Assembly (NCBI GenBank): GCA_043818215.1
Contig: JBDRGC010000023.1
Location: 1,976 to 65,975 of the forward strand
Direction of reading: 5' to 3'
Length of the DNA: 64,000 nt
Origin: Chloroflexota bacterium
GTDB taxonomy: Bacteria > Chloroflexota > Anaerolineae > Anaerolineales > UBA11858
A program made the position numbers and the translations under genes. Position 1 is the stretch's first letter, and the number at the start of each line of letters is the position of its first letter. Shown one piece after another: positions 1 to 64,000 of the stretch. Below the pieces are notes generated by a model. That model saw nothing but the letters and a program-made list of their open reading frames with translations. It was not told where the DNA came from and did not search any database.

Positions 1-1587
1 GGCGCGGTACTGCTGCCCGGTCTCGATGGCTTCGACATTGATATTGGTTTGCTTGTCCACGTAGAGAGTCAGAGTCTCGCCAGCCTCGTCCATCAAGTCG
101 AGTTCGTAGCTGTAAGTGAACTCATCTACGCGCGTCACCAGACCTGCGACCTGTACGAGCAGCCCGGGGATGGTCGCGTCGGTGACAGCCTCGGCGATGC
201 TCACCGGTGTGGGCGGCCAACCGTCCTCGCCTGCGGGGGTGATGATCTCTACATCTTGCGGCGTATTGGAGATGAACTCGACCGCGCCGCGATACATCTC
301 GATAGTGCCGAAGACCCGCACGCGCGCCCCCAATGCCACGTTCACGATTCCCTCCCCATTGGGAATCCACACCTGGATGCCGCCAGATTCATCGGCCAGA
401 TATATTTTGGTGTGGCCTGCTCCGGCAAAGTACCCGCCGGTGTACATGGTCGCTATGCCTTCGATGCTCAGTTTCGGGCCGATGATAGTACGCGCAGTGC
501 CGATGGGGATAGTCCCACCTTCGATGGCCGTGCGCACCGGGCCGCCGAAAGCGGGCGCGGCCCAATCCTCGGCCTGAACGGAGTAATTGGCGGCCAGAGC
601 GGTGAGATACGTCCACGGGGTGCTGACTGTAATTTCAGTGGTGACCGTTTCCCCGGCGGCCAGCGAACCCAGTGACCAGAGAGCCACCTGATGCGTCTCG
701 CCGATATGCCCCATCCCCCAATAGGCGTCCTGGCCGCTGATTTCTACGTTGCTGTCGGTGACGATAATTTCCAAATCCAGCATGATAGGGAACTGGACCA
801 CCACGCCGCTGAGAGCCTGCCCGGTTTCGTTGGTGACCGAGAGCAGGTAGTCGAACTGGCTGCCCGGCGAGACGGTTTGCGGCGCTTCCGCGGAGAGAAT
901 CAGTTTTGCGCCCGCGTCGGGGGTGGCGAGGCTGCCGGTGTTCTGCGGGTTGGGTGCCGAGTTGAGGGCGAAGTCCGCGGCATTGTCGCCGCTATCGGCC
1001 CAGTTGCCCGCCTCGCCGCCGGGAGCGCGCTCTAACGCGATGCCGTTTTCCATTGCAAGCGCGGGCGAGCCTTCGGCGAAGTCAACCGTGCCGCCGCCCC
1101 ACGAGATGCTGTCCACAACACTGCCATCGGTCAGGCGCAGTTGCAGGCTGCCCTTTGGCCCGACCAGCGGCTGCTCGAAGAGAGCGTCGGGAGAGATGCC
1201 CAGGTCTTGCCCGGCGCGGCCCAGCAGATAGTGTCCCTGGGGCGGGATCAGGGCGTGCTCGCTCCAGCGGTAGACCAGGGTTTCGTCCTGCCCATCGGCC
1301 AGTTTGTACCATATCGACCAGCCTTTGATATCGAAGGGGGTCTGGCTGCCGATGTTGCAAAGTTCGATGAATTCAAAATTATTGTTGCCATCGACACCGG
1401 TCAATACCTCGCTGATTAGTACCGCCGGTTCCGTTGGGGCTGCGAGGACGGGTTCTGCCGCCGGCTCCGCGCTTGGCTCAACTGGGGGTGCTGCTGTGGG
1501 CGCGGGGGACTCAGTTGCTCCACCCCCGCAGGCGGCGAGAATCAAGGCGATGAGGGCTAATATTATAAAGATGTGTCTTTTTTGCAT
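1..1587 (-). CDS. Secreted lipoprotein with lamin-tail (LTD) domain, DUF11/CARDB-like segment and OB-fold; resembles the N-terminal part of ExeM/NucH-type extracellular nucleases (3' end lies outside the window)
   Basis: Absent from the ORF track because it runs off the window. Hand translation from the ATG (complement of 1585-1587) gives MQKRHIFIILALIALILAACGGG (lipobox LAAC). It continues ISEVLTGVDGNNNFEFIELCNIGSQTPFDIKGWSIWY...ERAPGGEAGNWADSGDNAADF (LTD signature), and later IGTARTI...GARVRVFGTIEMYRGAVEFIS (OB-like). The frame stayed open in the stretch I translated (about nt 241-1587), and the last 240 nt were not hand-checked. The plus-strand ORFs at 49-1612 are short overlapping shadow ORFs. 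Confidence 0.8.
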   Translation of the reverse strand, partial: MQKRHIFIILALIALILAACGGGATESPAPTAAPPVEPSAEPAAEPVLAAPTEPAVLISEVLTGVDGNNNFEFIELCNIGSQTPFDIKGWSIWYKLADGQDETLVYRWSEHALIPPQGHYLLGRAGQDLGISPDALFEQPLVGPKGSLQLRLTDGSVVDSISWGGGTVDFAEGSPALAMENGIALERAPGGEAGNWADSGDNAADFALNSAPNPQNTGSLATPDAGAKLILSAEAPQTVSPGSQFDYLLSVTNETGQALSGVVVQFPIMLDLEIIVTDSNVEISGQDAYWGMGHIGETHQVALWSLGSLAAGETVTTEITVSTPWTYLTALAANYSVQAEDWAAPAFGGPVRTAIEGGTIPIGTARTIIGPKLSIEGIATMYTGGYFAGAGHTKIYLADESGGIQVWIPNGEGIVNVALGARVRVFGTIEMYRGAVEFISNTPQDVEIITPAGEDGWPPTPVSIAEAVTDATIPGLLVQVAGLVTRVDEFTYSYELDLMDEAGETLTLYVDKQTNINVEAIETGQQYRA

Positions 1588-1627
1588 TGGGGTGTACTCC
1601 TGGTTTTTATAGATAGGATTTACGCAA

Positions 1628-1760
1628 GTGCAGAGCAAGCCCCCCCAGCCCCCCAATTCTGGGGGGAGCAGAAGGGTTCCCCCCAAGGTTGGGGGGTTAG
1701 GGGGGCGACTGCGTCCTATTAGCTTATTTGACGGTGGTCGGCGGTCGGCGGTCGGCGGTC
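1628..1760. repeat. G/C-run tetraloop-type hairpins (ccccccaATTCtgggggg, ccccccaaGGttgggggg) followed by (GGTCGGC)x4
   Basis: Read directly. It lies between the methyltransferase stop (1805) and the lipoprotein start (1587). Confidence 0.7.
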
Positions 1761-1804
1761 AATTATCCTTTTTTGCGGGTGTTCATGGTTTTATGTTTTA
1801 CGGC

Positions 1805-2764
1805 TCAATGCCAATGAGAGTCTTGTGATGGCTTATACACCGGTTTGTCAGATCTAATTTCCAATTCGCCCGACATGGCCTTTTTTACTCTCTGTACGGC
1901 TAATTTGTAATATGGCTCCATAATTTCAGATCCCGCTGCTCTTCGTTTATTGATTACGGCTGCAATGGCGGATGTGCCAATACCCATAAAAGGGTCGAAT
2001 ACAATATCGTCCTCGTTTGTCATAGACCACACCAGGCGTTGTACAAGAGCTACTGGAAACTGGCAGGGATGTTCCGTCTTTTCGACATGATTCGCCTTTA
2101 CGTTAGGTATATCCCAAACATCCGATGGATTCTTCCCCTTTGGATTGCCAGAAAGTTTACCCTTGTTAGGCCCTTTGAAATGCCTTTTACCGGGATACTT
2201 TTGAGGTACTCGAACAGGGTCGAGGTTGAAGATATACTCATCAGACTTTGTGAACCAGTTGATAGTTTCGTATCGTCCAGAAAAGCGATTTGCACAGTGT
2301 AATCCGTGCCCAAAATGCCAAACAATCCTGTTTCTAAGCTTTAGCCCCAATTCTTTGAAGTAGCCGTAGAGAAGGATATCAAGTGGAATTATTTCGCCAT
2401 TATCCACATAATTGCCTACTTGCCAACAAATGCTTCCTTCGGGCTTAAGTATGCGGACACATTGTTCAATGACATCAAGTTGCTGTGCCTTGTATACATC
2501 GATATCTGAAATGTCTTCATATTCTTTGCCAATGTTGTAGGGAGGGGATGTAACCACCAATTGAACACTTTCCTTGGGAATTGATTGCATGAAATCCAAG
2601 CAATCGCCATGATACAACGTAACTTGATTTTCGATAGAAAATGTGGATGAGATCACAATGTCCGGCTGACTCGACAAACCTTTCTGTTGAAAACTTTCCC
2701 TGTATTTGTGTTCAGGTATATATGCGTCCAGGCTTTTAAAGAGTGGTAAATCTCTTGTGGTCAC
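1805..2764 (-). CDS. Beta-class N4-cytosine/N6-adenine DNA methyltransferase (N6_N4_Mtase family), apparently orphan
   Basis: 319-aa ORF. Motif IV (SPPYNIGKEY) precedes motif I (FDPFMGIGTSAIAA), which is the beta permutation. SPPY favours m4C. A sampled line has about 43 % G+C. No nuclease-like ORF is adjacent. Confidence 0.85.
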   Translation of the reverse strand: MTTRDLPLFKSLDAYIPEHKYRESFQQKGLSSQPDIVISSTFSIENQVTLYHGDCLDFMQSIPKESVQLVVTSPPYNIGKEYEDISDIDVYKAQQLDVIEQCVRILKPEGSICWQVGNYVDNGEIIPLDILLYGYFKELGLKLRNRIVWHFGHGLHCANRFSGRYETINWFTKSDEYIFNLDPVRVPQKYPGKRHFKGPNKGKLSGNPKGKNPSDVWDIPNVKANHVEKTEHPCQFPVALVQRLVWSMTNEDDIVFDPFMGIGTSAIAAVINKRRAAGSEIMEPYYKLAVQRVKKAMSGELEIRSDKPVYKPSQDSHWH

Positions 2765-2950
2765 GGTATTCTCCAGTAGCTCTGTTCAATTATCGCCAAG
2801 TTATTTCTTCGATTTGCCGGCAGCTTCCGTCCGCGGGATTATTATATCGCCGGGCTGCTGGTTTCGACAAGTTCCTCGATTATTTCGAACACCCAGGGTT
2901 GAAGGCTGGGATCGCGCTCAACAAAATCGACCAGAGCCTGCGCAGAGCTT

Positions 2951-3118
2951 GTCGAAGCTTCGGCTGAACCAGTCCACACTTCGACAAACTCTGTGCAAGC
3001 TCCGGTGGACTTTGTGCATTTTGTTGCTGCTGAAACTTTCGTGAAGCATCCCGTGCGTAGCTCTGCGTAGCGTCCCCTTGGGGGATACCCGCAGGGTGCG
3101 AAGGGGGAAGTCGCCGGA
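2951..3118 (+). repeat. Dispersed element of about 150-170 nt, copy A (core tcggctgaaccagtccacacttcgacaaRctctgtgcaagctccggtggact ... agcatcccgtgcgtagc ... acccgcagggtgcgaaggggga)
   Basis: Near-identical to 10709-10850 in the same orientation. Copy A carries an extra 25-nt internal insert. It contains the stem agtccac/gtggact. Confidence 0.8.
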
Positions 3119-3187
3119 TGCCAAGACGAGACAGACTCAAAAAAAATTTAGAACTGAACAGCTCTACTACTTCTCCTTTATCGAAAA

Positions 3188-3544
3188 CTACACAGCCAGT
3201 GAACGAACTCTAATCTTGTTTACTTCTAACACCACAAATGCCCCCGGCAACCGTTGAGTTTCATATTCCAGCAAATCGCGTAAGTGTGGGATTTTAAGGG
3301 CACGGTCAACTACATCAAACCGCAGCAGAATTACACCTCGCGCAGGTCGCTGAAGCCTGTAAACCAATTCCCCAAAGTCTTTGTCTTCAGTGATCAGCAG
3401 ACGGTTTTCGGAGTAGGCACATGCAAGAATTTCGTCATCAGGCGCGCCATTCAGCGATTCGGCGGCGTACAATATATCATAGCCATCGGAGCGCAAGGCC
3501 TCGACCATTGCCTCATCACAACACTCGTCTGCCAGGAATTTCAT
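3188..3544 (-). CDS. DUF5615 (Mut7-C/PIN-like) putative toxin
   Basis: 118 aa: MKFLADECCD...LLITEDKDFGELV. Its start overlaps the stop of the upstream DUF433 gene, which is the classic DUF433/DUF5615 pairing. Confidence 0.7.
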   Translation of the reverse strand: MKFLADECCDEAMVEALRSDGYDILYAAESLNGAPDDEILACAYSENRLLITEDKDFGELVYRLQRPARGVILLRFDVVDRALKIPHLRDLLEYETQRLPGAFVVLEVNKIRVRSLAV

Positions 3545-3777
3545 AAGCGTTGTCCGCCCGCAAAAATAATCTCTTCCTGGGCCAGATGGTCAGCAGCAAA
3601 CGCGGCGGCGGCATATACATCATCCGGTGTAAGGCGCGGATGATCGTCCAAAATTTCCCCAACCATCATCCCTCCAGCCAACTTGCGCAGAAGGTGCTCT
3701 ACAGTAATTCGCGTACCTGTGATCACAGGCTTGCCAAACATGATGGCGGGATTGATCTCAATGCGATCATGAATCAT
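3541..3777 (-). CDS. DUF433 antitoxin-like protein
   Basis: MIHDRIEINPAIMFGKPVITGTRITVEHLL. I chose the internal ATG at 3777 because AAGGAG lies 6 nt upstream. The ORF track begins at 3813. Confidence 0.7.
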   Translation of the reverse strand: MIHDRIEINPAIMFGKPVITGTRITVEHLLRKLAGGMMVGEILDDHPRLTPDDVYAAAAFAADHLAQEEIIFAGGQRL

Positions 3778-3937
3778 AGGTGACTCCTTCGTTTTATTCT
3801 CGAGTTGTATCAATTCTCAAGCCATTTTATCACGATGCGACCAGAGCGGTCACTCTATCTACCCTACTCCATATACGGGTATGGAAAACGAAACTGGTTT
3901 AATGGTATCATCTCCATATTGTAGGGTAAAAACCATT

Positions 3938-4128
3938 GGGGTTTGACAATGGCACATTTCCAGCAACACTACAACGAATTTGGAAAGGAGCGAATTTTTC
4001 CGTCGCTCGTGGTGATATAAGCCAATTTTGCTATAAACTCGGTAGAAACGGTGTGCCCCGATTCGTTTTTTTCTAAATTCGCTGTAGTGTTGCGCCTAAT
4101 CTGCCATTGTCAAGGTAGGCGGGGTTTC
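3938..4128. mobile_element. MITE-like element of about 190 bp with terminal inverted repeats of about 44 bp
   Basis: The left arm ggggtttgacaatggcacatttccagcaacactacaacgaattt pairs with the right arm aaattcgctgtagtgttgcgcctaatctgccattgtcaagg. The motif TGACAATGGCA recurs at 46110 and 46284. Confidence 0.5.
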
Positions 4129-4264
4129 AATTCACCGTGCGAGCGAGATATAGAAATCTCGGCTACAGACCATCACTCTCGAAGAGGATACGTATTTTTT
4201 TTACAAACCCAAACAGCTATTATCATTAGTGCGCGTGATATGAGTAAAAGAGAACGGAAAACCT

Positions 4265-4519
4265 ATGGACGCAAACACAAATAAATTGAGTAGTATTTCG
4301 AAGGCAGATACGCTTGAGAAGATGGGGGAATTTTGGGACACGCACGACTTTACGGATTATGACACTGGGGCCCCCGATGTCGAGTTCAACGTTATTTGTG
4401 CTGTACCAGTAGAATTGGACCTCTTGTATTCAATCGAAAAGCAGGCACGTTTACGGGGTGTAAGGGTTGAAACATTGGTTAATCTTTGGTTGCATCAGAA
4501 GCTGGTTGAGCAAACCTGA
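4265..4519 (+). CDS. CopG/RHH-type antitoxin-like protein, solitary
   Basis: 84 aa with EFWDTHDFTDYDTGAPDVEF ... RGVRVETLVNLWLHQKL, a pattern typical of small antitoxins. No toxin ORF lies downstream. Confidence 0.55.
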   Translation: MDANTNKLSSISKADTLEKMGEFWDTHDFTDYDTGAPDVEFNVICAVPVELDLLYSIEKQARLRGVRVETLVNLWLHQKLVEQT

Positions 4520-4667
4520 GTTTCAATAGATGGACAGTATTTGAGCAATAACTCGACTCTACCGCCCTTTTGGCACGTCAACCGCCGCCGGTAAAATAGC
4601 ATACAGGTATACAAGGTAGCTGATTGACTGACAAAACTTTCTTGCTTCCTAATTAGGATCGGAAATT

Positions 4668-4755
4668 GGACACGGATTTACCCTTCGGGCACGATGTCAC
4701 GGATTCAACGGATTTTCATGATTTTACATCCATGAAATCCGTTGAATCCGTGTCC
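4668..4755. repeat. Palindromic 'gtacacggat' element, copy 1
   Basis: ggacacggatttacccttcgggcacgatgtcacggattcaacggat...atccgttgaatccgtgtcc. Related copies are at 23651-23718 and 43130-43227. It is nested inside another inverted repeat (ctgacaaaac / gatttgtcag). Confidence 0.8.
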
Positions 4756-4777
4756 GAAAAAGATTTGTCAGCCAACC

Positions 4778-4843
4778 AGACAAGGTAGACAAAGTAGACA
4801 CGGTTTGTCTACCCTGTCTACCCTGTATACTCTGTCTACTCTG
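4778..4843. repeat. Hairpin of 7-8-nt units (GGTAGAC / GTCTACC)
   Basis: agacaaggtagacaaagtagacacggtttgtctaccctgtctaccctgtatactctgtctactctg. The TAG stop of the 4836 gene lies inside the last unit. Confidence 0.8.
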
Positions 4844-5987
4844 CTCCCCAAACCTTCTCCCACTCATCCCTCAACAGATTCCCTAAAACCTGATTGACAC
4901 CCTGCGCGGGCAGCACGTCCCCGTCCGGCTCGACGTACAGCCAGGCGCGGCCGGCGCCATCGGGAGGCGCGTCTTCCTCGGTTTCCAGGGCGATGGGGTT
5001 GCGGGTGGAATAGGGAACGGGCAGGTCCCAGACGAGCGATAAACCCAACTCGGCAGCTAATTCCCCTGCGGTTTGCACGGTCTCACTGACTTCAGTTGTA
5101 GTTCCGCTGAGGGAGAGAGCGTTGGCCCCCATGTCAGCCAATCGTTCCAACAATTCGGGGATTCGGGCCGCGTTTTCAGGGGTCACGGTCAGGTGAACGG
5201 TGGTATGCAAATCTTCGAGCAGCACAGTTCTCAAAGCTTGCCAGGCCTGCTCATTTTCGGGTTGGAGAACGAGCATCAGGTGGTCGAGGCCGGTTTGCAG
5301 CAGCGTGTTCAGGTAATCGGCGTCGGCCAGCCGCAAGCCATCAGTGAGCAGCCCGGTGACCTGCCCGAGGGCATCGGCGTGGGCGATCAGTTCGGGGAGA
5401 TCGTCCCGCAGAGTGGGTTCGCCGCCCGTGAAGCTGATATGGGGGATACCCGCGTCCCAGGCCTTGTCGAGGATGGTCTGCCACTCGCCGGTGGTGAGTT
5501 CGCGGTCGACGCGCCTGGTGGGGGCGGCCTCGGGGTCGGCATCCTCCGGCAAGCGGTAGGTCAGGGCACAGTCGAGACGGTAGGGGGCCGCGATCTCTCC
5601 CGAATAGGGGGCCTGCCTCTCGAAGCCCAGGTAAGTGACCGGGTCCAAATCGGGAATGTCGATCAGGGTTATAAGCCTTTCTTTCAAATCCCGGAAATCT
5701 TGCAGGGCTTGTTTTGCGGAGACTCGATACCGCTGGGCAAATTCACTGGCGATCTGATCGTCAGGCGTATCCTGCACCAGGTGGTAGGCATACTCAGCGG
5801 CGGTTTGATTAAGGTGCAGCACGGTAGAGGCGTTGACGATCAACAAACCGTTGCCGTCCGGTTCGAGACGCAAGTGCAGGCGGTATGGATACTCGGCATC
5901 GGGCGGGGCCTGATAATGGTAAACGCCCACAGGCAAGGGTTCTTTCTGGGTGAAAATACGGCGGATGCTTTCTTGGATAGTTGTCAT
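4836..5987 (-). CDS. Pseudo-radical-SAM/SPASM paralogue (all cluster cysteines lost), with a PqqD/RRE-like N-terminal domain
   Basis: Collinear with the 8545-9984 protein (YRLHLRLEPDGNGLLIVNA..; FTGGEPTLRDDLPELIAHA; YVEPDGDVLPAQG..LGNLL). RCNNDCAHCYN is replaced by RLPEDADPEAA, and the SPASM Cys residues are absent; the whole protein has a single Cys. Start set at MTTIQ (ATG at 5987, preceded by AAAGGAA). Confidence 0.7.
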   Translation of the reverse strand: MTTIQESIRRIFTQKEPLPVGVYHYQAPPDAEYPYRLHLRLEPDGNGLLIVNASTVLHLNQTAAEYAYHLVQDTPDDQIASEFAQRYRVSAKQALQDFRDLKERLITLIDIPDLDPVTYLGFERQAPYSGEIAAPYRLDCALTYRLPEDADPEAAPTRRVDRELTTGEWQTILDKAWDAGIPHISFTGGEPTLRDDLPELIAHADALGQVTGLLTDGLRLADADYLNTLLQTGLDHLMLVLQPENEQAWQALRTVLLEDLHTTVHLTVTPENAARIPELLERLADMGANALSLSGTTTEVSETVQTAGELAAELGLSLVWDLPVPYSTRNPIALETEEDAPPDGAGRAWLYVEPDGDVLPAQGVNQVLGNLLRDEWEKVWGAE

Positions 5988-6221
5988 AGCGGATTCCTTT
6001 CTTACTAATCGGTAATAAGCTGTCAGTGGTCGGTTTGTAGTCGCGCACGAGAGTGCGCCCACCACCGCACCCACTCGCTAAATAGCTACACGAGAGATCA
6101 CTAATTATTGCTCGTTTTTCTGTTGACTACACACCAAATCCGCGCTCGTCCGCGTCCATTTCGGAATGATGTCGGGTAGCGAAAGTCTTTATCAGCATAT
6201 CTGAGCAAAAACGCCTTGGGT

Positions 6222-6551
6222 TCAAGGGGATGAAGCAATTAATGAACGGAGTGCGTCATTCACGGATTCCGAATCAGGGAAATACTTTCGCACGTCTGGC
6301 TCTAACACTATTGTGCCATCTTCTAATCGGAACTGTCGAATGAGTGTTGTTCCATCCTCGTTATGGACTGTGACCGTATGACCTTCGTGATACGCTTTGT
6401 AGTGTTTGCTACGAACCCCGCCACTGAAATCATATTCGGGGCGCATATCATTGAAAATCATCTTTCCTTCGTCAAAGCTGACTTTGTGCTTTCTGAGATT
6501 ATCTTCGGCTTTTTCTTCGTCCCATTCAAATTCGAGTTCCATTATGCTCAT
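6222..6551 (-). CDS. Fusion of the first ~30 aa of a BrnT (DUF497) toxin to a BrnA-like antitoxin; a toxin-antitoxin remnant
   Basis: ELEFEWDEEKAEDNLRKHKVSFDEG is the BrnT N-terminal signature. It is followed directly by RPEYDFSGG...LEPDVRKYFPDSESVNDALRSLI, an antitoxin-type sequence. Confidence 0.5.
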   Translation of the reverse strand: MSIMELEFEWDEEKAEDNLRKHKVSFDEGKMIFNDMRPEYDFSGGVRSKHYKAYHEGHTVTVHNEDGTTLIRQFRLEDGTIVLEPDVRKYFPDSESVNDALRSLIASSP

Positions 6552-6602
6552 TCCTGATTAAGAGTTTACCGCACTTTTGCGCTTTTTTCAACAAGCGGCC
6601 TT

Positions 6603-6672
6603 CCGCCACTCGCCACTCGCCACTCGCTACCCGCCACCCACCACCCGCCACCCGCTATTCGCCATTCGCTAT
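6603..6672. repeat. Heptamer array (GCCACTC/GCCACCC family, complement of GAGTGGC)
   Basis: ccgccactcgccactcgccactcgctacccgccacccaccacccgccacccgctattcgccattcgct. It encodes the last residues (IANGE) and the TAG stop of the acyltransferase. Confidence 0.85.
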
Positions 6673-7557
6673 TATATCGGGCCACGCCGGATAATACATC
6701 AACCACTGCTCCGGGGCCTGACGAATAAAGCCCTCGATGACTTTCAGCACGGCCTCACCGTTGATACGGATTTCTTCCGCCGGGTCGTCGTGCCGTTGCA
6801 TGGGGATGAGATCGGAGAGCAGTAATTCGTAGCGCCCATCTGTGCGTAAGTGGGCCGCACCTACAACCACCGGTACATCAGCTTCGAGCGCCATGCGGAT
6901 ATGTCCCGCGGGCAGGGGGCTGGGATGCCCGAAAAATCTCAGGGTGTGCGCCTTTCTGCGGATGGGACGGTCAACCGCGGTGGCGACCAGTCCGCCGTTG
7001 CGCATGAGTTCGATGGCTTTTTGGTGGGTCGTGTCGCTTACGGGGGTGATGTCCAGCCCGGTAGTGGCCCGGATATCGTTTTGAATCTTATATCCGCCGG
7101 TGGGCTGCCCGTAAGTCAATACCTGCCCGTGCAAACCCCGGTACGCCAGGGATAGCAAAACCATATCGAAGTTGCTCAAATGGGGCGCAGCCAGGAAAAC
7201 GCCCTGTTTTTCAGCCTGGCTTATTTGGATCAATCTCTGCGCAGCGGGGTTATCCACCACCAGCTTTAGCAGCCCATCCCGATTTTGGAGATTATGATAG
7301 AGATCGACGAAGCAGCGCCCTGCGTGTTGGAACACAGCCCGGACAGCATTGTCCAGTTCTTCGGGGGATGACTTTTCCCCGCGCACGACCCACTGGTTGG
7401 CACGCACCGCCTGTACCATCGGTGAGGACTGATTCCCCGCCAGACGACCAGCGACCAGGCCTGAAAGTTGGTAGCCCAGACTGGTGGGCATCATCCGCCC
7501 CAAAAAGAGCCCCAGCCCCACTCCAAAGCGGCTGTTGGTAAATTTTTGTAGGTTCAT
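6655..7557 (-). CDS. Lysophospholipid/lipid-A-type acyltransferase (HtrB/PatA-like LPLAT)
   Basis: 300 aa. HX4D motif is HLSNFD. The overall layout matches the Lip_A_acyltrans family, as recalled from memory. Confidence 0.75.
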   Translation of the reverse strand: MNLQKFTNSRFGVGLGLFLGRMMPTSLGYQLSGLVAGRLAGNQSSPMVQAVRANQWVVRGEKSSPEELDNAVRAVFQHAGRCFVDLYHNLQNRDGLLKLVVDNPAAQRLIQISQAEKQGVFLAAPHLSNFDMVLLSLAYRGLHGQVLTYGQPTGGYKIQNDIRATTGLDITPVSDTTHQKAIELMRNGGLVATAVDRPIRRKAHTLRFFGHPSPLPAGHIRMALEADVPVVVGAAHLRTDGRYELLLSDLIPMQRHDDPAEEIRINGEAVLKVIEGFIRQAPEQWLMYYPAWPDIIANGE

Positions 7558-7566
7558 CTTTAATTC

Positions 7567-7680
7567 AGCATGAATGAATTCATGCTCTGATATGCGAAGT
7601 CCGTTAAAACGGACTGACGGCCATTGGAACGGGTTTGACCAGTTTTGTGCCAGACATCGATTTCAATCGGTGGGCATGTT
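7567..7680. repeat. Cluster of short tetraloop hairpins
   Basis: agcatgaaTGAAttcatgct and agtccgtTAAAacggact. The same hairpin style appears in the 49079-49440 module. Confidence 0.7.
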
Positions 7681-7720
7681 CTCTTCACTCTTCAATCTTC
7701 TCGAATCATTTAGCCGGGGG

Positions 7721-8311
7721 TCAATCCTTGAATAACCTGTAACTCTCTATCAATACGGGCATCCCGCGCAGGATGGTCATTGTGATTGCCAGCCAGGAGA
7801 TGATCAAGGCGATGATATGAATCCAGCCCGCCCAAGCATGATTCAAAATGCGAAATCCCAAAGAGATGGTGACAAATGCAAAAGCAAATCCTTTAACGGT
7901 CCCGTAAAAATCACGCATGAACCGGGATGAGACCAGGGCGCGGCTGATGGGGTGTTTGACTTGATCGAAGGCGGCCTCGCCAGCGCTCATCCCCACGGCC
8001 CGGACAGCATCTGTCAGCGTGCCGCGGGTGATCACGATGATGGGAATGACGATGGGTATCAGCCCCAAATGAGCATACACTACCCATAAAATGATCTCTA
8101 ATGCCCGGTCTACGGCTATATCCAGGGTGCTGCCCAACAGACTGACTTCGCCAAATTTTCTTGCAATGAAGCCGTCAAGCGTATCCATCAAGATAATAAT
8201 CACGATGAAGGGCACACAAAAAAAGATCGCCGTAGCGTTACCGGTGTACAGCAATGCCACGTAAACAAACAACAGCGGAAAACGAAACAAGGTGATTGCG
8301 TTAGCCATCAT
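7721..8311 (-). CDS. CDP-alcohol phosphatidyltransferase (PgsA/PI-synthase-like)
   Basis: DTLDGFIARKFGEVSLLGSTLDIAVD fits D-x2-DG-x2-AR-x8-G-x3-D-x3-D. The protein is polytopic and hydrophobic. Confidence 0.85.
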   Translation of the reverse strand: MMANAITLFRFPLLFVYVALLYTGNATAIFFCVPFIVIIILMDTLDGFIARKFGEVSLLGSTLDIAVDRALEIILWVVYAHLGLIPIVIPIIVITRGTLTDAVRAVGMSAGEAAFDQVKHPISRALVSSRFMRDFYGTVKGFAFAFVTISLGFRILNHAWAGWIHIIALIISWLAITMTILRGMPVLIESYRLFKD

Positions 8312-8318
8312 TAGTGAC

Positions 8319-8564
8319 TTGGTAGATTGGTAGATTGGTAGATTGGTATTTTGGTAGTTGGTAAACAGGTAGATTGGTAATTGGTGATTGGTTACTTGGT
8401 GTTCAGGCAGTGGTCAGCGGTCAGCAGTCGGCGGTCAGCAGTCAACGGTCAGCGGTCAGCGGTCGGCGGTCAGCAGTCAACGGTCGGCGGTCAGCGGTCG
8501 GCGGTCAGCGGTCAGGCGGTCAACCGACCCCTAACTCCTAACCCCTAACCCCTAACTCCCAACC
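8319..8564. repeat. Three concatenated 7-8-nt arrays: GGTAGATT-type, then GGTCAGC/GGTCGGC/AGTCAAC-type, then CCCTAAC-type
   Basis: Read directly. It fills the whole spacer between the rSAM stop and the phosphatidyltransferase start. The rSAM C-terminus (GLGVRG) and its TAG stop are encoded by the CCCTAAC units. Confidence 0.9.
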
Positions 8565-9984
8565 CATGAGCCTCCATCGCCAACGGGCACCCGCCCCCAC
8601 ACTCAGGCAGCATGTCGCACTCGTGGCACTCGTCGGGGACGTATTTCCGCTCCCGCAAGCTGACGGCCAACTCGTGGTTCCAGATCGAGTCCCAGGGATC
8701 TTGCAAAATATTGCCAAGCTGCTGGTAGTACGACTGGCAGGGTATCACGCCGCCGTCCGGTTCCACGCACATATTGTATAGCGCGGCAGTGCAGCCTTTG
8801 ACGCCCAGTTCGAGTTGCATGGGGTCGAATTTGCAGTATTGGGTGGGCGTGTACCAGATCAGGCGTTGGTTGTGAGCAGCGGTTTTTTCGCGGGCCAGTT
8901 CGAGCAGCGCAGGCAATTCGCTCTCACGCAAGCCAGTGCCTACCGTCAGTCCGCGGCCAGAGTAGATCAAGGCGTTCAATCCGAGGGTGGGGACGCCCTC
9001 CTCGGCCAGAAAGTCGAGTGTCTCTCCCAGGGTAGAATAATTATCTTGCAGCATGGTCGTGTTGGTCATCACGTAGAGCGGGCTGTCGAGCACATTGCGC
9101 AGCCCGGCGATAGTTTGCTTCCAGGCGCCAGATTTGCCCACCATTTGATCGTGGATTTGGGCATCGTGGGATTCGACCGTGATTTGAACATGATCCAGCC
9201 CGGCCTCGACCAGAGCATCCAAAAAGCGGCCGTCGCTCAACCTGCGGGCGTTGGTGTTGAGTCCCGTGATCTGTCCGTTGGCCTCGGCGTGAGCCACCAA
9301 CTCGGGGAGATCGTCCCGCAGAGTTGGTTCGCCGCCGGTGAAGATGATGTGCGGGATGCTCAAGTCCCAGGCCCGGTCGATGACGCGCTTCCAACGGGCG
9401 GTGGGCATTTCGGGGTAATCCCGCGGGCGGGCGTTGTAGCAGTGAGCGCAATCGTTGTTGCAGCGGTAGGTTAAGGCCAGATCCATGCGGTAGGGAGCCG
9501 TGGGCCGGGCGCTGAAGGGGGCTGCAATTTCCAGGTCATCCAGATTGCAGGCCGGACAGCCGTCCGGGCGGATGATCTCATCGAAGTCGGCCAGAAATTG
9601 GGTGTAATCGCTTTGGGCCTGGGTTTTCGAGACCCGGTAGCCGCGGGTGACAGCGCGCACCGCCTGGGGTTCGGGAGTCTCTTCCAATATCAGGTAAGCC
9701 ATCATCGCGGCGGTGGGATTGAAGTGCATCACCCGGTTGGCGTTGACGATCAGCGTCCCGTGACCGTCAGGGTCGATGCGCAGGTGGATGCGCGAGCGGT
9801 AGCTGGCGGTCTGACGCGTGTAGTGGTGCAGGCCGGGGGGAACGAGTGGCGAGTGGCGAGTAGCGGGTGGCGGGTGGCGAGTAGCGTCCCTTACAGGGAT
9901 GATAAGTGGCGAATGGCGACCGCCGACCGCTGAGTGGAGATTAGAGATTAGTGATTGGATACCGGCAAGGGGTGACTTTGACAT
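8545..9984 (-). CDS. Radical SAM/SPASM-domain enzyme with a PqqD/RRE-like N-terminal domain
   Basis: CNNDCAHCYN is the CxxxCxxC motif. FTGGEPTLR is present. The C-terminal Cys-rich SPASM region reads CVEPDGGVIPC...CHECDMLPECGGGCP. The first ~50 codons are repeat-derived, so the true start is uncertain. Confidence 0.85.
   Translation of the reverse strand: MSKSPLAGIQSLISNLHSAVGGRHSPLIIPVRDATRHPPPATRHSPLVPPGLHHYTRQTASYRSRIHLRIDPDGHGTLIVNANRVMHFNPTAAMMAYLILEETPEPQAVRAVTRGYRVSKTQAQSDYTQFLADFDEIIRPDGCPACNLDDLEIAAPFSARPTAPYRMDLALTYRCNNDCAHCYNARPRDYPEMPTARWKRVIDRAWDLSIPHIIFTGGEPTLRDDLPELVAHAEANGQITGLNTNARRLSDGRFLDALVEAGLDHVQITVESHDAQIHDQMVGKSGAWKQTIAGLRNVLDSPLYVMTNTTMLQDNYSTLGETLDFLAEEGVPTLGLNALIYSGRGLTVGTGLRESELPALLELAREKTAAHNQRLIWYTPTQYCKFDPMQLELGVKGCTAALYNMCVEPDGGVIPCQSYYQQLGNILQDPWDSIWNHELAVSLRERKYVPDECHECDMLPECGGGCPLAMEAHGLGVRG
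9844..9958. repeat. Composite heptamer arrays (GAGTGGC, GGTCGGC complement, AATCTCT complement) inside the annotated 5' end of the rSAM ORF
   Basis: gagtggcgagtggcgagtagcgggtggcgggtggcgagtagc ... cgaccgccgaccgctga ... gagattagagattagtgattgg. It translates as GGRHSPL..ATRHPPPATRHSPL. Confidence 0.85.
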
Positions 9985-10032
9985 GGTTTTTGCGTGGGGC
10001 GTTGGAGCGCGGTCCGAACAATGATTACCGGG

Positions 10033-10245
10033 TCACTTGATTGGTCCAAACTCACGGCGGCTGATTCCCAGGTCGCGAAGGATGCGGCGTAGGGTACCGG
10101 TCTTGATGTCTCTGGAACCCCAGTTTGGGATAGTTGTGTAGTGATCCAATACAGGATTCCACCAGATGCAGTGTGAGCCAGCACCGGGACGAATGTACTC
10201 GCAACCCAGTTTGCGGAGACGTTTAGCTGCTTCGCGGTATTTCAT
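10033..10245 (-). CDS. hicA: HicA-family mRNA interferase toxin
   Basis: 70 aa: KYREAAKRLRKLGCEYIRPGAGSHCIWWN. It has a 4-nt overlap with the upstream hicB. Confidence 0.85.
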   Translation of the reverse strand: MKYREAAKRLRKLGCEYIRPGAGSHCIWWNPVLDHYTTIPNWGSRDIKTGTLRRILRDLGISRREFGPIK

Positions 10246-10508
10246 GCGAACGCCATCCGCAGCGTGAAGGGAAATTGAAGATTGATCTGCTCCAGATCGG
10301 GATGCAGGGGAGAACCGTTGTCCTGTCGGGCCTGGATCATTGCCCGGACGTTACCGGGGATAGCGCGCATGGCTTCGTCTAGCGTTTCGCCCCAGGCGTG
10401 ACAACCCTGTAGCCAGGGACAGCTTACCTGGTAAACCTGATCCTCTTCCAAATAATCCACGCTAATGGGGATGACGATTTCGTCAATCACAATTGTATTG
10501 TCCATCAC
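10242..10508 (-). CDS. hicB: HicB-family antitoxin (UPF0150 fold)
   Basis: 88 aa: YQVSCPWLQGCHAWGETLDEAMRAI. It is coupled to hicA. Confidence 0.75.
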   Translation of the reverse strand: MMDNTIVIDEIVIPISVDYLEEDQVYQVSCPWLQGCHAWGETLDEAMRAIPGNVRAMIQARQDNGSPLHPDLEQINLQFPFTLRMAFA

Positions 10509-10708
10509 ACGCTCCTATTACATCAATTCCCGGTATGGGAATTTGTTTCGTGAATTATAACCACGTAGCGGGGATTTCAGTATCCCGCAGCGGCGAGATT
10601 TCCTGGCACCACCTGCCATACTATACTGGTACAGGGCATCGTCCCGACCCCAAGTACCATCGTTCTGGGGTGGTATGTCCTTCGGGAGGACAAGTTATCG
10701 GCTACATA

Positions 10709-10850
10709 TCGAAGTGTCGGCTGAACCAGTCCACACTTCGACAAGCTCTGTGCAAGCTCCGGTGGACTTCGTGCATTTCGTTGCTGTGACTTTCGCGCAG
10801 CATCCCGTGCGTAGCCTACCCGCAGGGTGCGAAGGGGGACAGTCGCCGGA
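10709..10850 (+). repeat. Dispersed ~150-nt element, copy B
   Basis: Aligns base-for-base with 2951-3118 apart from a few substitutions and one indel. Confidence 0.8.
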
Positions 10851-10894
10851 GATCGTGATGCAGGGAAGCACCATTGTCCTGGCGGGCCTGGATC

Positions 10895-10933
10895 ACTGAA
10901 TACTACTGAATACTGAATACTGAATACTGAAAA
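10895..10933. repeat. Heptamer array (ACTGAAT)n
   Basis: actgaatactactgaatactgaatactgaatactgaaaacta. It abuts the TAG stop at 10934-10936. Confidence 0.85.
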
Positions 10934-12610
10934 CTACCTACCTCCCCCCGCACAGGCGCAGGCGCACCCGGCGCAGGCGCAGGCGCAACTGGAACCACCG
11001 CTGCTGCTCCGGTACCCGCCGCTGCTGGACGATTTGGGGACCGGGTTGGTCTTATTGGTGATGCTGCTGGTGAAATCGGTGACACTGCCGACCACATCGC
11101 TGCTGAATCCCTGAATGCCGGTGACCATCGAGGCGGCAAACTCTCCGCCGGGCAGACTGGGCATAGAAGTCGCCGAGCGGCCTCCACCAATGCTGGCGGG
11201 GACTACCTTGGGGGCAGTCTTCACCGACCCTGACCGTGACCACCCGGGGTCGTAGCGTCCCCACCACATCGGGACGAAAACCGGGCCGGTGCGGAAGACA
11301 TTTTGCGTGCGGTCGTCGAAGTCTTTGTCGAGCATTGTCCACCCCATGTTTTCATCGAATTGCTGGCTTTTGACCTCGGGGGTATCGGCGGCTTCGACCT
11401 GCTGCCAGGCGCGCTCCATGATTTTGCGATAGTAAGCCACGCTCTCTTTGTGGCTGAAGCCTTTCATCTTTTTGCTTACGCCCTTGATCAGTTTGATCAT
11501 CACCTCGCGCAGTTGTTTGCGCCGCGAGTCTTTTCGTTTGGCAGCGAAGGCCTGGATGAATTCTTCTTCGTAGGGGCGCAGATTCTCCGGCAGGGGGTCG
11601 GCAATTTCTAGTGTAAGTGGGTCACGCTTGATCACGGTGGCGGCTTCTTTTTTTAGCACGGCAAACAAAATCATAGTCAGAATTTTGTCCATGGGCCGTT
11701 CCATCAAAATGGCTGCTTCTATGGCTGTCAGGCCGCGTTTGATGCCGTGCCCCTCGATGCGAATCTTGGGGGGCAGGTATTTCATCTTGCGTTTACGGGT
11801 GCTGACGACACTACCCCATGTAACGAAGGCGATTAGGCCGATAATGCCTCCACAGCACATCAAGCCCATTAGATCTTCTTCGTCGATACCGAGGCGTTCG
11901 AGAAAGCCGGGTGAGTAGATGGCGCTCTCTGGCACATAGGATTTGGGGAACGAAGCCCCAAATTTATACTGAGTGTGCCCATTGGCGTCAGGGTTGTGCC
12001 AGATATAAGCAATGCGCCCTTCGCTATCGAGTTTGGTGTCTGGTTCGGAGGGCCAGTCTCCCGAGGGTGATTCATGCCAGCGGGGTTCGTCGGGCTGCAC
12101 ACCGGGTGGCAGGTGGAAAACTACGGTCATATCTGTGCTGCCATAGACATACGCGGAACCAAACCAACTGGTACCGAAAACCGCACTGGCGTATTTGCTG
12201 TCGGTGGTGTCGGTGTAGAGCACGTTAGAGACGGTGCTCACGTAGACATGGACTGTCCCCGTTTGCCCGGCTGGGATGGCGCGGCCCCCCAAAACGACAG
12301 CCACGCCGCTTCCCGATCCTTCGTAGTCGGAACTAGAGACCGAAACCGAATGCCCGTTTACGTCAGCCTGAATGCTGAACAAATCATAGGAATAATTTGG
12401 CAGGCCCAGATCGACATATTCGATGGAGTGCCCGCTGGGATCATTGTAGAATTCCATCACATAATCCAGGGACATACTGCCATCTTCATTCCAGTAGACG
12501 TGAATAACTTCTTTATCCAGCCGGAAGTAATAATCCTGTGCCAGAGCGCTGCCGGGAATGGACAGTAGAATGGCTATCAAAACCAGAGTAGAGAATATTT
12601 TGTATTTCAT
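10934..12610 (-). CDS. DUF2207-like membrane protein with a C-terminal (Cys-Ala)n tail
   Basis: Signal peptide MKYKIFSTLVLIAILLSIPGSALA. An ectodomain of about 235 aa. Transmembrane segment LMCCGGIIGLIAFVTWGSVV. Basic juxtamembrane stretch. The tail is SSSSGGYRSSSGGSSCACACAGCACACAGGGR. Confidence 0.6.
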   Translation of the reverse strand: MKYKIFSTLVLIAILLSIPGSALAQDYYFRLDKEVIHVYWNEDGSMSLDYVMEFYNDPSGHSIEYVDLGLPNYSYDLFSIQADVNGHSVSVSSSDYEGSGSGVAVVLGGRAIPAGQTGTVHVYVSTVSNVLYTDTTDSKYASAVFGTSWFGSAYVYGSTDMTVVFHLPPGVQPDEPRWHESPSGDWPSEPDTKLDSEGRIAYIWHNPDANGHTQYKFGASFPKSYVPESAIYSPGFLERLGIDEEDLMGLMCCGGIIGLIAFVTWGSVVSTRKRKMKYLPPKIRIEGHGIKRGLTAIEAAILMERPMDKILTMILFAVLKKEAATVIKRDPLTLEIADPLPENLRPYEEEFIQAFAAKRKDSRRKQLREVMIKLIKGVSKKMKGFSHKESVAYYRKIMERAWQQVEAADTPEVKSQQFDENMGWTMLDKDFDDRTQNVFRTGPVFVPMWWGRYDPGWSRSGSVKTAPKVVPASIGGGRSATSMPSLPGGEFAASMVTGIQGFSSDVVGSVTDFTSSITNKTNPVPKSSSSGGYRSSSGGSSCACACAGCACACAGGGR

Positions 12611-12867
12611 AGAGGCCTCCGTGAAGACGTGAAACGTGATCCCGAAAGAACATCGGGACGATGTGCGTGACGAGTGAAGCGTGGGGCGTGGAGCGTGAAG
12701 TGGCGACTCATATTGTAATCATTCAGTCCGTGGTGAAAGCTACTTGAATAGAACACGGACACTTGCACCTGCGGCATACTTATGCAGGCACTGCGCACTT
12801 GCACCTGCGGCAAGTGTCCGCGTTCTATTTTACCAGGGAACTGAATGCTTACCTCACATTTCACGCA

Positions 12868-13239
12868 TTACCATTTCGGTTCTTCCGTCAATTGATAGGT
12901 CGTGTTGCAGTAAGGGCAGCTGACTACCGGGGCGCCGGCCACCATTTTGATATTGTCCAGGGTGAGTGCGCCCCCGCAGGATTGACATTTCATTGTGTCC
13001 AGGCTGACATCGCCGGGCAAGTCGATTTTCAGGGTCACGTCGCCCCCCTCCCCCCCCGCGGCGGTTGGCTGGCGGCGGCTGGCGAACCAGATCACGCCGA
13101 AGCCGATCCCCACGCTGATGACACCAACCACTAGCCACCCAAGCTGCCCATCAGGGCTGAATGTAGCCCAGATGAACAGCACGCCAAAGAATATCAGAAT
13201 AGCTGCAAAAATATAAGCGATGATTTTTCCTGCTGACAT
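12868..13239 (-). CDS. Small membrane protein with a C-terminal zinc ribbon
   Basis: Two hydrophobic helices, then CQSCGG...CPYCN. Confidence 0.5.
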   Translation of the reverse strand: MSAGKIIAYIFAAILIFFGVLFIWATFSPDGQLGWLVVGVISVGIGFGVIWFASRRQPTAAGGEGGDVTLKIDLPGDVSLDTMKCQSCGGALTLDNIKMVAGAPVVSCPYCNTTYQLTEEPKW

Positions 13240-13278
13240 AAGAACCTCCGTTGATTGCTAAACAAATCGAAAATGCTG

Positions 13279-13974
13279 TTAAAAAATTCCTGAAATTTGA
13301 CTCTGAGTTTCGTCGTCCGAGGCGCTGATTTCGATCAGTTCTCCGGTGGCGACGAACACCGTGCGCTCGCAGATATTGGTGACCCGGTCGGCGGCGCGTT
13401 CCAGGTTGTGTGCCACCCACAAAAGGTAAGTTGCCCGGTCGATTGTGGATGGATCGGAAATCATAAAAGTCAGCAGATCTCGGTATACCTGGTTGTACAG
13501 GGCATCAACTTCGTCGTCTTCTTTGGGGATAGCCAGAGCCGACTCTGCGTCCCCAGCCACGAAAGCGCCCAGGGCACGGTGAAGCATATCGGTGGTGAGT
13601 TCTGCCATGCGCGGCACGTCGATTAGTGGTTTGATGAGGGGATCATCTCCCATGCGGATATTGATCAACGCAATCCCTTTGGCGTAGTCGCCCATACGTT
13701 CCAGTTCGCTGGCGATATCCAATACAGATGCCAAAATGCGCAGGTCGCGGGCCATGGGCTGCTGGGTTGCGATGATTATCAAGGCGTCATTTTCGATCTC
13801 GAATCGCTTTTCGTTGATTTGTTTGTCACCTGCGTAAATGCGGCGGGCTGCTTTCAGGTCGCGGCGTTCGAGTGACTCAACGGCGTCCAGAATGGCCTGC
13901 TCGACCATGCTTCCCAGCGCGAGAACTTCGTCGAGCAGTTTTTGTATCTGGCGGTCTAAAGTTTCTCTTGTCAT
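13279..13974 (-). CDS. phoU: Phosphate-uptake regulator PhoU
   Basis: MTRETLDRQIQKLLDEVLALGSMVE...DKQINEKRFEIEND...ELERMGDYAKGIA...LERAADRVTNICE shows the duplicated PhoU repeats. Start set at the ATG at 13974; the ORF-track extension to 14067 has no support. Confidence 0.9.
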   Translation of the reverse strand: MTRETLDRQIQKLLDEVLALGSMVEQAILDAVESLERRDLKAARRIYAGDKQINEKRFEIENDALIIIATQQPMARDLRILASVLDIASELERMGDYAKGIALINIRMGDDPLIKPLIDVPRMAELTTDMLHRALGAFVAGDAESALAIPKEDDEVDALYNQVYRDLLTFMISDPSTIDRATYLLWVAHNLERAADRVTNICERTVFVATGELIEISASDDETQSQISGIF

Positions 13975-14047
13975 ACAGTTTTCCTTCGGTGTGCAGGTTC
14001 TACTAACTGAAACTTCCGACTGTAATAATCTATCGATTTGACTTACT

Positions 14048-14220
14048 CTACCAGGTTTCCTTTCCAACCGGCGCGCCCCAGTTTACTTCTGCCACCTGAT
14101 AATCAGCAGGCATCCGGTGTACCAGGTCTTCAATGCGTACCCGTCTGTGTCTGTGTGGTGAACAGGCTTAGGGAAACGCAGGCCCTGGTTGTGGCCCCAT
14201 TTTTGCACTTTGGTTATCAT
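14048..14220 (-). pseudogene. MazE/AbrB (SpoVT-AbrB) antitoxin remnant, internally deleted and frameshifted
   Basis: Hand translation from the ATG at 14220 (AGGAGA upstream) gives MITKVQKWGHNQGLRFPKPV. A second frame gives RIEDLVHRMPADYQVAEVNWGAPVGKETW*, a typical MazE C-terminus. The span is only about 57 codons and no toxin gene is present. Confidence 0.55.
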
Positions 14221-14496
14221 TGTTTGTCTCCTGGTGTTGGGTGCGCATCCATAGTATATCTTCCATGTATCAAAAATTCAATGCCTTTAATTGCAATCCC
14301 GCTTAAGTCACGCATTACCTGACCGTCGACCACCGACCGCAGACCTTGTGGCGACATATATCTTCAGCTACCCAGTTTTGGCTGTCCGCCCTGCTGTCAA
14401 ATCAAGTGCGACTTTTTCGGTACTGTCTTTATCCTTGATACACAGCAGTATCTTACGCTCTCCGCTCCACCCTCCACACTCCCCGCTCCACTTGAA

Positions 14497-15252
14497 CTAC
14501 CCAAACCGCCCCTCGACGTAATCCTCTGTGCGCTGGTCTTGGGGATTGGTGAAGATATCTTTACCCGGCGCGTATTCGATCAATTCTCCTTGCAGTAAGA
14601 AGGCCGCGCTATCGGCGGTGCGGGCAGCTTGCTGAACTGAGTGTGGAACCAGCACGATGGTGTAATCTTTTTTCAATTCTTGCAGCGACTCTTCGACTTT
14701 GCCGGTGGAGATCGGGTCCAGCCCGGAGGTGGGCTCGTCCAGCAGAATCACCTCCGGCTCCAGGGCCAGGACGCGCGCCAGACACACTCGCTGCTGCTGT
14801 CCGCCGGAGAGGGCCACCGCGGGGTCGTCCAGCCGGTCGTTGACCTCGTCCCACAGAGCGGCCTGTTTCAAACTGCGCTCCACAGCTTCGTCCAAGCGGT
14901 ATCTGTCTCGCTCACCGGCCACTTCCAGCCCGTAAGTCAGGTTTTGGCGGATGCTCATCGGCAGCACCACCGGTCGAGCGAAAACCATGCCCACCCGGCG
15001 GCGCAGGGCGATGACATCGGTTTCGGGATCGAGAATATTCTCACCATCCAGCAGCACGCGCCCATCCAGGCGAACCACATCCGCTAAGTCATTCAAGCGA
15101 TTCAGAACCCGCAGCAGGCTGGATTTACCGCCCCCCGCCGGGCCGAACAGCACCGTGATCTCATTGGCCGGAATCGCCATGCTGATATTTTGCAGGGATT
15201 CAGTGCCGTCGGAGTAGTGGAGAGTGAGGTGTTCGATAGTGATTTTGTTCAT
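14497..15252 (-). CDS. pstB: Divergent PstB-like phosphate ABC ATPase
   Basis: MNKITIEHLTLHY..GPAGGGKSSLLRVLNRLNDL..LSGGQQQRVCLARVLA..ILLDEPTSGLD. Start is the ATG at 15252. The 526-aa ORF in the track is an artefactual extension running through pstA. Confidence 0.85.
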   Translation of the reverse strand: MNKITIEHLTLHYSDGTESLQNISMAIPANEITVLFGPAGGGKSSLLRVLNRLNDLADVVRLDGRVLLDGENILDPETDVIALRRRVGMVFARPVVLPMSIRQNLTYGLEVAGERDRYRLDEAVERSLKQAALWDEVNDRLDDPAVALSGGQQQRVCLARVLALEPEVILLDEPTSGLDPISTGKVEESLQELKKDYTIVLVPHSVQQAARTADSAAFLLQGELIEYAPGKDIFTNPQDQRTEDYVEGRFG

Positions 15253-15261
15253 GGATAATTG

Positions 15262-15349
15262 ACCACTGACCGCCGACAGCCGACCGCTGACCGGCCGACC
15301 ACCGACCGCTGTCGGCTGTCGGCCGTCGGCCGTCGGCTGTCGGCGGTCA
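15262..15349. repeat. Heptamer hairpin (GCCGACC-type arm paired with GGTCGGC-type arm) filling the pstA-pstB spacer
   Basis: gaccgccgacagccgac ... gtcggctgtcggcggtc form perfect 17-bp outer arms. The array ends 4 nt from the pstA stop. Confidence 0.9.
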
Positions 15350-15353
15350 TATT

Positions 15354-16214
15354 TCACCACTGCCTGCGCGCCCGCGCCCGCGAGCGAATACTCGAGGCGA
15401 TGAAATTCATACTCAACACAAAGCCAAGCAGCACCAAAGCCGTGCCGTACTGAATTTTGATGGGCATCCCCGGCACCTGGGTGGAGATCACGAAGAGGTG
15501 GTAGGGCAAGGCCATGGTCGCGTCCAGCGGGGAGTTGGGCAGTCGTGGCAAGAAGAAAGCTGCCACCGTGAACAGGATAGGGGCGGTCTCGCCAGCGGCC
15601 CGTTCCAACCCCAAAATCACACCTGTCAGGATGCCGGGCAACGCTTGGGGCAGCACAATCCGGCGGATGGTTTGCCAGCGCGTGGCCCCCACGGAGATGC
15701 TCACGGTGCGAAAAGCCTGCGGGACTGCTCGCAAGGCTTCCTCCGCGGTGCTGATGATTATCGGCAGAGTCATGATCGACAGAGTCAATGATCCAGCTAG
15801 AATGCTGGTGCCAAATTGCAGGAATAGCACAAACAATCCCAACCCGAACAAACCGTATACCACTGATGGAATTCCAGCCAGACTGATGATGGCGATGCGG
15901 ATCAGGCGTGTCCAGCGGTTTTCGGGGGCGTATTCCGAGAGATAGATGGCAGCCCCGATTCCCAGGGGGACTGCGAAGATCGCTGTGCCCAGGGTCAGGT
16001 AGAAGGTTCCTACGATGGCCGGCCAGATACCGCCGGCGCGCATACCCTCGCGGGGGTAGCCAGTGATGAACTCCCACGAAATCGCCGGCGCCCCCAGCAC
16101 GAGGATATAGATCACCACCGCCACAATGGGGATAACAGTCAGCAATGTCGTCACAGTCAACAGGCTGAAACCGATGCGTTGGGTGAGGTGGCGGGATGTG
16201 GAAGTTTTTGTCAT
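15354..16214 (-). CDS. pstA: Phosphate ABC transporter permease PstA
   Basis: 286 aa, polytopic, with an EAA-type loop. Its position follows pstC. Confidence 0.9.
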   Translation of the reverse strand: MTKTSTSRHLTQRIGFSLLTVTTLLTVIPIVAVVIYILVLGAPAISWEFITGYPREGMRAGGIWPAIVGTFYLTLGTAIFAVPLGIGAAIYLSEYAPENRWTRLIRIAIISLAGIPSVVYGLFGLGLFVLFLQFGTSILAGSLTLSIMTLPIIISTAEEALRAVPQAFRTVSISVGATRWQTIRRIVLPQALPGILTGVILGLERAAGETAPILFTVAAFFLPRLPNSPLDATMALPYHLFVISTQVPGMPIKIQYGTALVLLGFVLSMNFIASSIRSRARARRQW

Positions 16215-16239
16215 TAAAGTTTCTCGAGAGTGATGCGTG

Positions 16240-16430
16240 AAAGTCAGTAGATCAGTAGATCAGTAAATCAGTAGATCAGTAAACCAGTAGATCAGTAAAC
16301 CAGTAGATCAGTAAACCAGTAGATCAGTAAACCAGTAAACCAGTTCTCCTGATCCCTAGTCCCTGATCCCTGATTTACTGATTCCTGATCTACTGATTTA
16401 CTGATTCCTGGTTTCCTGATTCCTGATTCC
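16240..16430. repeat. Octamer/heptamer hairpin (CAGTAGAT/CAGTAAAC arm against CTGATTTA/CTGATCC arm) filling the pstC-pstA spacer
   Basis: The left arm has about 12 units of 8 nt. The right arm is partly complementary (aatcagtaaatcagtagatcagg). It ends 1 nt before the pstC TAA. Confidence 0.9.
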
Positions 16431-16431
16431 T

Positions 16432-17328
16432 TTACGAAAGTATGCGCTCCGCTCGCTTGCGCTGCTTGAAAACTACTGCCGAAGCTGTCACGTTGACGAA
16501 CAACGAAATCAAGAATAGCACCACGCCAATGAAGAAAAGCACGTGGTAGTGGACGCTGCCACTGGCGACCTCGCCCATTTCGGCGGCGATGGTGGCTGTC
16601 ATCGTGCGGGCGGGGGCGAACAGCGCGCCCAATCCCGTGGGCAGCATAGCCGCGTTGCCTGTGACCATCATCACGGTCATGGTCTCGCCGATGGCGCGGC
16701 CGACACCCAGCATGACTGCGGTCAGCACCCCGGAGCGGGCCGCGGGCAGTGTCACCCGCCAGATGGTCTGCCACTCGGTGGCTCCCAGCGCCAGGGCAGC
16801 ATCCCGGTAGGATTTGGGCACCGCGTCCAGGGCATCTTCGGCCACGGAAACAACGGTCGGGATGGCAATTCCCCCCAGGAGGATGGCCCCCGCCAAAGCT
16901 GTCAGGCCAGTGGGTAAATCCAGTAGAATCCGCAGGTAAGGGGAGAGCACCAGAATCCCCAAAAATCCCAGCACCACTGAAGGGAGTCCTCCCAGCACTT
17001 CGACCAGGGGTTTGAGCACATCCCGCATCCAGCGGGGCGCAATCTCCGAGATATAAACCGCGCCCCCGATGCCGAAGGGCACTGCGATCAGCGTTGCTCC
17101 AATGGTCACGATCAGCGAGCCGCCGATCAGGGGCAGGATGCCGAAATAGTCTTCGATGGGATACCAGCGGCTGCTGAACAGGGTGCCAAACGAGACCTCG
17201 CCCAGGGTGGGCAGTCCCTCACGGAGCAGGAAATAGAAGATCATCCCCACGAAGACGATGGCGGAATAGCCCGATGCCTTGATCAGGCGGGTGATGATGT
17301 ATTCGCGCCAGTTGAGAGAGCTTTCCAT
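16432..17328 (-). CDS. pstC: Phosphate ABC transporter permease PstC
   Basis: 298 aa: ...GILPLIGGSLIVTIGATLIAVPFGIGGAVYISEIAP... Confidence 0.9.
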   Translation of the reverse strand: MESSLNWREYIITRLIKASGYSAIVFVGMIFYFLLREGLPTLGEVSFGTLFSSRWYPIEDYFGILPLIGGSLIVTIGATLIAVPFGIGGAVYISEIAPRWMRDVLKPLVEVLGGLPSVVLGFLGILVLSPYLRILLDLPTGLTALAGAILLGGIAIPTVVSVAEDALDAVPKSYRDAALALGATEWQTIWRVTLPAARSGVLTAVMLGVGRAIGETMTVMMVTGNAAMLPTGLGALFAPARTMTATIAAEMGEVASGSVHYHVLFFIGVVLFLISLFVNVTASAVVFKQRKRAERILS

Positions 17329-17336
17329 GAGAGCCT

Positions 17337-17650
17337 CGTGGAGCGTGGAGCGGGAAGCAGGAAGCGGGAAGCGGGAAGCAGGAAGCAGGAAGCGGGAAGC
17401 GGGAAGCAGGAAGCGGGAAGCGGGAAGCAGGAAGCGGGAAGCGGGAAGTGGGAAGCGGGAAGCAGGAAGCGGGAAGCGGGAAGCGGGAAGCGGGAAGCGG
17501 GAAGCGGGAAGCGGGAAGCGGGAAGCGGGAAGCGGGAAGCGGGAAGCGGATTTTATCCCACTCCGCTACGCTTCGTGGACTACGTTACGCATCACGTTTT
17601 CACGTTTTCACGTCTAACGTCTTCGCGCAGCATCCCCGAAGGGGGGCACG
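17337..17650. repeat. pstS-pstC spacer: (CGTGGAG)x2, (GGGAAGC/AGGAAGC)x28, core atcccactccgctacgcttcg, CGTGAAA-type units, and motif cttcgcgcagcatccccgaagggg
   Basis: The GGGAAGC array spans 17352-17547, which is 196 nt or exactly 28 units by hand count. Confidence 0.9.
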
Positions 17651-17652
17651 TT

Positions 17653-18543
17653 TCACCGAGTTTTTACCGGCACAAAACCTAACTCGGTGACAATCATCTG
17701 CGCCTCGGGGGAGAGAATCCAATTCAAGTATGCTTCGATGGCTCCGCTGGGTTCGCCGTCGGTGTACATATACAGATCGCGGGCGATGGGGTATGCGCCG
17801 CTGTCGACGGTCTCAGCCGCGGGGTAGATATAAGGGCCGCCGGCTTTTCGCGCTACGGCGACAACTTTCATATCGTGGGTGACGTAGCCCAGGCCGTCGT
17901 AGCCGATGGCGTTGGGGTTTTGCCGGATTTCGACGCTGATGCCCTCAGATGATGGCAGCAGCAATGTGCTTGGGGAAAACAGGGTCTGGTTCTCTTTATC
18001 GCCCAGGCGGAGCACCTGTTCGAGGAAATAAACGTGGGTGCCCGAATTGGTCTCGCGCGAGAGCCGCACAATGGGGCGGTCATCCCCGCCAACCTGACTC
18101 CAGTTGTCTATCTTGCCGCTGTAGATATCGGAAATCTGCTCAAGGGTGAGTTCGTCAACCGGATTGTCGAGATTGACGATCACCGCGATGGCGTCGCGGG
18201 CGATGACGAATTCCACCGGGTCTGTCCCGTTGGACTGGGCGGCTGCAATCTCTTCGGGCTTGATCTGCCGGGAGGCGTTGGCGATATCCACCGTGCCGTT
18301 GATCAGCGCAGCGATACCTGTCCCGGAGCCGCCCCCGGTGACCGAGATGCGCACTTCGGGGTGCAGTTCCTGATAGCGCTCAGCCCAGGCCAGCGCCAGG
18401 TTGACGATGGTATCGGAGCCTTTATTTTCGATTGTATCAACGGTGGAGGGGGAAACGTTCCCATCAGAGGAGGCTGACGGTGGGTTGCATCCTGCCAAAA
18501 ACAGGAGCAGTACTAACAGGATAACCAAACGAATTTGTTTCAT
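17653..18543 (-). CDS. pstS: Phosphate-binding lipoprotein PstS
   Basis: MKQIRLVILLVLLLFLAGC lipobox, and GSDTIVNLALAWAERY..VTGGGSGTGIAALINGTVDIANASR. Start taken at the ATG at 18543. Confidence 0.85.
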   Translation of the reverse strand: MKQIRLVILLVLLLFLAGCNPPSASSDGNVSPSTVDTIENKGSDTIVNLALAWAERYQELHPEVRISVTGGGSGTGIAALINGTVDIANASRQIKPEEIAAAQSNGTDPVEFVIARDAIAVIVNLDNPVDELTLEQISDIYSGKIDNWSQVGGDDRPIVRLSRETNSGTHVYFLEQVLRLGDKENQTLFSPSTLLLPSSEGISVEIRQNPNAIGYDGLGYVTHDMKVVAVARKAGGPYIYPAAETVDSGAYPIARDLYMYTDGEPSGAIEAYLNWILSPEAQMIVTELGFVPVKTR

Positions 18544-18597
18544 CAGCGCGGGATTATAGCCGTAAATCATGGCGTGGGCAAGTGTGGGAGGGCGGGG

Positions 18598-18773
18598 GCT
18601 AGAGGGTAGAGGGCAGAGGGTAGAGGGTAGAGGGGTTAGGGATCAGGGACTAGGGACAAGGGATCAGGCAGCCTAATATACTATATACTGGCTCCTGTCC
18701 TGGTTCCTGGTTCCTAGTCCCTGGTTCCTGGTTTCCTAGCCCCTGGTTCCTAGCCCCTAGTTCCTGGTTCCTG
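18598..18773. repeat. Large imperfect palindrome of heptamers (TAGAGGG, TCAGGGA/CTAGGGA against CCTGGTT/CCTAGTC) with the AT-rich loop taatatactatatact
   Basis: It occupies nearly the whole divergent pstS / pstB2 control region. Confidence 0.85.
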
Positions 18774-18775
18774 AG

Positions 18776-18781
18776 TATAAT
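18776..18781 (+). promoter_or_regulatory. Candidate -10 hexamer TATAAT, 7 nt upstream of the pstB2 ATG (possible leaderless mRNA)
   Basis: Sequence is gagTATAATcagtgccATG. There is no SD and no convincing -35. Confidence 0.3.
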
Positions 18782-18788
18782 CAGTGCC

Positions 18789-19556
18789 ATGAGCGATACA
18801 CACCCCATCTTCACCATCCGAGACCTGGACTTTTACTATGGCGATTTCCTGGCCCTGAGCCAGATCAATATGGACATCCAGCCCCAAAGAGTGACCGCAC
18901 TGATCGGCCCCTCTGGATGCGGCAAATCTACATTTTTGCGCTGCCTGAACCGCATGAATGATACTATCCCAGGGACGCGCGTAGAGGGGCAGATTCTGCT
19001 GGATGGGGATGATATCTACGCCCCCGATGTGGACCTGGCCTCCCTGCGCCAACGGGTGGGGATGGTGTTCCAGAAGCCCAATCCCTTCCCCCAGTCGATC
19101 TATGATAATGTAGCCTTCGGCCCGCGAGTGCTGGGTCTGACCCGCGAGCGCACCGAATTGGACGCCATCGTCGAGCGCAGCCTGCGCCGCGCCGCGGTGT
19201 GGGAGGATGTCAAAGACCTGTTGCGCGAAGACGCCTTGAGCATTTCACTGGGGCAGCAGCAACGACTGTGCATCGCGCGCGTATTGGCTGTCGAAGCTGA
19301 AGTCATCCTGATGGACGAGCCAGCCTCGGCTTTAGACCCCATCGCTACCGGCCAGATCGAAGAATTGATCCACGAGTTGAAACAGCGCTACACCATCGTC
19401 ATCGTTACTCACAATATGCAGCAAGCCGCGCGCGTTTCTGATCTCACCGGATTATTCTGGCTGGGGAAGTTGGTGGAGTTCAATCCTACAGAGCAGTTAT
19501 TTACTAATCCCGAGAGTGATCTGACGGAGGCCTACATCACAGGGAGGATGGGGTGA
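18789..19556 (+). CDS. pstB: Canonical phosphate import ATPase PstB
   Basis: [73 protein letters not shown]. Confidence 0.9.
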
Positions 19557-19712
19557 TTCTTGAGCAGGGGAGCGGGGGGGCTGGGAGACACAAAAACAGA
19601 AATATCTCCCCCAGACTTGTCCTGCGAAGTCCCCGACCAAAGGGAGTGGGGAGCGTGTCGAAGGGATTGGGGGCCGGGGGGCTTTCCCAGGCAAGCCTGA
19701 ATACTTACCCGG

Positions 19713-19752
19713 AGGCAGACCTCCGAGGTCTTCGGAGACCTCGGAGGTCTGC
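19713..19752. repeat. Perfect 17-bp stem hairpin ggcagacctccgaggtc-ttcgga-gacctcggaggtctgcc
   Basis: Read directly. It lies in a 350-nt repeat-rich spacer that also holds a ctctgcg..ccgcggt inverted repeat (19803-19878). Relatives of that inverted repeat are at 45988-46052 and 46318-46352. Confidence 0.8.
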
Positions 19753-19920
19753 CCAAAACGAAGTAGGAGTTACGCACTTAGACAGAACCAGGTCAATTTT
19801 TACCGCAGAGCACGCCAAGAACGCTGAGTTTTGCGCTGTTTTAGTATTTCTCTGCGCTCTTCGCGTTCTCCGCGGTAAATTTGATCTCAACTACGTAAGT
19901 CCTGACGAAGGATGCGCCCT

Positions 19921-21372
19921 ATGAAACGCCTGCATTGGTACGACTATATCACGATCAATATTTACTGGCTGGGCCTGGCAACGGTATCTCAAACCAACGG
20001 CTTGATCCAACCCCTGATGATCCAAAGATTCGTCGGCCCTGAGGGGCAGGGAACCGCGTATGGCAATTTGCGCCTCTACACCCTGATGGCCGCTTTGCTG
20101 GCTCAGGCACTGGCAGGTATGCTCTCGGATCGCAGCACACTTCGACTGGGGCGGCGGCGGCCTTTCATTATAGTGGGCACCCTGCTGAACATGGGCTGCA
20201 TCATCGCCATTGGGGCTTCCCCAACATATTGGTTCCTCTTTCTGGCGGCGGTGTTCTCACAGATGGCCTCCAATATTGCCCACGGCGCCGAGCAGGGTCT
20301 CATCCCCGATTTAGTGCCAGAAGACCGCCGCGGCCGCTTTTCTGGTGTGAAGTCGGTTATGGAGTTGCTGCCAGTCATCATCGTTGCGCTCACGGTTGGC
20401 AGCCTGATAGCCAAAGGCATGATGTGGGCCGGCATCCTGGTAGCCATCGGCATTCTGTTTGTCAGTATGTTGATAACAATGCTCGTGCGTGAAGAGCCGT
20501 TAAAAGAAGCCCCTGAACCATTAGATTGGCAATCCTTTGGACGACTGGTAGCCATGACCCTGGTCTTTTTGGCGGTTATCCTGGGGTCGGGAGCACTTGT
20601 TAGATCGGTGGGTAACTTGCTCACCGGCGTAAGCTCTTTATCCGTTCACCTGGTCGTGATGGGCATTGTCGGACTGCTGGGGATGGTGATCGCCGTTGTT
20701 GTCGGCGTATGGGGCAGCGTGCGCATCGGCCTCGGGGGAGATGCAGCCCGGCGGCATCCGTCTTTCTCGTGGTGGGTGATCAACCGGCTGGCATTTCTCG
20801 TCGGGGCCACGAACCTCGCCGCTTTTGCGATTTACTTCCTCCAGGCCCGGCTGGGGCTGGAAGGCGACGCAGCCGCGGGGCCAGCTTCGAAATTATTGAT
20901 GATTGTAGGCGTTCTGGTCTTATTATTCGCCCTGCCCAGCGGATGGCTGGCGGACAAGATTGGCCGCAAGCGATTGGTAGCCCTAAGCGGAATTGTGGCC
21001 GCCATCGGTACGCTGGTGCTCATCCTATCGCCTGACATGACTATGATCTACGTTGGCGGGTGTATCGTCGGCGCCGCCATTGGTACATTCTTCACGACCA
21101 ACTGGGCGCTGGGCACGGATATAGTCCCCAAAGCGGAAGCTGGCCGCTACTTGGGCGTCTCCAACCTGGCCGGAGCGGGAGCCGGCGCCGTAGGAGCTTA
21201 TATCGGAGGCCCCATCGCCGATTACTTCACCGCCCACGTCCCCCAGGCGCCAGAGACAGGATATTTACTCATCTTTGGGATTTACGGCGTTTTGTTCCTG
21301 CTCTCCTCGATTGTGTTGATGCGAGTGCAAGAGCCAGAGCGATTACTCGAAAAAATATGCCCACAAAACTAA
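19921..21372 (+). CDS. MFS transporter (GPH-like)
   Basis: About 12 hydrophobic segments, and LSDRSTLRLGRRRPF after TM2. The ATG at 19921 has GAAGGA 11 nt upstream. The ORF track starts at 19912. Confidence 0.75.
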   Translation: MKRLHWYDYITINIYWLGLATVSQTNGLIQPLMIQRFVGPEGQGTAYGNLRLYTLMAALLAQALAGMLSDRSTLRLGRRRPFIIVGTLLNMGCIIAIGASPTYWFLFLAAVFSQMASNIAHGAEQGLIPDLVPEDRRGRFSGVKSVMELLPVIIVALTVGSLIAKGMMWAGILVAIGILFVSMLITMLVREEPLKEAPEPLDWQSFGRLVAMTLVFLAVILGSGALVRSVGNLLTGVSSLSVHLVVMGIVGLLGMVIAVVVGVWGSVRIGLGGDAARRHPSFSWWVINRLAFLVGATNLAAFAIYFLQARLGLEGDAAAGPASKLLMIVGVLVLLFALPSGWLADKIGRKRLVALSGIVAAIGTLVLILSPDMTMIYVGGCIVGAAIGTFFTTNWALGTDIVPKAEAGRYLGVSNLAGAGAGAVGAYIGGPIADYFTAHVPQAPETGYLLIFGIYGVLFLLSSIVLMRVQEPERLLEKICPQN

Positions 21373-22139
21373 CTCCCCGCCTGCAAACGAATCTCGCCCC
21401 CGGAGCCGCCGTGACTCAGTTGGAAGGTGGCGCGTGGCGACTGAAGATTCCCCCCGGCCCCGCGGGACGCTACCGTCTCGCCCAACTGGACGATTACGCC
21501 AACCTGCCCCGCCGCGCCCTCCCCTGGCTCCCTCCGCTGACTCTCAGTCTGCGCGCCCGCGTCTCTGCGCCGGATCTGCCCGGCACCTGGGGTTTCGGCC
21601 TGTGGAACGACCCTTTCAGCCTCTCGCTGGGTTTCGGCGGCGGCACACGTCGTTTGCCTACCCTGCCCAACGCCGCCTGGTTCTTCTGCGCTTCGCCGCC
21701 CAATTATCTCTCCCTGCGCGATGACCTCCCTGCTCAAGGATTTTTGGCGCAAACTTTTCGCTCACCCTCGCTGCCCGCGCCTGTGCTGGCATTGGGACTG
21801 CCTGCCTTGCCGCTGCTGGCCTGGCCCTGGGCGGCGCGCTGGCTGCGCTCCCTCGGCAGACGCGTTATCACCCAAGATGCCGCTGCGGTGAAAGTGGATG
21901 CCACTCAATGGCATACGTATACTCTGAAATGGGGGCTAGACCGGGTCACTTTCGGGGTAGATGACCAAACCATCTTCGAGACCAAAATCACCCCCCACGG
22001 CCCGTTAGGACTTGTCCTGTGGATCGATAATCAATACGCCTCCTTCCCCCCAAATGGGCGATTATCTTATGGTACATTGCAAAACCAGGAATCGGCCTGG
22101 CTTGAAATTAAGGATATTGATGTGGTGCGTGAAACGTGA
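21357..22139 (+). CDS. Hypothetical protein, probably a ConA-like lectin/glucanase fold
   Basis: The in-frame ATG at 21357 overlaps the MFS stop by 16 nt. WGFGLWNDPF ... WHTYTLKW..DRVTFGVDD...LGLVLWIDNQY resembles a beta-sandwich glycanase pattern. The upstream 99 codons of the track ORF overlap the MFS gene. Confidence 0.5.
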   Translation: MPTKLTPRLQTNLAPGAAVTQLEGGAWRLKIPPGPAGRYRLAQLDDYANLPRRALPWLPPLTLSLRARVSAPDLPGTWGFGLWNDPFSLSLGFGGGTRRLPTLPNAAWFFCASPPNYLSLRDDLPAQGFLAQTFRSPSLPAPVLALGLPALPLLAWPWAARWLRSLGRRVITQDAAAVKVDATQWHTYTLKWGLDRVTFGVDDQTIFETKITPHGPLGLVLWIDNQYASFPPNGRLSYGTLQNQESAWLEIKDIDVVRET

Positions 22140-22280
22140 AACGGTTTTTATCCCACTCCGCTACGCTTCGGGGACGGTGTCACGCATCACGCATCACGCC
22201 TCACCCTCCACGCTCCACCCCTCCCCCCTCCACGCTCCACCCCTCCCCCCTCCCCCCTCCCCCCTCCACGCTTCACCTCA
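22127..22280. repeat. CGTGAAA units, core atcccactccgctacgcttcgggga, then CTCCACG/CCCTCCC arrays between convergent genes
   Basis: Read directly. The stop of the 21357 gene (VRET*) lies inside the cgtgaaacgtgaaacg units. Confidence 0.85.
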
Positions 22281-22601
22281 CTTATACTCCTCCCGCACCG
22301 GGCTGAAAACGTCCATTACTTTGACGGGCTGGCCAAAGGTTTGGGCGCCGTGCTTCACTCCGCCGGGGATGACGTATACGTCGCCGGGTTTCAGGTTGCG
22401 GGTCTCTTCGCCGATGGTGAATTCGATCTCCCCCTCGATGACGATGCCTACCTGCTCGTGAGGGTGGCTGTGCATGGGCATGAGCGTGTTGGGGTCGAGA
22501 TCAACGAGGGCCATGAGCATTTTCTGGCCCCACAATGTGCGGGCAACGATGCCAGGGATTAGTTCTTTGGGGGTGCGGCTAATGGGGTTGTGGAAGTACA
22601 T
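22278..22601 (-). CDS. Cupin_2 domain protein
   Basis: HSHPHEQVGIVIEGEIEF...GDVYVIPGGVKH matches the two cupin motifs. Confidence 0.8.
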   Translation of the reverse strand: MYFHNPISRTPKELIPGIVARTLWGQKMLMALVDLDPNTLMPMHSHPHEQVGIVIEGEIEFTIGEETRNLKPGDVYVIPGGVKHGAQTFGQPVKVMDVFSPVREEYK

Positions 22602-22750
22602 GGTTTTGGTCCTTTGCTAAATCGTGGACATGATAAAAAGGTATACAGGGTAAACAGGGTATAAAGGCAATACCGCAAAAGTCACTTTTGACTTGACAAA
22701 AGGGGTTCTCAGGGCATACTGTAACTTGAATATCAAACAAGGAGCAGAAG

Positions 22751-23631
22751 ATGAGAACCCCAAGCAGATTATACCGGACGACCCCGCTTATCTACAAATG
22801 CGAGTTGAGCCACTGTCCACAATGTAAGCAAGAATTGGTAGAAATGAACTATCTCAATGGTCTCAAAACGGTGCAGACAATGAGCCAGGTATCCACGATA
22901 GCCTACCGGCCGAAGCGCTGCACAGAACCAGGCTGTACCAGTTCCGAGGTTAGGTGGCCGTCTGCGACGTGGCAGCAAATTGCGCCGAAATACAGTATCT
23001 ATGGGTACGATGTGATTGCGCAGATCGGTTGGGAACGCCAAAAGGGTCGGGTGCATTTCGAGACGATTTACAAAAACCTGAGTGAACGGATACAGATCAG
23101 GGACTCGCAAGTGCGTCATCTGTATCATCAGCGTTATTTGCCCTTACTGGCCTGCCACACCTGCACTCACCGCAGGTGCAGTGTGAGCGTCAGCATTTCA
23201 GCGAACTCGAGGCATTGGCTCAGCGGTGCGGCTTGTTGCTGACCCTGGACGGTTTGATGCCGGAAGGGGGTGAACCGCAATTGTGGGTCATCCGCGAATT
23301 ACAGACAGGCTGGACACTGCGAAGCGGTTGGATGAATTGCCAGGATGAAAAGGCATTCATCGAGTTCCTGCAACCGATTGCGGCCTTGAATCTCCCCGTC
23401 AAGGCGGTGATGAGCGACAAACAACGTGCGTTGCTGCTGGCCGTGCAGGAGGTGTTTCCGAATGGGTTACATGGCTTTTGCCAGTTCCATTACTTGAACA
23501 ATGCTGCTGAACCCATCGCACAAGCTGATGAACAGATGAAAATCGAACTGCTTCAGACAGTGCGGGGGGAAGTTGGAGACCTGATCCGGCAAAATATCAC
23601 TCACTCTCAAACGGGCGTATACAGAAGTTAG
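22751..23631 (+). pseudogene. DDE-type transposase gene, frameshifted and 3'-truncated (IS remnant)
   Basis: N-terminal zinc finger CPQCK...CTEPGC. The second frame reads LLLTLDGLMPEGG...AVMSDKQRALL...FCQFHYLNN. The frame break coincides with a 26-nt palindromic insert (23159-23184). The ORF ends at a 'gtacacggat'-type element. Confidence 0.6.
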
Positions 23632-23650
23632 GGGAGCACAGCAAAGCAAC

Positions 23651-23718
23651 CACAGATTTACCCAAAGGGCACGATGTCACGGATTGCACCGATAAAACAT
23701 ATAAAAAAATCCGTGTAC
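23651..23718. repeat. 'gtacacggat' palindromic element, degenerate copy 2
   Basis: cacagatttacccaaagggcacgatgtcacggattgcaccg...atccgtgtac. Confidence 0.7.
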
Positions 23719-23995
23719 AAAATTCCTTGCCGACTTATTCGGGAACAAGTTTAATGAAATTTCGGCTCTTTGGGATTGTATCGAAAGGGAATTAATGATA
23801 ATATTTTAAATGAGCCATAAAGCATAACCTTTTTCGTTTTCACAGGTCGGGATTGGTTGTTTCTCCTATGAAACCCCTATCTGAGTGAGCCACCGCCGGG
23901 GTTTCATTTGGGGCGTGTGACGGCAAAATGCCGTCATAAGCGGCTCCTTACTGGTGTTCAATCCCGAAAACCATTGAATAACAGGAGACCATACT

Positions 23996-25618
23996 ATGGA
24001 ACCCCATTCAGGTCCGTTTCGTTGGTTCAAGATTTTCACTATTTGTCTCCTATCCCTATTTTTATTCAGTCCGATATTTCAAATTCCTTCCCAGGCCGCG
24101 CCTGAACCATCTCCAGAACAGGCTGTCCAGGCCGTCCAACACGCCTGGGAACTGGCCCAGGAAATCGGGATTTACCACTTCACCACCGATGTGGAGCAGA
24201 CCACATATCCAGCCCCCGCGATTGCCAATGTCGGACGCAGCAGCAGCATCCAAACCTATTATTTAGAGGGGGATGTGGATAGCCCGGCCCAAGCGTTTTA
24301 CATGACCCTGTGGCAGGGAGGCGGCAACGCAGCCACCCAAAAGGACGGGATCGAAATCCGCATGGAGGGTGGTGAAGCCTACGGACGGCCTATCGGCGGT
24401 CTCTGGCAGGAAATCGATGATTTCTCGGGCCTTTTCGCGCCAGGTAGCGACCCGATGGCGTATCTGGCAGGGGCGAAAAATATCACACTCGTTTCAAGCC
24501 ATACACAATACGCATTACGCTATATGTTCGACCTGGACGGCCCGGCCTTCGCGGCCCATATGCGCGATCTGCTTGAAGACCAGCTTCGCCGCTCAGGCGA
24601 ACTACCTCCAGGGTTGAGTCTGGATTCATCCATCCTTTATCGTGAAATGACTGGGCTGGGTGAAATCTGGCTGGATGCCCAGGGTTTGCCGCTGCGCTTG
24701 CTCGTGGACCTGGAAATGCCTGACCCCAAAACCGGGGAGCGAGTCAGCGCCAGGATCAAAACTGATTTTTCCAATTTTGCCCAGCAGCCCGAAACCGCAA
24801 TCGGGTTTATCGCTGAAATCCCCACCTGGGATTGGGGCCTCATCCTGCCCCAGGTTGCATTCTGGGGTCTCTTTTGCAGCGGGATCATCGTATTCGTTCT
24901 TTTCCGCCATTCGCAAAAAGTTTATGCCGCTCTGGTGATTGCACTCATTTTTTCGATGGTGGGCACGCCGCTGCTGCAGAGCGCGCAGGTGGCCGCGTTT
25001 TACGAGACCCAGGAGCAGAAACAACTCGAATTTGAGTCCGCTCAAAATGAACGCGCCGCCAACCAAGAAGCCAGGGATGAGTTGCTTACTTCGAGTTGGG
25101 ATCCGCATCAAAATCCAGTGTTCAGTGATCAGTCTTCAGTCTTCAGTCTCCAGTCTTCAGTCCCCAATCCCCAATCACAAATCTTCAATCTCTCGCGCAG
25201 CATCCCCGACAGGGGGCAATCTCTAATCTCCAATCTCCAAGTCTCGACACCGACCTGGACGGGATTGCCGATGCGGTCGAGCAGGCCCTGGGAACCGAGA
25301 TCAATGACCCGGATACCGATGGTGATACCCTCAACGATGGGGTGGAGTTCTTGCGCCTGGGGACCGATCCGCTCTCCAAAGACAGCGATGGTGACGGGAT
25401 TTTTGATAATGTGGAAGTCACCGGTTTTATGGACGTCAACGGCCTGCACTGGTATTTGGACCCCAACTCGCCTGATACGAACAAGGACAGCCGTATCGAT
25501 ACAGAAGAATGCCATCAACTGGTGGGCCGGAATACTGTTGGCGACCGCAAATGTTCGGATACGGATGGCGACAGCACGCCGGATATTTTTGACCGTGATG
25601 ATGACGGGGATGACGTAG
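23996..25618 (+). CDS. Giant surface protein, segment 1 (signal peptide, globular domain, 2 TM helices); meaningful only to about 25128, then runs out of frame
   Basis: AGGAG lies 7 nt before the ATG. Signal peptide FKIFTICLLSLFLFSPIFQIPSQA. After the heptamer array at 25115 the translation becomes low-complexity, while the next frame carries the TSP3 repeats. Confidence 0.7.
   Translation: MEPHSGPFRWFKIFTICLLSLFLFSPIFQIPSQAAPEPSPEQAVQAVQHAWELAQEIGIYHFTTDVEQTTYPAPAIANVGRSSSIQTYYLEGDVDSPAQAFYMTLWQGGGNAATQKDGIEIRMEGGEAYGRPIGGLWQEIDDFSGLFAPGSDPMAYLAGAKNITLVSSHTQYALRYMFDLDGPAFAAHMRDLLEDQLRRSGELPPGLSLDSSILYREMTGLGEIWLDAQGLPLRLLVDLEMPDPKTGERVSARIKTDFSNFAQQPETAIGFIAEIPTWDWGLILPQVAFWGLFCSGIIVFVLFRHSQKVYAALVIALIFSMVGTPLLQSAQVAAFYETQEQKQLEFESAQNERAANQEARDELLTSSWDPHQNPVFSDQSSVFSLQSSVPNPQSQIFNLSRSIPDRGQSLISNLQVSTPTWTGLPMRSSRPWEPRSMTRIPMVIPSTMGWSSCAWGPIRSPKTAMVTGFLIMWKSPVLWTSTACTGIWTPTRLIRTRTAVSIQKNAINWWAGILLATANVRIRMATARRIFLTVMMTGMT
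25115..25245 (+). repeat. Intragenic array 1: 11 heptamers (TCAGTCT/CCAATCC), a 26-nt core ctcgcgcagcatccccgacagggggc, then 3-4 heptamers (AATCTCC)
   Basis: Hand-indexed. The total is about 128 nt, not a multiple of 3. The break from the frame of 23996 to the frame of 25342 lies here. Confidence 0.85.
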
Positions 25619-28600
25619 CCGACCCGGTTGACATCTACCCAATGGGGATGGTGGATCGAGACGGCCAGCATACTAATGGCAGCAACCCCAATGCGTTTAC
25701 AGATGATCACCCTTTCGAACTCAAGATCGAATCATTGCAAACCGGACTACCGGTCTTCGTTGATTTTCAGCTTCGTCCAGAAAACCCAGACCACCTGACC
25801 TACGCCTTGAATGTCCTGGATTGGCCCAGCGAAGACATCGAGGGCCAGATTCAACATGTCAAACACACGACTTTTGCCAGCGATTTTACCGATGAACAAT
25901 TAACAGGCAATCCCTCCGCGGCCAATGGGGATATGCGCCTGATCCCGATGCTGGAGTTGACGATCTCTGGGGATCATGTTCCTTTTGCCCGCACGAATCC
26001 TGCCATTGATGTGGCAGTCCGCGGGGTAATTTCTGGCACCATTCAACTCGAACAGGCCAGCAGCAACCGGGATAACACCAGCCTCGATTTTTCCTTTGAT
26101 GATCCAGGCCAGGATTACACCGTTAAGATTTACGAGGGCGGTTGTCCTGTCTCAGGCACGCCCGTCAAAACTTACACCAATAGATCGGATGGCGATTCAA
26201 GCACCTGGACTGGCAAAAAAGTCGTTGATTTGGCGAATGGTACTTATGCCCTGACCGTGTCGAATGGCACAGATACCGTTTGTGCTGCGATTGGCAATAT
26301 CATCAACGGCCCTTATATCTACGCCATGATTGATCCGGAACCCCTGCGGCCTTATGGAATCTCGGTTCGGGAGGCCGACCAAAATGGAACCCTGATCGCA
26401 TATATCCCCCTCAACATGGTTCCCGACGAAACCGGGGGCGGGCGAGTAGCCTTCTCGGCCCGGATGGCCTATGAACTGGGAACCGATGCCACCTGGGATC
26501 AGGCCCAGCAGGTCCGCATGGTCTGGATGCTGGAAATGCTGACCGATAGCTGCGATTCGAATGGCTTCGAAGAAGATTGGGCCGCCATGACCCTCAGCGA
26601 CCCCACTTTGGGCATGAAAGCCGGTTCAAAAGACGCCGCCTTCCGCACCTGGTGCAGCCTGCCCGAACACCGCACCCCAGACACCTCTCGGATTGTGCAT
26701 ACTTATGACGATTCCTGGATTCTAACCGGGTTGGCGGTACGGGAAGATCATGGCCTGGATGTGGCCGTGGTTTATGAAGACCCCGCCCAGGGGGATGTGG
26801 CTACCAGCGAAAACCTGTGGCAACTCTCCCGCGGGCTGGCCGCCACCTTCCTGGTGGGCCGTGATTGTGAAGACAACGATGTTACCACTTATCCCGATTA
26901 CGACCCGGATACGGGCAGTTGCAATGATGATACGTATCGCGATATTTCAGTCTACACCAATGGCCCGGATGGGAACACGATCGGGAATACCAATATCTAC
27001 AACCGCTTCGATGCATCCGGCAGCGCGGCCGATGGCGATGACCAGCGCTGGGGCATCCCCAAAGCAGCCTTGCAGGTGGCTCGTTTTCGCTACGACAGCC
27101 AGGATTACGCCACCTATCTGGCGATGACCGAAACCCCGGACATTTTGGAAGCCAACTTCGCCCATACCGACGAACCCACCTTGCTTTTTGCCCGTGAAGA
27201 GCATTACCGCAGCGCCGACCTGGGTGCAGCCTCCAAAAGCGGAAGCGTGTTCACCGTAAATATGGTTTCCAGTAATCAACCGCTGCAAACCGTCACCGGC
27301 CTCAAATGGATGCCTTACGCCTATGATGATGATACCGGCTGGTCGCCTATCCCCATTCGAGAACTTTGGGATGATCTCATCATCCAATATGAAGACACCT
27401 TTGCCCAAACCTACCCGGAGGATACCGAAGCCGCCAACCTGGGGCGGGCCGTGGTGGCCCGTTCTTATTATGTATCCCTGATTCAGGGCCTGGTCCAACA
27501 AGTAGAAATTGGCAGTGACCTGCTCTGGCAACCCGACCTGGAAGGAGAAGCCGACGATTGGGTTTACAGCGTCGAAACTCAATTAGAGTACATCTCATTC
27601 TTTGGTTGGATTTTGGCGGACGTACTCAAGGAGGCCTTTGACACTTATGGAACAAAGTGGCGGTTTATCAACATTAGCGGCTTTTCGGTAGATTCGGGTG
27701 TGCTTAAACCCTGGCAAAGCTTGCTGCCGGTGGAAGAATTTCACGGGGCGCTAGAATCGATTGGCGAGGGGATCAAATCGGCCACCTGGGGGCCGTGGGC
27801 CAGCCTCTTCTCCGGTGGGGTTAAATCCAAAATCGGGGCCGGAATAGCCCTGGCTGGTGCTGTGGCGGTGGTTGGGTTGACGATTTATGGCATCACCCAG
27901 CAGAGCAACGCCCTGGATATCGTCTCGATGGTCATGACAGGCCTGTGGGTCATCCTGGCTATCCAGAATCTAGTCAGCACCGCGGTGCAAGTCATCAAAG
28001 CCGTACAAGAGGCTGGCAGTATGGCGGCCGCGGTCAGCAAAGGCTTATCAGAGGCTACCAGTAATATCAAATCGACCTTCAAAAGCGCCGCGGTCGTCGG
28101 GTTGATCATCAGCGTGGTTGCCACCTGGGCTGCCTTAGGCGCCCAGATTGGCCTGTCGTATGGCCTGGGGGGCGGGATGTCGAGCATTGCCCTGGGGACC
28201 GCCATCGCGGGGGCCATCGCGGCAACTGTGGTCATGGTGATTATGTTCGTTATCGCGGCCATTCCCATCGTGGGACAGATCATCGCCGCTATCATCATGC
28301 TGATCGATGCCGTCGTCAGTCTTTTTTGCACCATCTTTCTGGATGAGGAACAAGCCGAACACCCCGCGGCCGAATGGTTCTGCGGCGGTCTGCAAGGCAT
28401 TGTCACCAAAGCGTTGACCGTGTTGATTTACAGCGGCAATGTGATGGTCGAACTTTACCCCGAAGATTACGACCGGTTAGAGTTTTACGACTTTTTAGCC
28501 GATGATCTGGTTGATCCTGATTTAGGGATTTCAGTGGGGAACAAGGTCAAATACAGCCTCTCGATCACCAACACCATCGATATTGCCCCCTTGCCCGATG

Positions 28601-31600
28601 ATCTCGGAGCGGCCTATCGCTACCAATATAACGATAAACAATTACGCAGTTCTGCTTTCAGTTACGATCTATCGATTACCAATACGGTTGAATTGCACGA
28701 AAATTTAGACCGCTACACCACCACCACCGATTGGGAATACGTGGACGGCGGCAGCGAGGCAGATTGGGGCGATTTCGGCCACACCTGGCACAAAGCTGAA
28801 CCGGTTTACATCAACCGCACCGTCCAGCACCCGGATGGAGTCCCCTTTGAGGTTGCCGGGATCAACCAGAGCGTCCCGCTTTACCTCCTGGAGGGCTGGG
28901 CCGTCCCTTCCCAGAACTGCATCCTGGGGATTTGCACCATCTGGACAGATCGCGGCACCGAAAATTTCAACCTGGGCAGCGGCCTGAAATTCGACGTTTT
29001 CCCGGTCACCCTGGATGAATTCTATACCCTGACATCCAAAGATGGGGGTTACGCTCTCGCCTGGTCACAATCTGGCGATGTCACTTTCCCTCGCCTGGTC
29101 GATGGTGATGGAGACGGCATTCCCTACCCTGTCGATGCCCACGACAATGTTTGGGACAATGACGGCGACGGCCTCTCGGATAGTTTCGAGGTCAAGCTGG
29201 GTTCCAACCCGGATAATAAAGACAGCGACGGGGACGGCCTGCCCGACAACCTGGAATTGATCTCTGAAACCAACCCCCTGCGCACCGACAGCGACGGGGA
29301 TGGATTATCGGATGGTGCAGAAGTCTATCATCAAGATATTACCGATCATGACTCAGATGGCAATTTCACTGAATGGTTGGGGGGCTGGGAATATGGCTAC
29401 AATTTAAAACCCGATGGAACCCTGCAAACCACCTGGGTTTCATCATCCCCAATGAGTACAGACAGTGATGGCGATAGCCTCACAGATTTCCAGGAAAAAA
29501 CCTTTGGATTCAACCCCACCTGGATGTCAAATCCCACTATTTTGACCTTTGAATCCACCATTTCTGAGTCCGATGGGAGCGGCGGTTACACCGATTCGGA
29601 CGGTTTCGCCCTGCCGGGGGATACCCTTTATTACGCCGCCTCCGTGGAGAACGAACTCTACAACCGCTGGGCGCACGGCCTGCTGGATACCGATTTTCCC
29701 GGCGTGCTCGATGATGACGCCATTGACCCTCAACCCTTCCTGCTCTATCCTTTGGAGCAGCAGGTCATCGAGGGTCAGGTGCCCGTGGCGAACACTGCGG
29801 CCTCCGGCGTCTACAACCTGACCCAGACCGCCGGCGCCCTGATCTCCGATTGGGCCGAGCTGGCTTCGGGGGCTGCCCTGTGGTATCCCTTCGAGGATGA
29901 CGCCGCCGCAACCACTTACGCTGACCGCTCCGGGTCGATCCCTCCCGACGACGGCACCTGCTCGAACGCCACTCCGGGGGCGGGCTGCGTCCCCATTAAA
30001 AATGACGGCGTTTATGGCGGAAGCCTCAACTTCGATGGGACTGCCCGCGTTGCCTCAGACTACGATCCTGCGGACAACGCGTTCGCAATTTCATTGTGGT
30101 TCAAAACCACTGAGCCTAATGGCGGCCTGTTAGATACCCAAGGGTTCTGGGATCGCTGGTTGTATCTGTATGGTGGCAACGTCAAGGCCAGAATGTACAA
30201 CGGAGTTTCTCACCAAATCCTGACCAGCGCGCAGACCTACAACGATGGGGATTGGCATCATGTGGTGCATACCTTTGGCGGGTCAGCCGGTGGACAGAAA
30301 CTGTATGTGGACGGGCAGCGGGTCGACAGCGGGAGCTACACCACGGCCAGAGCCAGCACAAACGGGATCCGCCTCGGCTATGCCAATATCAGCGGCATTG
30401 GCTACTTCGACGGCAAAATCGATGATGTTCGACTTTTCGAGCGCGGCCTGACCTTCACAGAAGTGCAGGCAATCTTCGATACGCCCATCCTCGACCTGCG
30501 TTTCAACGAAAGTTCGGGATGGCAGGATTCCTCGCCTTTCGCAAACGATGCCTCTTGCACCGGAACCTGTCCCGATCACGTTGACGGCATCGATGGGCGG
30601 GGGGCCAATTTCAGTGGCAGTCACTATATCACTGTGCCCTCCGATGACAGCCTGAAACTCAACCAGGGCGGCTTTACCATTGGCGTCTGGATTTATCCGA
30701 CCGAATCCCCGGAGTATTGTTACCAGCGTGAGTTTTACAGCCCGCCCTGCGATATCTGGAAACCCCAGCCCCAGGGCATTTTGGGATTCGGCAGCGGGGA
30801 AGACAACGCTTACCCTACCTTACAGCGGGTGGGAAACGCGCTGCGCTTTACCTACGGGGACAAACCCTATTTCACCACCGGCGATGTCCTCCAGCCCAAC
30901 AAATGGAACCATGTGGCCGTGTCCTATGATGGCAGTGCTGTACTCATCTACGTTAACGGTGTGAAAGTCGCCGAAGATTCCACCACCTTCACCACGCCCC
31001 CGCCAGGGACCAAAACCCTGACAGTTGGCCGCAGTGGGACAGCCGGGACCTTCGAAGTCAAGAAAGTTCGCGTTGATGAAGAGGGCGACGGCATCGGGAA
31101 GGCCGAAATGTGTATCGCCTTTCGATCCTACGGCGGTGATTGGCAAACGGTCTTCGACCAGCAGGTGGATGGCGGACTGGTGGATGCATCTTATTTCCCC
31201 CTGCTTTACAATGTCGCCGCTGGCCCCTTCGAGTTCAATACCCTCGCGGATTTACGAGTCTGGGAGGATGATGGCGGGGAACACTGCGTCACGGTTAATA
31301 ATAAAAGTGATTCCGACCCCATAGATGACGGGGATGATGGCATGGGATTCTGGTCATTCCGCACGACGGATGTCAGCAAAGGGTTCGACAAGCTCTATTC
31401 CACCGACCCCACCACGGATCCCTACCGCCACTATGGGTTGATGGGATATTCCGGCGATTCTTCCGGTCATTTCTACATGGTCTACCACAACGACTCGATA
31501 CCCTTCTACGGCAAAATTGATGAGTTGCTGATCTACAACCGCCCCTTCGATGCTGACTCGGTTCTGGATATGTACCAGGCCCAGCGGCTTTCCCTGCACC

Positions 31601-34600
31601 TGAAATTCGACGACCCCCCCGGCGAGACCAGCTTCGTCGATTCGAGCTTTGGGCATCACAACGCCTCGTGCGGCGGCGCAGCCTGCCCTGTGGCTGGCGT
31701 TGCCGGCCGCGTTAACCAGGCCGCCATCTTCGATGGGAATGATCACCTGACCCTCGCCAACAGCGGGATCAACCGCCTGACCAACGAATTCAGCGTCGCG
31801 GCCTGGATCAGGCCGGAGAGCGTCAGCGGCTACCACCGTATTCTTTCTACGGCACGTACCAACAGCCACAACGGGTTTGCATTTGGCACTTACAACGACG
31901 GCCTGAGCTTCACAACCTTTGGGAAAAAGGATTACGCCCTGACCGGATTGGGCCTTGTGACCGGGAAATGGACTCACGTCGCCGCGGTGATGGACGAAAA
32001 CAACGCTGTCAGTTTCTACGTCAATGGCGTATTCCAGGACATCGTCGCCGGGTCATCCCCCGCGAGCGCGGATACCGACGATGCCCTCCTGGTGGGCGCG
32101 ACCACCGATAGCGGAAGCAGCGTCCGGATTCAGACCTTCAATGGCCGCATCGATGACCTCTACGTCTTCTCGAACGCCCTCAGCGAAGCCGGGATTCTAA
32201 ATCTTTACCAGAATGCCCCCGCCTTCCAACTCCACCTCGATGAAACCCAGAGCGCAACCGGTTTTTCAGATGATGCCAACCCCTCCCGAATGGTCTCCTG
32301 CACTGGCAGCCATTGCCCGCAGGTTGGTTTTGGTGTAGACGGCCAACTGGGGACCGCTGCCCAGTTTGATGGGGTCGATGATTATATCTACACGCCATAC
32401 AGTCAACAAACCACTGGAGATTTCTCCATCTCTGCCTGGGTGCGGCCCACCGCAATCCGGGACGGTCAGCAACCCATCTTTGTTCACTATGCCACATCCT
32501 ACGCAAACTTTGGGTTATTCATCAAGCCAGATTCGATGATTCCCCAGTTCCTGGCCCACGGTTGTGCTGGGGGGAGCGAGACAGTTCTCGATTCAGGATC
32601 CGCACTCATTATGAATTCCTGGAACCACATCGTAGGCACTTATAGCGGCGGGACGATGACGATCTATATCAACGGTGCCCCCCAAGGCAGCCAGAATTGG
32701 AACCGGTGCCAAAACCCTGGCCCGTTCTGGGTTGGCGGGAATGTGCCTGATACGGTGCCTTTTGCCGGTCAACTGGATGAAGTCACCCTCTACAATCACG
32801 CCCTCTCACGGCAAATGATCGCCGAGATTTTCAACTACCAGGGCAAATGGGTTCAAGAACGTCAGAGCCACAATATCGCCATCGATGACGATAACCCCAC
32901 CGTGACCCTGGAAACCACCGGCGACCGCCTGCCGGACACCGATGTCCAGATGCTGGTCATCGCCAGCGACCCCACTTCGGGCATCCAAAGTGTCCAGTTC
33001 GGCGTACAGGCTCCTGGGCAGAGCAGCTACACCTGGAGCGACGCGCCTCCCTGTCAGGATGCCGCCGCCGAGACCGCCTGGTGTCCCACCTTCAACCCCG
33101 CTGGCGAAGGGGCTTATAGCCTGCGCGCCAAAGTCACCGATTTGGTCGGCCATATTTCCACAACCGATGCCACCGTTTATGTGGACAATCAATCGCCCAC
33201 CGCCACTTTCGATTTCACCGCCAACGCACTCCTGCTCCCCACCCTCTCGGATACCCAGCCCAACACCTGGGAACTTGCTCTTTCAGGGATGATCAGCGAT
33301 CCGGATATCGGTTCGGAGGCGGGCAGCGGGGTGGCCGCCAGCAGCCTCCAGGTAAGCGTTTTCAATGAAAATGGAACCCTGGTCGGCCCAGCACCGCAGC
33401 CCCCGACTTTGAACGGGGACAATTGGAGCCTGGATTACGATATCGCCGAACCCTACCCCAGCGGCATTTTCACCGTCACCCTGACTGCCACGGATAAGAT
33501 CGTTTTACGGGCTGGATTGGATGATTCTCAACTAGATCGACATTCCCTTGAGACCTCCCGGTTGATTCAGATCGATGCCACACCCGCGGCGGGGTACCTG
33601 GATTTGGGAGGGGTTACAGCTCTCATCACGGACACTCAAACCCTGGAAGGGCAGGCCACCGAGCGTCCCGTTCACCTGCGCGTGGCATGGAATACCGACG
33701 CCCACGCCGACCAACTTGGGCTGGCAATCACCTGCAATGGCTTGATCCAGCACCAATTCCAGCCGGGGACTCTCCAACCTTTAGCCGATTCTTACTCCTG
33801 GAGCGGCGACGTCCACCGCGGCGCGGCCTGTCAGATCCATCTCACCGATACCGGCGGGGATGGCGGCACCAGTGGGACTATCGAGGCCTGCGGAGAAGAA
33901 ATCGCCGACTGGGATGCGAGTTTCGGCGGGGGGCAGGTAGTCAACTTTACGGCAGTTGCCGATGCCTGCGGCCCCTCCCTGGATGTGGCCGGGGTCGCGG
34001 GGGTCGAAACGGCCCTCGTCTCGGTGCTGCCCGGTTCGCCGTTTTACAACCAGGAACCCATCCCTGGGGCAACCCTACACCTGCCCTTTGACGATGTTCC
34101 CACAGCCAACGGAACACTTAGTTTCCGCGATATCTCTGGCGAAAACCGCAACGGCACCTGTACCGGGATCGCCTGTCCAACATGGGGACAGCCCGGCCAC
34201 GTTGGCAGAGCGGTGTCCTTTTCTGGGGCGCAATGGATCGATAGCACCAACTTCGATATCGACGATGACTTCACCCTGTCCCTGTGGATCAACCCGCTCG
34301 CGACCAGCGATGGACAGTCTTTCATCGGAAAACACACCTACGGAGGTTCCAACCTGATCGTTTTCGGTTTTTGGAACGGTGGTTATAGCTTCCGCATCCG
34401 CAGTGATTCTTACGATGCGGGCACAAAAACAACCGGCTGGCAGCATCTCGTTGTGGTCGGCCAAAAGACCTCCGCCACCACTACCCTCGTGACGGTCTAT
34501 AAAGACAACCAACTTCTCTGGCAGCATACTTTGAATGCTGTGGTGGGGAATGTATCTGGCAAACCCTGGAGCTTCGGCCAGGAATGGGATGGTAATACCC

Positions 34601-37600
34601 GCAGCGATTATTTCTCCGGCCTGATGGATGAGGCGCGTTTCTTCGACCGGGCCATGGACGCCGCCGAAATTAGCGAACTTAATATGGGAGCCAACCCGGT
34701 GCTGCACCTGCCCCTGGACGAATCCTGGGCCAGCAACGGAACGGCCCTCCCAGATCAATCAGGCTGGGCGCATGACGGCTGGCTCTCTGCCGGCATAGGT
34801 GACATGGTCAATAAGGCCGCCCCAGGCGGGGTTGGCCCCTACGCCCTCGATTTCGACGGGAGCGACGACCACATCACCATCCCGGATAGCAACGCCCTGG
34901 ATTTGGAACAGTTCAGCGTTGGGTTGTGGGTCAGGCCGGACACGTGGTCATATTCCGTGGATAACCCCCTGATTCTGAAGGGCAACCAAAGCGGGAATAA
35001 CCTCAACTATGGCATTTATATCACCGCTCAAGGGAAGCTCAGTTTCCGTTTTTATGATGCTTCTTGCACGACCCTGCACGCGGTAGAAGACGGCGTTGCC
35101 CCTCTCCATCAATGGAGCCACATCCTAGCAACTTACGATGGGACACAAGTGAGCATTTATCGAAATGGTCAGGTTGTCAAAACAGAAGCGGTTTCTGGGG
35201 GAGTCTGTCAAAATAATGATCCGGTGTGGATTGGCGAAACCCCAGGTGGGGTGACCACATACGAGGGCCTGATTGACGATGTGATCCTTTACCCGCGAGT
35301 GATTTCTGAACCTGAAGTGGAGAGTCTCTACGCGGCTGGTTGGCAATCGACTACCACAACACCGACAGGGGTCGGGGTGGAACTTTCCGATTGGAACACG
35401 AGCATCCCCGCCGGGCTAGAAGGAACTTTCCGATTAGATTTACGCGGCGAGGACATGAACGCTTTGGTCAGCAAACCCGAGGCGGCTTGGCAGGGCGAGA
35501 TCGACACTCTGGATCCACGAGTGACGCTGGATGCCCAGGTCAGCGGCGACACCGTCCAATACACCACCATCGCCGCCGACTGGAACCTGACCGAAAGTGG
35601 CTATAACACGCCCTGCGGTGCGGGGATCATCGACCAGCGGGAATATTTCGAGTCTCCCTGGTATCAGGCCTTGGGCACTGGCGAGCAGCGTGTTTATCAG
35701 CTAACGACACAATGCGAACACTCCATCGCGGAATTATCCGGCGAAGTTGGGGCCTACGATACCCCCGGACTATCTTATGGCGTTGCCGTCAGTTCCACTC
35801 TGTCGTATATCGCCGATGGGGAGGGTGGTCTGCAAATCGTGGACGTCTCTAACCCCGTTCAGCCCCAATTCGTCGGTTCTCTGGGTGGGATATATCCCTG
35901 GGCCGTGGCAGTCGCACCCGGGGGGGCAGTGTTGATACCTGATCTGATGGTCGACAGCATTGCCGTAGAACCGGCTTCCCCGGAGATCAACCAGGCCTTC
36001 ATCGTCAGTGTGACGGTCCGCAACCAGGGGGCTGGCACGGCCTGGAATTTCACCACTGCAATTTATCAGGATGCCCAACCCGCGGCCTGTGAGGGGTCGA
36101 TCCCCCAATGGACGGCTGCCATCCCGCGGCTGGATGCCGGTCAATCCGCGGTGGTGGCCTTCTCCCACTCCGGGTTTTCGTCTTTCACCCCCCACACCCT
36201 CTACGCCCAGGCGGATTCCGGCTGCATGGTCGCCGAGTCCGACGAAGCGAACAATATCGCCGGCCCGCTGTACATCACCGCTGTCCAATCGGACCTGGTG
36301 GTCGAAAGTTTGAGTTTCGATCCGGTTTCCCCGTTTGAAAACCAGCCCTTCACCATTACCGCGGTGATCTCCAATACGGGCACCGGGGCAGCGGCGACTT
36401 TTAGCACCACGATCTATATTGACCAGGCAATTGGATTCACAGACTGCAACGTTCCTGGCTGGGCTACTATGTCCGTATCATCGTTAGCGGCAGGCACTTC
36501 TACGGAGGTGGTCTTTAACCATTCTGGGCTCTCAGCCACGGGGGATTACGAAGTGATTGCTTATGCCGATTCGGGCTGCGATGTGGCCGAAAGCCAGGAA
36601 CTGAATAACCTTGCCGGCGATTGGGTCACTGTAGTCACAGCACCTAAACCGGATTTACTTATCACGCTTATTACCTCAGAAACCAACTCTCCCATCATCA
36701 ATCAGCCCTTTGTCGTCACTACCACCGTCCACAACCAGGGAACTGCGGCCAGTGGTGCTTTTACAACGACGGTCTTTTTGGACGAACAACCGTTAGCATG
36801 CCCGAATCTGACAGGACAGTTTGATGCCACCCGCATCACCAACCTCGATCCGGGCGAATCGGCCACCATCACATTCACCCATCCTGGGATATCAACGTAT
36901 GGCGGGCACTTTATCACATCTCAGGCTGACAGCCATTGTGAGGTGATTGAATCAATCGAGACCAACAACACTTCCACCAGGCTTAATTTGAACGTAGTTG
37001 ATCCTAACAAGCCAGACTTAACGATAGAAAACATCGTCACCCATCCGATAACCCCCACGATTAACCAATCCTTTATCATCAGTGTAACTTTGAAGAACCA
37101 GGGGCTGGGAATTGCTGTAGATTTCTATGGATACATTATGACTGCCATCTATCAGGATAAAGTACCTTCGAATTGTGATGAAGGTACTCTATGGATCTAT
37201 ACCGGTCCGCTCAACCCTGGTGAAACCAGGATCATTACCAGGACGCTGGCTGGGATATCCACGCCAGGGCCACACCAGTTTTATGCAAATGTCGATTCCG
37301 CATGTGAAATCTCAGAATCTAACGAAGACAATAACATCTTTGGGCCGATCACTGTAACAGCAAGAGCACCCGATCTCATCGTCGAAGAAATCGCCACCCA
37401 ACCCATCACGCCAACAATCAACCAATCTCTGGTGGTCAGTGTCACGATCAAAAATCAGGGGTTGGAGGCAGCTCAAAACTTCGATACAACTTTCTACTTC
37501 GACCATATCCCCTCCCAATGTGATGAGGGCGCGCCGGACTGGTATTTTGCTCATACCGATTACCTGACCGCTGGCGTTTCCACCGTGGTCACAATGACGT

Positions 37601-40449
37601 ATCCCGGTTTCAACAGTACCGGAACGCATCAGATTTACGCTCAGGCGGATGGCGCTTGCCAGGTGACTGAGGCCGACGAGGACAATAATATCTATGGCCC
37701 CCATGATGTTACCGTTTCCAGCTCGGGACCAGCCCCCGACCTGATCATCGAGGCCCTGGATACCCAGCCCGCCGCGCCGGGCGTCAACCAGCCTTTCAGC
37801 ATTACCGTACTCGTCAAGAACCAGGGCTTGCTGGGAACCGGCTCGTTCGACACCGGTGTCTTCATCAACGAGCAGCCCACAGGCGGATGCCATGATATAC
37901 CCTGGGATTACCAGATGATCTCGCTTGCAGCGGGGATCTCGACTACCCTGACGTTCGAACACCCCGGATTGATCGAGGGCGGCCCGAACGACATCTATGC
38001 CATGGCCGATGTATGGTGTACTGAAATAGAATCGAACGAATCCAACAATATCTTCGGCCCAATCACAATCGATGTGGCCGCATTGGATGGAAACCGCCGC
38101 CAGTCCTACGCCGGAGACTTCGCCTGGCCAGGGAAACCCCTCCTGGCGGTTTTCTCTCGGCTGGTATTTCGCCCAGGGTCGGGACAGCCCGTTGCGGGTC
38201 AGGTTGAGCCGTCCATGCAAGCATCAACCCCAACACTAACCAGCGTCTATACGTACACCTACGCTTATATCGCCGATGTCAGCTATGGGCTGAGGATCGT
38301 CGATGTCAGCGATCCGGCTTCCCCTGCACAGGTGGGCGCGCTGCCACTCCCCGGCCCAATGCGGAACATCGTCGTGGCGGGCGATTATGCCTATCTGGTC
38401 AGTCAATTCAACGGGTTATTTGTGGTCGATATCTCCAATCCGGGTTATCCGGGTCTGCTGGATTCTTACGCTACCCCGGGCCACACCGAAGGTCTGGATG
38501 TCAGCGGCGGATACGCCTACGTGGCCGACAGGTTGGCGGGCTTGCAGGTGATCGATGTCAGCGACCCCAACGCCCTGCAATGGAAAGCCGTTTACAACAC
38601 GCCGGGATACGCCTATGGTGTGGATATGGTTGGCGGGTACGCTTATGTAGCCGATGGCAGCGGTGGTTTGCAGGTGCTCGATATCTCGAATCCGTCGAGT
38701 CCCCAGTTTGTGGGAGAACTCGATTCTATATACGCTGTTGACATAGATGTGAACGGCAACACTGCCTATATTGTGACCGGCTCGCAGGGGCTGGCCGTGG
38801 TCGATATCTCCGATCCGGCTAATCCTGAACTCGAACGCTGGTTCAACACCCCCGGTTACGCGCAAGATGTGGTCTTCTCGGGGGAACTGGCCTATATTGC
38901 GGATCAAGACAGCGGGCTGCGGGTGATCAACCCTACCGAACACATACCCGAAGCCACGGCTTGCGACACCGCCGGGCATTGCACCACAGTGGAAATGACT
39001 CACTCCGCGGCCGATTTGGTGCAAGTTGCCCTGGATCGAAATCCGCAGGCCGAGATACATTTCCCATTGGCCGCGCCGCCGCTCTCGGTGGAAATTCTCA
39101 ACCTGCCGTCTGTCCTGGACAGCACCGCTCCCTTCACCATCACCGGCCATGCCACCAGCACCCTGACCACCCTGGAGTTGATCACGGTCACAGTGGATGG
39201 CACGGCGTTGATGGTTACAGGCTGGGTCAGCGGCACGCAAGAGAGTGATTGGAATGCCGGTTGGACTCCCGCCGGGGATGGGCCGCACCTCGTCCGGGCT
39301 GATGTTTTGGGTGCCTATGGCAGCACGGCCAGCGAGACCGTCACGGTGACGGTGGATACCCTGGCGCCAACCGTCAATATCTCACCGACGGTTTACACTA
39401 GTGCGGATTATTACGAGCCGCGCACCATCAACCTGCGCGGGGAGTATGCGGATGCGGGCGGGGTGGCGAGTGTCGAGTGGCGAGTGGCGGATGGCGAGTG
39501 GCGGGTGGCGAGTGGCGAGTGGCGGGTGGCGGGTGGCGAATGGCGGGGGGGCTGGTCGTTGGATGCTGGGCCGCTGCCGGATAATGAGACTTTCACCGTT
39601 TATGCACGCGCCACCGATATCGCCGGACATACTACTGAGATTAGCGAAACCGTCACCGTGGATGTGCTGCCGCCGGAGGCCGTTACCCTGACCCTGACCG
39701 GGAACGGCAGCCCTCTCGCCCCCGGCGAAATCCTGCCAACTGCGGCGGCCAACTTCGTCCTGACCTGGGATGCCAGCAGCGACGGCAGCGGGCTGGACGA
39801 CTATCAAGTCCGCTGGACGACCCAGGTCACGGACACGATCTCGGCGGAATTCACGCACACGGTTCCCACAACCGGCCCGTTGACCTCTGTCTACGCGGCT
39901 GTGGATGGGCAAAAGGTCTCTGTTGAGTTGGGCAGCCGGGATACACTCGGTAACCAGCGCTGGCAGAGTTTCGGCAGCGTGTTTGTGGACAGCCAGCTTG
40001 CGCTAGATTACATCGCCATGAATGTAGGGGATGAGGGTATGTACCGCGGCTGGATGGAGTCAGACTGCACCGATCTGGGGATTGACCGGCGGGCCAACCG
40101 CATTTATGGCAATATCCCCGCACAAGAACTCTTCGCCTCTTGGAATGCGGGAGCTTTGCGTCTGGCCTGGATTGGCGGCAACTGGTACGCCGATGGCGAC
40201 CTGTTCCTCTACCTGGATACAGCCGCAGGCGGTACGAACCAGGTCTATGATCCCTTCGGCGCTACCTACGACATCACCCTGCCCGATGGGATGCTGGCGG
40301 ATTACCTCGTGTGGGTGCAGGACGGGGAGACAGCCAGTTTGCTCCACTGGGAGGGGGGTTGGGTGGTTGCCAGTGATCAGTTACCAGTAAGCAGTTTTCA
40401 GTTTTCAGTGGTCAGTGGTTGGCGGTTACGGATTTGTATTTGCCTTTAG
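25129..40449 (+). CDS. Giant surface protein, segment 2 (TSP3 repeats, TM bundle, 6 LamG, Ig-like, 6 CARDB, LVIVD propeller)
   Basis: The frame is open from 25129 (TGA at 25126-25128). Recognisable sequence starts at 25243 (LDTDLDGIADAVE). The ORF track begins at GTG 25342. There is no SD and no ATG of its own. Confidence 0.75.
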   Translation, partial: SVFSLQSPVFSPQSPITNLQSLAQHPRQGAISNLQSPSLDTDLDGIADAVEQALGTEINDPDTDGDTLNDGVEFLRLGTDPLSKDSDGDGIFDNVEVTGFMDVNGLHWYLDPNSPDTNKDSRIDTEECHQLVGRNTVGDRKCSDTDGDSTPDIFDRDDDGDDVADPVDIYPMGMVDRDGQHTNGSNPNAFTDDHPFELKIESLQTGLPVFVDFQLRPENPDHLTYALNVLDWPSEDIEGQIQHVKHTTFASDFTDEQLTGNPSAANGDMRLIPMLELTISGDHVPFARTNPAIDVAVRGVISGTIQLEQASSNRDNTSLDFSFDDPGQDYTVKIYEGGCPVSGTPVKTYTNRSDGDSSTWTGKKVVDLANGTYALTVSNGTDTVCAAIGNIINGPYIYAMIDPEPLRPYGISVREADQNGTLIAYIPLNMVPDETGGGRVAFSARMAYELGTDATWDQAQQVRMVWMLEMLTDSCDSNGFEEDWAAMTLSDPTLGMKAGSKDAAFRTWCSLPEHRTPDTSRIVHTYDDSWILTGLAVREDHGLDVAVVYEDPAQGDVATSENLWQLSRGLAATFLVGRDCEDNDVTTYPDYDPDTGSCNDDTYRDISVYTNGPDGNTIGNTNIYNRFDASGSAADGDDQRWGIPKAALQVARFRYDSQDYATYLAMTETPDILEANFAHTDEPTLLFAREEHYRSADLGAASKSGSVFTVNMVSSNQPLQTVTGLKWMPYAYDDDTGWSPIPIRELWDDLIIQYEDTFAQTYPEDTEAANLGRAVVARSYYVSLIQGLVQQVEIGSDLLWQPDLEGEADDWVYSVETQLEYISFFGWILADVLKEAFDTYGTKWRFINISGFSVDSGVLKPWQSLLPVEEFHGALESIGEGIKSATWGPWASLFSGGVKSKIGAGIALAGAVAVVGLTIYGITQQSNALDIVSMVMTGLWVILAIQNLVSTAVQVIKAVQEAGSMAAAVSKGLSEATSNIKSTFKSAAVVGLIISVVATWAALGAQIGLSYGLGGGMSSIALGTAIAGAIAATVVMVIMFVIAAIPIVGQIIAAIIMLIDAVVSLFCTIFLDEEQAEHPAAEWFCGGLQGIVTKALTVLIYSGNVMVELYPEDYDRLEFYDFLADDLVDPDLGISVGNKVKYSLSITNTIDIAPLPDDLGAAYRYQYNDKQLRSSAFSYDLSITNTVELHENLDRYTTTTDWEYVDGGSEADWGDFGHTWHKAEPVYINRTVQHPDGVPFEVAGINQSVPLYLLEGWAVPSQNCILGICTIWTDRGTENFNLGSGLKFDVFPVTLDEFYTLTSKDGGYALAWSQSGDVTFPRLVDGDGDGIPYPVDAHDNVWDNDGDGLSDSFEVKLGSNPDNKDSDGDGLPDNLELISETNPLRTDSDGDGLSDGAEVYHQDITDHDSDGNFTEWLGGWEYGYNLKPDGTLQTTWVSSSPMSTDSDGDSLTDFQEKTFGFNPTWMSNPTILTFESTISESDGSGGYTDSDGFALPGDTLYYAASVENELYNRWAHGLLDTDFPGVLDDDAIDPQPFLLYPLEQQVIEGQVPVANTAASGVYNLTQTAGALISDWAELASGAALWYPFEDDAAATTYADRSGSIPPDDGTCSNATPGAGCVPIKNDGVYGGSLNFDGTARVASDYDPADNAFAISLWFKTTEPNGGLLDTQGFWDRWLYLYGGNVKARMYNGVSHQILTSAQTYNDGDWHHVVHTFGGSAGGQKLYVDGQRVDSGSYTTARASTNGIRLGYANISGIGYFDGKIDDVRLFERGLTFTEVQAIFDTPILDLRFNESSGWQDSSPFANDASCTGTCPDHVDGIDGRGANFSGSHYITVPSDDSLKLNQGGFTIGVWIYPTESPEYCYQREFYSPPCDIWKPQPQGILGFGSGEDNAYPTLQRVGNALRFTYGDKPYFTTGDVLQPNKWNHVAVSYDGSAVLIYVNGVKVAEDSTTFTTPPPGTKTLTVGRSGTAGTFEVKKVRVDEEGDGIGKAEMCIAFRSYGGDWQTVFDQQVDGGLVDASYFPLLYNVAAGPFEFNTLADLRVWEDDGGEHCVTVNNKSDSDPIDDGDDGMGFWSFRTTDVSKGFDKLYSTDPTTDPYRHYGLMGYSGDSSGHFYMVYHNDSIPFYGKIDELLIYNRPFDADSVLDMYQAQRLSLHLKFDDPPGETSFVDSSFGHHNASCGGAACPVAGVAGRVNQAAIFDGNDHLTLANSGINRLTNEFSVAAWIRPESVSGYHRILSTARTNSHNGFAFGTYNDGLSFTTFGKKDYALTGLGLVTGKWTHVAAVMDENNAVSFYVNGVFQDIVAGSSPASADTDDALLVGATTDSGSSVRIQTFNGRIDDLYVFSNALSEAGILNLYQNAPAFQLHLDETQSATGFSDDANPSRMVSCTGSHCPQVGFGVDGQLGTAAQFDGVDDYIYTPYSQQTTGDFSISAWVRPTAIRDGQQPIFVHYATSYANFGLFIKPDSMIPQFLAHGCAGGSETVLDSGSALIMNSWNHIVGTYSGGTMTIYINGAPQGSQNWNRCQNPGPFWVGGNVPDTVPFAGQLDEVTLYNHALSRQMIAEIFNYQGKWVQERQSHNIAIDDDNPTVTLETTGDRLPDTDVQMLVIASDPTSGIQSVQFGVQAPGQSSYTWSDAPPCQDAAAETAWCPTFNPAGEGAYSLRAKVTDLVGHISTTDATVYVDNQSPTATFDFTANALLLPTLSDTQPNTWELALSGMISDPDIGSEAGSGVAASSLQVSVFNENGTLVGPAPQPPTLNGDNWSLDYDIAEPYPSGIFTVTLTATDKIVLRAGLDDSQLDRHSLETSRLIQIDATPAAGYLDLGGVTALITDTQTLEGQATERPVHLRVAWNTDAHADQLGLAITCNGLIQHQFQPGTLQPLADSYSWSGDVHRGAACQIHLTDTGGDGGTSGTIEACGEEIADWDASFGGGQVVNFTAVADACGPSLDVAGVAGVETALVSVLPGSPFYNQEPIPGATLHLPFDDVPTANGTLSFRDISGENRNGTCTGIACPTWGQPGHVGRAVSFSGAQWIDSTNFDIDDDFTLSLWINPLATSDGQSFIGKHTYGGSNLIVFGFWNGGYSFRIRSDSYDAGTKTTGWQHLVVVGQKTSATTTLVTVYKDNQLLWQHTLNAVVGNVSGKPWSFGQEWDGNTRSDYFSGLMDEARFFDRAMDAAEISELNMGANPVLHLPLDESWASNGTALPDQSGWAHDGWLSAGIGDMVNKAAPGGVGPYALDFDGSDDHITIPDSNALDLEQFSVGLWVRPDTWSYSVDNPLILKGNQSGNNLNYGIYITAQGKLSFRFYDASCTTLHAVEDGVAPLHQWSHILATYDGTQVSIYRNGQVVKTEAVSGGVCQNNDPVWIGETPGGVTTYEGLIDDVILYPRVISEPEVESLYAAGWQSTTTTPTGVGVELSDWNTSIPAGLEGTFRLDLRGEDMNALVSKPEAAWQGEIDTLDPRVTLDAQVSGDTVQYTTIAADWNLTESGYNTPCGAGIIDQREYFESPWYQALGTGEQRVYQLTTQCEHSIAELSGEVGAYDTPGLSYGVAVSSTLSYIADGEGGLQIVDVSNPVQPQFVGSLGGIYPWAVAVAPGGAVLIPDLMVDSIAVEPASPEINQAFIVSVTVRNQGAGTAWNFTTAIYQDAQPAACEGSIPQWTAAIPRLDAGQSAVVAFSHSGFSSFTPHTLYAQADSGCMVAESDEANNIAGPLYITAVQSDLVVESLSFDPVSPFENQPFTITAVISNTGTGAAATFSTTIYIDQAIGFTDCNVPGWATMSVSSLAAGTSTEVVFNHSGLSATGDYEVIAYADSGCDVAESQELNNLAGDWVTVVTAPKPDLLITLITSETNSPIINQPFVVTTTVHNQGTAASGAFTTTVFLDEQPLACPNLTGQFDATRITNLDPGESATITFTHPGISTYGGHFITSQADSHCEVIESIETNNTSTRLNLNVVDPNKPDLTIENIVTHPITPTINQSFIISVTLKNQGLGIAVDFYGYIMTAIYQDKVPSNCDEGTLWIYTGPLNPGETRIITRTLAGISTPGPHQFYANVDSACEISESNEDNNIFGPITVTARAPDLIVEEIATQPITPTINQSLVVSVTIKNQGLEAAQNFDTTFYFDHIPSQCDEGAPDWYFAHTDYLTAGVSTVVTMTYPGFNSTGTHQIYAQADGACQVTEADEDNNIYGPHDVTVSSSGPAPDLIIEALDTQPAAPGVNQPFSITVLVKNQGLLGTGSFDTGVFINEQPTGGCHDIPWDYQMISLAAGISTTLTFEHPGLIEGGPNDIYAMADVWCTEIESNESNNIFGPITIDVAALDGNRRQSYAGDFAWPGKPLLAVFSRLVFRPGSGQPVAGQVEPSMQASTPTLTSVYTYTYAYIADVSYGLRIVDVSDPASPAQVGALPLPGPMRNIVVAGDYAYLVSQFNGLFVVDISNPGYPGLLDSYATPGHTEGLDVSGGYAYVADRLAGLQVIDVSDPNALQWKAVYNTPGYAYGVDMVGGYAYVADGSGGLQVLDISNPSSPQFVGELDSIYAVDIDVNGNTAYIVTGSQGLAVVDISDPANPELERWFNTPGYAQDVVFSGELAYIADQDSGLRVINPTEHIPEATACDTAGHCTTVEMTHSAADLVQVALDRNPQAEIHFPLAAPPLSVEILNLPSVLDSTAPFTITGHATSTLTTLELITVTVDGTALMVTGWVSGTQESDWNAGWTPAGDGPHLVRADVLGAYGSTASETVTVTVDTLAPTVNISPTVYTSADYYEPRTINLRGEYADAGGVASVEWRVADGEWRVASGEWRVAGGEWRGGWSLDAGPLPDNETFTVYARATDIAGHTTEISETVTVDVLPPEAVTLTLTGNGSPLAPGEILPTAAANFVLTWDASSDGSGLDDYQVRWTTQVTDTISAEFTHTVPTTGPLTSVYAAVDGQKVSVELGSRDTLGNQRWQSFGSVFVDSQLALDYIAMNVGDEGMYRGWMESDCTDLGIDRRANRIYGNIPAQELFASWNAGALRLAWIGGNWYADGDLFLYLDTAAGGTNQVYDPFGATYDITLPDGMLADYLVWVQDGETASLLHWEGGWVVASDQLPVSSFQFSVVSGWRLRICICL
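27830..28345 (+). other. Internal cluster of about 5-6 predicted transmembrane helices in the giant protein
   Basis: IGAGIALAGAVAVVGLTIYGI; LDIVSMVMTGLWVILAIQNLV; AAVVGLIISVVATWAALGAQIGL; IALGTAIAGAIAATVVMVIMFVIAAIPIVGQIIAAIIMLIDAVVSLF. Confidence 0.6.
29095..29520 (+). other. Thrombospondin type-3-like Ca-binding repeats (a second cluster; the first is at 25243-25640)
   Basis: DGDGDGIPYPVD, DNDGDGLSDSFE, DSDGDGLPDNLE, DSDGDGLSDGAE, DSDGDSLTDFQE. Confidence 0.8.
29878..35343 (+). other. Six LamG/ConA-like (Laminin_G_3-type) modules separated by an Ig-like stretch (32870-34030)
   Basis: Each module begins L(H/W)LPxDE... and ends like F.G.IDDVRLF.RAL...E(I/V)..L(Y/F). Example: YFDGKIDDVRLFERGLTFTEVQAIF. 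The second module carries a nested insert of about 150 aa (about 31040-31490). Confidence 0.75.
35938..38080 (+). other. Six tandem CARDB-like modules (about 120 aa each)
   Basis: Starts are PDLMVDSIAVEP, SDLVVESLSFDP, PDLLITLITSE, PDLTIENIVTHP, PDLIVEEIATQP and PDLIIEALDTQP. Each has V.N.G and ES(D/N)E.NN. Confidence 0.8.
38250..38935 (+). other. LVIVD-repeat beta-propeller (6 repeats, plus one isolated repeat near 35790)
   Basis: YAYIADVSYGLRIVDVSDP, YAYLVSQFNGLFVVDISNP, YAYVADRLAGLQVIDVSDP, YAYVADGSGGLQVLDISNP and further repeats. Confidence 0.8.
39461..39544 (+). repeat. Intragenic array 2: 12 heptamers (GAGTGGC/GGGTGGC), 84 nt, in frame
   Basis: Hand-indexed units. Translated as VASVEWRVADGEWRVASGEWRVAGGEW inside an Ig-like region. 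Confidence 0.9.
40371..40426 (+). repeat. Intragenic array 3: 7-8 heptamers (CAGTGAT CAGTTAC CAGTAAG CAGTTTT x2 CAGTGGT x2)
   Basis: Hand-indexed at 49-56 nt. The break between the 25342 frame and the 40419 frame lies here. Confidence 0.85.
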
Positions 40450-43091
40450 ATATGATTGGACTGCACGCCGGGGATAGCTTCAGCCTGCTGGGAATTGCCA
40501 CCGAGAACGATTCGCTCAACATCTGGGCGACTCTGCCAAATGCAAATCCGGTCAACAGCAAAAAGGCCCTGGGGCGATTGTTCACCCTGGACGAAGAGAA
40601 CGACTTCCAACTCAGCCATGCTTACCACTGGGATGCCCTGAGCGCTGGGATTTGCCCGAATGGGAGCATCACACCGGCCGCAGGCGCTTACCTGGATACG
40701 GAGGTGCAGGTCAATCTCTCGGCTGACCCGGCTGGAGCCAGCTTCAACCTGATGGGGGATGGTCTCTTCTGGCTGCAAAACCTGCTTTTGGGCAGTCCGC
40801 CCGCCGATGTGACCACCCAACTGGATTTCCTGGCGGGCGATCAAACCCCGCTCCATCACGAGCAAACCGTCACGTATACCCTCTCTTATCGCAATCGCGG
40901 TTCAGACATAGCTTACGGCGTTTTTGCAAATGTTGAAGCTCTATTTGCCATGACACTGCCGGGCGGGAATTCGGTACCCATCGGAGATATTCCTCCCGGT
41001 GCGGATGGTGAGGTCACTTTCACGGGCGTGGTGGATACCAACATCAGCGCTGAACCCTGGGCAGGGGTAGCCATAGAAATCTTCGACGCCGCCCATCCGG
41101 ATTCGGGGAACCCCATCGAGTGGTTGTGGACCCATCACCGGGTGGACAACACCGGGCCGGAATTCTTCGGCGCCCAGCAGCCGGCCTATCTCCTGGGGCC
41201 AGGGATGAATACCCTGCGAGGTTACGCCTACGATCCTGCCGGGGTCAAGGATCTGACGGTACAGGTTCAGGGCAGCGGCCAGACTTTCGACTGTCCAGAT
41301 TCCACACCAATGGATGGAACCTGGTCGTGTGATTGGGAAGTCAGCGGTCAAAATAACGACCTGTTCACCCTACAACTCCAGGCCACAGATGGCTTCGGCC
41401 TGACCAGCGGCTGGAGTCCGGGACAAACTTTCTTGCTGGATAAGCAGGCCCCCATCGTCACTCTGGATATTAGCGTTACGAGTGTGTTTTCCGGCAGCCT
41501 CGTTCACGGATCACGTTTCACGCTTTACGGGGATGTCGAGGACAACGGCGGATTGGGCCGGGTGGATGTCTGCGTTGATGGGGATTGCCAGCAGGCCGAC
41601 CTGCGCTTGCAGCCTGGTCAGGGAGCGGTGACGGTTGCGGATACCCCCGGGACGCCGGTCGCTATCAATAACGGGACCCCCTGCAATGGTAGCGAGATAC
41701 TGGTCACTTTTGGGGTGGCAGAATCCTTCGCGGTTGGTAACGTCCAACTCGGCTTCGTCGCAGAACACGAGCGGCGGGATGATCTGCGGGTCACTTTGAT
41801 ATCCCCGTTGGGGACGGCTGTCCAGTTGCTGACTGACGATGGCATCTCCGGGACGGATTTCCGGCATGCCGATTTCTGGTTCGCTGATGCCGCCCCCCTT
41901 GATTTCAGCCAGGCACTTGGCGATCACGATCCGGGCGCGCCGGATTATGAACATTTCGCCCGGCCAGACCAGCCTTTGAGCGCGTTTTGGGGCCAGGCAG
42001 CGCAGGGAGATTGGACGCTAGAGATTTGCGACTTGAATCCGAACACGGACGACGGGGCTTACTTGAGCAGCCAGTTGACTTTGATACCTCAAGAAACGCA
42101 TAGCAAATCCGGGCGTTGGTCTCAACAAGTTCAAATTTCAGATACAGATGGCCTAGATTACGTCACCAAAGAGATCAGGGTTTATGGGCAGGATTTGGTC
42201 GGCAACCGCACGGGGAACCCGCTGGCGTTGGATTTGATCATCGACAGTGTGGCGCCGGTCATCACGGTGACAGCGGAAATTACGCAAGGTACGTTGGGTG
42301 ACACGGTTGTGGTGTTGGGCGGAGTTGTGACCGATGGCGGGCCGGCGACGAATCTCAGCGTGCATGTCTACCCGCCGGAAGGAACGCCATACAGCGTTCG
42401 GGCCGCTCGAAATGGGGACGGCTGGGAATTCGAGTTGGACTTCACACTCGTGGGGACGTACACGCTGTGGGTCAATGCCAGCGACCTGGCGGGGAACGCT
42501 GCCACGACCGGGCCGTTCGAAGTGGTTGTCCGACCACCCACACAGGTTTTCTTGCCGTTGGTCTTGAGTAATTCCGCCGCCGGGCAGGGTGTGCATGGCC
42601 CCGATCTGGTCGTCGAGCATATCCTGGTCACCCAAAACAATGTCCAAATTATCATTGCCAACCACGGCAATGCGCCCGTAGCAGACGCCTTCTGGGTTGA
42701 TCTGTATATCGACCCAGACCCGATTCCGACTGCTGTCAACCAGACCTGGGACATGCTGTGCTATGAGGGATTGGCTTGGGGTGTGACCGATGTGTCCTCG
42801 CTGATTCCAGGAGGCACACTTACAATAGACATGAATCACCCCAGCTTCAGGCCGGATTACAGCCTGCTCTATGACGATTTTGATCCGGCGATGGCGATCT
42901 ACGTTCAGGTAGACTCTTATGCCAGCACGACCTACGGCGGGGTTCTGGAAAGCCACGAGGTCGAGGGCACGGCTTATAACAATATTTCTGGGCCGACTTT
43001 CCCCTTGCCCATCAGCCTGGATCAGGATATTCTGCAATTTATGCAATCATCCCCAACACAGGATGAGATCAACTTGCTTCCTGAGCGTTAA
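40377..43091 (+). CDS. Giant surface protein, segment 3 (Ig-like repeats, proprotein-convertase P-domain at about 41702-42090, terminal CARDB-like domain)
   Basis: The frame is open from 40377. The track start is TTG 40419, with no SD. P-domain pattern: GNVQLGFVAEHERRDDLRVTLISPLGTAVQLL...GDWTLEICD. The C-terminal module starts PDLVVEHILV. Confidence 0.75.
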   Translation, partial: SVTSKQFSVFSGQWLAVTDLYLPLDMIGLHAGDSFSLLGIATENDSLNIWATLPNANPVNSKKALGRLFTLDEENDFQLSHAYHWDALSAGICPNGSITPAAGAYLDTEVQVNLSADPAGASFNLMGDGLFWLQNLLLGSPPADVTTQLDFLAGDQTPLHHEQTVTYTLSYRNRGSDIAYGVFANVEALFAMTLPGGNSVPIGDIPPGADGEVTFTGVVDTNISAEPWAGVAIEIFDAAHPDSGNPIEWLWTHHRVDNTGPEFFGAQQPAYLLGPGMNTLRGYAYDPAGVKDLTVQVQGSGQTFDCPDSTPMDGTWSCDWEVSGQNNDLFTLQLQATDGFGLTSGWSPGQTFLLDKQAPIVTLDISVTSVFSGSLVHGSRFTLYGDVEDNGGLGRVDVCVDGDCQQADLRLQPGQGAVTVADTPGTPVAINNGTPCNGSEILVTFGVAESFAVGNVQLGFVAEHERRDDLRVTLISPLGTAVQLLTDDGISGTDFRHADFWFADAAPLDFSQALGDHDPGAPDYEHFARPDQPLSAFWGQAAQGDWTLEICDLNPNTDDGAYLSSQLTLIPQETHSKSGRWSQQVQISDTDGLDYVTKEIRVYGQDLVGNRTGNPLALDLIIDSVAPVITVTAEITQGTLGDTVVVLGGVVTDGGPATNLSVHVYPPEGTPYSVRAARNGDGWEFELDFTLVGTYTLWVNASDLAGNAATTGPFEVVVRPPTQVFLPLVLSNSAAGQGVHGPDLVVEHILVTQNNVQIIIANHGNAPVADAFWVDLYIDPDPIPTAVNQTWDMLCYEGLAWGVTDVSSLIPGGTLTIDMNHPSFRPDYSLLYDDFDPAMAIYVQVDSYASTTYGGVLESHEVEGTAYNNISGPTFPLPISLDQDILQFMQSSPTQDEINLLPER

Positions 43092-43129
43092 TCAAAGGAC
43101 TTGTTGCTCAATAAAAAAAGTAAGCTTTT

Positions 43130-43227
43130 GTACACGGATTCCACGGAGCAACACGGATCTATCTTTGTTTTGTATAAAAATATCCGTGGAATCCGTGACA
43201 TCGTGCCCGAAGGGTAAATCCGTGTAC
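43130..43227. repeat. 'gtacacggat' palindromic element, copy 3
   Basis: gtacacggattccacggagcaacacggat ... atccgtggaatccgtgacatcgtgcccgaagggtaaatccgtgtac. Confidence 0.8.
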
Positions 43228-43276
43228 AAAAAAACCGTCATCGTTATTGGGGAATAACTCTAAAGGATAAACAGCC

Positions 43277-43849
43277 ATGAAACGGAACTTTATTATTGCC
43301 CTGCTTATTGCTTTGTTCTTGCTTGCAAGCGTTGGCGGCGTTGGATACATGACCAGCTACGCTCGCGATAGCGTTTCCATTGGGGACGTTGTTCTACCAC
43401 CGCGCCCCTCACCCAATCCTAAAATCACACCTGCTCCTCCTGCCTCTCCACTTCCCGATCTTCCCGATCTTAGCATTGGATTAATCGCTTACCCCTCAGA
43501 AGCAATAATCGGTGACAGAGTGATGTTCACGATCAACCTGGTCAATCCAGAGAAAATCAAGGCCAGGGGAGTGGATGTTTTGGGGTTGATCCCTGATGTG
43601 TTCGATGTTCTGGATATCACTACCACGCATGGGGATGCTAGTTTCAATTCCAGGTCTCATAATGTCAAAACCAGTATCCGGCCGTTGCCACCTGAGACAA
43701 GTGTCACAATTATCATTTCCGCGCGAGTAAATCCCCAGGCTGTCATTGGAACAACGTATTACACGGCTGCCAGGGTATTCTATGGAAAGCAACCCGACAC
43801 CAGGCAATTTTTCTCGAATTGGGTAGCGGTCAGTATCAGTGGGGAATGA
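43277..43849 (+). CDS. Small secreted DUF11/CARDB-like protein
   Basis: N-terminal signal/anchor MKRNFIIALLIALFLLASVGG, a Pro-rich linker, then a beta-sandwich-like segment PDLSIGLIAYPSEAIIGDRVMFTINLVN. Confidence 0.55.
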   Translation: MKRNFIIALLIALFLLASVGGVGYMTSYARDSVSIGDVVLPPRPSPNPKITPAPPASPLPDLPDLSIGLIAYPSEAIIGDRVMFTINLVNPEKIKARGVDVLGLIPDVFDVLDITTTHGDASFNSRSHNVKTSIRPLPPETSVTIIISARVNPQAVIGTTYYTAARVFYGKQPDTRQFFSNWVAVSISGE

Positions 43850-43964
43850 GGATCGGGTTTTTATGTGCGCAGTATCTCTCACTTCAGTAGTGACCCGTTC
43901 ACGTCTTGCATCCTTCCACGGCAAATCCCAGAGACCCAATAGTCCTTGAAAATGAGCAGCATTT

Positions 43965-45269
43965 TTAGCCTATGATCTGACGAATGTGCGGGGGCAGCGT
44001 TATCGGCTCATCGCTCCAGGCTACGGCGGCCAACAAACGTTCGCGGGCGGCAGCCAGCGTCTCAGCACTGTTGGCGTGTATGGTCAGCAAAGGCTGGCCT
44101 TGGTTCACTCGATCGCCGACCTTGGCATGATGGACTATGCCCACGCTGTAGTCGATGGAGTCGCTCTTTTTGGTGCGTCCGCCGCCGAGCATAACGCTGG
44201 TCTTGCCCACTTCGATGGCGTCTAGCGCGGCGATATAACCGCTTTGCGGCGCGGGCACGGTCTCGACCAGGGGGGCTTGGGGCAGCAGATCGGGATCATG
44301 AATAACGGCCGGATCGCCGCCTTGTGCCGTGATCCATTCCACAAACTTCACCCAGGCGGAACCGTCATCCAGTGCCCGGGCCAGCATGGTTTTGGCCTCG
44401 TCCAGACTTGATGCTTTGCCCGAAAGCTGCACCATCTTCCCGGCCACAGTGAGGCAGTGCTGGCGGAAATCTTCCGGCCCCCTGCCGTGCAAAGTCTCGA
44501 TTGCTTCCTTCACCTCAAGAGCATTGCCCACAGCATTACCCAGGGGCTGATCCATATCGGCGATAACGGCCGCGACCTGGCGATCCACGCCGCGCCCGAT
44601 CTCCATCATGAGATTCGCCAGCGCCACTGCCTCTGCCTCGGTCTTCATAAAAGCGCCGCGCCCGACCTTCACATCCAGGACGATAGCATTTGCGCCAGAA
44701 GCGATCTTCTTGCTCATGATGCTACCGGCGATAAGGGGCAGGCTCTCGACGGTGGCGGTGACATCCCGCAAGGCATAGAGCTTGCCATCCGCCGGGGCTA
44801 GATCGACGCTTTGGCCGGATACGACGATGCCGTGTTCAGCCAGCATCTCCAAGAATTCCCTGGTAGTGAGGTTGGCATTGAAGCCGCGGATCGATTCCAA
44901 TTTATCGACCGTGCCGCCCGAAAAGCCCAGCCCCCGCCCGCTCACTTTGCCCACCGGCAGGCCGCAGCTAGCGACCAAAGGTGCCACAACCAACGTCGTT
45001 TTATCGCCTACACCGCCCGTAGAGTGTTTGTCTACTACCATGGGCGCGATGTCATGTAGATCGAGCATATCGCCGCTTTGGGCTATGTGCATGGTGTAAG
45101 CGGTTGCCTCCTCATCTGTCATGCCCCGCAGCACCACGGCCATACACCAGGCGCTGGCCTGGTAATCGGGGATGTCTCCATTGGTATAGCCTTCGACGAA
45201 ATACTTGATTTCCTCGTTGCTGAGTTCTTTGCCGTCTCGTTTTTTGGCGATGATTTCGACGATATTCAT
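43965..45269 (-). CDS. pdp: Pyrimidine-nucleoside (thymidine) phosphorylase
   Basis: Collinear with my recollection of B. subtilis Pdp: IIAKKRDGKELSNEEIKYFVEGYTNGDIPDYQASAW..DKHSTGGVGDKTTLVVAPLVA..SGRGLGFSGGTVDKLE..LYALRDVT. Confidence 0.9.
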   Translation of the reverse strand: MNIVEIIAKKRDGKELSNEEIKYFVEGYTNGDIPDYQASAWCMAVVLRGMTDEEATAYTMHIAQSGDMLDLHDIAPMVVDKHSTGGVGDKTTLVVAPLVASCGLPVGKVSGRGLGFSGGTVDKLESIRGFNANLTTREFLEMLAEHGIVVSGQSVDLAPADGKLYALRDVTATVESLPLIAGSIMSKKIASGANAIVLDVKVGRGAFMKTEAEAVALANLMMEIGRGVDRQVAAVIADMDQPLGNAVGNALEVKEAIETLHGRGPEDFRQHCLTVAGKMVQLSGKASSLDEAKTMLARALDDGSAWVKFVEWITAQGGDPAVIHDPDLLPQAPLVETVPAPQSGYIAALDAIEVGKTSVMLGGGRTKKSDSIDYSVGIVHHAKVGDRVNQGQPLLTIHANSAETLAAARERLLAAVAWSDEPITLPPHIRQIIG

Positions 45270-45317
45270 GGTTATTATTCCTTGCCACGATGTTGTGTCG
45301 GAGATCTTGGAGTAGGA

Positions 45318-45866
45318 CTATTCGCGCTGAGTGAACATGGCCGCATTTTGCCGTACTAAAGCAAAAGGTGCGCGCATGCCCTTTAGAGAAGGCATTACCG
45401 GGCAGGACATGAGCACATCGAAAATGGGCAGAAAATCCCCTTTTGCGACTCCCAAAAAAATGTCGAGTTTCGATTGTTGTGCTATGCGTATTGTGCAGTC
45501 AAAACGAAAGACGCCGACAAACGCAGTTGTGGGATACATCTTTCGGTTAGGTTCGTTGACATCATAATACGGCGCTTCGCTGGCCGGGGGCAGAAGATGA
45601 TAGGCAATGATCTGCCTGGTTTGGATATGCAAAACGGAAGATTTGAAGGTTTTCGTAGATTGTCCGGCGCCAAATATCATGGTTTGTGCATCCGTGATGC
45701 TCATATATGTAGGCGTCATTCCTGTTTGCATCCAGGTGCTGACGCGAATGGCCTGTTTGGAAATAAGCTGTCCCCAAATTAATTTCTGCGGGGTGTATAT
45801 CATCACCGGTGAGAGTTTTTCATCCTCCGTGGGAATGTATGCCTGGACAGTCGGTTGTGGGGTCAT
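45318..45866 (-). CDS. Hypothetical protein
   Basis: ATG at 45866, preceded by GAGGAAACC. I recognise no family. Confidence 0.45.
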   Translation of the reverse strand: MTPQPTVQAYIPTEDEKLSPVMIYTPQKLIWGQLISKQAIRVSTWMQTGMTPTYMSITDAQTMIFGAGQSTKTFKSSVLHIQTRQIIAYHLLPPASEAPYYDVNEPNRKMYPTTAFVGVFRFDCTIRIAQQSKLDIFLGVAKGDFLPIFDVLMSCPVMPSLKGMRAPFALVRQNAAMFTQRE

Positions 45867-45987
45867 GGTTTCCTCTTGATTATTAATAGAGTTGTTACAG
45901 AATAAGAATTTGAGCTCTTGAAATTCATATCTGGACACAGATTCAAACAGATTTACTCTTCGGGCACTATAGATGACTGCACTGAAA

Positions 45988-46352
45988 AAACTCTCTTACC
46001 GCGGAGAACGCAGTACCCCTTCGGGTATGCTTCGCGAAGAACGCAGAGAAAAACCTAAAACCAAGTTTAGGAATTCATGCCAGAATCTGAGCAAAGTTCC
46101 GAAATCTTAATTTGACAATGGCACATTAAACATTTGTTCTATCAAAACAAGCTAGTTCGCTGGTTGAGTAGGCATCTTTTCGCCGTATCGAAACCAAGAA
46201 CGGGTTCTGCGTATGCCGCTCCGCCTTGATTTCGATACGCTCTGCTACTCAATCAGCGGCTCCGCTTTTTACTATACGAAAATGTGACAATGTCACATTA
46301 AACTGATTTTCAATAATCTCAGCGATCTCCGCGTGCTCTGCGGTGAAATAAC
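45988..46352. repeat. Repeat-packed spacer: ccgcggagaacgc/ccccttcgggtatgcttcgcgaag motif, direct repeats of tgacaatgNcacattaaac flanking a long gagtag...gtatcgaaa // tttcgatac...ctactc hairpin, and a ctccgcgtgctctgcggt motif
   Basis: Read directly. It lies between the hypothetical gene and prs. Confidence 0.7.
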
Positions 46353-46429
46353 CTTTTTTCAGTGGACTCATCCACTTAATCCGCAAAATCTGCGTTCTAT
46401 TCAACGCCGGTTGATTACTAACTGCAAAT

Positions 46430-47383
46430 CTAAGTCAAAACGAGCAGCGGCGAGATGCTTTCGCACTTGTGAATGCGTTGAATGATTTCAGCCAAAAGTG
46501 GAGCAATGGAAAGCACTACCAACTTAGGGTGCTGCTTTTCTATGGGCACGGGAATTGAGTTGGTGACCACCAATTTTTCGATGCGCTCGCCGGCGTCTAG
46601 ATATTCCAACGCTGAAGGCAGCAATACCGGGTGGGTGATGGCAAAGCAGGTCTTGCCCGTGGCTCCTTTGGCGTACAGTGCGTCAATCTGTTTCAGCACA
46701 CTGCCCCCCGCGATCAAGTCGTCGATTACAATGGGACGGCGTCCCCGGATATCGCCCACCACGTGGACAGTTTCCGTCTCCGAGAAGCTGGTGCGCCGTT
46801 TATGCATCACCACCAGGGGCAGGTGAAGGGATTCGGCGTATTTCCCGGCCAGACTGGCACGTCCCACGTCGGGGCTGACAATGGCGGCGTTCTCGAATTC
46901 AGGCTTGCGGAAATAATCGGCCAGCAGATTCACCGCCGAGAGTGGATCAACGGGGATATTGAAAAAGCCTTGAATCGCCCGGCTGTGGATGTCTACGAAG
47001 ATCACCCGGCTGGCACCCTGGTTTTCGAGCAGGTTGGCAACCACGCGGGCGCTGATCGCCTCCCGCCCGCGAGCCATGCGTTCCTGCCGGGCATACGGAA
47101 AATAGGGCATCACCACACTGACGCTGTTGGCGCTGGCCCGCCGGAAAGCATCCAGAAGCAGCAGTAATTCCACCAGATTATCATTGACCGGCACAGAACA
47201 GGGCTGTATCAGGAAGATATCTTGTCCCCGCACAACCTCGTCGATCATAACGTGGATTTCGCTGTCCGGCAAAATTTGAGTTGAGCATTTGCTCAAAGGA
47301 ACCTTGAGTATGGCTGCAATTTCTTGCGCCAGTTCCGGGTGCGCGGACCCCGAAAAGATGCGCAAGGTTTTATTTTCCGTCAT
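46430..47383 (-). CDS. prs: Ribose-phosphate pyrophosphokinase
   Basis: [48 protein letters not shown] at 47383 with GAGGAGG upstream. Confidence 0.9.
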
Positions 47384-47646
47384 TGGTTGCCTCCTCGGTT
47401 TATGCTCAGTTTTGGTGGTGGTTAGATGGTAAGTGATGACCAAATTACAAAATGCTCTAGGCCGCCGTCCTTTGCGAAGCATCCCTGTGGGACAGCGGCG
47501 GGGACGCCGCTGGGAGCATCTTGAAATAGCCCGTCACAAAACTTTTTTACCACTGACTCAGTTTTTAGTCATACGCAGTTTGTAGTAGCGCACGGGAGTG
47601 CGCCCTCCCCAGACACAAATCCGCCAATTCTGCAAATCCGTGCAAT

Positions 47647-48954
47647 TCACACCGCCGCTCGAATGGCACGCTCGTAGTCAGCGCGCTCCTGCAATTGTTG
47701 GCGCAGCGTTTGGATATCGCCGGGGAGGAACCTGATGGCGAACAAATAGAAAACGAAGCACAACAGCCAAGTCGTAATGCAAATTGTCAATATTGCGGTG
47801 TGCAGGTTGCTGGCATCCGCGATGATGCCTGCCAGCAAGGGTGCCAGGGCTGCTCCGCCGTTTTCGATGAAATACTGGATGGACAGCGCGGTGCTGCGCA
47901 CTTCCGGCAGGGTGACATCGTAAACAGTGGAGATGACATTGGGAGATGATAGTGGTATGAATAGCGCTGTGAGGCACAGTAATATGAAGAACAGCGTGCG
48001 ATTTTCTACCGGCACACTCATGGTGAAGAACAAGAAGATCGCGCCGGTCAGCACGCCGACCATGGCAACGATAATGCGTCCATTGAGCGTCCGCTTGAAC
48101 ATATAATCGCCCAGCGCCCCGCCAAGAAAATAACCGCCCGCCAGTATCAAGACTGCTGGTGCCATAGTTAGCAGGACGCTGTTCTCGTCGTAGCCGCGCT
48201 CCTCGGCCAGATAAGTGAAGAACCAATAGGTGATCACATTCCACGGGAACACACCGGCAAAACCTTGCAGGAACATGAACCATAGGCTGCGTTTCTTGAA
48301 CAATCCTAAGGCCTGTTCTTTGCTGAAGCGGTAAACCCCCATTTCCTCGAGATTCTCGAGCGCGGGTTCGCTTTTCCCGCGCGGCACATCGCGTACCCCG
48401 AAGAAAATGACGATTGCCAGCAAGATGCCCAACCCGCCTGTAATGTAGAACACGTTGCGCCAATCCCAGCCCAGCATCGGCGCGACCATCAAGGCCAGGA
48501 TCATCCCCAGTAAATAGCCAAGCGGTTGCGACAATTGAAGCAATCCATAGATTCGCCCTCGAATGTTGGGGGCGAAGTAATCGGCAATCAGGCTAAAGAG
48601 GCCGGGGTAAGATGAGTCGTCGATGCCGGTGGATGCACGCGTCGCCAGGAACGAGCCATAACTGGGAGCGATAGCGCTCAACCATGTTGTAGCCCCCCAG
48701 ATGAACGAAGCCAACGCCAGCAACTTCGCGCGCGCGTACCGGTCATATAGATAGCCCCAGAGCGGATACAACACTGTCCCAACAAGCAGAGCGCCAGTGA
48801 CCACCGCTCCCATTTGGGTTTTGGTGATATCGAACGACTTCATGATTTCCGGCGTCAGCGGTCCGATCAGCAGCTTGTCGCTTTGATGGAGCAGCATAAA
48901 TGTAAAGAATATACCTACTACAAACCAGCGGTACTTGCTATTGGATGGCTTCAT
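47647..48954 (-). CDS. MFS transporter
   Basis: 435 aa with about 12 TM segments, and a GYLYDRYARAKLL loop after TM2. Confidence 0.75.
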   Translation of the reverse strand: MKPSNSKYRWFVVGIFFTFMLLHQSDKLLIGPLTPEIMKSFDITKTQMGAVVTGALLVGTVLYPLWGYLYDRYARAKLLALASFIWGATTWLSAIAPSYGSFLATRASTGIDDSSYPGLFSLIADYFAPNIRGRIYGLLQLSQPLGYLLGMILALMVAPMLGWDWRNVFYITGGLGILLAIVIFFGVRDVPRGKSEPALENLEEMGVYRFSKEQALGLFKKRSLWFMFLQGFAGVFPWNVITYWFFTYLAEERGYDENSVLLTMAPAVLILAGGYFLGGALGDYMFKRTLNGRIIVAMVGVLTGAIFLFFTMSVPVENRTLFFILLCLTALFIPLSSPNVISTVYDVTLPEVRSTALSIQYFIENGGAALAPLLAGIIADASNLHTAILTICITTWLLCFVFYLFAIRFLPGDIQTLRQQLQERADYERAIRAAV

Positions 48955-49019
48955 GGGGGATCTCCTCTTTGTTTGCTAAATGTGAGGTGAGTCTAATATA
49001 ATTGCACGGGGGCGTCAAC

Positions 49020-49612
49020 GATTCAGCGAGTCTGCGAGTCAACGAGTCTGCGAGTCAGCGAGTCAGCGAGTCAACGAGCAAATCAGCCCCCCGAATGAAT
49101 TCGGGGTCTGGTATTGGAAACATGCTAAAGCATGTTGCGGCACGCCCTGAACCTGCTTTAGCAGGTTTCTCGTAGCAGCATCGAACACCTGCACTTGCGT
49201 TTAGGTGCAAGTGTTCATTCGATGTCGGTCAGCGAGTCAACGAGTCAACGAGTCAACGATCAAATCACCCCCCGAATGAATTCGGGGTCTGGTATTGGAA
49301 ACATGCTAAAGCATGTTGCGGTACGCCTTGAACCTGTTTTAACAGATTTCTCGTAGCAGCATCGAACACCTGCACTTGCGTTTAGGTGCAAGTGTTCATT
49401 CGATGTCGGTCAACGAGTCGACGAGTCTGCAACTCGCCGACTCGCAAACTCACCGACTCGCCGACCTACCAACTCGCCAACTCGCCGACCCTGACTCGCC
49501 GACTCGCTGACTTGCTGACTCCCCAACTTGACACCCCCCACCCAAATCTGCTATACTATCCCCGACTGGTCAGACCACTTACCAGTGAAACAAACTCGCC
49601 ACTCGCCACTCG
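49020..49612. repeat. Composite palindromic region: CGAGTCA-type arrays, two tandem copies of a 182-nt four-hairpin module (49079-49260, 49261-about 49440), and inverse GACTCGC-type arrays
   Basis: Module hairpins are ccccgaaTGAAttcgggg, aacatgcTAAAgcatgtt, aacctgcTTTAgcaggtt and catcgaacacctgcacttgcg..gtgcaagtgttcattcgatg. The period is 49261-49079 = 182. Confidence 0.85.
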
Positions 49613-49615
49613 CCC

Positions 49616-50299
49616 ATGAACAACTGGTCCGCCCCACAACGCCCCATAGAGCATGCAGAACAATCGCTCGTGCGCGCCATTTTGGATGGGGACTATCCCT
49701 CGGGCACGACACTGCCAGGAGAGCGCCAATTGGCAGATCAATTGGGAGTCACCCGGCCCACGCTGCGTGAAGCCTTACGCCGTATGGAACGCGATGGCTG
49801 GCTCACCATCCGGCAGGGCAAATCGACAGTGGTCAATGATATCTGGCGCGATGGGGGTTTGAATGTGCTCAGTGCCCTGGCGCGTTTCAGCGATGAAATG
49901 TCCACCGAATTTGCAACCAATCTGTTGAAAGTGCGCCTCGACTTAGCTCCATCATACACCCGTCTCGCAGTGGAACACAACCCGGAGACTGTCATCACAT
50001 ACCTGGAGGCCGCCGCTGATTTGGACGCGCAGCCGGATGCTTTCGCGGCTTTCGATTGGGGGCTACATCGCTGTTTGACCATCGCGTCTGGCAACCCCAT
50101 TTACACTTTGATCCTCAATGGTTTTATCAGTTTTTATGAGCAAAGCGCACGCATATACTTTGCGCATTCAGATGCCCGCGCCAGCTCGAAATCGTTTTAC
50201 GCTGCGCTCCTGACCGCTGCTCAACGCCGCAATGCAGAGGCAGCCGAGAGCATCACCCGCTCCGTCATGCGGGAAAGCATCGAGTTGTGGCAGCGGTAA
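49616..50299 (+). CDS. fadR: FadR-type (GntR family) fatty-acid-responsive regulator
   Basis: Full-length collinearity with my recollection of E. coli FadR: LPGERQLADQLGVTRPTLREALRRMERDGWLTIRQGKSTVVNDIW..GLNVL..LAR; ASGNPIYTLILNGF..Y...YF. Confidence 0.75.
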   Translation: MNNWSAPQRPIEHAEQSLVRAILDGDYPSGTTLPGERQLADQLGVTRPTLREALRRMERDGWLTIRQGKSTVVNDIWRDGGLNVLSALARFSDEMSTEFATNLLKVRLDLAPSYTRLAVEHNPETVITYLEAAADLDAQPDAFAAFDWGLHRCLTIASGNPIYTLILNGFISFYEQSARIYFAHSDARASSKSFYAALLTAAQRRNAEAAESITRSVMRESIELWQR

Positions 50300-50310
50300 C
50301 AGAACGATAT

Positions 50311-50527
50311 GTCATTGCGAGCCGACGCTTTCCGGCGAAGCAATCTCCTTCTCGCCAAGGACGAGATTGCTTCACTCCGCTACTAAGAAGCATAATGCCA
50401 TGTCATTGCGAGCCGACGCTTTCCAGCGAAGCAATCTCCTTCTCGCCAAGGATGAAATTGCTCACCTGCACTGCACCAAACGCAGTGCGGTGCAAGTGTC
50501 AGCGGTAAAGCTGCTTCGCAATGACAG
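50311..50527. repeat. Two tandem copies of the gtcattgcgagccgacgctttccRgcgaagcaatctccttctcgccaagga element, plus an inverted partial copy and a cactgcac hairpin
   Basis: Copies at 50311-50380 and 50402-50465. The inverted fragment gctgcttcgcaatgacag is at 50509-50527. Confidence 0.8.
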
Positions 50528-50551
50528 AATTAATTTGATTTGGAGGTTAAC

Positions 50552-52153
50552 ATGCGACGATGGAATGGCTGGGGAGATGACACCATAACGTACCCGCTGC
50601 CCGATTCGGCGGGCCGATTCCTGGAATTGTTGGTGGGGCCGGGAACCCCGCCGCGGGACGCCGCCCTGGAAGCTGTGACCGCTACAGTCCCTGAATCCCG
50701 GCTGCCGGCTCACGCGTTGGTGGATCCCGATCCCCTTGAGCGACTCCGCCACGCCCGCGGGCAAAGCTTCCCTGACTGGCTGGCCCTGCGCAGCGGGCGC
50801 CGACTCGCATTCCCCGACGGAATCGCCCGTCCGACCACCGACGCCGATGTGCGCAGCCTGATCGACTATGCCCAAACGACCGGCGCGCGCTTGATCCCTT
50901 ACGGGGGCGGCACCAGCGTGGTGGGGCATATCAACCCCGCACCCGGCGATGCCCCCATCCTGACTGTGGATATGGGACGGTTGAACCGCTTGCGCCGCTT
51001 CGATGAAACCAGCCACCTGGCAACCTTCGGCGCCGGTATCATCGGCCCCGATCTGGAAGCCCAACTCCGGGCACGCGGCTGCACCCTGGGGCATTTTCCG
51101 CAATCCTTCGAGTTGTCCACGCTGGGGGGCTGGGTGGTCACTCGTTCCAGCGGGCAGCAATCTCTGAGGTACGGGCGCATCGAGCGCATGTTCTCCGGCG
51201 GGGTGCTGGAATCTCCCGCGGGCAGGTTGACACTTCCAAATTTCCCGGCCTCTGCCGCGGGGCCTGATCTGCGGGAAATCGTTTTGGGATCCGAGGGACG
51301 CCTGGGGGTACTCACCGAGGTCACAGTGCGCGTCACCCCTCTCCCGGAGCGGGAAGATTTTCACGCTATCTTCTTCCCAGATTGGGAGCGCGGTCTGGTC
51401 GCAGTCCGCCAGATCAGCCAATCCTGCTTGCCGCTTTCGATGCTGCGCTACAGCACGCCCACTGAAACCGAAACCACGCTGCGATTGGCGGGTCACGAGC
51501 GGCTGATTGGCACGCTGGAGCGGTTACTGTCCGCCCGGAGTGCGGGGGCTGAGAAGTGCATGTTGCTGGTAGGTTTTACAGGCCAGGACGCGCTTGTCAA
51601 AATGGCCCGCAAAGAAGTGCTGGGCATCACCCGCAAACACAATGGCATACATGTCGGGCGGACATTTGGCAGCCAGTGGCACAAGGGACGTTTCAAGTCT
51701 CCGTACCTGCGCAATACTCTTTGGGAGTTGGGCTACGGGGTGGACACTCTCGAAACCGCCACCGATTGGGGGGCTGTGCCCGCGATGGTGGAGGCGGTTG
51801 AATCTGCGCTGCGGGGGGCTATGGCGGCTTTCGATGAGCGCATTCACGTTTTCACTCACCTATCGCATTTTTATCCCTATGGCAGCAGTATCTACACCAC
51901 CTATCTCTTTCGACTGTCGCCGGACCCCGATGAAACCCTGGAACGCTGGCAGGCGATGAAAGCGGCTGCCAGTCAGGCCGTTGTCGGGCATGGCGGAACC
52001 ATCAGCCACCAGCACGGCGTAGGAGTGGATCACAAACCGTACCTGCCCGCCGAGAAAGGCGAATTGGGCATGGCCGCGATTGGTGATTTGTGTAAACGCT
52101 TCGACCCGGAGGGAATTATGAATCCGGGGAAGTTGCTGGATCGTGAAGCGTGA
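50552..52153 (+). CDS. FAD-linked oxidase, alkyl-dihydroxyacetone-phosphate-synthase-like
   Basis: MRRWNGWGDD..., PYGGGTSVVGH, GHFPQSFELSTLGGWVVTRSSGQ, GSEGRLGVLTEVTVRV, ISHQHGVGVDH. GGAGG lies 5 nt before the ATG at 50552. Confidence 0.8.
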   Translation: MRRWNGWGDDTITYPLPDSAGRFLELLVGPGTPPRDAALEAVTATVPESRLPAHALVDPDPLERLRHARGQSFPDWLALRSGRRLAFPDGIARPTTDADVRSLIDYAQTTGARLIPYGGGTSVVGHINPAPGDAPILTVDMGRLNRLRRFDETSHLATFGAGIIGPDLEAQLRARGCTLGHFPQSFELSTLGGWVVTRSSGQQSLRYGRIERMFSGGVLESPAGRLTLPNFPASAAGPDLREIVLGSEGRLGVLTEVTVRVTPLPEREDFHAIFFPDWERGLVAVRQISQSCLPLSMLRYSTPTETETTLRLAGHERLIGTLERLLSARSAGAEKCMLLVGFTGQDALVKMARKEVLGITRKHNGIHVGRTFGSQWHKGRFKSPYLRNTLWELGYGVDTLETATDWGAVPAMVEAVESALRGAMAAFDERIHVFTHLSHFYPYGSSIYTTYLFRLSPDPDETLERWQAMKAAASQAVVGHGGTISHQHGVGVDHKPYLPAEKGELGMAAIGDLCKRFDPEGIMNPGKLLDREA

Positions 52154-52213
52154 AGCGGAGAGCGTGGAGCGGAGAGATGACTCGCTCCACCCTCCACGCT
52201 ATACGGAGGCAAT

Positions 52214-53959
52214 ATGTGGCAAAAAAATTGGCGCACAGAAATCTGGCCTCAACTTGACCAATCATGGGATATCATCATCGTTGGCGGCGGGATCACTGGC
52301 GCAGGAATCTTGCGGGAAGCAACCCGTTTGGGGCTGCGGGTCTTGCTCGTCGAACAGCGCGATTTCGCCTGGGGAACATCGAGTCGTTCGTCCAAGCTGG
52401 TACACGGCGGCCTGCGCTATCTCAAAGAAGGAAAAATCCGGCTGACCCGTGCCTCGGTGTTGGAGCGCGACCGTCTGATCGAAGAAGGGCCGGGGTTGAT
52501 CGATCCCCTGGGATTCCTGCTGTCAATATACAAAGGCGACCATCCTGGCCGCTGGACTTTCAAAGCCGGTCTCTCGATATACGATTTGCTGGCCCTTCAG
52601 TGGGGTCATCAATATTACAGCGCTGCCGATTTCAAAATGCTGGCCCCCCATATCGAACAGAGCGGTCTCGAAGGCGGCTTCCGCTACGGCGACGCCCAGA
52701 CCGACGATGCCCGGCTGGTGCTGCGGGTCATACGCGAGGCCGTGGCGGAGGGCGGTGTGGCCCTGAATTACGTCACCGCGGCAGAAGTGCTGAAAGAAGA
52801 TGGGCACGTTGTTGGCTTGCGCCTGCGGGATAACGAAACCGGCTCCACCTGCGAAGTCCGCGCCAGAGTGGTTGTCAACGCCACCGGGGCCTGGGCAGAC
52901 CGGCTCCGGGGGTATGTGGGGGCCTCGCCCCGTATCCGCCCTCTGCGCGGCAGTCACCTGTTATTTTCGGCCTGGCGGCTGCCCGTGGCGCAGGCGGTCA
53001 GTTTCCTGCACCCTATCGACCGCCGCCCGGTGTTCATTTTTCCGTGGGAAGGTGTCACCATCATCGGCACCACCGACGTGGATCACGAGGCCTCCCTGGA
53101 CACCGAGCCGGGCATCGACCCCGACGAAGTGGCTTATCTGATGGCCGCAGCCGAGTCCCAATTCCCGTCGCTGGGGCTGACGCTCGATGACGTGGTTGCC
53201 ACTTTTGCAGGCGTGCGCCCGGTGATTGGCACCGGCAAAACTGACCCATCCCAGGAATCCCGCGACCATGTAGTTTGGGAGGATGCCGGTCTGCTGACGG
53301 TCACGGGCGGCAAATTGACCACCTTCCGGCTGATTGCGTTGGATGTGCTCAAAGCCATCCGCCACCACTTGCCGGAAACGCCCCCCCTGTCTGATAATGT
53401 GCCCATGTTGAATCGGGTGGATGCGGATTTGCCGGCGCTTGCCCACTTGGACGAGATCATCCGGCGCCGCCTGTCAGGTCGATATGGGGTGGATGCCTCC
53501 GCCCTGGCGTCGGCATCCGGCCCCGGGGAGTTGACCTTAATCCCCGGAACCCAAACCCTATGGGCGGAATTGCGCTGGGCGGCCCGATCCGAGGCCGTCA
53601 GCCACCTCGAAGATTTACTCTTGCGCCGCGTGCGATTGGGATTGCTCCTGCCCCAGGGAGGCGAACTGCTCCTGCCCCAAATCCGAGCCATCTGCCAACC
53701 CGAACTGGGCTGGGATGACGCCCGTTGGGAAGCTGAGCAGGCCGCCTACCTCCAACTGTGGCGGGAGCATTACCACCTGCCCGCCCGCGCCTCGATCCCA
53801 GATTGGCGCGCCATGCTGGCTGAGGCCAGAGCCAGACACGCAGCCGCCCAGCCTTCGCCCCGCCGCAAACTCATCAAACGCTCGGCGCTGGCCGCTGGAT
53901 TGCTGGCGTTGGCCGCTGCGGGTATGTGTCTGTTCTGGCGGCGCAGGCAGGTTGAGTGA
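52214..53959 (+). CDS. glpD: FAD-dependent glycerol-3-phosphate dehydrogenase
   Basis: [46 protein letters not shown]; C-terminal hydrophobic tail. Confidence 0.85.
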
Positions 53960-53974
53960 CGACCGAAGACAGCC

Positions 53975-54057
53975 GGTTTGTAGTAGGGCACGAGAGTGCC
54001 CGTGAGCCCCCATCAGCCGCCACTCTCGTGGCGTACTACAAACGGCACTACAAACGG
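53975..54057. repeat. 'tacaaac' hairpin element (gtagtagggcacgagagtgccc ... gccactctcgtggcgtactacaaac)
   Basis: Copies at 55932-56000. Partial copies at about 6025-6075 and 47578-47612. Confidence 0.85.
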
Positions 54058-54264
54058 CCCGTGGCGAACCCACCGCATAGTCGCTCTCCGCCTTGGGACG
54101 TAGAACGTCCTTGCAAGCGTTCCACCGCGGAGCAGTGGAACGAGCCGTCACAGTGGAGCAGTGGAACGAGCCATTGGAGTTGTGCGGGGTACAATTCGCT
54201 CCATATCCGCACTTGCCGCGGTCGGCCGTCAGCGGTCGCCGGTCGGCTCTCGAAGGAGACAGAA

Positions 54265-55827
54265 ATGAACAAAGACATCATCCTCGCCATCGACAATGGC
54301 ACTCAAAGCGTGCGGGCGCTGCTGTTTGACCTGCGCGGCAATCTGATCGATAAGGTCCAGGTTCCAATCGAGCCGTATTTCTCGGATCAACCGGGCTGGG
54401 CGGAGCAAAAACCTGAGTATTATTGGGAGTCGCTGTGTCAGGCCTGTCAGCAGCTCTGGCAACAAACCGAGGTTCCCAAAGACGCTATTGCAGGCGTAGC
54501 ACTCACTACCCAGCGGGCTACGGTGGTCAATGTCGACCGCGCAGGACGACCTCTGCGCCCGGCGATTGTGTGGTTGGATCAGCGCCGTACTGAGGGACTC
54601 AAACCCGTTGGGGGGCTGTGGGGTTTGGCGTTCAAGCTGGCCGGCATGAGCGAGACGGTCGCCTATCTTCAGGCCGAGGCCGAGGCTAACTGGATTAACA
54701 CCCAACAGCCCGAAATCTGGGAGCGCACCCATAAATATCTTTATCTCTCCGGGTATTTGACACACCAGTTGACCGGCCGCTTTGTAGACTCGGTGGCCTG
54801 TCAGGTTGGGTATATGCCCCTCGATTACAAGAATTTGGATTGGGCCGCGAGCTGGGATTGGAAGTGGCTGGCTATCCCCATGGATGCCGGGCTGCTCCCA
54901 GAGCTGGTGCCCCCGGGAAGTCCTTTGGGGGAGATCACGCCTCAGGCCGCTGAATCAACCGGAATTCCCGTTGGTTTACCCCTCATTGCCGCCGCCGCCG
55001 ACAAGGCCTGCGAAGTCATCGGGGCTGGCTGTCTGGCTCCGCATATCGGATGTCTGAGCTACGGGACTGCCGCCACGATCAACACGACGCATACTAAATA
55101 CGTCGAGGTCATTCCGTTGATTCCCCCGTATCCAGCAGCGGTGCCGGGTGCGTATAGCCTTGAGTTTCAGGTGTACCGGGGCTATTGGATGGTCAGTTGG
55201 TTCAAGAATGAATTTGCCCACCGCGAGCAGCGTATTGCCAGGGAGCGCGGCATCCAACCAGAAGAATTGTTCGATGAATTGGTGAACCAGGTTCCGCCCG
55301 GCTCGATGGGCCTGGTTTTGCAGCCCTATTGGTCGCCGGGGTTGAAAGTGCCGGGGCCGGAAGCCAAAGGGGCCATCATCGGCTTTGGGGATGTGCATAC
55401 CCGCGCCCACGTTTATCGGGCTATTTTGGAGGGGCTGGCTTACTCCTTGCGGGAGGGCAAAGAGCGCACCGAACGCCGCAGCCGGGTGCCGATCACCGAG
55501 TTGCGCGTCTCCGGGGGCGGATCGCAGAGTGACGCCGCCATGCAGCTCACCGCCGATATTTTTGGCCTGTCCACCGCCCGCCCGCATATTTACGAGACAT
55601 CGGGCCTGGGAGCCGCCATTGACGCCGCCGTGGGCCTGGGTCTGCATCCCGATTTCGAGACCGCTGTGCGGGAAATGACCCGCGTGGGCCGCGTCTTCGA
55701 ACCCGACCCCGCGGCGAGCGAGATTTACGAGAGCCTGTACCAGCGCGTCTACAAGCAGATGTATCGCAAGCTAAAGCCGTTGTACGATGAGATTCGGGAG
55801 ATTACGGGGTATCCGGGGCGGGTGTGA
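54265..55827 (+). CDS. FGGY-family carbohydrate kinase
   Basis: [22 protein letters not shown]...; GAAGGAG lies upstream of the ATG at 54265. The 103 upstream codons in the track ORF are repeat-encoded. Confidence 0.85.
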
Positions 55828-55857
55828 AGCGTGGAGGGTGGAGCGCGGAGGGTGATG

Positions 55858-55910
55858 CGTGAAACGTGATGCGTGAATCTACGTTTTCACGTTTCACGGA
55901 ACTTTGTTTT
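55858..55910 (+). terminator. Candidate intrinsic terminator built from CGTGAAA heptamers
   Basis: Perfect 12-bp stem cgtgaaacgtga / tcacgtttcacg (55858-55869 and 55887-55898), followed by gaactTTGTTTT. Confidence 0.5.
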
Positions 55911-55931
55911 GCCGCGTCCCTAAAAGGGGCT

Positions 55932-56000
55932 GGTTCGTAGTAGGGCACGAGAGTGCCCGTGAGTACCCATCATGCGCCACTCTCGTGGCGCACTACAAAC
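55932..56000. repeat. 'tacaaac' hairpin element, second full copy
   Basis: ggttcgtagtagggcacgagagtgcccgtgagtacccatcatgcgccactctcgtggcgcactacaaac. Confidence 0.85.
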
Positions 56001-56011
56001 AAGAGGAAACC

Positions 56012-57358
56012 ATGTCTACAAAAAACATTCCATATTTACTGTTGGTCATCATCGCCTTGACGCTGGCGGCCTGCGCGCCAGCCGCGGCAATTGACCCGAC
56101 ACACACCCCCGTTCCGCCGACCGCCACCCCCATTCCACACACTGTGACGGCGCCCCCGACGACCACCCCCACAGCGACCGCTACCGCCATCCCGGCTACG
56201 CCAGAATATGATGGTGAACTGACGTATAACCCGGCAGATCAAACTCTGTATAATGCCCAGGCCATGCCAGTCTTCGTGATGGACGAGAGCGGCGGCTGGG
56301 TGGCTATGGCTGGTGAAGCGGAACTGCCTGCAGAGATCCAGGTAATTGATGGTGTTGTATATCAGTGGGATGGAAGTGAGTATAGTAAGCAGGTCACGGA
56401 TCTTAGGGGTAGGAAAGTAGAGGCGGATTTTGTGGTTCAGACGGAAAAAGGTTTTGTGGCCATTGAGCGGGATGATAATGGTGTAGAGCGGGCTAAAGTA
56501 TGGATTAATCCGGAGAGCGGTGAGGCAAAATTGTTTAAACCCGGAAGTGTGGCGGAGGTTGACGGCCAGTGGTATCGATATGTGGAGGGTGAAATGGTGG
56601 AGTGGGATATATGGGAGCCGGGGTTTTCAATAGATTTAGTGGGCACAATAGACGAACAAGCAGGCAAAGAGCCGATTGTGATCCCTTTTTCTTTGGGATT
56701 GATGCCGGATATTATGGAACGAGATGAACTGCCTATTATTGAGATATACCAGAATCCTGACAGGCCTGACGGGCCGGATAAGTTGGCGCGAATGTTTTTG
56801 AGAACTTGTTGGTATAACTATAATCGTGAGCATGAAGATGGCCAGGTGAACTGGGATCAGTATTTGGATATGGTGAGAGACGGAGAAGGAAAATATAAGG
56901 TAGTGGTAGTCAATCCTGAAGATCAAACTTGGAATGGGGTAATACCTAAAACTTTGGAGATTATTGAGAAATCGCCTTTAGACGGGTTTGCTATATATAA
57001 TGCGGATGGGTTTTATAATAGAGATAGGGAAAGTTCGTTTGGGGAAATTGTGACTATGAATGATGATGGTGAATTAGTTATTTTACGAGCTCATGGTGAT
57101 CCAAGATGGTTGCATAAATATGCAGAGAAAAATGGTAATCAATTAGTTGGCTATGGTTATTATTATTCTCTACTCGGGCTTCCACTATATAATGTGAATA
57201 TATTAAAGACGATTGACGACGCACTAGATTGTGGTGGATATGCTAATTATGCTCAATCAGGTAGGGTACAGCTTACTGCTGAAGCTAGGGAAGAATATTA
57301 TGCCTATGAGAATGATATGATAAATAATGGGCCGTATTTTTTAGTGGGGACAAAATAG
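56012..57358 (+). CDS. Lipoprotein of unknown function (AT-rich body)
   Basis: AGAGGAAACC before the ATG at 56012. MSTKNIPYLLLVIIALTLAAC lipobox, then a Pro/Thr linker. The body samples at about 35-40 % G+C. Confidence 0.6.
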   Translation: MSTKNIPYLLLVIIALTLAACAPAAAIDPTHTPVPPTATPIPHTVTAPPTTTPTATATAIPATPEYDGELTYNPADQTLYNAQAMPVFVMDESGGWVAMAGEAELPAEIQVIDGVVYQWDGSEYSKQVTDLRGRKVEADFVVQTEKGFVAIERDDNGVERAKVWINPESGEAKLFKPGSVAEVDGQWYRYVEGEMVEWDIWEPGFSIDLVGTIDEQAGKEPIVIPFSLGLMPDIMERDELPIIEIYQNPDRPDGPDKLARMFLRTCWYNYNREHEDGQVNWDQYLDMVRDGEGKYKVVVVNPEDQTWNGVIPKTLEIIEKSPLDGFAIYNADGFYNRDRESSFGEIVTMNDDGELVILRAHGDPRWLHKYAEKNGNQLVGYGYYYSLLGLPLYNVNILKTIDDALDCGGYANYAQSGRVQLTAEAREEYYAYENDMINNGPYFLVGTK

Positions 57359-57382
57359 GCTTAGTCCTAGTATAGTGGATGC

Positions 57383-58243
57383 ATGAGTAGGTTTAATAAA
57401 GGTTTGGCGTTAGTGCTGATGGTTATGGTTTTTGTGGTGGCGATTTTGATGGTGACATATAGACAGCAGAAAGTGGGTGAGGGAAAAACTGTTAGCGCAA
57501 AAAGCGAGATGTCTGGTTATACTCTTGAAGTAAGCGATATCAAAGCAGTTGAGTCTTGGATAAACAAGCAACCTTATACTTACGCCCGGCATAAAGATAA
57601 AGGGGCTAGTGGTGAGATAAATGGAGTAGAGGTGGTGCTTTCTGATGATACTGAGAAAGCTCATGTGGTGGGGGATGGATCTGGAGGTACGCTTCAGACG
57701 GGTGGGTTTGAGTATAAAAAATTTGCCAACCAAATTCAGGTGCGGGTGCAAATAGAACCTGATCATTTAGATAAAATTATTGTTGGCAATCAGCGGCTTT
57801 TTTCTCAGTGGGTGCTGACCTATCTTTGTATGGGGGCGGATAGTTATAGCGGGGATTTTGATTATTGCTGGCAAGAAGCAGACCACGCTATTGCTAAAAA
57901 CAGTGATGGCTGGTTTTGGCTAGCTAAAAAAACTGGTTGGGATTTTAGTTTGGTAAAGAAAGCTTATGCGGCTTGTGGGACTTCTAATTGCTGTAGTGTA
58001 GGAACGAGCTATAATTGCGGATGTGATCCGCTGGGGGCGAGTTGCATTCCAGAGGATGGTACATGTGATATTGATTGTACGACTTGCACGGTTAATATTG
58101 TTCGAGAAACTAATGATTGTGTGGGGGATGTTGATGATTGTTCGCCGAATTCCTGTAGTACTGGGGCGTATTTCCCCTGCAGTTTGTGTACGGCTGCGCC
58201 GGTGCCAACGCCAACGCCAGTGCCGGGGGGTGGGGGTGGATAA
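57383..58243 (+). CDS. Membrane-anchored protein with a Cys-rich C-terminal module
   Basis: N-terminal TM LALVLMVMVFVVAILMV. The last ~80 aa hold about 18 Cys (CGTSNCCSVGTSYNCGCD..CDIDCTTC..CSPNSCS..CSLC). It ends PTPTPVPGGGGG. Confidence 0.55.
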   Translation: MSRFNKGLALVLMVMVFVVAILMVTYRQQKVGEGKTVSAKSEMSGYTLEVSDIKAVESWINKQPYTYARHKDKGASGEINGVEVVLSDDTEKAHVVGDGSGGTLQTGGFEYKKFANQIQVRVQIEPDHLDKIIVGNQRLFSQWVLTYLCMGADSYSGDFDYCWQEADHAIAKNSDGWFWLAKKTGWDFSLVKKAYAACGTSNCCSVGTSYNCGCDPLGASCIPEDGTCDIDCTTCTVNIVRETNDCVGDVDDCSPNSCSTGAYFPCSLCTAAPVPTPTPVPGGGGG

Positions 58244-58337
58244 TAAGACGTGTTCGGTGAGTTTGTCGAGTAAAAGTATTGAATAGGGCGGTACGGTAAC
58301 GATTGATTATTCCTCATCACCCATTACCCCGAGTCGT

Positions 58338-60158
58338 TCAACTCGCCGCCACAGCAACCATCTCGAAGGGGGCGTATTTGCGCTCTAGTTTCTGGCGGAA
58401 TTGCTGCGTGTACAACTTGTAATAGTGCCCGCGCTGGCGCAGCAACTCGGCGTGGCTGCCCATTTCCGCAATTTTTCCAGCCTCGATCACGATGATCCGG
58501 TCGGCTCGCTTGACCGTGGAAAGCCGGTGGGCGATGACGAAACTGGTGCGGCCTTCCATCAAATTCTCCATTCCCTTTTGAATCAAGTCTTCGGTGAGAG
58601 TGTCCACAGAGCTGGTGGCCTCGTCCATGATGAAAAGTTCCGGTTTGCGCAGCACAGCCCGCGCCAGACTGATAAGCTGCTTTTGCCCAACCGAGAGCAG
58701 ATTGCCGCCCTCGCCGACTTCATCCTCGTAGCCTTTTTCGATATTGACGATGAAATCATGCGCGCCAGCCAATTTTGCGGCTGCCTCTATTTCTTCGTCG
58801 CTGGCACCCAATTTGCCGTAGCGGATGTTTTCGCGAATCGTGCCGGAGAACAAGTGCGGGGTCTGGAGCACCATTCCAATGCGGGATTGGATGGCGTGCA
58901 ACGAGAGTTCTTTGTAATCCCTGCCGCCAATGCAAATCGTCCCGCCCCGGGGTTCGAAAAAGCGGCATAGCAGGTTAACGATAGTTGTCTTGCCGCCGCC
59001 AGTGGGGCCAACCAGGGCGATGGTTTCGCCGCGTTTCACGTGCAGGCTGAAGTTTTCCAGCACCGGTTCGGCATCTTCGTAGTAGAAATCGACTTGATCG
59101 AATATGATGTCACCCTGGATGGTTCCGGGGTCGATTGCTCCAGGTTGGTCGGCAATATCGGGTACCGCGTCGATCAATGAGAAGATGCGCTCCGCCGAAG
59201 CGATAGCGCGCTGCATTTCGGCGTATACGCGGGCCATCTCTTGAATGGGCCAAATCATAAAGACCACGTAAGAGACAAAGGCCTGGATACCGCCTATGCT
59301 CAAGCTGCCGATTTGGACCTGGTAGCCGCCGTACCAGATAATGCTCGCCAGGGCAAAGGAACTGATCAGCAGCACTGTAGGCAGAAAGAGGGCCGAAAGC
59401 CAGGCCGCCCGGTAACCGGCGCGGTACATCTCGCCGGTCAATTCGCCGAATTCGTTCAGGTTGGTGTCCTCGCGTCCGAAAGCCTTGACCACCCGGACGC
59501 CGGTGATATTCTCGTTGTACGCCCCCGTGATCTTGGAATTGATCTTGCGCACTTCGCGATACTCGACGATGATCTTTTTCTTGAATTGGGCTGCCACGAC
59601 AACCAGGATCGGGATGATGGTCAGGACGATCAGCGCCAGCCGCCAGTTGATGATCATCATAAAATAAGTGGCAGCGATGATATTCGTCACGCTCCAGGTC
59701 ATGTCCAGGAATCCCCAGGTGACCAGTTCGGAGACGCGCTCTGAGTCGGATGTCACCCGTGACATGATCCACCCAACAGGCGTGCGGTTGTAATAAGACA
59801 GGGACAAATCTTGCAGGTGGTTGAACATTTTCTTGCGCAGGTCGTAGCGGATGCGCTCGCTGAGAACCCCGACCATATAGATGAATCCGAATACAGCCGC
59901 GGCCTGCACGAGAATCAGTATTCCATATTGGGTGACGATCTCCCGCAGCACGAGTTTATCCCCTGCCAGAATGCCCTCGTCAACGATCCGTTTGCTGAGA
60001 AATGTGAAATATGAATCCAGTGCCGACACTGACGATATCATCAGGATGAACCCTAGCATCCATTGCCAGTGCGGTTTTGTCTGGGCCAGTATCCGTAGGA
60101 TGGTTTTGCCGGTAAATTGAGTAGTAAATTCTTCTTCTTCGAATGCGATATTTGACAT
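58338..60158 (-). CDS. ABC exporter half-transporter (TMD-NBD), consensus ATP site
   Basis: GPTGGGKTT, LSVGQKQLISLARA, and Walker B plus catalytic Glu LFIMDEATSSVD. Confidence 0.85.
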   Translation of the reverse strand: MSNIAFEEEEFTTQFTGKTILRILAQTKPHWQWMLGFILMISSVSALDSYFTFLSKRIVDEGILAGDKLVLREIVTQYGILILVQAAAVFGFIYMVGVLSERIRYDLRKKMFNHLQDLSLSYYNRTPVGWIMSRVTSDSERVSELVTWGFLDMTWSVTNIIAATYFMMIINWRLALIVLTIIPILVVVAAQFKKKIIVEYREVRKINSKITGAYNENITGVRVVKAFGREDTNLNEFGELTGEMYRAGYRAAWLSALFLPTVLLISSFALASIIWYGGYQVQIGSLSIGGIQAFVSYVVFMIWPIQEMARVYAEMQRAIASAERIFSLIDAVPDIADQPGAIDPGTIQGDIIFDQVDFYYEDAEPVLENFSLHVKRGETIALVGPTGGGKTTIVNLLCRFFEPRGGTICIGGRDYKELSLHAIQSRIGMVLQTPHLFSGTIRENIRYGKLGASDEEIEAAAKLAGAHDFIVNIEKGYEDEVGEGGNLLSVGQKQLISLARAVLRKPELFIMDEATSSVDTLTEDLIQKGMENLMEGRTSFVIAHRLSTVKRADRIIVIEAGKIAEMGSHAELLRQRGHYYKLYTQQFRQKLERKYAPFEMVAVAAS

Positions 60159-60161
60159 GAG

Positions 60162-60596
60162 TTATTGCTCTCGGTTTTCAGGTGGGTGCCAGCCCCCCTC
60201 CACCCAACGGCTTCTGGCTCTGACGATTACGTCTCGGTTCATACGTAGAGCAAGAACGGTTGCGCGGCCTATGGATGTCAACCCTTCGATACGTGTACCC
60301 TCGTTGCTCCACCTGAAGTGGAAGTCCCACTGTTGAGCGCGTGGATCGAATAATGGGACACTGTCGCCTGTCAGCGGATCTGTTGCGCTGGTCAAACTGG
60401 CTTTGAATTCGTTGCACGAGCAGCAGGCTAGACAAAGATTCTCAAAACACGTTGAACCACCTTTTGAAATGGGCTGGATGTGGTCAACCGTCAGGGGAAT
60501 GCCGCTGTTTGCTTCGTTGGTCAGGCAATAGACACAATGACTGTGATCCGCATGACGGACGCGATTACGTAAGTTTTTTGAAATATGTGTGGACAT
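60162..60596 (-). CDS. HNH endonuclease
   Basis: CVYC...TVDHIQPISKGGSTCFENLCLACCSCNEFK. Confidence 0.8.
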   Translation of the reverse strand: MSTHISKNLRNRVRHADHSHCVYCLTNEANSGIPLTVDHIQPISKGGSTCFENLCLACCSCNEFKASLTSATDPLTGDSVPLFDPRAQQWDFHFRWSNEGTRIEGLTSIGRATVLALRMNRDVIVRARSRWVEGGWHPPENREQ

Positions 60597-60600
60597 GGAA

Positions 60601-61005
60601 TCACGGGGCAGGTATTGAGTGCCCGCGCCAGCGAAGCAGCACCGCCGCGTGGGCTTTGCGGAGCATGAAACGATCAGCTTCGATTCGCAGGTTTGTCAAT
60701 TCCAGTCGCTCGGTTTCATTTAACTCACCTTGCTTGTTTTTCTCGAGTAATTCGTCGTAGCGTGCCATATCAGCCTGAGTTTTATGACTGCGAGCGATGC
60801 CCCATAAAGTGTTGTCATCAAGATAATCCATCCCAGCAAGATCAGCTTGAAATTCGGCCGGCACGTCATCCCATCTGGGAGGGCTGCCAACGCGCAAAGC
60901 ATGGAGCATTACATCTTCAAGTGAACGTTTCGTCACCCGCGCATTGTTGGCTAAACGCAAATATAACATTTCGGGGAGTTGGAGTGTTACGGTTTCTGCA
61001 AGCAT
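60601..61005 (-). CDS. Small helical protein partnered with the HNH gene
   Basis: MLAETVTLQLPEMLYLRL...ELNETERLELTNLRIEADRFMLRKAHAAVLLRWRG. It ends 4 nt before the HNH start. The ATG at 61005 is preferred because the longer ORF overlaps the ABC gene. Confidence 0.5.
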   Translation of the reverse strand: MLAETVTLQLPEMLYLRLANNARVTKRSLEDVMLHALRVGSPPRWDDVPAEFQADLAGMDYLDDNTLWGIARSHKTQADMARYDELLEKNKQGELNETERLELTNLRIEADRFMLRKAHAAVLLRWRGHSIPAP

Positions 61006-61063
61006 GGTAGACCTACCTTTCGTTTTTACTGGAATCAGGTGCGTCGCACCTTGACTCTTTTTC

Positions 61064-62887
61064 CTAATTTCCAACACTGCCTATTTCTTGCTCTACTTCA
61101 GCATCGATACGAGTTTGAATATCGAATATCTGCCGGTATACGCCATCTTGACTCAGAAGTTCGGCGTGTTTACCCATCTGCACGATCTGCCCGTGGTCAA
61201 GCACCACGATCAAGTCGGCGTTCATCACGCTTTGGATGCGGTGGGCAATGATGAAGGTGGTCCGGTTCTCCATCAAGCGTTCCAGGGCTGCGCGGATATC
61301 GGCCTCGGTTTCGACATCCACCGAGGAGGTGGCGTCATCCAAAATCAGGATGCTCGGGTTTTTGATGATCGTGCGGGCTATGGCGACACGTTGCTTTTGC
61401 CCACCCGACAAAGTAACACCTTTCTCTCCGACCAGGGTGTGGTACCCATCGGGGAAGCCTGCTATGGCCTCGTGAACCGAGGCCATCCGGGCGGCGTTTT
61501 CTATTTCTTCGTCCGAGACATCCCGGTCAACTCCGTAGACGATATTCCCGCTGATAGAGCGGGAGAACAAGAAAGGTTCCTGCTCCACGGTGCCGATCTG
61601 GCTGCGCAGATATTTTCTCGGATAGTGTTCGAGTTCTACGCCGTCCAGTGTGATGCTGCCGCCGGTGTACTCGTAGAATCGCGGGATCAAATTGGCGAGT
61701 GTTGTTTTGCCGGAGCCGGTGGAGCCTAGCAGCGCGATCACCTGGCCAGGCTGGCATTCGAAACTGATGTTTTGTAAGACGGGGGTGTCCGGCGCGTCAG
61801 CGTACGCAAATCCTACGTTGTCGAATACAATTGCGCCGCGCAGGCCATCTTTCGGAGTGTAGTCGCCGGCGTCTAGCGCTTCGCGCTCTTGTTTGATCAC
61901 ATCGGTGAGACGTTTGTACGAGACCAGCCCAGATGACATCTGCACGATCAGCCGTCCCATATTGCGGATCGGCCAGATGATCCAGATTAGCATCCCGGCG
62001 TAAGACAGGTACATGCCGACCGAGATCGTGCCATTGATAGCCATCACAGCTCCGATGAAGAATCCGGCCAGCATCTGTCCACCGGTCATAATGTCAGAAA
62101 TAGGCCAGAAGAGGGAGTGCATCAGCAGCAGCCGGCGGCCGCGCAAGAACTTTTCCCAGTTTTCGATCTCGAATTTGTCTATTTCGTGGGATTGCCGGGC
62201 GAAAGCCTTGACCACTCGCACGCCTGTCAGATTCTCTTGAAGCCTGTTCGATAGTATGGCTTCCTGTTCCTGATAAGCTTCATAGGCCTTGGATACGCGC
62301 TGGAAGAAGAAGAACGATAGCAGTACGGTGAACGGCACGATGATGATCGAGTACAGCGCTAATTGCCAGTTTAGTATCAACAGGGCAGTCAGGTTGACGA
62401 TGAAAAGCGATAGAATGCGGCCTACGCCGATAGCCTGATCGGCGAAGAAGCTGCGGATGGCGTCAACGTCGGATGTGGCACGCTGGATGAGTTCCCCGGT
62501 TTGTGTCTGGTCGTGATATGTGAATGTCAAGCGTTGAATATGGTCGAAGAGATATTCGCGCACTCGCTGGGCGACTCCCTCGGACGTGCGGGCTGCCAGG
62601 GTGCCGCTGAAGAATGTGAATGCGCCGGTGACAACAGCCACCCCGATGAATCCCAGGGCAATGAGTGGCAGTGCGCTAGGAGATGCATCCCCGTTGAGCA
62701 CGTTATCGACAAAATAGCCTAACAGCAGGTAGCTGCCAGACCTGGCTGCCGCCGAGACCCCCAGGCTGAGTGCCGCGCCCAGATATATCAGGCGGAAACC
62801 GCGCATCAGCCGCCATAGTCCAACCAGGCGGTTCTCTGCGATGGTTTCCTGTAAATTCATGCTTTCGTGAGCGGTGATCGTGGTCAA
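61064..62887 (-). CDS. ABC exporter half-transporter (TMD-NBD), degenerate ATP site
   Basis: GSTGSGKTT, LSGGQKQRVAIART, and Walker B ILILDDATSSVD (Asp replaces the catalytic Glu). Confidence 0.85.
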   Translation of the reverse strand: MTTITAHESMNLQETIAENRLVGLWRLMRGFRLIYLGAALSLGVSAAARSGSYLLLGYFVDNVLNGDASPSALPLIALGFIGVAVVTGAFTFFSGTLAARTSEGVAQRVREYLFDHIQRLTFTYHDQTQTGELIQRATSDVDAIRSFFADQAIGVGRILSLFIVNLTALLILNWQLALYSIIIVPFTVLLSFFFFQRVSKAYEAYQEQEAILSNRLQENLTGVRVVKAFARQSHEIDKFEIENWEKFLRGRRLLLMHSLFWPISDIMTGGQMLAGFFIGAVMAINGTISVGMYLSYAGMLIWIIWPIRNMGRLIVQMSSGLVSYKRLTDVIKQEREALDAGDYTPKDGLRGAIVFDNVGFAYADAPDTPVLQNISFECQPGQVIALLGSTGSGKTTLANLIPRFYEYTGGSITLDGVELEHYPRKYLRSQIGTVEQEPFLFSRSISGNIVYGVDRDVSDEEIENAARMASVHEAIAGFPDGYHTLVGEKGVTLSGGQKQRVAIARTIIKNPSILILDDATSSVDVETEADIRAALERLMENRTTFIIAHRIQSVMNADLIVVLDHGQIVQMGKHAELLSQDGVYRQIFDIQTRIDAEVEQEIGSVGN

Positions 62888-63459
62888 GTTTCACTCTCTT
62901 CTTCCGGAGCTTCTGGCTCCGGGATCTCATCTTTGCTGACTTTATCTATCGGCAGGCGGCCTGCCAGCCAGACGACCATCAGACTCATATCGTCGATGCT
63001 GGCTTCGCCGTCTGGGTGCGCTTCGGTGTAAGCCGTGTACAGAACCTCGAAATCATCTTCCGCCGGCCAGCGGGTCAGGAAACCGGGCACCCTGGTGCGG
63101 TCAACCTCTAAGGGGAGAATTTTCCATTCCCGTGCTGTAAGTATATCGTAAATCTGCTGACGCAATTCGGACTTGGATTCCGCCCAGGCCGCCAGGATCG
63201 CAGCCACAAGTTTAGGGCTTTGCTCGAAGGGTTTAACCATCGCCACGGCCTTGACGCTGGCAGGAGCTTTGACGCTGTTGCGGAACCCGGGCACTCTGAC
63301 CAGCTTTTTGGTCAACTGGTCGATGGGCGCGCTCAATCCCCGGTCAAGCTTGGGCAGCGCGAGCAGTGCATTGCGGATCACCATCAGGCGGTAATCACTG
63401 CGCATAAATTCGTTGATGGCGTGAAAAGGGATGAATTCGGCTTGTGTTTTATCGTTCAT
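62884..63459 (-). CDS. Hypothetical acidic-tailed protein, translationally coupled to the ABC operon
   Basis: ATG at 63459. 4-nt overlap with the ABC start. I recognise no family. Confidence 0.45.
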   Translation of the reverse strand: MNDKTQAEFIPFHAINEFMRSDYRLMVIRNALLALPKLDRGLSAPIDQLTKKLVRVPGFRNSVKAPASVKAVAMVKPFEQSPKLVAAILAAWAESKSELRQQIYDILTAREWKILPLEVDRTRVPGFLTRWPAEDDFEVLYTAYTEAHPDGEASIDDMSLMVVWLAGRLPIDKVSKDEIPEPEAPEEESET

Positions 63460-63474
63460 GAGGGGGGGATCCTT

Positions 63475-63795
63475 TGTGGAGGGTGGAGGGGGGAGCGTGG
63501 GGCGTGGAGGGTGAAGCGTGATGCGTGAAGCGTAATTGCTCAAAATCCTGTTGATAGAACTGCATTGCACTTGAAAAGTGCGTACCCCAAGGGCATGATA
63601 TTGCAGTTCGGGTCTCTATGGCAGACTCGTGGTGCAACGCATCCTTGGGGATGCAATGCACCACCAACATTGAGCAACTACCGTGAAGCGTTGTGCGTCA
63701 AATCACTTGTCACGTTTCCCACTCCGCTACGCTTCGGGGACTGTGTCACGCTTCCCACTCCGCTACGCTTCGGGGACTGCGTCACGCATCACGTT
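63475..63795. repeat. CGTGGAG/CGTGAAG arrays (63475-63533) and a 35-nt tandem duplication of cacgYttcccactccgctacgcttcggggactgYgt (63711-63782)
   Basis: Read directly. The same core occurs at 17549 and 22148. Confidence 0.8.
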
Positions 63796-64000
63796 GGTTT
63801 CGATGATTTCCGCATCCAAGCTCCCGTGTGACATATCTTTCAGAGCAGCTAGAAAATCTGGAAATTCTTCCACGGCGAGGCGGCAAGTGATGGTCACGTC
63901 GGTGGCGAAGTCTTCATCTAGTATTTTACCGTGATGGGCCGAAATTAGCAGACGAATACGCTCGAAAGATGAGTACGGCATGGCGATCATGACCGTGTGG
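63763..64000 (-). CDS. C-terminal part of an unidentified protein; the 5' end is probably beyond the window
   Basis: ORF-track Met at 63990, but the frame may continue upstream. The last residues (VMRDAVPEA) are repeat-encoded. Confidence 0.25.
   Translation of the reverse strand, partial: HTVMIAMPYSSFERIRLLISAHHGKILDEDFATDVTITCRLAVEEFPDFLAALKDMSHGSLDAEIIETNVMRDAVPEA

Follow-up and report, generated by a model that had tools for sequence, protein, structure and literature searches.

Sactipeptide and ranthipeptide maturases (AlbA, SkfB, CteB and the Tte1186/PapB type) combine an N-terminal RRE with a CX3CX2C radical SAM core and the cysteine residues of the SPASM auxiliary clusters, and their cysteine-rich substrates are co-encoded. 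Recognition by a PqqD-type RRE is also used in the PqqE/PqqD and MftC/MftB pathways, which yield cofactors derived from peptides, and MftC works at the extreme C-terminus of its substrate. Pairing of a radical SAM/SPASM enzyme with a paralogue devoid of the Cys ligands is seen in the haloarchaeal TIGR04347 'pseudo-SAM/SPASM' system and in the GG-Bacteroidales system. In actinobacteria, a CDP-alcohol phosphatidyltransferase gene is followed by one for a PatA/HtrB-family acyltransferase in the order pgsA1-Rv2611c(patA)-pimA. In the window investigated here, the whole stretch of 64,000 nucleotides, a run of genes at positions 4836-9984 had been proposed to form a single lipid or lipopeptide module, with a phosphatidyltransferase-acyltransferase pair bracketed by two radical SAM proteins. 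All the open reading frames of this run were recovered, every one on the minus strand, and the domain calls for the four genes were borne out by Pfam and by reading of the sequence. The run is nevertheless a composite of two units, genes of a radical SAM system and a lipid cassette.

The gene rSAM_A (A; 8545-9984, minus strand) encodes an RRE(PqqD)-radical SAM-SPASM enzyme of 479 residues, the proposed catalytic enzyme. It matches the Pfam families Radical_SAM (E 2.5e-26) and SPASM (E 2.1e-9), the full SPASM domain covering residues 384-466 (8587-8835), and scores 23.7 bits against PqqD at a cutoff of 23.4. The CX3CX2C motif is formed by C175/C179/C182 (9439-9462) and is kept in 156 of 166 A orthologues; eight further cysteine residues lie in the C-terminal part, and identity across Anaerolineales is 64-80%. 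In the AF2 model, the first ~45 residues are a low-confidence extension, which carries an in-frame heptamer repeat in the sequence, and the RRE (residues ~50-140, 9565-9837) is built of strands and three helices with a pLDDT of 85-97. The N-terminal profile matches the lasso-peptide RRE TfuB1 (E 6.6e-5). The original prediction of a PqqD-type RRE in both radical SAM proteins is thus upheld by agreement of Pfam, the TfuB1 match, the AF2 model and Foldseek, and the RRE sequence that it quoted is found in A.

A looks like a peptide maturase. Its best matches in sequence and structure are PqqE, SkfB, SuiB, CteB and anSME, with SkfB, SuiB, PqqE and CteB leading in Foldseek. PqqE is the best sequence match in the PDB (E 4e-20) and second among the NCBIfam models, with 120 bits against a cutoff of 381, and no curated maturase model was satisfied by A at its NCBIfam cutoff. 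The RRE of A is fused to the enzyme, unlike in the PqqE/PqqD and MftC/MftB pathways, and no pqqA, pqqB, pqqC or mycofactocin genes were found near A in the window or the genome loci. SuiB, which forms the Lys-Trp cross-link of streptide, gave the best full-length superposition (447-477 aligned columns including the RRE), but the identity is only 16-18% and its substrate and C-C cross-linking chemistry differ.

The second radical SAM gene, rSAM_B (B; 4836-6074, minus strand), encodes a paralogue with 39% identity to A (E 1e-81), and its true start is probably the ATG at 5990. It matches Radical_SAM (E 2.6e-10) and PqqD (21.4 bits) in Pfam. In the alignment to A, all positions of cluster-ligand cysteines are substituted, CX3CX2C is found in none of 104 B orthologues, and the median number of cysteine residues is 2 in B orthologues versus 13 in A. 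The earlier description of B as "Cys-less" therefore holds for the cluster ligands but not for the whole protein, as one cysteine in the motif RLDCALTYR is nearly invariant in the family. A PqqD match was obtained for 33 of 35 B orthologues and a SPASM match for none of the 35, and the GGE motif is retained. B is proposed to be a non-catalytic partner. A and B match TIGR04347 weakly (116 and 51 bits against a cutoff of 525), and the substrates and taxa of both the TIGR04347 and the GG-Bacteroidales systems differ from those of the present one.

The original prediction had found no convincing precursor peptide, but a strong candidate substrate is the C-terminal end of the gene product at 10934-12610 (minus strand), beyond the run. 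This gene encodes a 558-residue single-pass membrane protein, up558, which adjoins A wherever the contig extends far enough. A signal peptide, an extracytoplasmic beta-sandwich (residues 29-222) and a TM helix (244-277) are followed on the cytoplasmic side by a winged-helix and helical domain (296-460); after two helices (488-521), the chain continues through a Gly/Ser linker into the Cys-Ala tail. The mean pLDDT of the AF2 model is 82, with the tail disordered. The ectodomain has a generic fold similar to the N-domains of M1 aminopeptidases and to ribophorin; up558 fitted no Pfam or NCBIfam family, and its own family comprises 861 clusters at 50% identity. The tail is placed in the cytoplasm, together with the enzymes, by the signal peptide, by the TM helix with RKRKMKYLPPKIR after it and by the AF2 model.

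The tail, CACACAGCACACAGGGR followed by the stop codon (10934-10987, minus strand), is the proposed modified core. Its pattern, (Cys-Ala)3-4-Gly-(Cys-Ala)3-Gly-Gly-Gly-Arg, is near-invariant. In 91 copies the amino acids are invariant, yet at each codon the full set of synonyms occurs, as do all three stop codons. Full-length representatives, 96 in number, preserve the tail at overall identities as low as 31%, most commonly with seven cysteine residues, and it is also present in Bathyarchaeota. It is always located at the exact C-terminus, preceded by a flexible linker and, further upstream, by a conserved segment, LPGxxFAAS...F(T)xxxTxxTNPxP (residues 484-525, 11036-11161, minus strand). In this segment P484, P487, G488, F491, A492, G498, G508, F513, T518, T521, N522, P523 and P525 are invariant, and the motif is still discernible in distant representatives; the segment is proposed as a putative leader-like recognition sequence for one or both RREs.

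The radical SAM genes belong to a widespread, undescribed system with the conserved order zn123, up558, A and B. This order emerged from 80 loci in genomes and 120 contigs from metagenomes, and neither a curated family nor a paper on the system was found. Its first gene, zn123 (12868-13239, minus strand), encodes 123 residues with two TM helices and a cytoplasmic four-Cys zinc-ribbon (CxxC...CPxC), for which family searches returned zinc-ribbon matches only, all weak. The protein ends in TEEPKW in the window and in 93 of 142 copies, and in PKW in nearly all. Among the 80 genome loci, all those on sufficiently long contigs have the order up558, A, B, and zn123 lies directly upstream of up558 in nearly all genome loci with sufficient flank and in 57 of 62 such metagenome contigs. 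Several loci contain two or three tandem up558 paralogues, each with a tail. In a reverse test, metagenomes were scanned with the tail-coding DNA pattern alone and 120 contigs were taken. An A homologue was present on 103 of these, in two gene orders (94 and 9 contigs), and most of the remaining 17 are too short to reach A; on contig L136, a tail protein is encoded but no radical SAM gene lies within -1.5/+5 kb. The linkage of tail and A extends to distant lineages and Bathyarchaeota (L205, L209 and L210). The Bathyarchaeota contig L205 carries a zn123 orthologue and no B, so that B is not universally required. In relatives, only about 10-140 bp separate the stop codon of the tail from A, which therefore leaves no room for a separate precursor gene. 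In the window, a hicB-hicA toxin-antitoxin cassette (10033-10508, minus strand; HicB_lk_antitox E 6e-7, hicA read from the sequence) is inserted at this position and is no part of the radical SAM system.

The reading that we favour, with somewhat better than even confidence, is that the Cys-Ala tail of up558 undergoes post-translational modification by A with assistance from B, and that the lipid genes are a separate cassette. The LPGxxFA...TNPxP segment, some 35 residues ahead of the tail, would be bound by the RRE of A and perhaps also by the one in B, and the Gly/Ser linker would let the tail reach the active site of A. After reductive cleavage of SAM, A would modify the Cys-Ala core, with B serving as a non-catalytic scaffold or chaperone. 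By likeness to SPASM enzymes acting on cysteine-rich peptides, the most probable chemistry is the formation of several thioether cross-links from Cys to carbon, of the type known from sactipeptides and ranthipeptides. In those systems the substrate is a peptide of 30-60 residues, whereas the candidate here is the tail of a 560-residue membrane protein, its core consists of Cys, Ala, Gly and Arg only, and a cluster-less paralogue and a zinc-ribbon membrane protein accompany the enzyme. The product would most likely stay attached to the membrane protein. A precedent is QhpD/QhpC, where a SPASM enzyme introduces thioether cross-links at cysteine residues of a polypeptide that stays in a functional protein complex, although the QhpC subunit is small and periplasmic, has Cys-Asp/Glu links and is not a membrane-protein tail.

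The seven cysteine residues could instead bind metal or an iron-sulfur cluster without covalent modification, with A and B acting on zn123, another protein or a small molecule and being co-located through one membrane complex. On a beta-strand, alternating cysteine residues would point all their thiols to the same side, as metallothionein-like CxCxC motifs do; zn123, with its own invariant C-terminus ...EEPKW, is a conceivable alternative substrate, and two RREs face one obvious substrate. On the other hand, to our knowledge an RRE-radical SAM-SPASM protein and a co-encoded Cys-rich C-terminal sequence are enzyme and substrate in all characterised cases (AlbA, SkfB, CteB, QhpD and MftC). Moreover, the exact C-terminal position, the flexible linker and the conserved upstream segment correspond to a leader-linker-core layout, and the linkage of tail and A outlasts changes of gene order and a domain-level phylogenetic jump. 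A thiolate or iron-sulfur site thus appears unlikely. Slightly less likely still is that up558 is a very large carrier or leader from which a modified core of ~17 residues is cleaved and released as a small RiPP natural product. Gly-Gly directly precedes the core in many copies, genes for M28 or M20 peptidases occupy the A-B gap of L009, L026, L047, L056 and L076, and tandem multi-copy 'precursors' are typical of RiPP clusters. Against release, no conserved protease or exporter was found alongside the system in the genome, archaeal and distant loci, and the residues before the core vary (GG, SS, RS, HS) with no fixed cleavage motif. In addition, the body of 540 residues shows good conservation of its own, includes an extracytoplasmic domain and has diverged between paralogues around a constant tail, which fits a functional protein carrying a constant appendage.

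Modification of the tail also has to be weighed against a single pathway of the radical SAM pair and the lipid genes, leading to a modified or cross-linked phospholipid, of the kind made by Tes and GDGT-MAS, or to a peptide or protein joined to a phospholipid, such as a tail that has been phosphatidylated or acylated. The window retains the first and second genes of a three-gene phospholipid cassette, a CDP-alcohol phosphatidyltransferase (7721-8311, minus strand; CDP-OH_P_transf, PF01066, E 8e-15), in which the motif D-x2-DG-x2-AR-x8-G-x3-D-x3-D was read as intact, and a PatA/HtrB-family acyltransferase (6655-7557, minus strand; Lip_A_acyltrans, PF03279, E 2e-17), which invariably follows it in the loci compared. 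The phosphatidyltransferase scored well under every curated equivalog cutoff (pgsA 40.7 bits versus 109, PIP synthase 27.8 versus 170). The best curated and solved matches of the acyltransferase are to the PIM acyltransferase PatA, far under the cutoff (69 bits versus 209 with NF005919; E 9e-5 in the PDB). A mannosyltransferase and an inositol-phosphate synthase are absent from the run. In relatives the third cassette gene encodes a PAP2 phosphatase (L001-L006, L009, L026, L054, L081-L084, L156, L206-L208), as a PGP or PIP phosphatase would be placed in the general PgsA-PgpB route. In the window its slot is filled by the fifth open reading frame of the run (6222-6551, minus strand), a BrnT-like remnant of 109 residues with the N-terminal motif only (29.5 bits, under the cutoff of 34.5); no remnant of PAP2 was found, and the window has lost this gene.

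A single pathway would agree with the co-directional, tightly packed genes in the window and about a dozen relatives; the tail would also be expected to share the cytoplasmic membrane face with the lipid enzymes. The loss of PAP2 speaks against it, as does the RRE of A, absent from Tes and GDGT-MAS. These lipid-acting enzymes share the radical SAM fold with A and B, but the matches are much weaker than those to peptide maturases (Tes 30.6 bits, scored by B, where the cutoff is 450; GDGT-MAS 23rd in Foldseek), which does not favour the lipid-directed chemistry first envisaged. The four genes do occur together beyond the window, but only 10 of the 80 genome loci have lipid genes in the A-B gap, with none within 8 kb in the other 70, and such genes adjoin the system in 4 of 120 metagenome contigs, the stretch covered containing none in 116. 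The lipid trio also stands alone, with no radical SAM gene nearby, in unrelated Desulfobacterota-type contigs (L081-L084 and L208, 63-65% identity). No gene separates A from B in 34 of 76 loci, and elsewhere the gap also houses unrelated cassettes (ATP-grasp, M28/M20 peptidases, GT2, a PAS-like protein with a 337-residue protein). One pathway for all these genes is accordingly improbable, and the single module originally envisaged separates into the probable tail-modifying system and a lipid cassette that entered the A-B gap in one subclade of Anaerolineales. Nine of the 10 insertions fall in one rSAM_A clade, which also includes the window, L153 from a metagenome and a single locus from which the cassette has been lost. 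The cassette has nonetheless come to adjoin the system in two or more rSAM_A clades. It takes two arrangements there, lying either in the A-B gap or divergently upstream of zn123 (L156, with a phosphatidyltransferase only 43% identical). This recurrence exceeds chance adjacency and makes some coupling of lipid and radical SAM genes possible.

The ORFs listed in the original prediction were borne out by ORF calls, all on the minus strand: rSAM_A (8545-9984), a CDP-alcohol phosphatidyltransferase with an intact catalytic motif (7721-8311), an acyltransferase matching the lipid-A/PatA family (6655-7557), and rSAM_B (4836-6074), which combines a radical-SAM fold with a PqqD-like N-terminus. In rSAM_A, a Radical_SAM domain (E 2.5e-26), a C-terminal SPASM domain (PF13186, E 2e-9) and, at the Pfam gathering score, a PqqD domain (23.7 bits, cutoff 23.4) were identified. 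The motif C175-x3-C179-x2-C182 is invariant in 46 homologues and is kept in 156 of 166 rSAM_A orthologues; the SPASM residues C384, C398, C406, C416, C453, C456, C462 and C466 are likewise invariant in the 46 homologues. A PqqD-type RRE had been proposed for both rSAM-fold proteins, and HMM and structure searches of the N-terminus supported it. PqqD was matched by 33 of 35 rSAM_B orthologues (best E 2e-7), and a profile of residues 48-142 of rSAM_A and its relatives, searched against all PDB sequences, matched the lasso-peptide RRE TfuB1 (6jx3_B, E 6.6e-5). The AF2 model of rSAM_A places strands in residues 51-88, followed by three helices in residues 90-137, with pLDDT 85-97. Its best Foldseek neighbours are SkfB, SuiB, PqqE, CteB and anSME, and among solved structures PqqE and SkfB are the closest in sequence. 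The superposition with SuiB comprises 447-477 aligned columns, and those with SuiB and CteB both span the N-terminal domain. The RRE of rSAM_A is thus real, and together with the CX3CX2C motif and the Cys ligands of the SPASM domain it gives the protein the hallmarks of a RiPP-type, RRE-dependent radical SAM/SPASM maturase. Such maturases have a co-encoded substrate with a conserved core beside the enzyme, a role that the Cys-Ala tail of up558 would fill. A CPxC pair (9547-9558, residues 143-146) stands in the segment that joins the RRE to the radical SAM core; C143 is invariant in the 46 homologues, and the pair is absent from rSAM_B.

None of the proteins of the run reached a curated equivalog cutoff, and the scores for PQQ, mycofactocin, heme d1/Ahb, sactipeptide and other curated rSAM equivalogs were all far below theirs. 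A function of rSAM_A as PqqE was rejected, since TIGR02109 gave 120.5 bits against a cutoff of 381 and no pqq genes (pqqA/B/C/D) occur in the run or in the 80 homologous loci compared with it. The original prediction had also considered an enzyme acting on lipid tails, as do the tetraether and membrane-spanning lipid synthases. This option was discarded: the Tes model NF045702 scored 30.6 bits for rSAM_B (cutoff 450) and is outside the top 25 models of rSAM_A, and GDGT-MAS (7tol) ranked only 23rd in Foldseek, with E 3.5e-8 over the core only. Moreover, rSAM_A carries an RRE, whereas the Tes/GDGT-MAS architecture has none. Neither protein belongs to the pseudo-SAM/SPASM family TIGR04347, where rSAM_A scored 115.9 and rSAM_B 51.3 against a cutoff of 525 bits. 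An anti-phage defence system was rejected as well, because the PADLOC similarity was limited to partial, generic viperin-core matches of rSAM_A and rSAM_B, with none for the other four proteins. No model in NCBIfam (June 2026), Pfam, PADLOC or Rfam covers the system, and Rfam returned zero matches across the whole window. Promoter and terminator scans of 4500-13600 gave the same counts as shuffled sequence and could not set operon boundaries.

rSAM_B is a paralogue of rSAM_A with 39% identity (E 1e-81). All ligands of the three iron-sulfur clusters are substituted in it, and the protein stops half-way into the SPASM region. The CX3CX2C motif occurs in none of 104 rSAM_B orthologues, and the median number of cysteines is 2, compared with 13 in rSAM_A. 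Yet the RRE, a GGE motif and many invariant positions are retained, and rSAM_B is therefore most simply read as a conserved pseudo-enzyme, a putative scaffold or substrate chaperone.

The genomic context of rSAM_A was assessed from a genome scan in which 403 loci encode a relative. The best 80 of these, all from Anaerolineales or other Chloroflexota MAGs, were fetched with flanks of ±8 kb and mapped with the window proteins; one of them, L040, is an Anaerolinea thermophila MAG that has the system. Among them, the constant neighbours of rSAM_A are rSAM_B downstream and up558 (558 aa, 10934-12610, minus strand) upstream, and a fourth conserved gene, zn123 (12868-13239, minus strand), lies just upstream of up558. 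It encodes two TM helices and a four-Cys zinc ribbon, and almost every copy of its product terminates in EEPKW. In 34 of 76 loci among the best 80 of the 403, rSAM_A and rSAM_B are adjacent (at most 103 bp apart). Elsewhere the contents of the gap vary widely: the lipid genes, a PAS-like protein paired with a 337-aa protein that has no annotation, an ATP-grasp ligase, peptidases of the M28 or M20 families, or a GT2 glycosyltransferase. The PAS-like combination recurs as an alternative cassette (L022 9233-10669, L043 3871-5232 and at least nine other genome loci) of a PAS-like protein of about 113 residues and a protein of about 337 residues that has a TM helix at its C-terminus and matches no Pfam family, and may be an accessory of the system in its clade.

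The original prediction found no convincing precursor ORF. A candidate is now offered by the C-terminus of up558, whose gene is adjacent to rSAM_A in most loci. The up558 homologues at the best 80 of the 403 loci all end in (CA)3-5-G-CACACA-GGGR followed directly by the stop codon, and where two or three up558 paralogues stand in tandem, each of them carries the tail. In 91 copies its amino acids are invariant, while Cys is encoded by TGC and TGT, Ala and Gly by all four synonyms and Arg by six codons, and all three stop codons occur. The use of all synonymous codons rules out a DNA-level repeat and places the constraint on the peptide. A search of 1.84 billion representative proteins (E ≤1e-3) placed at least 861 clusters (50% identity) in the family, which runs to thousands of sequences, every one of them labelled hypothetical. 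Among full-length representatives, 96 keep the tail, even where overall identity falls to 31%; its commonest form is CACACACAGCACACAGGGR, with seven cysteines, and variants with Val or Ser at some positions occur in Aigarchaeota and Bathyarchaeota. No Pfam domain was found in any family member, nor a PDB sequence relative of up558. No NCBIfam family was found for it either; TIGR04222 ('near_uncomplex' membrane proteins) is marginal, with 15.7 bits and E 0.009 for up558 against a domain cutoff of 43 bits, and only 3 of 57 family members match it at all.

The AF2 model of up558 (mean pLDDT 82) starts with a signal peptide and a beta-sandwich (residues 29-222), for which Foldseek found a generic likeness to M1 aminopeptidase N-domains and ribophorin I that carries no functional indication. 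A TM helix (residues 244-277) is followed by basic residues, a winged-helix and helical domain (residues 296-460), two helices (residues 488-521), a Gly/Ser linker and the disordered tail. By the positive-inside rule the tail would face the cytoplasm, the compartment in which radical SAM enzymes operate. Near the tail, conservation is highest in LPGxxFAAS...TNPxP (residues 484-525), and this segment, the linker and the tail together suggest a leader-linker-core layout. A separate small precursor gene between up558 and rSAM_A was ruled out, as the tail is usually only 10-140 bp from rSAM_A.

In a reverse test, the only query against metagenome contigs was a degenerate DNA pattern that encodes CACACAGGGR and a stop codon; it yielded 120 contigs. 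Of these, 103 also carry an rSAM_A homologue: in 94 it follows the tail gene, and in 9 it precedes it, the order there being A-B'-up558. Most contigs without rSAM_A are too short. Six have at least 1.5 kb of downstream sequence and no rSAM_A, and in five of these an upstream copy would fall off the contig. On the remaining one, L136, the gene for the tail-bearing protein (1484-3325) has no zn123 or rSAM gene within -1.5/+5 kb and probably represents an additional, orphan copy. Among the 62 contigs with enough upstream sequence, 57 carry zn123. On the Bathyarchaeota contig L205, zn123 (ending in TEEPKW), up558 (tail CACACVSCACVCACVSCACACAGGRVG) and rSAM_A are encoded in overlapping reading frames; rSAM_B is missing there, so the archaeal form of the system can do without it. 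On the distant contigs L209 and L210 the order is zn123-A-(B')-up558. As the linkage of zn123, up558 and rSAM_A outlasts both changes of gene order and the jump between bacteria and archaea, it is strong evidence for a functional unit. A gene for a SAM-dependent methyltransferase directly follows the tail-protein gene or genes in L209 (11654-12463) and L210 (9845-10513), which suggests an extra tailoring step in these lineages.

The reading of 4836-9984 as a single lipid-rSAM module was not supported by the comparison of neighbourhoods: the rSAM pair is conserved, but the lipid pair lies between its members in only 10 of the best 80 of the 403 loci, and the lipid genes stand alone elsewhere. 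Within the rSAM_A-rSAM_B gaps of relatives they are always accompanied by a third gene for a PAP2 phosphatase. Loci L081-L084 and L208 hold the same trio (CDP-OH_P_transf, Lip_A_acyltrans, PAP2) among unrelated neighbours and without any rSAM gene; VTT/DedA-domain genes are often beside it. Homologues of the phosphatidyltransferase with 63-65% identity were found on Desulfobacula/Desulfobacteraceae-type contigs, and the trio appears to be a phospholipid cassette shared horizontally between Chloroflexota and Desulfobacterota-type genomes. In the rSAM_A tree, 11 of 12 sequences from cassette loci (nine genome loci, the window and the metagenome locus L153) form one clade with one loss (L008), which is consistent with a single insertion of the cassette in that clade. 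The window has lost the PAP2 gene: its slot is occupied by a BrnT-like remnant and heptamer repeats, and a search of the window for a PAP2 remnant found none. The BrnT-like ORF (6222-6551, minus strand, 109 aa) scores 29.5 bits, below the cutoff, and covers the N-terminal third of the toxin domain only; a terminator-like hairpin overlaps its stop codon. The stand-alone trios, the one-clade insertion and the PAP2 loss together assign the lipid pair to an independent cassette. A coupled pathway of the rSAM pair and the lipid genes is considered very unlikely; what speaks for a link is that the cassette recurs next to the system in a second rSAM_A clade. There it lies between rSAM_A and rSAM_B in L054, and in L156 it is divergent, upstream of zn123, with a phosphatidyltransferase only 43% identical; in L157 this position holds a GT2 and an acyltransferase. 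In L206 the stretch from rSAM_A to the presumed rSAM_B contains, after the lipid trio, a sulfotransferase gene (Sulfotransfer_2, 8151-8816).

The phosphatidyltransferase is a member of the PF01066 superfamily (55.9 bits, cutoff 22), and its translation contains the motif D-x2-DG-x2-AR...G-x3-D-x3-D as DTLDGFIARKFGEVSLLGSTLDIAVD. Its structure matches (PgsA, PssA and PIP synthase) are all weak and single out no head-group alcohol, and the acyltransferase matches the PatA structure with E 9e-5. The likeness to the pgsA1-PatA arrangement did not hold up as a route to PIM (PgsA1 PIP synthase, PatA, PimA): the scores for PIP synthase (NF045883, 27.8 against 170) and PatA (NF005919, 69.4 against 209) are below cutoff, and no glycosyltransferase ORF, such as an adjacent GT4 mannosyltransferase, was found between 4836 and 13239. 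A PgsA/PgpB phosphatidylglycerol route was also rejected, with TIGR00560 at 40.7 against 109 and PAP2 absent from the window, though present in relatives.

We consider it fairly probable that rSAM_A, by RRE-mediated recognition and with rSAM_B as partner, modifies the Cys-Ala tail, and that the product stays on the membrane protein. In such a mechanism the RRE would bind the 484-525 segment of up558, and the tail would be the substrate. The chemistry is the weakest step of the model. SkfB, CteB and QhpD are SPASM enzymes that act on Cys-rich cores, and by analogy thioether cross-links are favoured; the two Cys-Ala blocks, split by Gly, could also form a hairpin with each other. The reaction may instead be formylglycine formation, epimerisation, or the building of a cofactor at the C-terminus. 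The CxxC...CPxC knuckles of zn123 are similar to rubredoxin-type sites, so zn123 could conceivably act as a membrane anchor or as an electron donor. More tentatively, and on a reading that we hold possible but rather doubtful as a whole, the genes would form one system across two domains of life, present in Chloroflexota, in Bathyarchaeota/Aigarchaeota and in one or more other lineages, in which a radical SAM/SPASM enzyme turns a cytoplasmic (Cys-Ala)n tail into a protein-tethered structure with no described counterpart. One candidate would be a ladder of thioethers made by radical chemistry, with lanthionine-like Cys-S-to-Ala-C-beta links among them; another would be a new cofactor with a redox or metal-binding role. 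The dead paralogue and the membrane zinc-ribbon protein would be obligatory partners, perhaps coupled in some lineages to the dedicated phospholipid cassette.

RRE-guided radical SAM/SPASM enzymes are known from the biosynthesis of small antibiotic peptides and of cofactors derived from peptides. Here the same machinery appears to be devoted to one tail, that of a full-size membrane protein. The enzyme class as such is established; no precedent is known for its type of substrate, the sequence of the core, the set of partner proteins or the phylogenetic range. The literature covered, from which subscription journals are mostly absent, contained no paper with the tail motif, the system or the lipid trio. 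Between Anaerolineae and Bathyarchaeia the seven-Cys/Ala tail has hardly changed, whereas identity in the remainder of the protein has fallen to about 30%; such constraint points to a precise chemical product. The up558 family is common in abundant, poorly cultivated organisms of sediment and sludge, and its defined, short target offers a tractable way into new radical SAM chemistry and membrane function. The tempting label of a lipid gene cluster is corrected by the analysis, and a separate, mobile three-gene phospholipid cassette of phosphatidyltransferase, PatA-like acyltransferase and PAP2 phosphatase is recognised.

A hicB-hicA toxin-antitoxin pair (10033-10508, minus strand) sits between up558 and rSAM_A in this window only, and a partial copy of the hicB 3'-end at about 10850-10893, just upstream of the pair, resembles an insertion scar. 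A low-GC islet (1805-4519, 0.44-0.48 against 0.55-0.61 nearby) just downstream of rSAM_B carries a DNA-methyltransferase-like ORF (1805-2764), a DUF433/DUF5615 (PIN-like) pair (3188-3813) and a CopG-like antitoxin (4265-4519). Many intergenic spacers are filled with 7-nt tandem arrays, for example CGCCACT x9, CAGCGGT x16 and AGCGGGA x28.7, which lie at 6604-6669, 8408-8522, 9843-9886, 10904-10935, 15261-15348, 16244-16431, 17349-17549 and 18588-18773. The array at 9843-9886 is in frame within the annotated N-terminal extension of rSAM_A, where it encodes ATRHPPPATRHSPL.

Follow-up and report, generated by a model that had tools for sequence, protein, structure and literature searches.

Radical SAM enzymes are recognized by a CxxxCxxC motif (or a variant of it) that ligates the SAM-binding [4Fe-4S] cluster, and the SPASM domain by seven or eight cysteines, including a CxxCx5Cx3C block, that ligate two auxiliary [4Fe-4S] clusters; radical SAM chemistry is impossible without clusters. 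The RRE, or PqqD-like, domain is an N-terminal winged-helix-like unit with three beta strands followed by three helices. The closest described systems to the locus reported here are the maturases SkfB, SuiB, CteB and PqqE (with PqqD), in which a partial TIM barrel is preceded by an RRE-like domain and followed by a C-terminal hairpin region. A second point of comparison is provided by the stand-alone RRE/PqqD-type chaperones of RiPP pathways, which are non-catalytic, bind the substrate peptide and present it to the enzyme. The sole trace that we found of the concept of a pseudo-radical SAM protein is the name of the NCBIfam family TIGR04347 (pseudo_SAM_Halo, 'pseudo-SAM/SPASM protein'), so the kind is not unheard of. 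In the parts of the literature that were accessible we found nothing on the function or partners of TIGR04347, and no description of pseudo-radical SAM partners in peptide maturation or of the cysteine-poor protein (DEAD) and the Cys-Ala tail (of m558) that are reported here.

The window, by which we mean the whole 64,000-nucleotide stretch of Chloroflexota DNA that was analyzed, contains two homologs of these maturases (Table 1), and they are the only two in its assembly (80% complete, 529 contigs). One, which we call ACT, is recognized by Pfam as having Radical_SAM, SPASM and PqqD domains. ACT lies 2.5 kb upstream of the other, which we call DEAD because it has lost every cluster ligand. The first-pass annotation of the window, made from the sequence without database searches, had reported DEAD to be an intact open reading frame with its own Shine-Dalgarno sequence, and it is: the frame is uninterrupted from the ATG at 5987 to the stop at 4836 on the minus strand, with AAAGGA 7 nt upstream. 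A longer version starting at a GTG at 6074 is possible, but several DEAD orthologs have an in-frame stop 3 codons upstream of the aligned Met, and for this reason we favor the ATG.

Table 1. Features of the DEAD locus in the window (positions count from the first nucleotide of the window).
Feature	Coordinates	Strand	Description
DEAD	4836..5987	-	383-aa Cys-poor paralog of a radical SAM maturase
Shine-Dalgarno-like AAAGGA	5995..6000	-	7 nt upstream of ATG 5987; read from the sequence
BrnT-like ORF	6222..6551	-	Sub-threshold Pfam match; inserted between AT and DEAD
Lipid A / PIM-type acyltransferase (AT)	6655..7557	-	Between ACT and DEAD
CDP-alcohol phosphatidyltransferase (PT)	7721..8311	-	Between ACT and DEAD
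ACT	8545..9984	-	Active 479-aa RRE-radical SAM-SPASM paralog; C175xxxC179xxC182 and eight further invariant Cys
HicA/HicB toxin-antitoxin pair	10033..10508	-	Inserted between m558 and ACT
m558	10934..12610	-	558-aa membrane protein, no Pfam family; C-terminus ...SSCACACAGCACACAGGGR; likely ACT substrate
(Cys-Ala)n-GGGR tail codons of m558	10937..10987	-	6 Cys in the window; 7 in most orthologs
s123	12868..13239	-	123-aa membrane protein with zinc-ribbon-like C-terminal CxxC...CxxC and conserved ...EEPKW end; first gene of the block

DEAD and ACT are paralogs: BLASTP aligns them at 39% identity across 401 columns, with an E-value (8e-82) that chance does not explain. They had been described as collinear through the RRE-like domain, the barrel core and the SPASM region. 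This is correct up to residue 438 of ACT, but the last ~41 residues, which carry the SPASM CxxCx5Cx3C block, are absent from DEAD, so that this block has been deleted and not substituted. A nearly identical string in the barrel, also pointed out at that stage, is present in both proteins as FTGGEPTLRDDLPEL(I/V)AHA (the segments in the pair are FTGGEPTLRDDLPELIAHA and ...ELVAHA).

The loss of cluster ligands is complete. The CxxxCxxC loop is YRCNNDCAHCYNARPR in ACT and, as the first-pass annotation had recognized, is replaced by YRLPEDADPEAAPTRR in DEAD; its figure of one cysteine in 383 residues was confirmed by counting. We collected 37 further dead-type genes and 35 further active genes from outside the window. 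CxxxCxxC is absent from all 38 dead-type copies (the window's and those at 37 other loci), which have 0–4 cysteines each, and present in 36 of 36 active copies, which have 12–17. When 36 dead and 35 active sequences are aligned together, 11 cysteines are invariant in ACT (C175, C179, C182, C384, C398, C406, C416, C453, C456, C462 and C466), and every one of these positions is substituted or deleted in 36/36 dead sequences–for example, C175, C179 and C182 are always substituted, C384 is always S and C406 always Y, and C453, C456, C462 and C466 are always deleted. The claim that all auxiliary-cluster cysteines had gone from the window's copy can thus be extended to all eight positions in all 36 dead sequences. 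DEAD retains no ligand for any of the three [4Fe-4S] clusters; it would bind none of them and would therefore not cleave SAM reductively, and we infer that it performs no radical chemistry.

What is left is the body of a maturase: an RRE-like N-terminal domain (about residues 1–120), a partial TIM barrel that has been remodeled but still contains FTGGEPT, and, at the C-terminus, a beta-hairpin region that has no cluster ligands. DEAD has the barrel core and GGE motif of the radical SAM superfamily without its CxxxCxxC motif, and it does not have the cysteines that define a SPASM domain. Its only Pfam hit above threshold is a partial match to Radical_SAM (PF04055; residues 156–242, profile positions 20–110 of 166, 41.4 bits against a cutoff of 29.5). 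Pfam gave no match to SPASM (PF13186) and placed PqqD (PF05402) just below threshold (E = 2.9e-4, 21.6 bits against a cutoff of 23.4), although some DEAD orthologs have a precomputed PF05402 call. Neither DEAD nor ACT scores high enough to reach the cutoff of any NCBIfam model. For DEAD the best of these is PqqE (TIGR02109, 79 bits against 381) and the second-best is TIGR04347 (51.6 bits against 525), neither of which is near its cutoff, and DEAD is excluded from membership of TIGR04347. The two are alike in concept, because TIGR04347 is by its name a radical SAM/SPASM homolog called a pseudo-enzyme, but the dead family is a different and much larger one, for which the active partner is clear and a substrate can be proposed. 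No curated family in Pfam or NCBIfam covers DEAD.

The predicted structure agrees with this architecture. An AF2 model of DEAD built with 27 orthologs has a pLDDT of 77 and a pTM of 0.78, and the only low-confidence parts are the linker between RRE and barrel (residues 123–133) and the former auxiliary-cluster loop (324–347). At the N-terminus the model has strands at 21–26, 36–41, 47–51 and 55–59, followed by helices at 61–71, 76–87 and 91–110. The best PDB matches found by Foldseek are SkfB (6efn, E = 1.2e-12), PqqE (6c8v), SuiB (5v1t), DesII and CteB (5wgg), and the best sequence-profile match is PqqE (E = 3e-14). DEAD shares its domain order and predicted fold with SkfB, SuiB, CteB and PqqE, but it cannot function as one of them, as it lacks the cluster motif and the auxiliary cysteines, and its CxxCx5Cx3C block is deleted. 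It may be described as a 'pseudo-radical-SAM' descendant of an RRE-radical SAM-SPASM maturase that has retained its barrel scaffold, flanked by the RRE-like domain and the C-terminal hairpin.

Sixty-three columns of the joint alignment are conserved and identical across the two paralogs, 14 of them in the RRE region. The motifs in common are HLR, LxVNA, HLN and TAA in the RRE-like region, followed by APYRxDxALTY, IPHxxFTGGEPT and GLDH, and the YVEPDG...Q...GN hairpin is kept in both as well. Within the dead family, FTGGEPT is invariant in 27/27 aligned orthologs, the loop that replaced the cluster motif has conserved residues of its own (P156, R159, V160, E163 and L164), and two residues have been gained: Cys140 on strand beta1, which is near-invariant, and H265, which is invariant. 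The GGE motif and Cys140 would leave room for residual ligand binding or for new catalysis in DEAD. These conserved features, together with selection on DEAD that is as strong as on ACT (see below), are the case for an alternative in which DEAD is a neofunctionalized enzyme with a cluster-independent activity–for example, one in which SAM, held by the GGE motif, takes part in non-radical chemistry on a lipid or on the tail of m558. We regard this as improbable, because the other polar positions that line the SAM and substrate site on strands beta4–beta6 have been lost (Q267, T269, S272 and T307–T310 of ACT are all replaced in DEAD), because GGE itself is gone from the more divergent members P0141, P0154, P0158 and P0164, and because we found no match to any non-radical enzyme family in Pfam, in NCBIfam, by PDB structure comparison or by sequence profile. 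The replacements on beta4–beta6 fit a loss of SAM and substrate chemistry, but they also mean that the barrel pocket has been altered. Three short stretches of the barrel are also deleted in DEAD in the joint alignment. The invariance of GGE and the near-invariance of C140 are not explained by a role of DEAD as a pure scaffold.

A gene that has lost all of its catalytic ligands could be a pseudogene in the making, and in genus g182 DEAD does diverge faster than its paralog (38–39% identity to the window's copy, compared with 57–59% for ACT), so constraint on it is not uniform and rates are uneven. The first-pass annotation had taken the gene to be retained and not decaying, and had proposed to measure dN/dS between orthologs. 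By the Nei-Gojobori method, the six closest genome pairs give dN/dS values of 0.038–0.137 for DEAD, where no bootstrap upper bound exceeds 0.19, and of 0.098–0.240 for ACT. Among the 19 of 496 pairs that have dS <1.5 in both genes, median dN/dS is 0.23 for DEAD and also for ACT. The variable N-terminus of ACT inflates its dN somewhat, so the safe wording is that DEAD is at least as constrained as ACT. Frequent frameshifts in relatives, which would have spoken for decay, were looked for: no internal stops are present among the 44 genomes that have a dead-type gene, and the 36 full-length copies are 381–402 aa long. In G017 the gene appears split or frameshifted, but the two pieces flank an NN assembly gap and are not evidence of decay, and the apparent 'stops inside' in G446, G473 and G523 are terminal stop codons of intact reading frames. 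With this pattern of selection and conservation, and with monophyly of the dead copies over at least nine families, the pseudogene explanation is refuted and we give it practically no credence; the comparison of sequences supports the view that DEAD is an intact dead copy which purifying selection maintains.

The dead-type gene is widespread in one bacterial order. We sampled 61 genomes at the order level, consisting of the window's assembly and 60 relatives (36 from the same family and 24 from other families of the order), and found a dead-type gene in 44 of them: the window's own, 34 of the 36 same-family relatives, and 9 of the 24 from other families. All 44 also have an active-type match. 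Of the 61 genomes, the 46 that have any radical SAM gene of this type all have m558 too, and in the other 15 neither m558 nor such a gene is present, a co-occurrence that should be read as a phyletic pattern and not as a statistical test, because the relatives are not independent. In a quick maximum-likelihood tree the dead copies form one clade (19 sequences, SH-aLRT 97), making the dead family monophyletic across at least nine families of the order. The tree places this clade outside all active clades, which may be a long-branch effect.

Gene order ties DEAD to the same genes. The order s123-m558-ACT-PT-AT-DEAD is found at 26 loci as well as in the window, all of them in the window's family (f1). 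The order ACT-PT-AT-DEAD suggests another alternative, that DEAD works together with the phosphatidyltransferase and the acyltransferase in a lipid or lipopeptide pathway. Among the genomes sampled, however, PT and AT lie between ACT and DEAD only in f1; they are absent from between the two genes in genus g8 (which belongs to f1) and at all loci examined from f2, f7, f8, f14, f15 and f16, where DEAD adjoins ACT or m558 or is ~1 kb from it. At six loci of f2, f8, f14, f15 and f16, ACT and DEAD are direct neighbors on the same strand with gaps of ~16–80 nt, and at one further locus of f14 the gap is ~1 kb. Because PT and AT are missing outside f1 and in g8, the linkage to lipid genes is lineage-specific and the linkage to m558 and ACT is general, so that PT and AT are a family-specific insertion and not part of the core of the module; a lipid pathway is a very unlikely context for DEAD. 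From gene order and co-occurrence, the core unit is probably best explained as a vertically inherited module of four genes: s123, m558, ACT and DEAD.

Other insertions in the window are local. The HicA/HicB pair separates m558 from ACT, which are directly adjacent in relatives, and no counterpart of the BrnT-like ORF was seen at the same position in Pfam-annotated relatives. The BrnT-like ORF is followed by a terminator-like hairpin (6227–6214). We found no sigma-70-like site between this hairpin and the DEAD start with a simple consensus scan, a result that says little for this phylum. A metatranscriptome search found three groundwater runs from one study, which contain fractions of 0.09, 0.00 and 0.02 of the sampled words. 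RNA-library contigs with zero mismatches cover parts of PT, the 5' end of ACT and m558, and for DEAD they cover only 4815–4922 (run X3) with a trace in bin 5274–5560; such contigs are no proof of transcription, and holes in their coverage are uninformative.

The tail of the m558 protein, a candidate substrate that was absent from the first-pass annotation, is near-invariant (CACACACAGCACACAGGGR, plus or minus one Cys-Ala) in the orthologs examined, even where the remainder of the protein is only 28–45% identical. A TNKTNPxPK segment of m558 is conserved as well. In two f7 genomes (G042 and G057) DEAD is located directly after m558, and the ACT-type gene is elsewhere, either on the opposite strand or, in G057, at a distance of ~180 kb. 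Since DEAD stays beside m558 where ACT has moved, it appears to be tied to the tail protein itself.

These arrangements bear on whether DEAD needs ACT at all. It could be a stand-alone chaperone or regulator that binds the Cys-rich tail of m558 (or s123) via its RRE without contacting ACT, and that may prevent oxidation or metal binding of the cysteines, or control how they are reached. The two f7 genomes fit such a role, as do G036 and G059, in which DEAD is on a different contig from the rest of the module and so unlinked from ACT, and also the lineages with a single active enzyme (described below), in which catalysis does not require DEAD. Against it, DEAD and ACT are in the same operon-like block in most genomes, they are direct neighbors with short gaps at the six loci of other families, and across the 61 genomes searched DEAD never occurs without an active-type homolog. 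We therefore think that independence from ACT is unlikely.

Outside the order the module is simpler. When we searched 251 genomes from across the class with a profile built on the dead sequences, seven genomes, all from the window's order, had a dead-type gene with an E-value no higher than 1e-159: the window's genome and six of the seven other same-order genomes in the sample. In other orders of the class, 26 genomes have a single match, with E-values from 1e-103 to 1e-117. All 10 of these single matches that we examined have the CxxxCxxC motif and 14–20 cysteines, and 6 of the 10 belong to an s123-m558-ACT block from which a dead copy is absent. Other orders therefore run the module on a single active enzyme, and DEAD is not needed for the chemistry in general.

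The reading that we favor, though by a narrow balance of judgment, is that DEAD is a non-catalytic peptide-binding partner in the maturation of the m558 Cys-Ala tail. The grounds for a partner role are the strong selection on DEAD, the retention of its RRE-like domain, its strict co-inheritance with ACT and m558, and its adjacency to m558 where ACT has moved. ACT would modify the cysteines of the tail. The RRE and remodeled barrel of DEAD would bind m558, or the region just upstream of its tail, and DEAD would hold, present or protect the tail region for ACT. Because single-enzyme lineages exist, DEAD would modulate the reaction and not enable it. Its proposed mode of action is that of the stand-alone RRE/PqqD chaperones, with the differences that the RRE of DEAD is attached to the full body of a dead enzyme, that ACT has an RRE of its own, and that the presumed substrate is a full-size membrane protein instead of a short precursor peptide. 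Co-folding of ACT (residues 50–479) with DEAD gave a score of 0.00 in both of two runs, which, made without controls, speaks neither for nor against binding.

Several observations sit less comfortably with a partner role. They are the unlinked DEAD genes of G036 and G059, the orders with a single enzyme, the divergence of DEAD in genus g182, and the weak transcript evidence.

A second paralog without CxxxCxxC is present between m558 and ACT in four genomes from families f10 and f57 (G045, G294, G269 and G182), so a non-catalytic partner recurs in the module. Like DEAD, this 'second' paralog has an RRE, is derived from a radical SAM protein, lacks the motif, and is located next to ACT and a protein with a Cys-Ala tail. 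Unlike DEAD, it belongs to a separate long-branch clade (SH-aLRT 100), is 443–466 aa long, sits between m558 and ACT, has lost GGE, and has kept the C-terminal CxxCx5Cx3C block.

Profile searches of 1.84 billion representative proteins extended the family further. There were 181 matches at E = 1e-30 or better, and of the best 150 of these, 107 lack the motif, many of them being fragments that are possibly motif-less through truncation. Full-length motif-less proteins of 369–404 aa run down to ~245 bits, there are some longer motif-less relatives too, and a more divergent type of 370–385 aa corresponds to genus g182, which is in the same order as the window. In a word-index search with DEAD, 8,000 candidates were scored and 7,725 of them had an E-value of 1e-20 or lower, a total that includes active-type radical SAM relatives; the best 120 matches all have the length of dead-type proteins and no SPASM call.

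A more speculative proposal is that the maturases of this clade are generally pairs of a catalytic and a non-catalytic paralog acting on full-size membrane-protein substrates, with DEAD as an obligate pseudoenzyme subunit whose RRE and remodeled barrel would capture the (Cys-Ala)n tail protein and pass it on to ACT, and with dead partners having evolved more than once (the order-wide clade, the 'second' copies and the metagenomic motif-less relatives). We put it forward tentatively and doubt that it holds in full. If such pairs are real, no pseudoenzyme subunit of a radical SAM maturase for peptides or proteins would have been described before DEAD.

If DEAD is a true partner subunit, radical SAM biology would gain a pseudoenzyme that is tractable to study, and one that could account for the way in which a membrane-anchored protein, and not a short peptide, serves as the substrate of a maturase. 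Together, DEAD and the (Cys-Ala)n tail protein would mark a post-translational system, so far undescribed, that is widespread in Anaerolineae-type Chloroflexota. The source names and atlas labels of the dead family are Anaerolineales or Chloroflexota and 'radical SAM protein', a label that is wrong for its chemistry, and genome-mining tools that count radical SAM genes would therefore miscount this family.

In orthologues of m558, the tail protein encoded by the module, the C-terminal (Cys-Ala)n-GGGR stretch is near-invariant, whereas the remainder of the protein is only 28-69% identical. m558 is likely to be the substrate of the active maturase, the RRE-radical SAM-SPASM enzyme of the same module. 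Its match to the TIGR04222 domain is weak and below threshold (E = 0.009). Locus L041 (genome G003) has tandem tail-protein paralogues, at 1347-3035 and 3066-5459, each of which carries the same Cys-Ala tail at its end, with one active enzyme downstream. First in the module gene order is always s123, a small protein whose C-terminal part has a zinc-ribbon-like CxxC...CxxC motif followed by a conserved ...EEPKW end.

Features of the gene block in the window and of related loci.
Feature	Location	Strand
s123, 123 aa, two predicted membrane helices	window 12868-13239	-
m558, 558-aa membrane protein, no Pfam family	window 10934-12610	-
(Cys-Ala)n-GGGR tail codons of m558	window about 10937-10987	-
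HicA/HicB pair, inserted inside the gene block	window 10033-10508	-
BrnT-like ORF, inserted inside the gene block; terminator-like hairpin after the ORF (6227-6214)	window 6222-6551	-
Short tandem repeat arrays and inverted repeats, intergenic, module block	window 4780-4841, 6526-6706, 8374-8541	
Second-type radical SAM paralogue without CxxxCxxC, 443-466 aa	L063 (G045), L080 (G294), L081 (G269), L090 (G182)	
PhoU/phosphate-transport region, module, SUF iron-sulfur assembly operon	L044 13306-17884; L059 10056-15252	
Class I SAM methyltransferase (Methyltransf_11)	L059 9219-10046; L061 3393-4199; L058 5326-6048	

The dead copy, the paralogue that lacks the CxxxCxxC motif, diverges unevenly. In two genomes from one genus of the order (L093 in G539 and L094 in G562) it is 38-39% identical to the window's protein, as against 57-59% for the active copy, so its divergence has been much more rapid than that of the active copy in these genomes; this could reflect relaxed or adaptive evolution. 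A second type of motif-less paralogue, which has lost GGE and retained CxxCx5Cx3C, is encoded at four other loci, where its gene has the tail-protein gene on one side and the active-enzyme gene on the other. This paralogue seems to be a dead partner of independent derivation. Active enzymes from several lineages without the dead copy (L072, L073, L075-L079) have a conserved extension beyond GGGCPLY that adds one cysteine (...C(V/L)(E/D)S.STAV). Active enzymes with a dead partner do not have this extension, but neither do those of family f65.

In two relatives the module has a PhoU/phosphate-transport region on one side and, on the other, a SUF operon with Rieske, NifU-like, cysteine desulfurase and SufBD genes. 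Such a site suggests that the module belongs to the core chromosome rather than to a mobile gene cluster. In three genomes from other families a Methyltransf_11 gene adjoins either the active-enzyme gene or the dead copy; it may be a further tailoring gene.

Apart from the HicA/HicB and BrnT-like insertions in the window, the gene block is conserved, and every module gene is intact. Tandem and inverted repeats fill its intergenic spaces, including 9-nt units at 4806-4841. Over the array at about 8320-8430 the summed depth of contigs from groundwater RNA libraries is very high (about 300 in run X1), probably due to a repeat common to many organisms.

Follow-up and report, generated by a model that had tools for sequence, protein, structure and literature searches.

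The pst operon described here raises the question of why genes that normally lie close together should be separated by long runs of short tandem repeats, and whether those repeats serve to control the operon. The locus lies in a 64-kb window, by which we mean the whole stretch of DNA analyzed, from an Anaerolineales bacterium, and carries pstS, pstC, pstA, pstB and phoU in that order on the minus strand (Table 1). The gene identities proposed in an earlier note on this DNA hold, as PstS, PstC, PstA and PhoU exceed their NCBIfam cut-offs and the in-operon PstB falls marginally below its own; an alternative ATG for pstS is present at 18570, and the pstS gene call in a conspecific is 296 aa. The spacers measure 324, 217, 101 and 522 nt, the first three exactly as the note had given them and the last in place of its 520 nt. 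Its premise that pst operons are normally compact was also borne out, since the median spacers in 80 related Anaerolineales loci, long-read MAGs included, are 24, 8, 10 and ~82 nt. In the present operon, all of the non-overlapping intercistronic gaps, as well as the upstream region, are affected by repeats. We consider it probable that these gaps have been colonized by lineage-specific heptamer repeats resembling STRR, together with REP/BIME-like mosaic palindromes, both abundant across the window, and that any effect upon the mRNA is a by-product.

Table 1. Genes, repeat arrays and small elements of the pst locus (window coordinates; strand given where assigned)
Feature	Position	Strand	Basis or remark
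phoU	13279..13974	-	Pfam PhoU x2; TIGR02135 196 bits, cut-off 130
45-aa ORF (MITKVQKWGHNQGLRFPK...)	14083..14220	-	gene call in conspecific contigs
GACCNNC heptamer fragment, ~3.5 units	14320..14345		direct sequence reading
Heptamer fragment, 3.9 copies	14465..14491		TRF; 6 nt past pstB stop; mRNA GUGGAGC-type units
pstB, in-operon copy	14497..15252	-	Pfam ABC_tran; TIGR00972 335.3 bits, slightly under 343.2 cut-off
Heptamer palindrome, pstA-pstB spacer	15267..15349		TRF; GACCGCC-type arm vs GCTGTCG-type arm
pstA	15354..16214	-	TIGR00974 283 bits, cut-off 193
Array palindrome, pstC-pstA spacer	16244..16431		TRF; octamer arm TCAGTAGA/TCAGTAAA vs 7/8-mer arm TCCTGAT/CTGATTTA
pstC	16432..17328	-	TIGR02138 276 bits, cut-off 196
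One-armed heptamer array, 2 GTGGAGC + 28 GGGAAGC-type units	17337..17547		TRF, unit count
Type-1 mini-module TCCCACTCCGCTACGCTTCG(T)GGA, center of pstS-pstC spacer	17556..17579	+	exact 19-mer recurrence
Octamer mini-array TCACGTTT, 2.8 copies	17592..17613		TRF
CCCC-UUCG-GGGA type stem-loop, 7 bp	17630..17649	-	predicted structure; few nt 3' of pstS stop
pstS, phosphate-binding protein	17653..18543	-	Pfam PBP_like_2; TIGR02136 267 bits, cut-off 207
Array palindrome, divergent pstS/pstB2 intergenic region	18588..18773		TRF
Second pstB paralogue, divergent orientation	18789..19556	+	TIGR00972 380.7 bits, exceeds cut-off

The earlier claim that every spacer is filled by a hairpin was examined through computed fold energies, which upheld it for pstC-pstA and pstA-pstB, but not for pstS-pstC or pstB-phoU. 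The pstS-pstC spacer does contain exactly the 28 heptamer units reported previously (21 GGGAAGC, 6 AGGAAGC and 1 GGGAAGT at 17352-17547), with the two GTGGAGC units coming before them. The 28-unit array places 22 G3 tracts with 4-nt loops on the template strand, so that the mRNA reads (GCUUCCC)n, and the spacer folds no better than its shuffles (z +0.11 as RNA and z +1.26 as DNA). The small stem-loop beside the pstS stop codon has the generic mini-module form CCC-loop-GGGA-YNNTG, while the octamer mini-array is the reverse complement of GTGAAAC-type left-arm units found at 22127. Between pstC and pstA, the octamer array CAGTAGAT/CAGTAAAC (12.6 copies) opposes a partly complementary 7/8-mer arm, just as had been described, and its sense strand has a computed fold energy of -93.4 kcal/mol (z -10.5), 19 kcal/mol better than the antisense strand owing to 13 G-U pairs. 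The GCCGACC/GGTCGGC palindrome between pstA and pstB has perfect outer arms as noted previously, except that they span 18 bp rather than 17, and this spacer folds at -76.2 kcal/mol (z -11.3). Neither palindrome has a second copy in the window, where just the unit families recur. In the divergent intergenic region, G-rich heptamers (TAGAGGG, AGGGAYC) oppose TCCTGGT heptamers in a palindrome that folds at -111.1 kcal/mol on the plus strand (z -4.9; z -2.2 on the minus strand) and sits upstream of a promoter-like site (18581->18553) that immediately precedes pstS. Units resembling AGGGATC/AGGGACT are present at 18638-18668.

The pstB-phoU spacer is for the most part unique sequence (fold z +0.58), although it does hold the array fragments that had been recognized there. 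The fragment at 14320-14345 shares its family with the pstA-pstB arms and the one at 14465-14491 with the pstS-pstC array in inverted orientation, for which a long-range duplex test was weak. The 45-aa ORF, which has a promoter-like site of its own (14281->14253), had been interpreted as a mazE remnant. This identification was not sustained, as a search of Pfam gave no match even at E<=10, with no SpoVT/AbrB-type domain detected by profile, and its sole support is a 15-residue BLASTP similarity to the MazE N-terminus (pairwise E 4e-4) obtained with an approximate MazE query. A scan of 12800-19950 for intrinsic terminators or attenuators, in which a U tract follows a G+C-rich stem-loop, gave four terminator-like sites, all of them outside the pst spacers.

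Repeats of this kind are by no means restricted to the pst operon. The window holds 40 arrays of period 6-9, of which 29 have period 7, whereas 10 dinucleotide-shuffled versions each gave 0 (TRF), and their periods cluster at 7, next at 8 and then at 9. Non-ORF space makes up 18% of the window, yet holds 81% of the array bases, a distribution judged on 64 kb of this genome that becomes genome-wide by extrapolation. With arrays at ~17 of the 31 same-strand gene junctions in the window, they would be expected at all four pst junctions about one time in 10. Strong structure (z -4 to -11) is also predicted for many further intergenic regions, and exact cores of 19-65 nt are common to separate loci. 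The spacers had each been credited with a different repeat, which is only partly so, since the spacers share unit families with one another and with other parts of the window: GGTCRGC at 1715, 8398 and 15289; the octamer family at 8311 and 16220; TCCTGRT at 16340 and 18698; and GTGGAGC/GGGAAGC at 12667, 17324, 52143, 55809 and 63461. Copy numbers within the pst operon range from 3.9 to 28.7 (TRF). The proposal that arrays begin or end 0-10 nt from coding ends applies mainly on the stop-codon side (1, 6 and 6 nt), whereas start codons keep 9-30 nt free of arrays. The tight or overlapping operons at 58338-63570 carry no arrays. Other REP-like elements occur in the window as well, for example at 53972 and 55929.

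The repeats were also compared across relatives and strains. The pst-spacer arrays are absent from the 80 relatives, long-read assemblies among them, the unit families of the window were not found in those relatives, and arrays of such kind are ~9-fold fewer there. A few relatives (L041, L026) carry heptamer hairpins of their own in pst spacers, unrelated to those described here. Strains that are 99.3-99.8% identical differ by array indels of two-unit or 19-unit size, and two of the three indels in a ~21 kb strain comparison fall inside arrays. The pstS-pstC array is 133 nt (19 x 7) shorter in the conspecific L081, giving ~9 rather than 28 units, although this difference possibly reflects short-read assembly collapse, and 28 as the precise number of units is uncertain. 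The pstA-pstB palindrome has a 15-nt deletion in one arm in conspecifics and still folds at -63.3 kcal/mol. Across 9.9 kb of a second conspecific contig, seven arrays have the same length, and the pstC-pstA palindrome has the same sequence in three assemblies.

Nested within some arrays are short modules. Copies of the one at the center of the pstS-pstC spacer, TCCCACTCCGCTACGCTTCGGGGA (24-29 nt), lie on at least 120 metagenome contigs and in at least two phyla (Anaerolineales and a Syntrophales-like contig), and its exact 19-mer is present in 4 copies in the window versus 0.03 expected. Its insertion is precise: empty host sites read ACACCTGCCCT joined directly to GGCGGGCGGTGCCAGGG (L148, L135), 18 filled copies carry ~29 nt at that point, and the filled-versus-empty comparison revealed no target duplication. 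Two hairpins of the window each have a module within one arm and an intact opposite arm. It is conceivable, and we offer this tentatively, that T-CCCACTCCGCTACGCTTCGGGGA-YNNTNT (~24-29 nt) is an undescribed mobile module that undergoes precise insertion into heptamer arrays and into both loops and arms of other palindromes with no target duplication, nests with CCC-loop-GGGA-CGATGT siblings and is near-identical in Anaerolineales and at least one Syntrophales-like genome; the pst array/module mosaic would then be a product of an SDR-like mobile system widespread in uncultured anaerobes.

The repeats form two layers. The first consists of tandem 7-nt arrays (less often 8-9 nt) of the STRR/long-SSR kind, which often oppose their own reverse complement and thereby give very long stem-loops. 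The second consists of palindromic mini-modules of 20-30 nt inside the arrays and palindromes, yielding a REP/BIME-like mosaic. If colonization is the correct reading, replication slippage would lengthen or shorten the arrays, intra-strand template switching (quasi-palindrome correction) would keep palindrome arms alike, and some copy mechanism would spread unit families among loci. Arrays would then persist where they are harmless, as suggested by the way they touch stop codons, spare the 9-30 nt before starts and are missing from operons with overlapping genes. With every spacer free of terminator-like sites, transcription from the putative promoter just upstream of pstS should read through all of them. 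Translational coupling between the pst genes would presumably be lost, and the two predicted RNA duplexes of 36-79 bp (pstC/pstA and pstA/pstB) could be natural RNase III substrates or barriers to 3'-exonucleases. Such consequences for the operon are most likely incidental. It should be noted that certain observations run against colonization. The arrays are not hypervariable, as seven have the same length and the pstC-pstA palindrome is constant, and thus some constraint may exist. The sense-strand advantage of the pstC-pstA hairpin is the pattern expected from selection at the RNA level, and local slippage alone cannot yield the exact cores shared between loci.

The earlier note had instead suggested that the hairpins act like the REP elements of malEFG, as selected cis-regulatory RNA that tunes the PstS:PstCAB(:PhoU) ratio via pst mRNA stability or processing. 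Exceptionally stable sense hairpins in two spacers would fit such a role, as would the 19 kcal/mol strand difference, the stem-loop directly 3' of the pstS stop, the survival of the pstA-pstB hairpin (-63 kcal/mol) after a strain deletion and the transcription of arrays by read-through expected without terminators. However, the decisive pstS-pstC spacer has no large hairpin 3' of pstS, just the 7-bp stem-loop, and the big hairpins part pstC, pstA and pstB, genes needed in fixed stoichiometry for which no differential expression is expected. The same elements also occupy unrelated junctions throughout the window, they are missing from the 80 relatives and subject to strain indels, and the transcribed strand is not consistently favored (5 loci sense, 3 antisense and 1 equal). 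The computations thus gave the proposal no support, and we regard it as unlikely. A role for (GGGAAGC)28 at the DNA level is more doubtful still. Its 22 template G3 tracts would form G-quadruplexes that attenuate transcription from pstS into pstC, and changes in copy number would create heritable variation like that of a contingency locus. The G3N4 pattern does satisfy the sequence requirement for a G-quadruplex, GGGAATC and GGGGAYT heptamers located between co-oriented ORFs form G-quadruplexes in vitro (PMC4692102), and strain copy number differs (28 vs ~9), but the latter may be an assembly artifact, arrays of the same family lie at unrelated loci in both orientations and the remaining pst spacers are not of the G-quadruplex type.

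The modules suggest another origin, in which the arrays were made not by slippage but by module-moving machinery, for instance as target duplications of 7-8 bp laid down again and again or as footprints, so that the spacers would be scars of an undescribed mobile-DNA system. In two hairpins, the 7-nt direct repeat CACGGAT borders the type-3 module and the opposite arm is uninterrupted, TCACGNNT lies on either side of type-1 modules within arrays, 15% of module copies lie between direct repeats that are 6 nt or longer, versus 7% of controls, modules adjoin arrays in several metagenome contigs, and the clustering of periods at 7, 8 and 9 would also be compatible. Against this, the clean filled-versus-empty comparison lacks a target duplication, the two CACGGAT examples represent one composite element in duplicate and count as a single event, most window arrays (including those of pstC-pstA and pstA-pstB) contain no module and no candidate enzyme was found. 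We give this origin very little credence. Assembly artifact is the least credible explanation of all. Tandem repeats mis-assemble easily and one conspecific contig terminates inside the GGGAAGC array, but three contigs from two other assemblies agree at every base with the pstC-pstA and upstream palindromes and with the arrays at 49-56 kb. For the presence of the arrays, these independent assemblies effectively refute an artifact.

Among known systems, the likeness to STRR heptamer repeats drawn in the earlier note is apt. STRR and long SSRs, exemplified by the STRR of Calothrix, Nostoc and Anabaena, GGGAATC of Xanthomonas, GGGGAYT of Nostoc PCC 7120 and (GATAGRA)n of Chloroflexus aurantiacus, are similarly tandem 7-nt units in 2 to ~30 copies, strongly intergenic and near ORF ends (PMC4692102, PMC4679880, PMC6749651). 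They likewise lie between co-oriented genes, including within operons, sometimes as inverted pairs with stem-loop potential. Their length varies among related strains, as that of the present arrays may also do. Heptamer arrays occur within operons and as inverted pairs in Nostoc and Xanthomonas, and one of 26 units separates pecE and pecF in the pec operon (PMC4692102). In a passage of PMC4679880 that summarizes Mrazek 2007, heptamers are the commonest bacterial long SSRs and polymerase slippage is the proposed cause. The satellites of C. aurantiacus, which are heptamer-derived (PMC6749651), are a case from the Chloroflexota, for which the earlier note was aware of no description. Unlike these cases, in which 1-3 unit families dominate, the present genome mixes many unrelated families, intersperses octamer and nonamer arrays, builds both arms of long palindromes from arrays and belongs to the Anaerolineales. 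To our knowledge, its units match no published STRR or long-SSR units, and none of the published cyanobacterial units CCCCAGT, TTGGTCA and CAACAGT is in the TRF consensus list of the window. The resemblance to cyanobacterial STRR is one of kind, not of sequence.

REP hairpins within operons can stabilize upstream mRNA, and REP have conserved units of ~35 nt in hundreds of near-identical copies linked to RAYT transposases. The REP/BIME elements of enterobacteria, including those of malE-malF, share with the present repeats an intergenic, transcribed and palindromic nature and a mosaic of small conserved motifs in varied order, whereas each pst hairpin is an array palindrome of 80-190 nt specific to its own locus, and in the window neither the pstC-pstA nor the pstA-pstB palindrome is a conserved 20-40 nt element of many copies. 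With the G-quadruplex heptamers (consensus GGGNATC/GGGGAYT; Rehm et al. 2015), the pstS-pstC array shares at least four G3 tracts with short loops (22 GGG at 17352-17547), but its unit is GGGAAGC. The small modules are closest in form to the SDR of Nostocaceae (Elhai et al. 2008, Genome Res 18:1484, as cited in PMC4390886, PMC5861425 and PMC3116915), which PMC5861425 reports from that family only. Both are 20-30 nt hairpins that insert precisely into repeats without obvious target duplication and nest, and at one position of its host repeat the present module is found in certain copies and missing from others. SDR reportedly often sit within tandem heptamer repeats. The module described here differs in its hosts, the Anaerolineales and a Syntrophales-like contig, and is likened to SDR by form, not by the sequences of SDR1-8. 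Overall, the wide pst gaps are best read as a striking case of bacterial "junk" repeats of an already known type, rather than as a phosphate-specific control device.

Profile searches recognized the complete pst operon, with PstS, PstC, PstA, and PhoU scoring above the curated Pfam and NCBIfam cut-offs. For PstB, the stand-alone divergent copy exceeds the equivalog cut-off and outscores the in-operon copy, which falls just below it (343.2 bits). The pstS-pstC, pstC-pstA, and pstA-pstB spacers were found to be 324, 217, and 101 nt, exactly as the earlier note had reported, and the pstB-phoU spacer is 522 nt rather than its 520 nt. The accompanying claim that pst operons are normally compact also holds: in 80 Anaerolineales loci, which were found with PstA as the query (77-92% identity), the respective medians are 24, 8, 10, and ~82 nt, and the maxima for the first three spacers are 153, 187, and 131 nt. 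The three intercistronic gaps of pstSCAB are 10-27x the lineage median length. Since pst spacers are just as compact in MAGs assembled from long reads (contigs of 0.15-1.5 Mb), the compactness of the relatives is not an artefact of repeat-broken assemblies.

Genes, modules, and array unit families in the window (window coordinates)
Feature	Position	Strand	Remark
pstS	17653-18543	minus	alternative start 18570; Pfam/NCBIfam
pstC	16432-17328	minus	Pfam/NCBIfam
pstA	15354-16214	minus	Pfam/NCBIfam
pstB, in-operon copy	14497-15252	minus	335.3 bits
phoU	13279-13974	minus	Pfam/NCBIfam
pstB, second copy	18789-19556	plus, divergent	380.7 bits
Module copies	17556-17579, 22151-22175, 63717-63741, 63753-63777		TCCCACTCCGCTACGCTTCGGGGA(YNNTNT), 24-29 nt
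Sibling module CCCGAAAGAACATCGGGACGATGT	~12650		
Sibling module TTACCCTTCGGGCACGATGT	4679, 23660, 43203		
GGTCRGC family	1715, 8398, 15289		
Related octamers	8311, 16220		
TCCTGRT family	16340, 18698		
GTGGAGC/GTGAAGC/GGGAAGC family	12667, 17324, 52143, 55809, 63461		
GTGGCGA family	6604, 9846, 39463		

Inspection of the spacers revealed quite different contents. The pstS-pstC spacer is a mosaic that consists, in order from pstS, of a 7-bp CCCC-UUCG-GGGA stem-loop adjoining the pstS stop codon, a short array of TCACGTTT, a small conserved element that we refer to as the module, and a large array (17352-17547). The 28 GGGAAGC units previously claimed for this array are exactly the number of in-register units when variants are counted (21 GGGAAGC, 6 AGGAAGC, and 1 GGGAAGT), and two GTGGAGC units stand in front of them. 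Its module-proximal half is made of 11 identical GGGAAGC units, and a partial higher-order pattern of 21 nt can be seen in the half nearer pstC. Relative to its shuffles, the whole spacer gains no folding stability: z is +0.11 for the sense RNA and +1.26 for the plus-strand DNA. In the pstC-pstA spacer, the described octamer arm was recovered (12.6 copies; 16-nt super-unit, 97% identity) opposite a 7/8-mer arm, with a sense RNA fold of -93.4 kcal/mol (z -10.5). The pstA-pstB spacer is a heptamer palindrome, as proposed, with perfect outer arms of 18 bp instead of 17 bp and a fold of -76.2 kcal/mol (z -11.3). The pstB-phoU spacer lacks overall structure (z +0.58) and contains the expected array fragments, two in number and both heptameric (14320-14345 and 14465-14491), together with a 45-aa ORF (14083-14220) that has its own promoter-like site. 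This ORF had been taken for a mazE remnant, which we reject for want of profile support: it had no Pfam match and resembles the N-terminal part of MazE over just 15 residues. Overall, the observation is real, but the word "hairpins" overstates it, as it suits the pstC-pstA and pstA-pstB spacers and not the other two. No terminator-like site was found in any pst spacer, and the arrays are not terminators. A long-range duplex between the C-rich array of the pstS-pstC spacer and the G-rich heptamers that follow pstB, which would bracket pstCAB, reached -56.5 kcal/mol vs. -46.3 ± 4.4 kcal/mol for shuffles and was judged too weak, because the array pairs with any G-rich sequence. No Rfam family reached its gathering score anywhere in the window; permissive thresholds yielded generic hairpin (miRNA-precursor) models and Chloroflexi-1 (23.6 bits vs. 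an 80-bit threshold), all of which were rejected.

Another array palindrome occupies positions 18588-18773, upstream of pstS (plus strand -111.1 kcal/mol, z -4.9), and sits upstream of a promoter-like TTGCCC-17-TATAAT match (18553-18581, minus strand). Judging from the position of this match, the palindrome probably lies outside the pst mRNA. The match ends 9 nt short of the pstS ATG at 18543, implying a predicted leaderless or near-leaderless pstS mRNA; this ATG has no Shine-Dalgarno motif in front of it.

Arrays are by no means confined to the pst operon. The window contains 40 arrays of period 6-9, 29 of which are heptameric, vs. none in ten dinucleotide shuffles. Based upon a curated ORF set, 81% of array bases fall within the 18% of the window outside ORFs, and several of the "inside" arrays reflect over-extended ORF starts. 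By our own count, arrays are present at ~17 of the 31 same-strand gene junctions; therefore, finding them at all four pst junctions is a ~0.1 event, and pst is not special among the loci of the window. Overlapping or near-touching junctions (58338-63570; 52214/53956) have none. Arrays had been described as lying 0-10 nt from coding ends, and this is accurate mainly for stop codons, which are abutted or overrun (0-6 nt) at many loci, but less so for pst start codons, before which 9-30 nt are array-free; a GAGG or AAGGA motif is kept upstream of pstC and phoU. Such abutment on the stop side and clearance on the start side fits a tolerance limited by purifying selection. The unit families recur at several loci, and the pst spacers share families both with each other and with unrelated junctions. 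None of these families occurs in 1.16 Mb of sequence from relatives, in which 7/8-type arrays are ~9-fold fewer per kb; in a few relatives (loci L041, L026, L001/L003, and L006), the pst spacers contain heptamer hairpins of their own that are not homologous. We also compared three conspecific contigs from two other assemblies (99.1-99.8% identity). The pstC-pstA and upstream palindromes are identical in these, as are seven arrays at 49-56 kb, while the pstA-pstB palindrome lacks 15 nt from one arm (still -63.3 kcal/mol) and the GGGAAGC array has exactly 133 nt less, or 19 units fewer, a difference for which short-read collapse is a possible cause. From the absence of the families in relatives, the strain indels, and the unchanged arrays, we can conclude that the arrays are young on the lineage scale and indel-prone, yet not hypervariable. 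The strand preference of fold energy is inconsistent (sense at 5 loci, antisense at 3, and equal at 1). In our analysis, several points argue against the putative regulatory role suggested in the earlier note, a REP-like tuning of the PstS:PstCAB ratio, and the best explanation is a lineage-specific repeat colonisation of every available gap.

Arrays also extend into coding sequence. Five stop codons (4836, 6655, 8545, 10934, and 52153) are overrun by arrays, and the proteins concerned end in residues encoded by repeat units. Within a 5035-aa surface-protein ORF (25342-40449), a GTGGCGA array (39463-39545; ~12 units, 84 nt) keeps the frame and is translated as VEWRVADGEWRVASGEWRVAGGEWRGGW, expansion within this coding sequence being in multiples of three units. 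Short CAGTTTT and TCAGTGG heptamer arrays (40366-40449) lie exactly at the end of this ORF, where a different frame opens into the large ORF that comes next (40419-43091; Ig-like and P-domain); the two may be one gene split by an array-borne frameshift. Between divergent MFS and FadR-type regulator genes, a 661-nt region (48955-49615; -311 kcal/mol, z -11) has inverted octamer arrays, GTCAGCGA and ACTCGCCG, on either side of a 181-nt tandem duplication and is identical in one conspecific contig. A protein-based search for contigs encoding the gene adjoining the arrays at 8312-8544 returned no match. Candidates for mobile or defence-related cargo in the neighbourhood of arrays are a low-GC3 N6/N4 DNA methylase gene (1805-2764) and an ORF (6222-6551) with a BrnT toxin N-terminal match that stays below threshold.

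The most novel lead is the module at the centre of the pstS-pstC spacer. The 65 nt around it (17532-17596) are present again at 22127, 63693, and 63729, and the 19-mer CCCACTCCGCTACGCTTCG has four exact copies in the window vs. 0.03 expected. The 19-mer was found in at least 120 metagenome contigs (L083-L203), where a searched collection of this size would be expected to give ~4 chance matches, and once among 2.9 million viral contigs; plasmids of cultured bacteria gave matches at chance level only. Among the matches listed, GGGA directly follows the 19-mer in 93 of 124 occurrences, a T usually precedes it, conservation ends there, and contigs with full-module copies have a GC content of 0.40-0.63, a broader range of 27-69% for module contigs having been rejected. 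One host contig is Anaerolineales-like (NuoF 76-82% identical to named Anaerolineales/Chloroflexota proteins), and another is Syntrophales-like (neighbour protein 72-84% identical to Smithellaceae/Syntrophales). One host palindrome exists in an empty form, ACACCTGCCCT joined to GGCGGGCGGTGCCAGGG (contigs L148 and L135), and is filled 18 times by ~29 nt at this very junction without target duplication, in some cases with further modules nested alongside. The sibling TTACCCTTCGGGCACGATGT breaks one arm of otherwise symmetric hairpins. Module orientation relative to flanking ORFs is unbiased (13 same/same and 13 opposite/opposite), and hence there is no RNA-level polarity. The idea that the module always occupies a hairpin loop was softened, as only 16% of contexts exceeded the 99th percentile of mismatched-flank controls. 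In the Syntrophales-like contig (L149, 3200-3560), the module stands first in a series of 50-60-nt hairpin units that all end in CTCATTA and have the module's central heptamer, CGCTTCG, in their loops. The module matched no Rfam family, and literature searches with the sequence strings of the module and its siblings returned unrelated primers only. The nearest known description is that of the small dispersed repeats of Nostocaceae, reported by Elhai et al. in 2008. That such a module inserts precisely and is found in more than one phylum suggests a mobility mechanism, so far discussed for Nostocaceae only, that acts on very small DNA elements, and this by-product may prove more widely interesting than the pst arrays.

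Other small repeats are present as well. REP-like palindromic elements of 72 nt (GGTTTGTAGTAGGGCACGAGAGTGCCC..., 90% identical) occur at 53972-54043 and 55929-56000, just upstream of two consecutive genes, and also at 6025 and 47570; the former two lengthened mechanical ORFs beyond the gene calls of a conspecific contig. Two long non-coding stretches each hold a copy of a 78-nt dispersed repeat (2952-3029 and 10709-10786; 94% identical). Small palindromes at 50300-50539 and 12780-12830 are also found in metagenome contigs (L112, L085/L086/L120), one being common letter for letter (CACCTGCACTGCACCAAACGCAGTGCGGTGCAAGTG) and another as a motif type (GTCATTGCGAG...AGCAATCTCC), which points to a repeat vocabulary across Anaerolineales.

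The pst locus offers a natural example of an operon pulled far apart by selfish or neutral repeat DNA with all genes intact. Arrays of this kind break short-read assemblies, create spurious ORFs, and alter C-termini; they will therefore be under-represented in Anaerolineales MAGs. Should the hairpins prove to be processed, paired natural alleles (28 vs. ~9 units; an intact arm vs. one with a 15-nt deletion) could be used to test the effect of array palindromes upon polycistronic mRNA. With regard to known systems, we looked for a conserved unit and found none, which places the pst arrays outside REP/BIME. Heptamers are the commonest long SSR class in bacteria, with slippage proposed as the cause, according to Mrazek 2007 as cited in PMC4679880. 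According to PMC4692102, Xanthomonas (GGGAATC) and Nostoc (GGGGAYT) have intergenic arrays of ≤26 units that lie ≤50 bp from ORF ends; such heptamer arrays also occur within the pec operon, and a Xanthomonas genome has ~70 inverted pairs. In Chloroflexus aurantiacus, 22 satellites go back to (GATAGRA)n (PMC6749651). Given these precedents, the pst arrays are an unusually dense, multi-family case of a known repeat kind in a new order.
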